Positions 1-32,365 are shown, counted from the first letter of the stretch. The stretch is DNA of 32,365 bases from Octopus bimaculoides (GCF_001194135.2 NC_068982.1:5848352-5880716); one strand, 5' to 3'. Program-made: numbers and translations. Notes: generated from the sequence alone by a model not told the origin.

Positions 1-1400
1 ATATATACACACATATGCATGCATATATTTTAAATATCACGAACAGATGTATATATGCGAAAAGCAGCGCAGAGCGCTGGAGTGGCTGGACCGTACCCAC
101 TCAAGACCCTGACAACAACAATCAGCTGAAAGATATGATTGCACATGCAATCGTGGCTAGCGTAAGTACCACCTTGAAGAACCACATAGTAAAGTTTAAC
201 AAGAAACTATACTTCCAAGTTTAAGGTGCAGTCGTTGGCGTCGGTGTAGATGGAGATGTGGCCGGCCTCTTCATGACCTGGTGGGACAGAAAACTTAAGC
301 AATCCTTAAGTCCACAACACTTCTACTTTATAGTAGGTATGTAGACGACATTAATATCATAGTTAAGACCATCTCTGGTAACCGTAATGTAAAAACTGAG
401 AGGAACATAATGGATAGCATCCAGCAAGTAGCTAACTCCGTCCCCCAAAGTATCAAGGTAACTATAGATTACCTCACTAGGCACCCCGTCCCTGATACTG
501 AACTTTGGTTAGAGACTGTGAACAACAGAGTGCAGCTCCTCCACTCCTATTACATGAAACCCATAGCTTCGAAATATGTTGTTCACAAGAACTCAGCTTT
601 TTCACACAACATGAAAATTAACATATTGATAGCAGACTTAGGATAATGAACAACATGTCCCCACTATTGAAACCCTATGAAACGAAGAAACATGTACAAA
701 ACTTCATCTACCACATGCTATTCTCTGGATATGATCAGAAAGATAGATACAGGGGCGCTAGAAAGAAGTTAGATAACATTATACGCAATGATACCAGTGG
801 TACCTGCCCTAGATATAGAAACAAAGACTGGAATAGGACACAATGAACTTCTGACAAAGCAAACAGGGTGAACATGTGGTATAAAACCGACAAATATCAA
901 GGAGTGATGTTTGTAGAGGCCACAACTCATGGAGAACTAGCCCGTACATTTAGGAAAGCTCTGAAGGAGACCAAACTCAACATTAAGATTGTTGAAAAGT
1001 CAGGGAATTCCATCAGATCACAACTATGTAGGATGTACCTCTTTGAGAATATCATATGCACCAATGGTAACTGCATGGTATGTAGGATTAACCCTGGCGT
1101 TAACTGTAGAACCAGGAATGTAGTCTACAACATAAGATGCATAAGGTCGTTGTAAAGACATGAACATAACATACATAGGAGAGACATCAAGGAGCATTGC
1201 AGAAAGACTAAATGACTATTTGAGACAATATGACGACAAAAAAGTCCTCCATACTCTACCAGCATGGCCAAGGACCAACATGGAGGCAACCTGAGTCAAC
1301 TTGACATCCGCATTTCACCCAAGCACCCAAAGGACCTAACACTCAGACAAATACAGGAGTACGTCTTCATAAATGAAACATCCCCAGTACTAAATAGGAA
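1..1400 (+). mobile_element. Penelope-like retroelement remnant (RT core plus GIY-YIG endonuclease), degenerate
   Basis: RT motif YVDDINI at 338-358. C-terminal CTNGNCMVC...CRTRNVVY (about 1057-1128), then frameshifted YIGETSRSIAERL (from 1172) and E-x-x-F-I-N-E-T-S-P-V-L-N-R-K. Many stops and frameshifts. Confidence 0.85.
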
Positions 1401-1469
1401 ATATACGTAGTAGGTAATTATACCCCATACATACGGTTTATATTTATATACAGGTAGAATAGTTAGTGG

Positions 1470-2167
1470 ATTGTTATGTAGATGTATGTATGTGTGTGTG
1501 TATATATGCACATGTATGTAGGCAAATGGATATGAAAGTAAACAGATAGACATACAGACGGATAGGTACTTAGGTAATATGAAGAGACAAGCCCACATAC
1601 ACACAACGCACACATACACGCAAATGAAGACTGAAACACATGACCATATACATACACACACTTCACTTCACACAAGGACACATGGAGACCCACATTCACA
1701 CATATGGAGATGCACATCCATACATACAGACACAGTACATAGTCACCCCCCCCCCCCCCCCACACACACACACTCAGACATGCAGACACAAGGAGACACA
1801 GGTACACACACACAAAAACACAGAAACCCGAATACACGAACACAAACATGAATACGCAGAATATATACAAACGCACACACATACATAAATATATACATGT
1901 ACACACACACACATAGATGCATACACACGCTTACATGCATGCATGCATACATACATACATACATACATACATACATGTGTATGCGCACACACACCGACCC
2001 ACACACATGCGCACAAAACAAACAAACGGCTCGGATAACGGACAGAATCAACGACTGTTGAAAAGACGCAACGAAAATTTTAGGAAATATAAATAAGTAA
2101 ATGAGTGGAAATCGAATCGGTGAGTGTGTTAAATAAAAAGGCACTAAAAGAGAATGACTCTCCTCAG

Positions 2168-2204
<37 letters not shown>

Positions 2205-2375
2205 CACGCACACACATACACACATAAATGCATGTGTCTGTATGTGTTCACACACATGTACGTACACACACACGCACATATATTCACACATACAAACGCG
2301 TACATACACACATACACACACACAAATAAATACATGCACAGACTCGTACACGCGCCCGCACACCCACATGCATGT
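1470..2375. repeat. Compound (CA)/(TA)/(CATA) low-complexity tract
   Basis: Direct inspection; source of many spurious HT/VC ORFs. Confidence 0.95.
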
Positions 2376-2482
2376 ATATTATGCCGTTAATTTTATTCTT
2401 ATGCAATGTTCCAAATTCGAAATCTTCAGTTTTACGCTTCATATTCAATAACCTTAAAAATCTTAAAACGAATATCGAAATA

Positions 2483-2695
2483 TTCTTTTCTACTCTAGGC
2501 TCGAAATTTTGGGGGGAGGGGGCCAGTCGATTAGATCGACACCAGTACGAAACTGGACCTGAATTTATCGATCCCGAAAGGATGGAAGGTAAAGTCGACC
2601 TCGGCGGAATTTGAACTCAAAACGTAAAGACAAACGAAATACTGCCAAGCATTTCGCCCTGTGTGCTAACGTTTCTGCCAGCTCACCGCCGCCTT
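2483..2695 (-). mobile_element. tRNA-derived SINE family 1 copy
   Basis: Matches the in-window consensus AAGGCGGCGAGCTGGCAGAAACGTTAGC...GAGTTCAAATTCC (A/B boxes)...CTTTCATCCTTTCGGGGTCGATAAATTAAGTACC...GTAGAAAAGA. Confidence 0.85.
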
Positions 2696-3109
2696 AATAT
2701 AATCTAAATATTACCTGACTGAACAGTTGAAAAATCTTTCCTCTTAAACTACAGCTATCTAGCTGAATTCTGAAAATGATTATTTTCTGAAATAATTTCT
2801 TTCATGTTAAATGACTGACTGAAAAGGAAAAAGGAAAGGAAAAATAATAATGAAGTGACGTGGTTAGTGGGAAGATTCAATGTCAAACGTCAACAACAAA
2901 ACAGTCTTTCTATAATCCTCAATGACCAGTTTCATTAAAAGTGACAGGGATATTCTAAGAAAACTAAAATGACGAAATACGTGCTCCGGAACAGAAAACA
3001 TGAGCGAGCGAGAATGATACAAATAAATGGCGTTTCATCAGATTTAAGGCCACGCCATTCTATAATCATGCAAATATAATACAGAACTGAATTTTATAAA
3101 TTGTTTGTT

Positions 3110-3303
3110 TTCAAATTTCGGACCAAGACCAGCACTTTCGATTGCATCGACTCCAGTGTTCAACTCGTACTTATTTTGATGACCTCAAAAAGATGAAAAG
3201 CAAAATCGACCTCAGCGGAATTTGAACTCAGAACGTAAAGACGGACGAAATGCCGCTAAGCATTTCGTCCGGCGTGCTAACGATTTTGCCAGCTCACCGC
3301 TTT
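3110..3303 (-). mobile_element. SINE family 1 copy
   Basis: Same consensus, reverse orientation. Confidence 0.8.
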
Positions 3304-3314
3304 TAAAATATTGA

Positions 3315-3478
3315 TTTAAAATTTTGGCAGAAGGCCAGCAATTTTAGGGGAGTGTTAAGTCGATTACACTGACCGCAGTGTTCAATCACTACTTACTTTA
3401 TCGACCCCGAAAGGTAAAATTGACCTTGGCGGAATTCGAACTCAGAACCACAGCATTCTAACGATGCTGCCAGCTCGG
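3315..3478 (-). mobile_element. SINE family 1 copy (internally deleted)
   Basis: Same consensus, head partly deleted. Confidence 0.7.
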
Positions 3479-4000
3479 AAAATTATCTTTGTTTAAAAAT
3501 ATTAAAGTTTATTAATTCTTTTAATTAACTAATTGTCGTAACTTAATAAATATTCTCCTTAATAATTCCAATCCAATGCCGCTGTAAGGTTTTGATCTAA
3601 AATGATGTTGCAACAGGTCTTTGCGTTAAGTATCTGGTTACGGCTCTCTTACTCTACAATATCCTCAACAGCTGGGTTACAAATAATTACTTAAGTATTG
3701 ACCCCCACCTCTGGAAGTCTTTAATTTCCATCCCTATGGTCAAATGCTGTGTCATTACAGAAGGAATTGACTCTTAGGGAAGCTGACTTCCCTTTGGAAA
3801 GCAAGCAAATAAGATATCTGAGAGCAAAGAAGATAAGTCCTTTGCGAATGTTTGTTGAAAGTTTAGGCTTATGAAACGAATTATTCTAAATATATCGATA
3901 TTATTGGAAGAGATCTAGAGCATAGCATTGAGTAATGCAGGCGCAGAGATTCCTGGTGCGCAGTGGTGAAATGCACCTCGGTTGCAGTCAATTTAATAAT

Positions 4001-4206
4001 CCTTTCTACAGTAGGCACAAGGCCTGAAATTTTTGGGGAGGGGGTAAGTCGATCACATCGATCCTAGTACTTGACTGGTACTTAATTTATCGACTCCGAA
4101 AGGCAAAATCGACCTCGGCGGAATTTGAACTCAGAACATAGCGGCAAACGAATTACCGCCAAGCATTTCGCCCGGCATGCTAATGATTCGGCCATCTCGC
4201 CTCCTT
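4001..4206 (-). mobile_element. SINE family 1 copy
   Basis: Same consensus. Confidence 0.8.
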
Positions 4207-4233
4207 ACGCACCCAACTTAGTAATAATAACAA

Positions 4234-4416
4234 GAATGGTTTCAAATGTTGGTGTAAGGCCATTAATTTTGGATGAGGAGATAAATCAATTGCATCAACT
4301 CCGAAAGGATAAAAGGTAGAGTCGACCTCGGCGGAATTTGAACCCAGAACGTAAAGACGGATGAAATGTCGCTAAGCATTTTGCACAGCGTGCTAACGAT
4401 TCTGCTAGCTCGCCGC
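4234..4416 (-). mobile_element. SINE family 1 copy
   Basis: Same consensus. Confidence 0.8.
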
Positions 4417-4600
4417 AATCTAGGTTAAACTCTTACGGAAAACCGGAATGACCACATCTTTAATTTTTCTAAAAAAGGGCAAAATTCCAGCTGGAGCCTG
4501 GAGGCGTCTTAGGTGGGGGCATATCCCAATTTGAATAACGGTTAAAGCACTAAGTGTACAAGACTATATCTCCTGAACAGGATGCCAGTCTTTCTCTGAA

Positions 4601-4844
4601 TTAACACATTAGCTGTCGCTAAGCCCAGATTTTCTATCAACACATTAGCTGTCGATGGCCCAGATGTTCTATTTTATGTTCAAATTAACCGGATCTGGCG
4701 CCCTGACTCCTACTTTACAATGTCAGTCTAAAACTAAACAATCATCGAAATTTTAAAGTTACAAGATAATGCAAAATTAATTAGAAACAATGTGAACAAA
4801 TAAACATTATATTTAATAGAGTAATCAGAATGACATAGGGTTAA
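4601..4844. mobile_element. Degenerate piggyBac-type MITE
   Basis: TTAA at 4601-4604 and 4841-4844, right end ...AGGG|TTAA. The left end is duplicated as a 35-bp tandem (4603-4672). Body resembles an octopus MITE from memory; TIR match is imperfect. Confidence 0.4.
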
Positions 4845-5159
4845 ACCAAACCCGCCTCCTCATGTGCATAAACCATTCATATTAAGAGAGCCTAAATTTC
4901 TTGAAAATATTCAGAATTTTCCACACGTAAACACAAGCATCACCTCTTACAGTTTCAAATTTCTTGTTCTACAGAATGTTGTTGAATGGGTTATACTGTT
5001 TTTTTTCTTATTATTATTTGTGTTATAGTAATATCAATACGAATATCAGTCATAGTAGGTGTTCTTTTATTGTTTATACCCAATGATAGAGCAACCTTGA
5101 AGAAATATCCGCATAATATGTTATTCCTATAAAGATCCGCCTGCAAATACACAGAAATA

Positions 5160-5223
5160 CATAATGAGTACATATACATGTACACACATGGCTGACGTAA
5201 TCATGATTATATTTACGTGTGTG

Positions 5224-5261
<38 letters not shown>

Positions 5262-5365
5262 TGTATGCACTGGAAAAATACAGATATGCGTATGCATATC
5301 TGTGTGTGTGTATGTGTGTGTGTGTGTAGATATGCGTATGTATGTATGTTTAGGCATGCATACTT

Positions 5366-5407
<42 letters not shown>

Positions 5408-5410
5408 CTT
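5160..5410. repeat. (TA)n, (TG)n and (CA)n microsatellites immediately upstream of the TATA box
   Basis: Direct inspection. Confidence 0.95.
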
Positions 5411-5451
5411 TATATAAGCACACGCACTCATTAACTAAGCTATGGATTCAG

Positions 5452-5490
5452 TATAAATAGGAATGGAATCGAGATAATTTTGCTCAGAAA
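5452..5490 (+). promoter_or_regulatory. Candidate TATA box and initiator for the cytokine-like gene
   Basis: TATAAATA at 5452-5459; Inr-like TCAGAA at 5484-5489, about 30-35 bp downstream; predicts a ~45 nt 5' UTR before the ATG at 5529. Confidence 0.5.
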
Positions 5491-5528
5491 CGCTTTCAGA
5501 TCCAAGGTTTAAAAAGAGTAAAGACAAA

Positions 5529-5535
5529 ATGCAAG
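5529..5535 (+). CDS. Exon 1 (7 coding nt, ATG CAA G) of putative secreted class-I helical cytokine gene
   Basis: AAAATGCAAG|GTAATA: ATG with A at -3, followed by a GT donor in phase 1. The leftover G joins AC of exon 2 to give Asp and an in-frame signal peptide (MQDILKYCTVAAVLFALQCTIA). TATAAATA lies 77 bp upstream. Confidence 0.7.
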
Positions 5536-5776
5536 GTAATATACAAGTTTCCCAAAGTTAACACAGTAATATATGCATACAAATACATACATACATACAT
5601 GCATGCGCTGTTTATCTTGATATGAGATCACCATATCGCGCACATTTGGTGGTGATGCATGTGCCTGGCCTGGTATACCCTTATCAGACGGGTAGTCATG
5701 AACTGTTTACTGGGCTTCGTATAATTGTACCCCAGTGTCACTTTGATAGCATGCTCTGCTCTCTCACTCAATAACA

Positions 5777-5792
5777 TGTGTGTGTGTGTGTG

Positions 5793-5886
<94 letters not shown>
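5777..5886. repeat. (TG)n microsatellite in intron 1
   Basis: About 55 units, one interruption. Confidence 0.97.
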
Positions 5887-5889
<3 letters not shown>

Positions 5890-6129
5890 TATTTGAAGCG
5901 GTGAACTGATATTGTATATTGAGAAATGGAAGGTAGTCAGAAGTTTGGATAATTCTTATTAACGCTTCCGTTCGTTTATCGAACTCAAGACAAAATCAAA
6001 ATGAATGTATTTTGTTAAATAGCAACACAATATTTAAATGTTTTTTTTTCCTTCAAACAGGAATATCACAGGAATTATTTACCTAAGTTCCAGATTTTGA
6101 ATTTGCTATTTAAATATTTTAGAAGACCA

Positions 6130-6330
6130 AGGCGGCGAGTTGGCAGAAACGTTAGCATGCCTGGCAAAATGCTAAGCGGCATTTCGTCCGTCTTTACGTT
6201 CCACCGAGGTCAACTTTGCCTTTCATCCTTTTGTGGTCGATACAAAAAATACCAGTTGAGCACTGTGGCAGGTGTAATCGACTTCCCCATCCCACAAAAT
6301 TTAGACTCGTGCTTACGATAGAAAAGATTA
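6130..6330 (+). mobile_element. SINE family 1 copy (intron 1)
   Basis: Same consensus; B box partly deleted. Confidence 0.8.
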
Positions 6331-7261
6331 TTGCTTCTTCTATCGAGTCCATACTGATAAGTCTCGAAATGAATTTCGGTAACGTTTGAACTGAGAACAG
6401 ATCTACAGTTGTGGTAATCTCTACTGCATTTAAACGACTACAAATATTGTTTCTTTTTGAATAAGTTTCTGAGTATGTTTGACGGGTACTGCGGTCCGAA
6501 ACCGTCATCCAGCTTTCGCTTCTGGTTGAAGCTACTCTCATGACAATTTTAAAGCTATATAGAAGAGCATGAATGTAGCAGCATCCTAATTTAGCATCCC
6601 AATAAATTTACACCTTTCCATCTAATAACATAAAGCCCTGCATTTATCTAGGAGTCACAAACTCTACAGGAAACGGATAAAGGAGGACACCCCTCAGATC
6701 ACTTTTTTCACCTATACTGTTGATGCTACTGGAAAACGTATGAGCATCGTAAAATCTCAGTTTTACTTTCCCTTAGAATATACAACCAATGATTCTGGTA
6801 AAAAAAAAAAAAAACGTTTTCATCTATTGGAAAAATATTGGGATACCAGTAAGAAAGGGCTGAATATGATTGATATGAAACTAACACTTAGGAATTGACT
6901 GTTTATGGCAATGAACACCTCTCATATGGCAACCTTCACAGGAAACAATAACTCGGTTTTACAAACTCACTAAAAAAGCTTGGAGGGAATGCACACTGCT
7001 TATTGGATTCAGCGTTTTGGCTTGTATCCATATTGACTCCCAGAGTAACATGCAAAGTGTTAAGCATTGAATTCTTAACTTGTTTGTTTGTTTAAGTTTT
7101 GTTCCTTCATTTAATTGGAGATCGAGACTATTGAATGGAGAAAGTAGTGATGAAAAAATGGAGTTTAACTGATTTTGTAGTGTAACTGATGAATTATTAA
7201 GAACAATGCTTTGTAACGATATTCATAGAAGCATATTTTTTTTTAGATATTGTATGTATGT

Positions 7262-7788
7262 ATGTCAGTATTTAGTTTTATTTCAAGGTTTCTTGCCAGT
7301 AGAGAAAGAGCTGGTTTCTATCCTAGATCCAAGGCTCCTTCATTGGAATTTCAGCATCAACAACAGGGTATTTTTGTGTGTGTGTATGTATGTATGTATG
7401 TATGTATGTATGTATGTATGTATGTATGTATGTATGTGTGCAGATTTGTTTGTTTTGTTTTATGTATGTATTCTCATGCATATAGTTACCTATTTAGACA
7501 TACTGATATATATATTTAAATTATAAACGTCTGGAAAGTTTTACAGATTTTTACAGTTCCAGTGATGGATTGGATCTGTAGTCTTCGAATCAGCTTTCTC
7601 CTTTCTGGTTTTGAGAAGCCTAATTTCTCAAGACTGGTATTTAGGCAGTGTGATGCATATCTCATGGGCCTAATAATTACAGGTATGAACCTGAACTTGT
7701 AATCTGGATAGAGTAACTGCAGATTTCTCTATAGTTCAGCATAGGTATTCTCTTTTTCACTGATCTTCAGTTTTATGTTAACATCCGC
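7262..7788 (-). mobile_element. RLE-type (R4/Dong-like) non-LTR retrotransposon, 3' fragment (copy A)
   Basis: - strand ADVNIKLKISEKENTYAEL*RNLQLLYPDYKFRFIPVII... to the ORF end, plus a 3' UTR with an internal (TATG)n and a terminal segment (7265-7375) similar to 24805-24890 and 20595-20690. Confidence 0.75.
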
Positions 7789-7850
7789 TGTATGTATGTA
7801 TGTATGTATGTATGTATGTATGTATGTATGTATGTATGTATGTATGTATG

Positions 7851-8846
7851 TTTTGGTTTATGTATGTATTGTCATGCATATAGTTACATATCTAGACATG
7901 CTCATATATATTTAAGTGATAAACTTCTCGAAAGTTTTACAGTTTTTGACAGTTCCAGTGATGGATTGGATCTGTAGTCTTCGAATTAGCTTTCTATTTT
8001 CTGGTTTTGAGAAGACTAATTTCTCAAGACTGGTATTTAGGCAGATTGTCACATATCCCAGAGCCCAATAATTACAGGTATAAACCTGAAGTTGGCTGGG
8101 CAGCTAATTTCCACAACTGTGCACAGCTTCTCTTCTCTATCTCAAATCATTATATCAAGTCTGTTGTGCTTACATTTTATTAAGGTCTTCACTGGTACAC
8201 TCCACCAGCATTCATTTTCATTATGAGTGACTATGACTCCTACCATATTGTGGGTTTTTATTTCTTTGTTCTCAGGGATATCCTTCCGACGGATTTCATT
8301 GTAGAGTATTCTAGCTACAACATCATGTCTCATCGTTAGATAATGATATTTTCATACAACTGCTTATGATGTGGATATCTTTGGTATTAACTCCACAAAT
8401 TCTGCATCGATTGTCAAATTTTACAGCTTTTCCTGCATCTCTATCCCTTTTGTTCATCAGGTATTTAGTTGATATTTCTTGTTTCTGGATTGCAAACGCA
8501 TACCCTTCAAAGTGGGAGGTAGTAATCCGGCTATTGGTTCATGATAAACTGCTTTGATGATCGATATTATTATCACCACGGAGCATTCTATTAACATATC
8601 CATGCATGATCTGCTACTCATCTTTTCATCTGATGATACGTTGCGGTAGAGTTGTGCGACTTCTTTGGGCATGTATTCTACGTTAACAGACAAAGAATGT
8701 TGTTCAAAGAGCTGCCTTCCAAGTCTTATGATCTTATCAACCTCATGTATGCAAACTTGGTCAAGGGATGCACTTCGACACTTGGTGGTTAAATGATGTT
8801 GCCGATGGAATATGATACGACATTCAAAGGCACTTTGGATCGAGGT
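7851..8846 (-). mobile_element. RLE-type (R4/Dong-like) non-LTR retrotransposon fragment (copy B)
   Basis: - strand AFAIQKQEISTKYL...CRICGVNTKDIHIISSC (degenerate CCHC), RHDVVARILY...WWSVPVKT...KHNRLDIMI*DREE...EISCPA (PD-(D/E)xK region), then an internal deletion to FRFIPVIIGALG...QIQSITGTVK...KF. Its 3' part is near-identical to copy A. Confidence 0.8.
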
Positions 8847-8866
8847 TATGTATGTATGTATGTATG

Positions 8867-8897
<31 letters not shown>

Positions 8898-9094
8898 GAA
8901 CGTGTACATGTACGTACATACAAACATTAATAACTTGTAATGAAAGAACCTAAAAACATTCGGAGTTATCTCCCTTACAACGTGAACCTGTTCAGACAAC
9001 ATCGATTTGATGGCGAGAACGCTTAAATGTACAACGCCTACATTTGAACTGAACACTCATATGTCGTCGTCGACGGGGGAGTCTATCATTATTA

Positions 9095-9476
9095 GTATGG
9101 TTATTGAAAGGAGGGTAAAGAGGGAAATTCTGCTCCGCCCCCAGTAAATTTGTTGAAAGGTGGGTGCATGTGGCGAGGACGGCCCGTGTGAACGGGCCTA
9201 CTCTGAACTTTCGTTTGTAAACCGGAAGAGTTGAGAAGGAGAGAGGCGCCTGCGGATGTACATCTGGCGGTCGGGATAACCAAAATGTGTGGGGTTCTTC
9301 GGTTGTCCCTGTGAAAAACTCCCCACTTTTGATGAATTTTATTATTTAATTGTTTTGTTAATTGTTGTTAATTGTTATTTTATTGTTTACTCGACTTTTG
9401 TGTTAAACCCCACGTGTCCCCAGTATTGTATTGTCCCTATTTGTCTTCTGTTCGGCCCTTGTGGCCAATAAAGAAA
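9095..9476 (+). mobile_element. Tx1/L1-like LINE 3' end
   Basis: KFVERWVHVARTARVNGPTL (from 9146), homologous to EKRWKKVASTLRVN near 19040-19085; T-rich 3' UTR ending CCCTTGTGGCCAATAAAGAAA. Confidence 0.6.
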
Positions 9477-9496
9477 CGATTATTATCATAATTGGT

Positions 9497-9670
9497 AAGG
9501 CATCGAGCTGGCAGAAACGTCAGCACGCCGGGCTAAATCGTTACGTTCTGATTTCAAATTCCACCAAGGTCGGCTTCGCCTTTCATCCTTCCGATGACCC
9601 CCTACTGGGGTCAATGTAATCAACTAGTCCCCTTCCCAAAAACTGCTGCCCTTGTGGCAAAATTTGAAAC
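9497..9670 (+). mobile_element. SINE family 1 copy (intron 1)
   Basis: Same consensus with deletions. Confidence 0.75.
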
Positions 9671-9854
9671 CATTATTATTATAATTGTTCAACATTTGGT
9701 AGTTTCAAACAGATTTCTACTGCATCACGTGCTACATCTCCGTGTTGCTGGGTCTGTGTAGCACCGTGGGTTCTTTTTTGTTGTTAGGAAAATGCAAACT
9801 CTTCCTGGTATTGTATTGCTATTATTATCATTAAACAAGGTTGTTGTTGACAGT

Positions 9855-9921
9855 GATTTCGAAGTTTCGGCCGCTAAGCATTTTCTCCGGCGCGGTAACG
9901 ATTCTGCCAGCTCGCCTCCTT
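9855..9921 (-). mobile_element. SINE family 1 head fragment (intron 1)
   Basis: CCGCTAAGCATTT..CCGGCGCG.TAACGATTCTGCCAGCTCGCC. Confidence 0.7.
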
Positions 9922-9945
9922 AATGATAATAATAATAATAATAAT

Positions 9946-10158
9946 CCTTTCTGCTATAGGCATAAGGGTCTGAAATTTGGGAGAGGGAGCAGTTCATTAG
10001 ATCGACCCCAGTACATAATTGGTACTTAATTTATCGACCCCAAAAGGATGAAAGGCAAAGTCGACCTCGGCGGAATTTGAACTCAGAACGTAGCGACGGG
10101 AGAAATACCGCTAAGCATTTCGTCCGGCGCGCTAACGTTTCTGCCAGGTCGCCGCCTT
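9946..10158 (-). mobile_element. SINE family 1 full copy (intron 1)
   Basis: Near-consensus, reverse orientation. Confidence 0.85.
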
Positions 10159-10194
10159 AATAATAAAATAATAACAATAATAATAATAACAACA

Positions 10195-10418
10195 ACGAAA
10201 AAAATATTCAGACAAATACATAATAAAAACACCAGGACTTACAAATATATATAACATGTAGAAAATTGTACTACTGGGTACTGCACACATCCTACGCAAA
10301 ACTCTTTCAATACAGTAAACATAAGAGCATCACAGCAAACCACAGCACATACCCAAGGCACACAGAGCTGCGCTCGGTAGGGAAGAGAAAGCACGTTATT
10401 AAAATAAAACTACTGAAC
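10195..10418 (+). mobile_element. Dong/R4-like LINE extreme 3' end embedded in (TAA)n
   Basis: Frame ...KIVLLGTAHILRKTLSIQ* (about 10263-10313) matches the typical R4/Dong C-terminus LLGTAxILR; flanked by TAA repeats on both sides. Confidence 0.55.
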
Positions 10419-10496
<78 letters not shown>

Positions 10497-10535
10497 GACG
10501 ACGACGTCGACGATGATGATGATGTTGAAGATGAT
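10419..10535. repeat. (TAA)n followed by (GAC/GAT)n
   Basis: Direct inspection. Confidence 0.95.
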
Positions 10536-10668
10536 TCGATTTAATATAATATGTTCCACGCAAATTTATATCCTTGTGCCTATATTAGAAATTGCTAATA
10601 ATCGTCAGTGGAATTTGTTGTTTAATCCATTTAAAAAAAATTAAAATTTTTTGTTTTCTTATTTGTAG

Positions 10669-10907
10669 ACATCCTGAAGTATTGTACTGTCGCAGCAGTT
10701 TTATTCGCTCTTCAATGCACGATTGCATTACCAGTCACTAAAGTTCCAGTAATTCCGTGGCATCATCCCTGCACGCCTTCCTCACAATATACTTATGAAG
10801 ATATACAGCATTTCATCGAAGGAGAAAATGCAACGAAACTTTTCAACAGATTACTTGAAAAAACTAAAGAAACTTTGGATCTTGTCAGGAATATACGTGA
10901 AACTATG
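10669..10907 (+). CDS. Exon 2 of putative helical cytokine (signal peptide, PWHHPC motif, predicted helix A)
   Basis: Acceptor ttttttgttttcttatttgtAG at 10667-10668. The frame ILKYCTVAAVLFALQCTIALPVTK...PWHHPC...TKLFNRLLEKTKETLDLVRNIRETM has no stops. Donor ATG|GTAACT at 10908, phase 0. Confidence 0.87.
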
Positions 10908-11162
10908 GTAACTACATCTTTTTTTTTTTTGATGTCTTGGGAGCGTCATTACGCCAATAATAATGACACTCACACTGATTTAATATCACTTCTTTATCTA
11001 ACCAAATAACTAATCGTTTGTTTATTTAATGTGCTGTTTAAACAATTAATCGGTTGTTTGTTAGTCAAAGTCTTTTCAACGCTGTTCGCGACTTTCCCAG
11101 TGGCGTCGCTCACTCCTCAAGGGCTGCTCTGAGTCTGTCCAAGTATTGGTCTTATGCTTGTG

Positions 11163-11197
<35 letters not shown>

Positions 11198-11287
11198 AGG
11201 CGCGCATATATGCATGACGTTAGCCAAATACAGTTTCCGTCAACCAAAGGCACCCTCAAAACTTTAGTCATCTCGGGGCCTTAGTAG

Positions 11288-11635
11288 NNNNNNNNNNNNN
11301 NNNNNNNNNNNNNNNNNNNNNNNNNNNNNNNNNNNNNNNNNNNNNNNNNNNNNNNNNNNNNNNNNNNNNNNNNNNNNNNNNNNNNNNNNNNNNNNNNNNN
11401 NNNNNNNNNNNNNNNNNNNNNNNNNNNNNNNNNNNNNNNNNNNNNNNNNNNNNNNNNNNNNNNNNNNNNNNNNNNNNNNNNNNNNNNNNNNNNNNNNNNN
11501 NNNNNNNNNNNNNNNNNNNNNNNNNNNNNNNNNNNNNNNNNNNNNNNNNNNNNNNNNNNNNNNNNNNNNNNNNNNNNNNNNNNNNNNNNNNNNNNNNNNN
11601 NNNNNNNNNNNNNNNNNNNNNNNNNNNNNNNNNNN
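11288..11635. other. Assembly gap in intron 2 (other gaps: 14982-15158, 17157-17702, 18583-18822, 20215-20223, 30028-30896)
   Basis: Runs of N. Confidence 1.
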
Positions 11636-11647
11636 AAAAGAATATTA

Positions 11648-11880
11648 AAGGCGACGAGCTGGCAGAATCGTTAGCACGCCGGGCGAAATGCTTAACAGTA
11701 TTTCGTCTGCCATTACGTTCTGAGTTCAAATTCCGCCGAGGTCGACTTTGTCTTTCATCCTTTCGCGGTCGATAAATTAAGTACCACTTATGCACTGGGA
11801 TCGATGTAATTGACTTAATCCCTTTGCCTGTCCTTGCTTGTCCCCTCTCTGTTTAGCCCCTTGTGGGTAATAAAGAAATA
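11648..11880 (+). mobile_element. SINE family 1 variant with a Tx1-like 3' tail (intron 2)
   Basis: Family-1 head and core, but ending TTGTCCCCTCTCTGTTTAGCCCCTTGTGGGTAATAAAGAAATA, similar to the LINE end at 9430-9476. Confidence 0.75.
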
Positions 11881-12078
11881 AGAAACATTAAAACGCCAGG
11901 CGAAATGCTTAGCTGTATTTCATCTTTCTTTACGTCTGTGTTCAAATTCCGCCGAGGTCGACTTTGCTTTGCATCCTTTCGGAGTCGATAAATTAAGTAC
12001 CAGTTGTGTACTGAGGTCGATCTAATCGATTGCCCCCCTCCCCAAAAATTTCGGGCCTTGTGTTTAGAGTAGAAAAGT
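11881..12078 (+). mobile_element. SINE family 1 copy lacking the first ~17 nt (intron 2)
   Basis: Starts at the AGAAAC position of the consensus, directly after the previous element's tail. Confidence 0.8.
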
Positions 12079-12174
12079 ATGTTTTATTAATTCTTATTAA
12101 TCATGGTTAATATTTTATCAATTCTTTGTATTGAAAATTAATTTTTCAAAACTATTTTTTTTTTATCTTATTAG

Positions 12175-12270
12175 GCAAAAAGATTTAATGAAACCGAATT
12201 ACTAAAAGATCTTCGCAACTTAACCGTTCTAAATCGTTCAGAAATTCCCGAAAAAAGACGATATCGAGGG
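12175..12270 (+). CDS. Exon 3 (96 nt, phase 0-0) of putative helical cytokine (A-B loop)
   Basis: Acceptor tttttttttatcttattAG at 12173-12174; frame AKRFNETELLKDLRNLTVLNRSEIPEKRRYRG; consensus donor GGG|GTAAGT at 12271. Confidence 0.87.
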
Positions 12271-12707
12271 GTAAGTTGTAACTGTTTACCTATATAATAC
12301 ACACGTAGATTTAATTCTCAACAGCCACACTTACCATTTCTCTCACACTGCTTCGATACATGCATACATGCCTACCAGTAAACACATGCAGTTTAGGGTG
12401 GCACCGCTAAGCAGTGATGTGTGTAAATTCAAACTTGCTCCTAGTTCAAATATTCAAACTCGTATGAAAGCAATTCACTGTATTTTGTCATGGAGAAAAT
12501 TTCTCGCTCTTGAAAAATAGGTACAAATGCATCGAGTCAGGTCACAGCTCTCCCTAACTAGGCTGTTGGATACATGTATTTCGAAGTGGTTACCTCATCT
12601 TCAGCAAAAAATGCCAGACAAATGATTGATTGCTTTATATTAAACAGTCATGTATACTCTATAGCTTACGTGAGGTATATAGGTGTGCTCTTAGTATTTA
12701 GTGACAC

Positions 12708-12897
12708 AGGGCAACAAGTTGCTAGAATCGTTTGCACGTTGGGCAAAATGTGCTTTGTGGAGTTCAAATTCCGTTGAAATCACTATGCTTTTCATCCCTC
12801 TCAAGGTTAATATAACAAGTACCAGTTGTGCACTGGGATCGATGTGCACCTACACCCCGCAATTGCTGGCCTTGTGCCTAAATTTGAAACCAATATT
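12708..12897 (+). mobile_element. Old SINE family 1 copy (intron 3)
   Basis: Diverged match including GAGTTCAAATTCC and AAGTACCAGTTG. Confidence 0.65.
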
Positions 12898-13029
12898 CAG
12901 TAACAGGAATTTAATGGCTTGATTGAAATAAATTGGTTTGAAAATGAAACAGAAACCTGACCCTCGACTGCAATCGTTCGGGGATAAATTTTTACCCTAC
13001 GACAGCCATTCTCTAAATGTTCTAATAAT

Positions 13030-13235
13030 CCTTTCTACAAGGCCTGAAATTTATGGAGAGGGGACTAGTCTTTTACATCGACTCCAGTGATCAACTGGTA
13101 CTTGGTTTATCGATCCCGAAAAGATGAAAGGCAAAGTCAACCGCAACGGAATTTGAACTCAAAACGTAGTGACGGGCGAATTATCGCCAAGCATTTCGTC
13201 GAGCGTGCTAACGATTCTGCCAGCTCGCCACCTTC
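13030..13235 (-). mobile_element. SINE family 1 copy with 17-bp TSD (intron 3)
   Basis: Consensus match; CTAAATGTTCTAATAAT at 13013-13029 and 13236-13252. Confidence 0.9.
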
Positions 13236-13321
13236 CTAAATGTTCTAATAATATAATTTTTAAGGTGTTTATAAATTAAGTCGTTTATATATATATATAT
13301 ATATATATATTCTTTTTTCAG

Positions 13322-13687
13322 TATTTACAAAATATCAGTACGCAACGATACAGCGATCATTATAATGACCTGTCAAAAGTAGCTGTTGTTCTGGAACAAG
13401 TACATAAAGATGAAAACGAGGAAGAAATGAAAAACATCTTAGATGATCTAACGAATGATAACTTTTCTATGCAATGTGAACTTTATCAAATGATGTGGAT
13501 TTTTAACCTTGCAACCTTCGATGCAATCGACCGTTCTTTTATGCCAAGAAACCTACGTGAAATGGGAAGTACGTTTAAACGTTACAAAAGAGACTTTGTT
13601 TTCATAACTGAATACGAGAACATCTTGCAAGAGCACTATTCTACATACTACTCTATTAAACATCAAAAGAATCTGCAAGAGACATAA
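13322..13687 (+). CDS. Exon 4 (terminal coding exon) of putative helical cytokine (predicted helices B, C, D)
   Basis: Acceptor ttcttttttcAG at 13320-13321; 121 codons YLQNIST...VAVVLEQVHKDE...SMQCELYQM...KRYKRDFVFITEYENILQ...QET then TAA. Includes ORF-track ORF 13427-13687 in the same frame. Total spliced CDS is 708 nt (235 aa plus stop). Confidence 0.9.
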   Translation, partial: YLQNISTQRYSDHYNDLSKVAVVLEQVHKDENEEEMKNILDDLTNDNFSMQCELYQMMWIFNLATFDAIDRSFMPRNLREMGSTFKRYKRDFVFITEYENILQEHYSTYYSIKHQKNLQET

Positions 13688-13769
13688 ATTTGAAACATCC
13701 ATTTCAAATGAACAGAGAGATTGATTACGTATTTGCAATTATAAAATAATCATTTTTATATATGTAAGC

Positions 13770-13870
13770 GTATACATACATACATATACATACATACATA
13801 CATATATACATACATACATACATACATACATACATACATACATACATACATACGTACATACATACATGCG
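13770..13870. repeat. (CATA)n in the predicted 3' UTR
   Basis: Direct inspection. Confidence 0.95.
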
Positions 13871-14072
13871 TACGTAATGTTTTCTTTCTCATTTTCGTTT
13901 GGAGCAAATTTTAACTGGCCACCAACTTGGGAGCATCATCTATTAAATCTTAGAAGGTCTTGCAGATTTTTATAGATCCAGATATCGCGATCATTTGTAG
14001 TGTGTGGATTAAAGATTTGCCTTCTCTCCCCAAGAACACAAGTCCAGCTATACTTTGCTCTAGATGTCTGTA

Positions 14073-14131
14073 TGCATGGATGGACGGATGGATGGATGGA
14101 CCGATGGATGGATAGACGGATGGATGGATGG
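14073..14131. repeat. (GGAT)n microsatellite
   Basis: Direct inspection. Confidence 0.9.
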
Positions 14132-14573
14132 AAGATCAGATATTTTATATATATCTTGCTATTATTTATTATATTGGGCCTTGTGCCTGTAGAAAGAATA
14201 ATTATTTATTATATTTTTGTTACAATTTTGGAGATTTGAGTTTTCACTCACTTTCCTTTATTTGATAAAATTCAACAAGATCTGAGAAATTTACTAAACT
14301 ACCTTGCTTCCTCACTAATCAAGTCCATGTGACGTGATAAAAGATGGACATATTATACGAAAAACAAAGTCATGCATTGCATTATTTAAAAAATTTGAAG
14401 AAAAAATTGTTTAAGGAAATCAATTATTTTGTTACAAATATACCCTTTATTTATTCATATTTAACTAATTTATAATTAATCTAATAATATCATCGATTAC
14501 TGGGTCAGAGGGCATTTTTATGTGTGCAACAACGCCTGTTAGAATAGTTTTGATGTTGCTCAGAAGAAATCTA

Positions 14574-14960
14574 CGAGGGTGGGCTGCGAAGTTCAAAGGT
14601 TGACTATGAAGGAGTGACACTAGAGCTGTGAAATATTGCATGCATTGGCTTTATCCCTTCTTATAAATAATGCGTCGTTTCTTTTTAGGGTAAACTGACA
14701 TCTGACTGTTCAAAGGAGACTTCAAAAGTAACTAATAGCAACAGCAGATATGATGTCATCATCACTGCGATACTTGTTCCCAGAGAGGGCCAACCGTTGA
14801 AACTGAGGACTTGTGTGCTGGAGCATTGTCCTGATGAAACAAGACCACCCCCTATCGTCAGTTTTTCCAAGGCGTTTGGTCTTGTTAGCCTTTCGTAACT
14901 GCCTCAGCAAGTTAACATAGTACTCTCTATTGATGGTGTAGTCCTTTTGAAGTCAATAAT
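14574..14960 (-). mobile_element. mariner transposase fragment with terminal inverted repeat
   Basis: TA|CGAGGGTGGGCTG.GAAGTT end at 14572-14595. - strand TINREYYVNLLRQLRKA..KR.GK / VLFHQDNAPAHKS, deleted directly to GNKYRSDDDIISAV; runs toward the gap at 14982. Confidence 0.8.
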
Positions 14961-15158
14961 TGTAGTGTTAGGGTAAAATTTNNNNNNNNNNNNNNNNNNN
15001 NNNNNNNNNNNNNNNNNNNNNNNNNNNNNNNNNNNNNNNNNNNNNNNNNNNNNNNNNNNNNNNNNNNNNNNNNNNNNNNNNNNNNNNNNNNNNNNNNNNN
15101 NNNNNNNNNNNNNNNNNNNNNNNNNNNNNNNNNNNNNNNNNNNNNNNNNNNNNNNNNN

Positions 15159-15485
15159 CGATTACCAGACCGGGCGTTGTGAGTGTTTATTGAGCGAAAA
15201 CAGCTAAAGCTCCACGTGGTTCTGGCAGAGGGGTGGTGGGGGCGAACTCTACTGTACTCTTTCACCACAACTTTCTCTCACTCTACCTGTTTTTGTCTTA
15301 CCTGCATTTCAAAGGGCCAGCTTTGTCACACTCTGTGTCACGCTGAATCTCCCCCGAGAACTACGTTAAGGGGTACACGTGTCTGTGGAGTGCTCAGCCA
15401 CTTGCACATTAATTTCACGTGCAGGCTGTTCCGTTGATCGGATCAACTGGAACCCTCGTCGTCGTAACCGACGGAGTGCCACGAT
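15159..15485 (+). mobile_element. SINE family 2 copy (5' end in gap)
   Basis: Colinear with 27485-27806. Confidence 0.85.
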
Positions 15486-15601
15486 ATTGGAAACGATGAA
15501 TACTGAAAGGAAACGTTTGATTTCATGTGATCTTTTATCATTTTTAATTTATTAATATTTAAAATCTTCATTACATATAACTTTTATTATTTATTGACAT
15601 T

Positions 15602-15778
15602 AAGGTGACGAGCTAGCAGAATCGTTACCGTGCCGGACAAAATGCTTAGTAGCATTTCATCTGTCTTTACATTCTGAGTTCAAATGCCGTCTTTCATTCT
15701 TTTGAAGTCGATAAAATAAGTGCCAGTTACCCACTCCTCTGAAATTACTGGCCTTAATGCCTAAATCTTAAACCAATA
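15602..15778 (+). mobile_element. SINE family 1 copy inside the 42-bp minisatellite
   Basis: Consensus match with deletions. Confidence 0.75.
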
Positions 15779-16047
15779 TTATTCATTAATATTTAAATTT
15801 TTCATTACATATAATTTATATCATTTATTAATATTTAAATTTTTCATTACATATAATTTACATTATTTATTAATATTTAAATTTTTCATTACATATAATC
15901 TGTATTATTTATTAATATTTAAACTTTTCATTACATATAATTTATATCATTTATTAATATTTAAATTTTTCATAACATATAATCTGTATTATTTATTAAT
16001 ATTTAAATTTTTCATTACATATAATTTATATTATTCATTAATATTCT

Positions 16048-16256
16048 AAGGCGGCGAGCTGGCGGAAACGTTAGCACTCCGGACGAAATACTTAGCAGTA
16101 TTTCGTCTTTATGTTCTGAGTTCAAATTCCGCCGTGGTCGACTTTGTCTTTCATCCTTTCGGGGTCAATAAATCAAGTACCAGTTGCGTACTGAGGTCGA
16201 TCTAATCGACTGACCCGATCCCCCAAAACTTCGGGCCTTGTGCTTGAGTAGGAAAG
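16048..16256 (+). mobile_element. SINE family 1 copy inside the 42-bp minisatellite
   Basis: Near-consensus; flanked by ATTATTCATTAATATT (16030-16045 and 16257-16272). Confidence 0.85.
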
Positions 16257-16679
16257 ATTATTCATTAATATTTAAATTTCTCATTACATATTTATTTATA
16301 TAAAAATTTTTCATTACATATAATCAATGTTATTTATTTATATTTGAAATCCTCATTACATATATTCTTTATCAGTGTTCAAAATCTTCATTACATATAA
16401 TGAATATTATTTATAATCTATATTTTTATATATCGTAAATAAAATTTCTTATTTAAATTCATTGCTCAGTTTTTATAGTAATTTTTTTTCTCGAAGGAGA
16501 GTCCGACTGACACCTCAATTTGAGTAAACAAAAACAAATATAGAATTAATAAAAAAATAAAACAAAAATATCCAATTGATTTTCGTTAATAATCTTTTTT
16601 TATAAATTTTTTAACGTTGATATTAATCAACACTGCATCATAATACACTTTTCTGAAAGCAAACATATATATATATCTG

Positions 16680-17010
16680 ATTCTCAGCTAGGGTCCATAT
16701 AAGATTTTGTGGGGTTCTCGTAACTAGATAGTAAGTTGGGGGTCAGCAATAGTATTTTAAGGGCCCCTGAAAACACTTTGCTTTAGGTGTATGTATTGGT
16801 GTGTATTTTAAGAAACAGCTAGGTTTCTTTCACTAACATTTTACATAGTTCAACCTACACAAGTTAATGTTTGAAAAGCAAAATAGGAATTTTGAAAGAA
16901 GTTTCTATAAAACTAGTTTTTAAACATAGAATGGCTATGGGGAGGGGCCCACCAGAATAAAATAGTCATCAAAGGGATCCATAGATAAAAAATGAATGAG
17001 AACCCCCTCA
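16680..17010. mobile_element. Degenerate hAT-like MITE
   Basis: Right end TGAGAACCCC and left TTCTCAGC..GGGTCC resemble CAGGGGTTCTCAACC-type hAT ends. Confidence 0.35.
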
Positions 17011-17702
17011 TTTGAGCGAACTATTTTCACAGAGTTTACGTGCTATCATCAGCCTATGAAACCATCATAATATCGTTATTATTACAGTCTGAAAAGATAA
17101 GATTCAAGTTATTTCAGATATATTACACAATTATTATTGTTAAACTCTTTTTGTTGNNNNNNNNNNNNNNNNNNNNNNNNNNNNNNNNNNNNNNNNNNNN
17201 NNNNNNNNNNNNNNNNNNNNNNNNNNNNNNNNNNNNNNNNNNNNNNNNNNNNNNNNNNNNNNNNNNNNNNNNNNNNNNNNNNNNNNNNNNNNNNNNNNNN
17301 NNNNNNNNNNNNNNNNNNNNNNNNNNNNNNNNNNNNNNNNNNNNNNNNNNNNNNNNNNNNNNNNNNNNNNNNNNNNNNNNNNNNNNNNNNNNNNNNNNNN
17401 NNNNNNNNNNNNNNNNNNNNNNNNNNNNNNNNNNNNNNNNNNNNNNNNNNNNNNNNNNNNNNNNNNNNNNNNNNNNNNNNNNNNNNNNNNNNNNNNNNNN
17501 NNNNNNNNNNNNNNNNNNNNNNNNNNNNNNNNNNNNNNNNNNNNNNNNNNNNNNNNNNNNNNNNNNNNNNNNNNNNNNNNNNNNNNNNNNNNNNNNNNNN
17601 NNNNNNNNNNNNNNNNNNNNNNNNNNNNNNNNNNNNNNNNNNNNNNNNNNNNNNNNNNNNNNNNNNNNNNNNNNNNNNNNNNNNNNNNNNNNNNNNNNNN
17701 NN

Positions 17703-19200
17703 ATGAGACAAAACTGAACCCTCCTAGCGAGGTTTCGAATTCAACATCGAGAAAAACAATCGTATTCAAAACGTTTGTAATAAAAAAAAAAAGAAAAAAA
17801 AAAATCGACTTGGCATAAAAAGAAGCGGTCGAAAAATGTTTTAGGCCTATCTGGCAGGAAATAATGTACCTGATCAGGGACAAAAGATTTGCAATGGTAG
17901 AAGTGCGGTTCCAGGCGGAAGAAAAAGCCAGGCAACATTCAACGGCCTCCCTTAAGACCGCTGAAGTGGTTCTCCTTCCAACATACCTTGAAAGGCGCAC
18001 TTGCAAGGTAAGGCTGGGACAAATTCCACCGGAGGTCGATGTTGCCTGGCTCGAGGCAGCCATAATCTTGAGCTTGGAGGATAAAATAACTATCCTCAAA
18101 GCAACCAAAATGCACCAACAGAATTGGCAGGGGGCAGGGATTGGAGATGATAATTCATGTTGCCCCTGCCGACTTAGATGAGACTGCACACACCATAACG
18201 GTGGGAGAGGAAACGAAACTAAGCGTCATGGTGGAGGGCACAGAACCTCGCCGTTATAAGTGTGGCCAAAAAGACCATATTAGAGTAGAATACCCTCCTC
18301 CACCTCCCCCAAAAAATACCAGTGCCCCCACTAGTTGGAAAAACAGCCGCATCTCCACCTCCTGCGACGACAGAAGTGGAGAGGAGAAAAGCAATGCAGG
18401 AGAATCCTAAACCTACCAAAAGAAAAGAACCGAAAATTGAAAAGATGACCCAGGACAGAGAGTGGACTGTCGTTCCCCCACAAAAAAAAAAAGAAAGAGC
18501 CCCCTCCCTACTCCTCAGATAAACTCGCCAGGCACGGCTCTTCGTGCTCGCCCATTTGCCCAAGATGCGCGCAGAGCAGTTTNNNNNNNNNNNNNNNNNN
18601 NNNNNNNNNNNNNNNNNNNNNNNNNNNNNNNNNNNNNNNNNNNNNNNNNNNNNNNNNNNNNNNNNNNNNNNNNNNNNNNNNNNNNNNNNNNNNNNNNNNN
18701 NNNNNNNNNNNNNNNNNNNNNNNNNNNNNNNNNNNNNNNNNNNNNNNNNNNNNNNNNNNNNNNNNNNNNNNNNNNNNNNNNNNNNNNNNNNNNNNNNNNN
18801 NNNNNNNNNNNNNNNNNNNNNNTTCCGAGTCTATAATATTGTTCCACTGCCCTCTCTGAACAGGGAAGGGAAGGTTTGTTTTATCTCTATAGTGGTAGTG
18901 GCAAAAAAGGTCGTGTAGAGGACATGCATAAAAGGTTCAATGGCAGGCATTTTCATCTCCATCCTTTGTTTAGTAAACTTTTTTTTATTTCCCATCTTAA
19001 ATAAGGCTGGAGAGGAGACACTTGCCGCTCATTGTATATGAGAAAAGATGGAAGAAAGTCGCAAGCACGTTGAGAGTGAATGCGCCAGCTTAAGGGAGAA
19101 CATAAAACTCTCTTAAAGGGTTCAGTGGAGGAACGTGGTTTGTGGGGTCGCACCCGTCCCTCACTCCATCATCATTTTCCAATTTTATATATCATCATAA
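17703..19200 (+). mobile_element. Tx1/L1-like LINE: ORF1 (gag-like, decayed zinc knuckle) and ORF2 C-terminus, split by a gap
   Basis: SLKTAEVVLLPTYLERRTCKVRLGQIPPEVDVAWL and VMVEG..PRRYKCGQKDHIRVEY (CCHC with two Cys lost). After the gap: VPLPSLNREG...LVNFF..HLK...EKRWKKVA. Confidence 0.65.
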
Positions 19201-19961
19201 ATTTTTTTTCATGTCATCTCATTCAATCCCTGACCCTTTTGTCTGTTCTCTCTTTGTCTCTACCTTTATGGTAAATTAAAAAAATCAGTTATTAATCAAT
19301 TAATGAAACGATTATGACCTTAATACTGTGGAATTTATAACTTCGTTTGAGTCTATTTTACTTTTGTTGGATTTATTAGTTTAATGGTCTGTAAACTTGT
19401 TACACGAAGGGGTCACGTAAGGGCTCCCACCTGTAACAGGCTTACAAAGCACTAACGTAATGAAACCACTACGTGGACGTTCGATCTGCTAGAAAAAAAA
19501 CGGTCATATTCCTCTCAAATCACACCCTGTCTTAAATTTGAAGAGGACACATTAGACTATGTACGTCTACAAAGACATAAAAAGGTGGGAAGGTCACGGT
19601 TAGAGTGCTTATGGTTATAAGTCTGTTTGAATAGGGCTGAACTGAAACGAAACAGCCTCTTCGTTTGATTTCCTCTTTTTTACTGCTTCTTATATCTACC
19701 CATATTAACGATATGTCTTTGTAAATATCTCATATTTATGCAACTTTATAGGCTTTCTTCATAATAAATTGAACCCTTTTTTTACAAGCATATTATAATT
19801 TAGAATTCCCTATTTTCAGCTCCGTTGGAAGGTCGAAAACAGTACGACAATATATAATTGCTGTTGACAGAGGTGTGGCTGTGTGATAAGAAATTTGCTT
19901 CCCAACCACGTGATTCCGGATTCAGTCCCACATTCAGTCGTTTACCACTACCAGCACGGTC

Positions 19962-20040
19962 ACTACTACTACTACTACTACTACTACTAATACTACTACT
20001 ACTACTACCACTACTACTACTACCACTACTACTACTACTA
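19962..20040. repeat. (CTA)n microsatellite
   Basis: Direct inspection. Confidence 0.95.
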
Positions 20041-20251
20041 CAGCCAACGAATCAAATCAACGCACAAGACAGCCATTATGTCCCCACACATAAAACGCTT
20101 CCACGTGGACTCTGTTGACACCAGTAAGAAACAATTATGAACTTTTCTTTTAATTACATGTTTTAAAATATGTATTTTTGATAAGGTTCGTTTTTTCAGG
20201 AAGAACCGAAACATNNNNNNNNNNTATATATATAAATATTATATATATATA

Positions 20252-20288
<37 letters not shown>

Positions 20289-20377
20289 TATATTATATGC
20301 ATATATATCTATATGTATGGATGGATGCATGCATGTATGTAACTCTTCAAAATTAAAATCAAACATACATACATAAA

Positions 20378-20692
20378 ACTTCTATATTCAGATTATAAAT
20401 TCACATTTACACTAATGACAATTGATGCGCTTAGTGTTTGTGATTAAATGTCTAAGAGACAATCTGGATAAGTTTTCATGTTCAGAAAAAAGAAATCAAC
20501 CAACTAACTCGCACGATACAAATACAGTCTGTAAGTGGAACAATAAAAATATGCTAGACTTTTCTTAAGTTTAAAGTGTGACATTGTCTTTGCTATCTAT
20601 ATTCCAACGATGGAGGTTTCTATCTTTGTTACAAACTAGCTTCTTCCTTAGAGGAAGAATTTAAGTAATTAAAGACAGAAGAGAACAAACAT
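20378..20692 (+). mobile_element. RLE-type LINE 3' end (copy C)
   Basis: DYKFTF...QIQSVSGTIKIC*TFLKFKV* plus a 3' UTR colinear with 24590-24890 and with copies A/B. Confidence 0.7.
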
Positions 20693-20985
20693 ATATAAAT
20701 ATATAAACATACTTACATACGGGTACAGGACAACTCAACACCACCAACTAACACCGCCGACTCAATACCACCGACTCAACGCCAGGGCAACTCAACACCG
20801 CCAACTTAACACTGCCAACATCAACATCGCCGACTCAACGCCAGGAAAATTGATTAACAAATAAGTTATTTGTCTCATAACATCATCAGAAATTCATAAA
20901 AGTTTAATTTGATACATGACAAGTTCTACTTTTTTGTTTTATTCAAGCCAAGTATTAAGATTAATCTTCTATATTTATAAAATTG

Positions 20986-20987
<2 letters not shown>

Positions 20988-21037
<50 letters not shown>

Positions 21038-21090
21038 AGTGTATCTGTGTGTCAGTGTGTCTGTGTGTCAGTGTGTCTGTGTGTGCGTAG
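20988..21090. repeat. (GT)n microsatellite inside the foldback element
   Basis: Direct inspection. Confidence 0.95.
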
Positions 21091-21409
21091 ACATTCATGT
21101 TTTTTATAGAAATCCACATTCAATGTCAGATTGACCTCAGATTTTATACACATACTCCATAAGGTCAGAGCTAGGTCATGGCGAAGAAATCACCCCCGTG
21201 ACCTGCATGCATGATCGGGGGCATACACATAAAGTGACCTTATGCACACATGTGTTGCTGAACTTTTGTTCACGCCTTAATTGCTCCGCTTTACACGTTA
21301 ATGTGTTATTTGATGGGGGAGAGCAGAAAGCCTCATGCACCAACACGTTTTGCACCTCTAGCTACCCTTTTGACACATTTTTTGGCCCAATGAATGAAGC
21401 ACTTACCCT

Positions 21410-22850
21410 TTCTTTGCAGGTTCAATGTAATGCTACCTTAAAAAAAACAGTTGCCGAACGTTTAGTCATTACATCATTACACTTTTTTACTTTGAAGAAA
21501 GACAGCAAATGAACCCATGTTCCATACTTTTTGCAAGTACTCCTTCCCATTTTGGACGATCCACCTGAGTCATTGCGGTATCTTTTAACAGACGCAGACG
21601 AAGAATGCCGGCACTTCCGGAGCAACATGAGAGAGTATAACTGCGCCTTTCAGATGACATCATTTGGTGCGAATATCGTTAGGGAAGGCGGCTTCATGCC
21701 TACATTTAAAATTCAGGGGCAGATTTACCACAGAATTGGACCCCTTCTACTCGCTGCCAACGAAACACCGTAGTTCCTCCAGGTGTATTTTGTCGGTGAC
21801 TACGAAACACAGGCGACACGCCGAAGAGCTATTTCCCCCGGCACAAGTTTTGAAGTAATTATTCAACTCCAGAAAATGTTGCACATGCATTACTCTTACA
21901 TAAAGAGCTTTAAGTATGCCTTGGAATTTCTATTAGTGCCGGACTTCACAGTGGTTATCAACGCTGACAAACGGCCGGCAAACGACCATTCTGGTCGCTA
22001 CAATGCGCCCAATTACAACGAAATTGTCATTGTGCTCGGCGGAGAACAGCACAACCCCAGAAGCATTGTTCTTTCGTGCCGTGACCAAACTGTAAAGCGC
22101 ATCAACGAGACACACAGAGCATACGACGCACTCCAGTATCCACTTCCTTTTGTGCGCGGAGAAGATGGCTACCACTTGGGTCTTCACCAGCGGGTGCCGC
22201 GCAGACAAAATGAAACGAGTACCAAACAAGTTTCGTGCATACAGGTCTACTCGTACCTCTTCATGCTCCATCACGACTGCACTAACCACCTCCAGTGATC
22301 GTGCGACCTGTTCCACCAATTTGCCGTCGATGTTTGGGCAAAAATGGAATCTGAGAGGTTATCCTATATCAGGTTTGACCAGCAGAAACTTCGATTAGAC
22401 AGCTACATCCATCTTAGGGATGGTCTCAGCAATGACGTATCACCCGGAGGGTTGGGTCAGGTGTGCATCTTGCCGTTATCTTTCACTGGCGGCCCACGCT
22501 ACATGCACGAAAAAATGCAATGACATACGTCCGCTACTACGAGCGTCCTGACTTATTTATTACCTTCACCTGTAATCCTAGGTGGGGTGGGGGAGATTAG
22601 AATAGAACTTTTTCAGGGTCTGCAGGCCAAAGACAGACATGATCTCATTGCGCGGGTCTTCCATTTGAAGTTACACAAACTCATGAACTTCATCACCAAA
22701 GGCCAAATATTTGGCCCCGTGCATTGCAACATGTATACCGTTGAATGGCAGAAAAGGGGTCTGAGATTAAATTTGATAATTGCCTCGGCAGAGTATACAC
22801 GGTTTACCCGGGCCAACAAGAATGCTTCTACCTCCGATTGCTGCTTCACG
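21410..22850 (+). mobile_element. Helitron RepHel N-terminal/Rep fragment (Helitron_like_N region), degenerate and internally deleted
   Basis: YNCAFQMTSFGA, FKIQGQIYHRIG, YDALQYPL, LFHQFAVD, ILPLSFTGGPRYM, RPDLFITFTCNP, RHDLIARVF, YTVEWQKRGL (ends about 22763), then LGRVYTVYPGQQECFYLRLLL. Confidence 0.9.
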
Positions 22851-23072
22851 AGTGTTATTGCTAGTCTTTTTATAAAATTCTGATAATGTTATAAAACGAA
22901 TAAATTATTTATTAATGAATTTTCCTGGTGTTGAGTTGTCCTGGCGTTGAGTCGGCGATGTTGAGTCGGCGATGTTGAGTCGGCGATGTTGAGTCGGCGA
23001 TGTTGAGTCGGCGATGTTGAGTTGGTGGTGGTGAGTTGTCCCTATTCGTTACATGCATACATGAATTTATGC

Positions 23073-23103
<31 letters not shown>

Positions 23104-23105
23104 CA

Positions 23106-24895
23106 TCTTAGTGGATGACATGAAAATTTATGCTACAAATGTTAACAATGCCAAAAACAACTGGAATTAATAACAATTCCAGCATGGAATTTGGCCGAAA
23201 GAAATGTCAACATTTGATTGTCGAATGGGGGAATCAGTCCCCAAACCCCAAACCTGAACATCAATGGTCTTTTCTTCTCTCCTGTTCCATACAAAGAATA
23301 CAACAAAAACCTTGACATCAATGAAACATATCTTATTAAGTTGTTGTGAATGACGACAGCGTGACTCGATAATTTCGACCCAGACGCAGAAAATATGGTC
23401 ATCGGATCTTTTCTCCGGCAACAAGACAATATCCCACAATGCATTTGCAGCAGAGCCAGTACTAATTCCAATATTTAGGATACTTAGGCAGCGAGATGGC
23501 AGGAACGTTAGCGGTATTTTGTCTGTCTTAATGACGTTCTGAGTTCAAATTCCGCCGATGTCGACTTTGCCTTTCATCCTTTCGGGGTCGATAAATTAAG
23601 TACCAGTTGCGTACTGGGGTCGATCTAATCGATTGGCTCTCTCCCAAAATTTCGGGCCTTGTGCCTAAAGTAGAAAAGAATATTTAGGATACTTGATTGG
23701 TCTGTAGACATTAAAGCCCTTCAAAATCCTGACATCAACTGAGACTTCAAGCCGGAACAGTGATATCGACAGGCTCTACCAAAGAGATGAAGGAGGTGGA
23801 AGCTCTAGACCAGTGCAGAGAACCTTTGAATGCCGCATAATCTCCCAGACAACGCCTGTTAAGCAACGGATGCAAAACTTAATACATAAACTTAATACAT
23901 AAACTTAATACATAAACAACGTCCTACGTGGTACCAACGACTTCCTCGAAAGCACTCTCTCCTACGCAATCTCTCAGTCAACCCCAAAATAGCTGAATTA
24001 ACAAACCTCAGCATAACACAAAAAAAAACATGATCTATGCATGTGGATGTTTCCTGTATATTCAGAGGAGACGGTAATATAGACAAAAAGTCTCTTGAAG
24101 TTGTGAGAATTACATCTTATCACTCTTCGAAGGCTACACATTTGCAATCCAAGGACAAGAGATCACTACAAAATATCTAATAAACAGACATTGAGGCCCT
24201 AGGAGCCTCAGGATGCAACGGAAAATGTAGATTGTTACATTGCTGTGGAAGGCATCGCACATGTCACCAAGATACTGCCTTCCTATGCGACATGGCGTTG
24301 TCTCTAAAATAATATACGATGCCTTAAAAAGAAAAGACTGCCCTGTGATAGATAGACAGACTTCTCCACTGAACGTGAATGCATACACAAACATCAACAC
24401 AAAGAATATTGGTGGAACGTTCCCATCAAAACATACGTTAAGTGTAAACATAACAGGCCGGATATTATTGTTTGGGATGGACAAGAAAAGTATGTACTAT
24501 TAGAGAGGTCAGTTGTCCTGCTGACGTGAATATCTTTTTGAAGATCAAAGAAAAAGAGGATTACTTCGGACAATCTTCAGCTTCTATATCCTGATTATAA
24601 ATTCACATTTAGACCAATAATAAATGGTGCACTTGATTTTGTGAGTAAATGCCGAAGTGGGAATCTGGATAAGATTAGGTCTTCAGAAAAAGAAATCAAC
24701 CAGCTAATTCGCACGTTATAGACGCAGTCTGTAAGTGGGTGGAATGGGTGGGTGGGGGGAAGGAAAGGTCATTCACAAGTTTAAAATGTGAATTTGTTTT
24801 TGTTGTCGACATTCCAACGATGGAGCTTTCTGTCTTCGTTAGAAACCAGCTCCTTCATCAGAGAAGGATTTCAAATAATTAAAAACATAAGAGAA
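23106..24895 (+). mobile_element. RLE-type (R4/Dong-like) LINE, 5'-truncated at the RT catalytic motif (copy D), carrying a SINE insertion
   Basis: LVDDMKIYA (23108), SMEFGRKKC, IWSSDL...NKTISHNAFA..PVL..ILDW, IDRLY..EGGG, FAIQGQEITTKYL, RHGVVSKIIY, WWNVPIKT..KHNRPDIIVWD, SCPADVNI. Many frameshifts. Confidence 0.8.
23486..23678 (+). mobile_element. SINE family 1 copy with 16-bp TSD, inserted in RLE LINE copy D
   Basis: AATATTTAGGATACTT at 23470-23485 and 23679-23694; the LINE reading frame continues across when the SINE is removed. Confidence 0.9.
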
Positions 24896-25052
24896 CACAC
24901 ACACTCGCGCGCGCACACACACACATACACACGCAAATACGCACGCGCACATACATGCACACACATGTATGTATGTATGATATATGAAAGAAATTGTCGT
25001 ATACAACGCTCAGGTGCACTTCAACTAAAAAAAAAAAACAAAGGAAGGGCCA

Positions 25053-26900
25053 TCAGGTGTATTGTTCGTGGAGTTCAGAAAGCATGGAAGTTATGGAGGA
25101 TGTAGTGTCTCGACAGCTAACGACTGATGCAGGTGATTTAGACCATGCTTCAAGAGATCTGAGCGTGCAAAAATGTTTCCGAAAGTGATGGGTGCTGTGT
25201 TGTCTTTGGATTTTCTGAATATGCCTACGAGTGTTTGACATATGGAATTCAAAAGGGTGCCCAAAGTTGTTGTTGGTAAGATGACGAATAATCTTGCGGG
25301 TGTTGTCCAAGTCAGTTACCAGACGTCTGAGCTTCAATGTGTCCATGCCCTGGGAAGCAAGACGTTCAGAGTATGGTAGATACCTGATGGCGGGTATTCG
25401 TTTTGTTGTCCATTTCTGAACAGTTTTCATGAGATTTATATGCTGAGCAAGATAAGGGTTCCATACTGGTGATGCAAATTCTAAGTGTGGACATACCATT
25501 GTCATATACAGTTTTAAATAGACAGCCGGAGAGCGGCTGACAAAGGTCTTACTGAGTGATGCTAGGACAGCCTCAGCTTTCTTGACAATCTTAGAGATGT
25601 GGTTTGTCCAGTGCAGATCACTATTTACAATAATACCCAGATCACGTTCACTAGAAGACCGTTTGAGATTGGTGTTGCTGAGGGAGTATATAAAGGTTGG
25701 GTTTTTCTTTCCGAAATTTATGCTGATGCACTTGTCCACAGTGCGTCAGCATACAGCTAGCTTGAGTTGCCAGTCAGAGATCCATTGCTCCGTTGTGTCC
25801 AGGTCTGATTGCAGAAAAAAATCTAAAGCGCATAGGATCTGTTCATTTTATTTCGAGGTACAGCTTGATGTCTTGTGCATATTTCAACACTGTAACATTC
25901 CTCAAGTTGGCATCTGTGTCATTAATATATGCAACAAACAATATGGATCCAAGAACGGATCCTTGTGGTACACTAGACGTCATCTTGTAGGGTGAAGAAT
26001 GATGTCCTAGAACCGTAACTCCTTCTTTCCGATCGAGAATGAAGGACTTCAGCCAGTTACAGAGATCATCTTTCACACCAATTGCAGAGAGTTTTGCCAT
26101 GAGTCGTTTGTGTGGCACAGAATAGAAGGCTTTAGCAAAGTCAAAGTAGATAGCAACCACCAATGAGCCACCATCAGTAACTCGGGTGATGCCCTCAAGA
26201 AACTCGATGAGCTGGCTATAGCAGCTGGAGTTAGGGATAAATCCAAATTGTGAGGGTCGAATAAGGCTGTGAGAGCTCCAGAAGTTCCAGAGTGTTTCTA
26301 TGACACAGAACTCTATCACTTTGAGGATTCAGCTAGTGAGACTGACTGGACAGTAGTTGACAAGTGATGTGCGATCACCTTTGTTTGAACAGGGGAACGA
26401 CATTGGCAATTTTCCAGTGCTCTGGAGTGACACAGTAGTGAAGGCAGAATTGAAAGAAGAGTGAAATCTGGTGCAAAAGAAAGAACCCGCCACGTTTGAG
26501 AAGCAAATAAGTAACACCATCAAGACCAGGAAAGGCATTGTTGCGTTTGTTCTTGAGATGGCATCGCAGAATTGCGGGTGTGAATTTCACAGACGTTATG
26601 GAATTTGATGTCAGAGTTAGTAAAGAAGGTACATTGGGATTTTCAACAGTGAAAATGCCAGCATGGCATTCAGCAATAAGCTCAGCACGTTCCTTGGGAA
26701 CATCAGTGATCCGATCTGTGCGGGGATTGTAAAGAGGGCCAACTGGAGAGTGAGATCTCTGTTTCGAACGCACATATTTCCATAACACTTTGCTCTCAGG
26801 ACTGGCTGCTATACGTTGTTCAAACTCAAGCGCTGCTCTTTTTTGTCGCTTGCTTGAGACGGTTGGATGATCTGTTGCGTCGTCTTCTGTTCTCATCTGT
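25053..26900 (-). mobile_element. CR1-clade LINE ORF2 (RT and C-terminus), 5'-truncated, degenerate
   Basis: LWKYVRSK, PGLDGV, WKIANVVPLFK, NYCPVSLTS, SQFGF, YFDFAKAF, VPQGSVLG, catalytic motif mutated to YAQD, ERDLGIIVNSDL, PHLEFASPVWNP, LKLRR. No endonuclease domain seen. Confidence 0.9.
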
Positions 26901-26989
26901 TCTATGCTGTCTGTATTTCTGTTCAGTATCACGACAATCCTTTCTGACAAGTCGAACTGCTGCAGTCTCCCAAACTGCACTTTTTAGAT

Positions 26990-27340
26990 TTTAGGAGTTA
27001 TTTATAAATTGTAAAATACGTGAAAAATGAAAACGAGTATAAAATAAAATTGTACGGTCCTTAACAAACAACAAAACTCTATCACAGATTACATTGAAAC
27101 AATTGTTAACTTTAGACGGCGGTACACAACCCCTCTGGGCTCTTTTAAATCCGATAAACACAATAAATCTACTTCATTAGCCGACTACATACATAACTTT
27201 AAGAAAAAGTATACCGTATGACTTGGTCTATCATTGACACTGGTCTTCCATACCAAGGCCAAAACGCTCCGTATTGGTTATTTTTGAAATATAACCAAAC
27301 ACAATTATTAATCAAACAACACGAAACGTTCTCCTCTTGT
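26990..27340 (+). mobile_element. Penelope-like GIY-YIG endonuclease remnant
   Basis: GVIYK at 26994-27008; YIETIVNFRRRY...SFKSDKHNKSTSLADYI...WSII...PY from 27090 resembles the PLE endonuclease C-terminal half. Confidence 0.55.
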
Positions 27341-27422
27341 ATTTATAAATTCTATAGAACCTTTTGATTTTGCCTCAAATTTAAATACAGTACAACTAAT
27401 CCTTCTATATAATTCCCTTATA

Positions 27423-27806
27423 GTGGAGGCGCAGTGGCCCAATGCTTAGGGCAGCATATTTGCGGTCGTAGGATCGCGGTTTCGATTCCCAGACCGGGCG
27501 TTGTGAGTGTTTATTCAGCGAAAGCACCTAGAGCTCCTCGAGGCTCCGGCAGAGGGTGGTGGTGAACCCTGCTGTACTCTTTCACCACAACTTTCTCTCA
27601 ATCTTTCTTCCTGTTTCTGTTGTATTTGTATTTCAAAGGGCCGGCCTTGTCACACTCTGTCTCACGCTGAATCTCCCCCGAGAACTACGTTAAAGGTATA
27701 CGTGTCTGTGGAGTGCTCAGCCACTTGCACGTTAATTTCACGAGCAGGCTATTCCGTTGATCGGATCAACTGGAACCCACATCGTCGTAACCGACGGAAT
27801 ACCGCG
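27423..27806 (+). mobile_element. tRNA-derived SINE family 2, full length with 12-bp TSD
   Basis: A box GTGGCCCAATGC, B box GTTTCGATTCC; AATTCCCTTATA at 27411-27422 and 27807-27818; second copy at 15159-15485. Confidence 0.85.
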
Positions 27807-27960
27807 AATTCCCTTATACATAATTCTCATTTGCACAAAATAGAGATACTGCATAAGGTTATTTAATTTATTCATTTGGATTAAATTGATATATTTCCTT
27901 TTTATTCTTTAAATATACTTAAAACTTATATACCCCTTTTTAAAAATATATCCTTATTGC

Positions 27961-28025
27961 AAGGCGACGAGCTGGCAGAAACGTTAGCACGCCGGGCGAA
28001 ATGCTTAGCGGTATTTCGTTTGTCT
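27961..28025 (+). mobile_element. SINE family 1 head only
   Basis: Near-perfect consensus up to GCGGTATTTCGT(T)TGTCT, then unrelated sequence. Confidence 0.8.
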
Positions 28026-28255
28026 CTTTTGTTTCTTACGCGTCGCACATGTGTTCGTGGTGAAAATTGCTGTTTCTTAGTGTTATTATTCATAATAACT
28101 GCTGTTTTTAATAACTCCTGTTTTTGTTAAATTGTTGAATTTCGTAACTGTTGGAGTTTCCATTTGAAACCACTAAGTTCTTGTAGAAAGCACGCATTGT
28201 TCATTCCCCTGTTGGGGGGAAGAATGTCGTCTAGCGAGAGGTCTACCGTTGGAAA

Positions 28256-28337
28256 AATGTCTTCTACTATAGCCTCGAGCCGACCAAAGCCTTGTCAGTG
28301 GATTTGGTTGACGGAAACTGAAAGAAGACCGTCGTAT

Positions 28338-28340
<3 letters not shown>
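28256..28340 (+). mobile_element. SINE family 3 body fragment
   Basis: GTCTTCTACTATAGCCTCG.GCCGACCAAAGCCTTG..GTGGATTTGGTTGACGGAAACTG; a reverse-oriented relative lies at about 11230-11287 and a probable tRNA-like head at about 19868-19935. Confidence 0.55.
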
Positions 28341-28370
<30 letters not shown>

Positions 28371-28446
28371 TTGTGTATGAGTGTTTGTGTGTCTGTGTTT
28401 ACGTCCCTGTAACTTAGCAGTTTGGCAAAAGAGACCAATAGAAAAT

Positions 28447-28479
<33 letters not shown>

Positions 28480-28486
28480 AGAATAA

Positions 28487-28572
28487 GTTCTGGGGTCGAT
28501 TTGTTCGACTAAAGGCGGTGCTCCAGCATGGCCGCAGTCAAAATGACTGAAACAAGTAAAAGACTAAAAGAG
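28487..28572 (+). mobile_element. SINE 3' fragment (family 4)
   Basis: GGGGTCGATTTGTTCGACTAAAGGCGGTGCTCCAGCATGGCCGCAGTC...GAAACAAGTAAAAGA tail; recognised from recalled octopus repeats. Confidence 0.45.
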
Positions 28573-28811
28573 ATAATCGTACAGTATGTACGTCACTGAT
28601 TTTAGTTAATGCAATTAAAATAAAGTGTCACTCAACTAATTGTATTAAGTATCACTCCAACTAACCATATTACGTGCTCCGATAAAAGGATATATTCAAA
28701 GAATTATTTAGACAATGTATTTCAATTAATAAATTCCCGCCTCAAAAGCAACTAATTAATGGAAATATGTGTAGAATCCGGTGCACTACGTCCCATCTTC
28801 AGTTTAATATA

Positions 28812-29066
28812 TTTGATTGGTGCATAATTATTGCGGATTTTTTTCAACACATTTTATTCAACAAAAGCAATAACGATATTTAACAAGAAACATCTTTAAA
28901 TGACGTCTGACCGTCTGTCAAGCAAATGGGAAGCAATAATTGAAGTAGATGGTGAATATGCTCCGGAATAATAATTTTAAGATTTTTTTGTTACATGTTG
29001 TTATTGTTTTTGTTGAATAAAATTTGTTGAAAAAAAAAAAGCCTCAATAATTATGCACCAACCCAA
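28812..29066 (+). mobile_element. mariner-derived MITE, copy 1
   Basis: Long TIRs beginning TTG(G/A)TTGGTGCATAATTATTGCG (Hsmar1/MADE1-like), TA on both sides; internal DRLSSKWEAIIEVDGEYAPE* resembles a transposase C-terminus. Confidence 0.85.
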
Positions 29067-29074
29067 TACTTTTC

Positions 29075-29135
29075 AAGGCGGTGAGCTGGCAGAAACGTTA
29101 GTACGCCGGGCGAAATGCTTAGCGGTATTTCGTCT
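29075..29135 (+). mobile_element. SINE family 1 head only, abutting a Tx1-like LINE 5' end
   Basis: Consensus up to GCGGTATTTCGTCT, then the LINE 5' UTR. Confidence 0.8.
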
Positions 29136-30027
29136 CTGTGAGTTGTACGAGCTTCTTTGTTTGACTATATTGTGTACTTGTTTGTGCTGCGCTTGCAGCG
29201 GTTTTTGAGTTGTTGTGCCGTCTGTCGGTAGTACTGAGAGATGGCCGGTGGAAGACGAGTATATTCGGACCTGAGCGAGACTGAGTTGTCCTCTTCGGAA
29301 GAGGAACTGGTTAAGGCAACAAAGATGTTGGATGCATGTTTGAAAGAGAAAAGTTTTGCAGAGGCAACCGAGATGAGAAGGAAGAAAATAAACCTCGAAA
29401 ATATGGAAAGAGACAGTAGAATGGCTGTAAAGGTGGAGAACGACGTGAGGCTGTCCCTACCGCAGACAAGGATGGAGGAAATACAAAAGAAGATGGTAAC
29501 TTATAAAGTTTACTCAGTTGAGAAAAAGAGAATCGACCACATGGAGGAGAGAGAGATGGACAAAGCGCTGAAGACAGTCTGGCCAGTGGATGAAAGTTCG
29601 GGACGATTGTCGTCCATTAAAAAACAGAGGAAAGAGCGATAGGCCACGCTACCAAAGTGTTAAAAACGGAAAAGGCAGTCCTCCCGCCGTCTTACATGGG
29701 CAAGAGGATTGGCAAAATCAAAATGGAAGGGATTCCCCCTGAAATCGATGCGGTTTGGGTGGTGGAGGCTATCTTTATTGAAAGAGAAAAAGAGGTGAAG
29801 GTGGTTCAAGCAGAAGTGATGGAAGGGACAAATCGTCAAAATTACCGTCCAAGCTGAGATGGAGGTCCTCGAAGTGCTACCCGAGAACCTGTGGATTGGG
29901 GATTTGAGCCTGAAAGTGTGGGTGGAGGGCAGGATTCCTCGCTGTTTTAAATGTGGCCTGAAATAACTGCCCTCCACCACCCAAAATGGTAGAAGAGCGA
30001 CAACCACCACCACAGGAGAGGATACAA
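29136..30027 (+). mobile_element. Tx1/L1-like LINE 5' UTR and ORF1 (degenerate), running into a gap
   Basis: ATG at 29241. VLKTEKAVLPPSYMGKRIGKIKMEGIPPEIDAVWV is homologous to the 17.9 kb ORF1; VWVEGRIPRCFKCGLK is the start of a zinc knuckle; stops and frameshifts present. Confidence 0.65.
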
Positions 30028-30896
30028 NNNNNNNNNNNNNNNNNNNNNNNNNNNNNNNNNNNNNNNNNNNNNNNNNNNNNNNNNNNNNNNNNNNNNNNNN
30101 NNNNNNNNNNNNNNNNNNNNNNNNNNNNNNNNNNNNNNNNNNNNNNNNNNNNNNNNNNNNNNNNNNNNNNNNNNNNNNNNNNNNNNNNNNNNNNNNNNNN
30201 NNNNNNNNNNNNNNNNNNNNNNNNNNNNNNNNNNNNNNNNNNNNNNNNNNNNNNNNNNNNNNNNNNNNNNNNNNNNNNNNNNNNNNNNNNNNNNNNNNNN
30301 NNNNNNNNNNNNNNNNNNNNNNNNNNNNNNNNNNNNNNNNNNNNNNNNNNNNNNNNNNNNNNNNNNNNNNNNNNNNNNNNNNNNNNNNNNNNNNNNNNNN
30401 NNNNNNNNNNNNNNNNNNNNNNNNNNNNNNNNNNNNNNNNNNNNNNNNNNNNNNNNNNNNNNNNNNNNNNNNNNNNNNNNNNNNNNNNNNNNNNNNNNNN
30501 NNNNNNNNNNNNNNNNNNNNNNNNNNNNNNNNNNNNNNNNNNNNNNNNNNNNNNNNNNNNNNNNNNNNNNNNNNNNNNNNNNNNNNNNNNNNNNNNNNNN
30601 NNNNNNNNNNNNNNNNNNNNNNNNNNNNNNNNNNNNNNNNNNNNNNNNNNNNNNNNNNNNNNNNNNNNNNNNNNNNNNNNNNNNNNNNNNNNNNNNNNNN
30701 NNNNNNNNNNNNNNNNNNNNNNNNNNNNNNNNNNNNNNNNNNNNNNNNNNNNNNNNNNNNNNNNNNNNNNNNNNNNNNNNNNNNNNNNNNNNNNNNNNNN
30801 NNNNNNNNNNNNNNNNNNNNNNNNNNNNNNNNNNNNNNNNNNNNNNNNNNNNNNNNNNNNNNNNNNNNNNNNNNNNNNNNNNNNNNNNNNNNNNNN

Positions 30897-30990
<94 letters not shown>

Positions 30991-30999
30991 AAATTTTGA

Positions 31000-31055
31000 A
31001 TTTAGATCACGGACCCTCAGTACTACCTTTGCGGACCCCAGGTTGGGAACCACTG
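31000..31055. mobile_element. hAT (Charlie-like) terminal fragment
   Basis: GGACCCCAGGTTGGGAACCACTG ending at 31055, the reverse complement of the CAGTGGTTCCCAACC end. Confidence 0.45.
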
Positions 31056-31369
31056 CCCCAGGTACATAATTTTTCTGCTACTCGGACCTGACCATATCAT
31101 TTAATACCCACATTAGTTTTGCGTTCGGCAATTTAATTAAGTTCATGAAATGTGTTTGATCTGAAGAAGTAAAACAGCCACAATGAACGTAATCAACTCC
31201 AGCAGAGGAAATGAGTCAACGAATGAAGCTTTTTTGTGTTTTTCGTCTCTCTCATTCATGAAAATGCATCAATACTCAAGCAACATGCTGCCGACTTGGA
31301 AAACAACAAGTTTGCTCCAATCAAGCAACTACTGTTCAACAAGCACAAGTCCAGAGGATACAACAACTA

Positions 31370-31614
31370 CTGGGTTGGTGCATAATTATTGCGGATTTAT
31401 TTCAACAAATTTTATTCAACAAAGACAATAACAATATTTAACAAAAACATCTTTAAATGACCATCTGACCTTCTGCCAAGCAAATGGGAAGCAGTAATTG
31501 AAGTAGATGGTGAACATGCTCCGGAATAATCATTTAAAGATGTTTCTGTTACGTTATTGCTTTTGTTGAATAAAATTTATTGAAAAAAAGCTGCAATAAT
31601 TATACACCAACCCA

Positions 31615-31615
<1 letters not shown>
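31370..31615 (+). mobile_element. mariner-derived MITE, copy 2
   Basis: TA|CTGGGTTGGTGCATAATTATTGCGG ... GCAATAATTATACACCAACCCAA|TA; colinear with copy 1. Confidence 0.85.
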
Positions 31616-31684
<69 letters not shown>

Positions 31685-31699
31685 GGATGGATAGATAGA
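31616..31699. repeat. (GATA)n between two mariner MITEs
   Basis: Direct inspection. Confidence 0.97.
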
Positions 31700-31949
31700 T
31701 TGATTTGGTGCATCATTATTGCAGCTGTTTTTCAACAAATTTTATTCAACAAAAACAATATTTAACAAAAACACCTTTAAATGATGGTCTGACCGTCTGC
31801 CAAGCAAATGGGAAGCAGTAATTGAAGTGGATGGTGACTATGCTTCGGAATAATCATTTAAAATTGTTTTTGTTTAAAAATGTTGTTATTGTTTTTGTTG
31901 AATAAAATTTGTTGGAAAAAAAAGCTGCAATAATTATGCAACAACCCAA
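31700..31949 (+). mobile_element. mariner-derived MITE, copy 3
   Basis: Colinear with copies 1 and 2; ends GCAATAATTATGCAACAACCCAA|TA; separated from copy 2 only by (GATA)n. Confidence 0.85.
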
Positions 31950-32365
31950 TACAAACTTCTTCAAGTTCTGTTAGCATAATTGCTTGGCAAAGACCATTGA
32001 TGTAGTTCTTGGTTCTGTCTTGCTATACATGGAACATCAGGCGATGGAAACAACATATATAAAGCGAGATGTTTTGACAGTGCTATTGGAAAAGAGTATT
32101 CTATATTCTTCAATCAACAATAATGCCTCTTTCTCCAGTTTCTCTCCATAAAGTGCTAAGTTAAAGCTCATTTCAAGATTTTCCAATGGTACAGTTAATA
32201 CCACCTAAAGAATGACATGCTTATGTTTGAACTGCGCCATAAGATGCAACATAATCAGAAATTTCTTTACTCAGACAATCAAGCGTTTTACATTTTCACC
32301 ATACCGCTAAAATCAATCTCTTGTGCATATGATATATATTTGTACACACACAGCCTGCATTATAT

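Follow-up and report, generated by a model that had tools for sequence, protein, structure and literature searches.

Molluscs, including cephalopods, carry IL6R/gp130/Domeless-like receptors, JAK and STAT; a 2026 survey found no IL-6-type ligand in these animals and suggested that other ligands may drive the mollusc pathway (PMC13203501). We asked whether a locus in Octopus bimaculoides could encode such a ligand. The stretch of DNA analyzed, here called the window, comprises 32,365 nt (NC_068982.1:5848352-5880716), and a sequence-only reading had proposed that it contains a gene for a secreted cytokine of the IL-6/Unpaired type.

Results

Exon structure of the window gene

Four plus-strand segments of 7, 239, 96 and 366 nt were evaluated in a splice-model check. 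They join into 708 nt that encode 235 residues in frame and terminate with TAA at 13685-13687. All introns run from GT to AG, and the 235 codons contain no stops or frameshifts, in agreement with the four exons, canonical splice sites and stop-free reading frame claimed in the sequence-only reading. As that reading also stated, just the last 86 residues are present as an ATG-initiated ORF (13427-13687). It described the gene as cryptic, and indeed a collection of 15 billion proteins contains no entry for the 235-aa product or the 86-aa ORF. Standard annotation misses or truncates genes of this kind: their first exon is tiny, repeats fill their long introns and their sequence evolves fast. The features of the locus are listed in Table 1.

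Table 1. Features of the four-exon gene and its flanks, numbered from the first nucleotide of the window
Feature	Position	Strand	Description
Putative TATA box	5452-5459	+	TATAAATA; consensus match only, in AT-rich DNA
Inr-like TCAGAA	5484-5489	+	
Predicted exon 1, coding part	5529-5535	+	ATGCAAG; donor AAG/gtaata; ends in phase 1
Intron 1	5536-10668	+	5133 nt; rich in microsatellites and SINE-like repeats
Exon 2	10669-10907	+	239 nt, residues 3-82; aligns with exon 2 of O. sinensis and Lottia
Intron 2	10908-12174	+	Holds assembly gap 11288-11635
SINE-like copies, intron 2	11648-11815, 11935-12061		
Exon 3	12175-12270	+	96 nt, residues 83-114, phase 0-0
Intron 3	12271-13321	+	1051 nt; carries SINE-like copies
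Exon 4, coding part	13322-13687	+	Residues 115-235 plus TAA
Predicted helix B	13337-13417	+	Mapped from Lottia model
Predicted helix C	13427-13501	+	Contains invariant Cys166; mapped from Lottia model
Predicted CD loop			In exon 4; invariant Arg185 in R-S-F-M-P
Predicted helix D	13571-13666	+	Opens at F-x-R-Y-x-R-D motif; mapped from Lottia model
ATTAAA	13942-13947	+	Closest hexamer resembling a poly(A) signal, 255 nt past stop; consensus match only

The exon 2-3-4 structure is shown by this analysis. Exon 2 encodes the remainder of the predicted signal peptide, a PWxxPC motif with Cys37, the N56 sequon and most of helix A, and exon 3 encodes the end of helix A and a predicted glycosylated AB loop (N87, N97, N102). 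Sequon N118, helices B and C, the CD loop and helix D are all encoded by exon 4. The gap of Ns in the assembly begins 380 nt downstream of the exon 2 donor and ends 539 nt upstream of the exon 3 acceptor. Because it lies wholly within intron 2, it touches no codon and the reading frame does not cross it, and the exon 2/3 junction is spanned by the alignment to a Lottia protein with no missing residues. No AATAAA occurs within 1.3 kb of the stop codon. The window and the Octopus sinensis genome also have interspersed repeats in common, with identities of up to 91%, and the nearest protein relative is from that species too, in agreement with the cephalopod origin suggested by the sequence-only reading.

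The donors (in order, AAG/gtaata, ATG/gtaact and GGG/gtaagt) rank in the top 3% among all GT sites in the window. The acceptors are preceded by strong pyrimidine tracts (tttgttttcttatttgtag, ttttttttttatcttattag and tatatatattcttttttcag), which rank in the top 1-5% among all AG sites. Exon 2 has no in-frame ATG, so an upstream exon is required, and its acceptor falls in the top 1%, indicating that the exon is internal. Predicted exon 1 encodes Met-Gln and supplies the opening base of the Asp3 codon. Upstream of exon 2, 506 phase-1 first exons are formally possible. Of these, 5529-5535 alone has a good donor, a -3 purine and a TATAAA located 40-120 nt before it, by selection criteria that were picked post hoc. 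This 7-nt coding stub is a prediction and the weakest part of the gene model. The putative TATA box is suggestive of a promoter near 5452: the Inr-like element would place its start at about -34 from the A at 5486 and implies a 5' UTR of about 43 nt.

Relatives in Octopus sinensis and Lottia gigantea

An exhaustive phmmer search of 1.84 billion proteins with exon 4 alone returned 10 relatives. The closest is Octopus sinensis XP_036356621.1 (LOC118762197, 'uncharacterized protein'; E 1.1e-16). Lottia gigantea V4A536 (LOTGIDRAFT_174018; E 4.6e-4) was also recovered and bears the automatic UniRef name "Ciliary neurotrophic factor". Exons 2 and 3 match the same relatives, colinearly. Over its full length, the spliced protein can be aligned with both, at 37% identity to the O. 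sinensis protein (E 9e-35) and 23% identity to Lottia (residues 14-229 against 11-237, E 2e-13), and homology to LOC118762197 and V4A536 is thereby established at the sequence level. Given these low identities, the window gene is a distinct paralogue rather than an orthologue.

As annotated, the Lottia gene comprises four coding exons of 19, 245, 108 and 345 nt with intron phases 1,0,0. The window gene, with coding exons of 7, 239, 96 and 366 nt, has the same phases when predicted exon 1 is included. Intron 2 occupies the identical aligned position in the two genes, directly after the M of R-E/Q-T-M, and in both the phase-0 introns follow helix A (after TM) and precede helix B. Exon 3 of Lottia is 108 nt with phase 0-0, and the O. 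sinensis paralogue carries an exon of 96 nt at the corresponding site (L005 14388-14483). The O. sinensis model differs from the window gene in that it starts within the signal peptide, has a duplicated exon 2 and carries an extra 25-aa exon at the exon 2/3 junction.

The three proteins have in common a length of 226-238 aa, a signal peptide and the motifs PWxxPC, LSKxAVFLE, CEL, R-x-I-M-P and F-x-R-Y-x-R-D. Full-length similarity, both cysteines and gene structure place the window protein in this mollusc PWxxPC/AVFLE/CEL/RxIMP/FxRYxRD family of secreted proteins. Cys166 and Arg185, which are invariant in the family, are present in it, as are Leu131 and Arg201, which are nearly so. Tandem duplication of the family is seen in Lottia, several paralogues exist, and contigs L007-L010 show that a member is transcribed and spliced in another species.

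Putative secretion signal, N-glycosylation sequons and cysteines

By inspection, the precursor begins with the signal peptide MQDILK-YCTVAAVLFALQC-TIA/LP, in which an n-region (MQDILK) and a 13-residue hydrophobic core are followed by T-I-A at -3 to -1. Cleavage is predicted after TIA22 (near position 10727), the site at which the sequence-only reading had placed it, and the Lottia homologue carries an equivalent signal. All six N-X-S/T sequons listed by that reading are present, at N56, 87, 97, 102, 118 and 161, compared with 1.97 expected from shuffled sequences (P = 0.007). The sequon immediately before helix B recurs across family members. Cys8 and Cys19 lie in the signal peptide, leaving Cys37 and Cys166 in the mature part, exactly the two residues named earlier. 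Two furin-like basic clusters occur in the protein, KRR at 109-111 and RYKR at 200-203.

Predicted fold of the family

We used AlphaFold2 to predict the fold of the Lottia member, which is 23% identical to the window protein, with a multiple alignment that included the window exons. The model (pLDDT 79.9, pTM 0.77) contains four long helices, at 63-93, 125-151, 156-182 and 206-237, connected by a long AB, a short BC and a long CD loop, which is the layout that the sequence-only reading had proposed. Exon 4 of the window gene folded by itself gave a pLDDT of 44. Through a gap-poor alignment, the Lottia helices map to residues 59-86, 120-146, 150-174 and 198-229 of the window protein, and all 10 of its Pro and Gly residues fall outside them. 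The four long amphipathic segments claimed earlier have nearly identical positions. In a crude test of the hydrophobic moment at 100 degrees, helix A was significant (P = 0.027) and helices B-D were not (P = 0.16-0.40).

The combined AlphaFold and Foldseek check, by which the sequence-only reading could have been refuted, was run on this Lottia homologue and returned the expected up-up-down-down four-helix cytokine fold. The 50 PDB matches listed by Foldseek all belong to the long-chain class-I helical cytokines; CNTF leads, followed by G-CSF, CLCF1, IL-11, IL-6, IL-27p28, OSM, LIF, leptin, PRL and GH. The alignments are sequential over 165-197 columns. Target-normalised TM scores against vertebrate long-chain cytokines were 0.75-0.80 (CNTF 8d74_D, 0.78 with probability 1.00; OSM, 0.80; IL-11, 0.79), with modest E-values of about 1e-2. 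In a viral library, high probability together with a TM of about 0.5 was obtained only for the cytokine homologues vIL-10 (probability 0.97, the top match) and HHV-8 vIL-6 (probability 0.90). These comparisons show for the mollusc family a predicted fold of the long-chain class-I cytokine type.

Sequence searches against known cytokines

Twelve family members were compared with the Pfam models PF01110 (CNTF), PF00489 (IL6), PF01291 (LIF_OSM) and PF07400 (IL11), and no significant match was obtained; the best score was for IL11 in one member (E 0.069; 13.2 bits, with the cutoff at 25.8). The family profile found no relevant match among PDB sequences, hhalign gave a probability of 0.1% against a CNTF alignment, and the BLASTP match between the Lottia protein and human CNTF had an E-value of 0.28. 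No sequence homologue of Unpaired (Upd1-3) appeared: none of the 10 exon 4 matches was identifiable as arthropod, and the two that are named are molluscan. There was also no Upd structure among the 50 PDB matches listed.

Discussion

Several readings of this locus have to be weighed. A chance chain of GT and AG picks in AT-rich DNA would be easy to build when splice sites can be chosen freely, and from base composition we estimate that about 0.5 open frames of 122 codons would occur in a window of this composition. This explanation is already refuted, because exon 4 finds an octopus protein at E 1.1e-16, exons 2 and 3 match the same relatives in order, and the intron phases equal those of the annotated Lottia gene. 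It is decidedly unlikely that this paralogue is silent or decaying, or that the true first exon is elsewhere or absent, such that no functional secreted protein arises from the model. Exon 2 lacks an in-frame ATG, the 7 coding nt of exon 1 lie 5.1 kb upstream among 506 formal alternatives, public protein sets have no product on record, and a canonical AATAAA is absent. Decay is nevertheless hard to reconcile with 235 intact codons and the retention of every family-invariant residue. As for the 5' end, the strength of its acceptor marks exon 2 as internal, the first coding exon of Lottia is likewise tiny (19 nt) and ends in phase 1, and a single candidate combines a good donor, a -3 purine and a TATA box.

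The remaining alternatives concern what the protein does. A signal peptide and two furin-like clusters could indicate a prohormone or neuropeptide precursor that is cleaved at KRR 109-111 and RYKR 200-203 into smaller peptides. We consider this highly improbable, since KRR is not kept in the O. sinensis or Lottia proteins, RYKR belongs to the conserved F-x-R-Y-x-R-D motif that opens the confidently modelled helix D, amidation signals (GKR/GRR) and repeated peptide units are absent, and the full length is conserved as a single domain. The protein could instead have a cytokine fold and another job, either as a hormone-like factor (an endocrine signal of the GH/leptin type) or as a secreted protein whose action does not involve gp130/Domeless-type receptors, such as a lineage-specific secretory or venom/salivary component. 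Foldseek does not separate the IL-6-type matches from those to G-CSF, leptin, prolactin and GH, no sequence motif links the family to gp130 ligands, and tandem duplication with several paralogues is common in fast-evolving secreted families. This role is unlikely, however: the best structural matches are IL-6-family members and, to our knowledge, characterised proteins with this topology signal via class-I/II cytokine receptors. Orphan receptors of this type are present in molluscs (PMC13203501).

We conclude, in support of the sequence-only reading, that the window probably contains an intact, unannotated octopod gene from a family of mollusc long-chain four-helix-bundle proteins that are secreted and N-glycosylated and have a cytokine fold of the CNTF/IL-6/G-CSF/LIF class. 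Transcription of this gene would start from a putative TATA promoter near 5452, and removal of the signal peptide after Ala22 of the 235-aa precursor would leave a mature protein of about 213 aa that could carry as many as six N-glycans, most of them on the AB loop. Cys37 and Cys166 are predicted to form a disulfide that joins the N-terminal PWxxPC segment to helix C. By analogy with its fold class, the secreted protein may act as an extracellular ligand that assembles gp130/Domeless-like class-I cytokine receptors carrying a cytokine-binding module, which would in turn activate JAK and STAT. The window gene is thus a candidate for the missing mollusc JAK-STAT ligand. Together with the 'uncharacterized' octopus protein and the automatically labelled Lottia CNTF, it forms a small family that offers a concrete, clonable ligand candidate. 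If an octopus receptor were bound and activated, it would become possible to test how JAK-STAT is triggered in the immunity, regeneration or neural biology of lophotrochozoans, and the origin of gp130-type cytokines would shift to before the protostome-deuterostome split.

Comparison with known cytokines

Drosophila Unpaired proteins (Upd1-3, ligands of Domeless) and the window protein are protostome secreted glycoproteins that are proposed to be helical and presumed to be JAK-STAT ligands. This likeness is a functional analogy only, and the Upd proteins are larger and very basic. The vertebrate IL-6-family and long-chain class-I helical cytokines (CNTF, CLCF1, LIF, OSM, IL-6, IL-11, IL-27p28 and G-CSF) resemble the mollusc family in its modelled fold and connectivity and, like the window protein, are secreted glycoproteins of about 200 aa. 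The window protein has no detectable sequence similarity to them, its cysteine pattern is unlike that of IL-6 and G-CSF, and it has a signal peptide, which CNTF lacks.

Two features hint at common descent over convergence. The tiny phase-1 first coding exon and phase-0 introns resemble the gene pattern of IL-6 and G-CSF; in human IL-6 the first coding exon is 19 nt long and the intron phases are 1,0,0,0. In addition, the disulfide predicted here resembles the N-terminus-to-helix-C disulfide present in LIF and OSM. It is possible, though we regard it as doubtful, that the mollusc family and the vertebrate IL-6/CNTF/G-CSF-type cytokines derive from one ancestral gene and that the family provides the natural ligand of the mollusc gp130/IL6R/Domeless-like orphan receptors. 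If so, gp130-type helical cytokines would already have been present in the bilaterian ancestor and would not have arisen in vertebrates.

Gene model and splice sites

The sequence-only reading had proposed four exons with canonical splice sites that join into a stop-free open reading frame of 235 amino acids, and this model was borne out. The joined exons (7/239/96/366 nt, intron phases 1,0,0) comprise 708 nt, or 235 codons ending in TAA, and all three introns have GT..AG boundaries. The donors (AAG/gtaata, ATG/gtaact and GGG/gtaagt) rank in the top 3% among window GT sites, and the acceptor pyrimidine tracts in the top 1-5% among all AG sites of the window. As that reading had also observed, the 86 C-terminal residues are the sole part of the protein found in an ATG-initiated ORF.

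Exon 2 requires an upstream exon, because from the preceding stop at 10632-10634 to its 3' end Met82 is the only ATG in frame. Of 506 formal first-exon candidates upstream of exon 2, 5529-5535 alone has a decent donor together with a purine at -3 (gacaaaATGc) and TATAAA 40-120 nt upstream; TATAAATA lies at 5452, followed by an Inr-like TCAGAA at 5484. This segment is our predicted first coding exon. An alternative at 7664-7682 (MGLIIT) is less likely, with C at -3 and no TATA; its first base is also the final one of a 157-nt block that is duplicated locally. A long (AAT)n/(GAT)n microsatellite (10400-10530), intronic and non-coding, lies some 140 nt upstream of exon 2 and is read as poly-Asn/poly-Asp in the ORF at 10266-10544.

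Features of the window
Feature	Position	Strand	Remarks
Exon 1, coding part	5529-5535	+	prediction
Exon 2	10669-10907	+	splice model
Exon 3	12175-12270	+	splice model
Exon 4, coding part	13322-13687	+	splice model; ends in TAA
SINE-like copies	9985-10163, 11648-11815, 11935-12061, 12757-12851, 13061-13239, 6187-6306	both orientations	
Two consecutive ORFs	21531-22298	+	80 + 171 aa; most GC-rich part of window
LINE-type retrotransposon remnant	25053-26980	-	run of ORFs
ATG-initiated ORF	29241-29642	+	133 aa; Glu/Lys/Ser-rich; adjoins 869-nt gap
Assembly gaps	11288-11635, 14982-15158, 17157-17702, 18583-18822, 20215-20224, 30028-30896		six in 32 kb

The spliced protein has the six sequons previously listed (N56, 87, 97, 102, 118 and 161), about three times the shuffled-sequence value (P = 0.007). 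Also as described earlier, the mature protein has two cysteines, at residues 37 and 166; two more, at 8 and 19, are in the signal. The signal peptide is predicted to be cut after Ala22, which would leave a mature protein of ~213 residues bearing as many as six N-glycans, most of them in the AB loop. A putative Cys37-Cys166 disulfide would tether the N-terminal segment to helix C.

A family of molluscan proteins

The 235-residue protein had no match in Pfam, a word-indexed protein search or PDB sequences. An exhaustive search with exon 4 (121 aa) against 1.84 billion representative proteins returned 10 proteins at E ≤ 1e-3. The best match was Octopus sinensis XP_036356621.1, "uncharacterized protein LOC118762197" (E 1.1e-16, 48% identity). 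Exon 4 also matched Lottia gigantea LOTGIDRAFT_174018 (V4A536), which bears the automatic UniRef name "Ciliary neurotrophic factor", and the remaining matches were encoded on unnamed Logan/ENA contigs. The full spliced protein is colinear with the O. sinensis protein (E 9e-35) and, with the Lottia protein, aligns from end to end (E 2e-13; residues 14-229 against 11-237). Because both alignments are colinear, exons 2, 3 and 4 correspond to parts of one protein in two other species. The family shares the motifs PWxxPC, LSKxAVFLE, CEL, R-x-I-M-P and F-x-R-Y-x-R-D, and Cys166 and Arg185 are invariant in 12 sequences. A word-indexed search with the family profile found only 3 proteins and missed protein P0001.

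One copy of the gene was found in the window, with no second copy or paralogue. The Lottia homologue has an upstream neighbor of 239 aa and a downstream neighbor on the same strand (20526-23450+ of contig L004, KB201194.1). Within the latter, an exon-2-like ORF at 21108-21488 carries a PWKTPC motif (family profile E 1.2e-5), so in Lottia the family has undergone tandem duplication. XP_036356621.1 looks mis-modelled. Its annotated start Met falls within the region aligning to the signal peptide end, and the open frame extends upstream of this Met to an acceptor (…ttacag/GATACC…). Exon 2 occurs twice at that locus (L005, CM016860.1), at 7794-8267 and 9923-10360, ~2.1 kb apart.

The N run at 11288-11635 lies entirely within intron 2 (10908-12174), and therefore the reading frame never crosses it. 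The Lottia homologue spans the junction of exons 2 and 3 with 0 residues missing, and its own intron is at the same aligned site (RETM/AKRF against RQTM/FTER). Because this alignment is unbroken and the intron site is the same, no coding sequence need hide in the gap. The annotated O. sinensis paralogue has 25 extra residues precisely there, encoded by a small exon (about L005 14126-14236) that is absent from Lottia and from the window gene model. No counterpart was found in the sequenced part of window intron 2, and an optional exon may lie inside the gap.

Logan contigs of ~1-1.4 kb from four sequencing runs contain one continuous ORF that covers the PWxxPC-type motif, helix A, a "...TKM/SKDR..." junction and the stretch on to helix D. 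A family member is thus transcribed and spliced likewise in another species, which is not evidence for the window gene. In these mRNA-like contigs, L007-L010 (SRR14492773, SRR8427105, SRR14492782 and SRR26458964), the ORF is continuous from RWTNPC to the C-terminus, and an in-frame stop lies just upstream of the expected signal peptide position. Retention of intron 1, a different 5' end or misassembly could account for this stop.

Predicted fold

With AlphaFold2, exon 4 by itself came out all-helical, but its pLDDT of 44.5 kept it out of the fold search. AlphaFold2 was also run on the Lottia protein, with the three window exon translations among the 15 rows of the alignment, and gave pLDDT 79.9 and pTM 0.77. 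In this model, long helices span 63-93, 125-151, 156-182 and 206-237, and the AB and CD loops contain short ones. Transferred to the window protein by alignment, the predicted helices fall at 59-86, 120-146, 150-174 and 198-229, within a few residues of the amphipathic segments named by the sequence-only reading. All 10 Pro and Gly residues of the window protein lie outside the mapped helices. A crude hydrophobic-moment test was significant in helix A only.

When the Lottia model was compared with the PDB using Foldseek, all 50 matches listed were long-chain class-I helical cytokines, so the predicted fold of this family member agrees with the four-helix cytokine originally proposed. The top match among those listed was CNTF (8d74_D; E 1.3e-2, probability 1.00, target-normalised TM 0.78), with 1cnt also present, followed by G-CSF, CLCF1, IL-11, IL-6, IL-27p28, OSM (TM 0.80), LIF, leptin, prolactin and GH. 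The E-values are modest; the alignments are sequential over 165-197 columns, and therefore connectivity is matched beyond helix packing. In a viral structure library, only cytokine homologues combined high probability with TM ~0.5, led by CyHV-3 vIL-10 (probability 0.97) and including HHV-8 K2/vIL-6 (probability 0.90).

Repeats and surroundings

The window is AT-rich, and microsatellites and SINE-like repeats are abundant. The window and the O. sinensis locus have interspersed repeats in common, up to 91% identical, and this fits an octopod genome and upholds the earlier guess of a cephalopod; neither the Lottia contig nor the unnamed ENA contig shares any with the window. One such repeat, at 27422-27798, is 91% identical to L005 20921-21297 of O. 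sinensis and has a second copy at 15159-15479 in the window (88% identical). A SINE-like repeat of ~170 nt has many copies in the introns of the gene, with 0 overlap with exons; related copies in the O. sinensis locus are 74-88% identical. ARAGORN found no tRNA genes in these repeats. Within the LINE remnant, the ORF at 25843-26316 matches Pfam RVT_1 (E 2.2e-18). The two GC-rich ORFs have no Pfam match and are possibly a transposon remnant. The only Pfam match of the Glu/Lys/Ser-rich ORF is a sub-threshold "Ephrin" (E 0.0016, 18.8 bits versus a cutoff of 25). Several mechanically listed ORFs of the window exist solely through reading across N.

Proposed role and alternatives

Together, these results show that the window holds an intact gene from a mollusc family whose fold is of the long-chain helical-cytokine type. 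The product of this gene would serve as an extracellular ligand, bringing class-I cytokine receptors together to activate JAK-STAT signaling. We infer this role from the fold class and from the IL6R/gp130/Domeless-like receptors, JAK and STAT reported in molluscs (PMC13203501). The same fold could instead serve another receptor or role, which we consider unlikely.

It is quite improbable that the gene is a silent paralogue or that its 5' end is mis-modelled. The annotated Lottia gene, rebuilt on its contig, also has four coding exons (19/245/108/345 nt; phases 1,0,0), and this matching layout supports the tiny phase-1 first coding exon; exon 3 of the O. sinensis paralogue is also 96 nt. We rejected a prohormone cut at KRR or RYKR, to which we give very little chance, because the KRR site is not conserved and the RYKR site is inside a helix, in the conserved first part of helix D. 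Homology refutes a chance ORF, which has next to no probability.

The candidate ligand role bears on a gap in the literature. According to a 2026 survey, no IL-6-like ligand has yet been found in molluscs (PMC13203501). Our searches on cephalopod and mollusc helical cytokines, both accessions and structure-based cytokine discovery found no description of the family, and no paper on a cephalopod JAK-STAT ligand. The one earlier hint is the name given automatically to the Lottia protein by UniRef. Exact look-up of the 235-residue product and of the 86-residue ORF gave no record in a 15-billion-protein collection; the gene is therefore unannotated there. The window gene makes the open question of mollusc ligands directly testable.

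Relation to known cytokine families

With the Pfam CNTF, IL-6, LIF/OSM and IL-11 models, 0 of 12 family members gave a significant match, the best being IL11 at E 0.069 in one member. The family profile found no cytokine among PDB sequences, only spurious coiled-coil-type matches. Alignment by hhalign to 17 amniote CNTF sequences gave a probability of 0.1%, and BLASTP of the Lottia protein against human CNTF gave E 0.28, with a short DGMP..W stretch of the AB loop as the common part. This stretch (DGMPLISDIEEW at 108-119 of the Lottia protein, P0010, versus DGMPVASTDQW at 54-64 of human CNTF) is the sole segment aligned by hhalign and sits in the topologically equivalent loop; neither score is statistically significant. 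CNTF is not known to have a signal peptide. No link to Unpaired was seen in the exon 4 search, whose named relatives are all molluscan, a weak negative because exon 4 was the only usable query. Thus, the evidence supports a protein that works or folds like an IL-6-family cytokine, in line with the sequence-only reading. By sequence the family falls outside these four Pfam families, and Pfam, hhalign and BLASTP gave no support for a CNTF or IL-6 orthologue.
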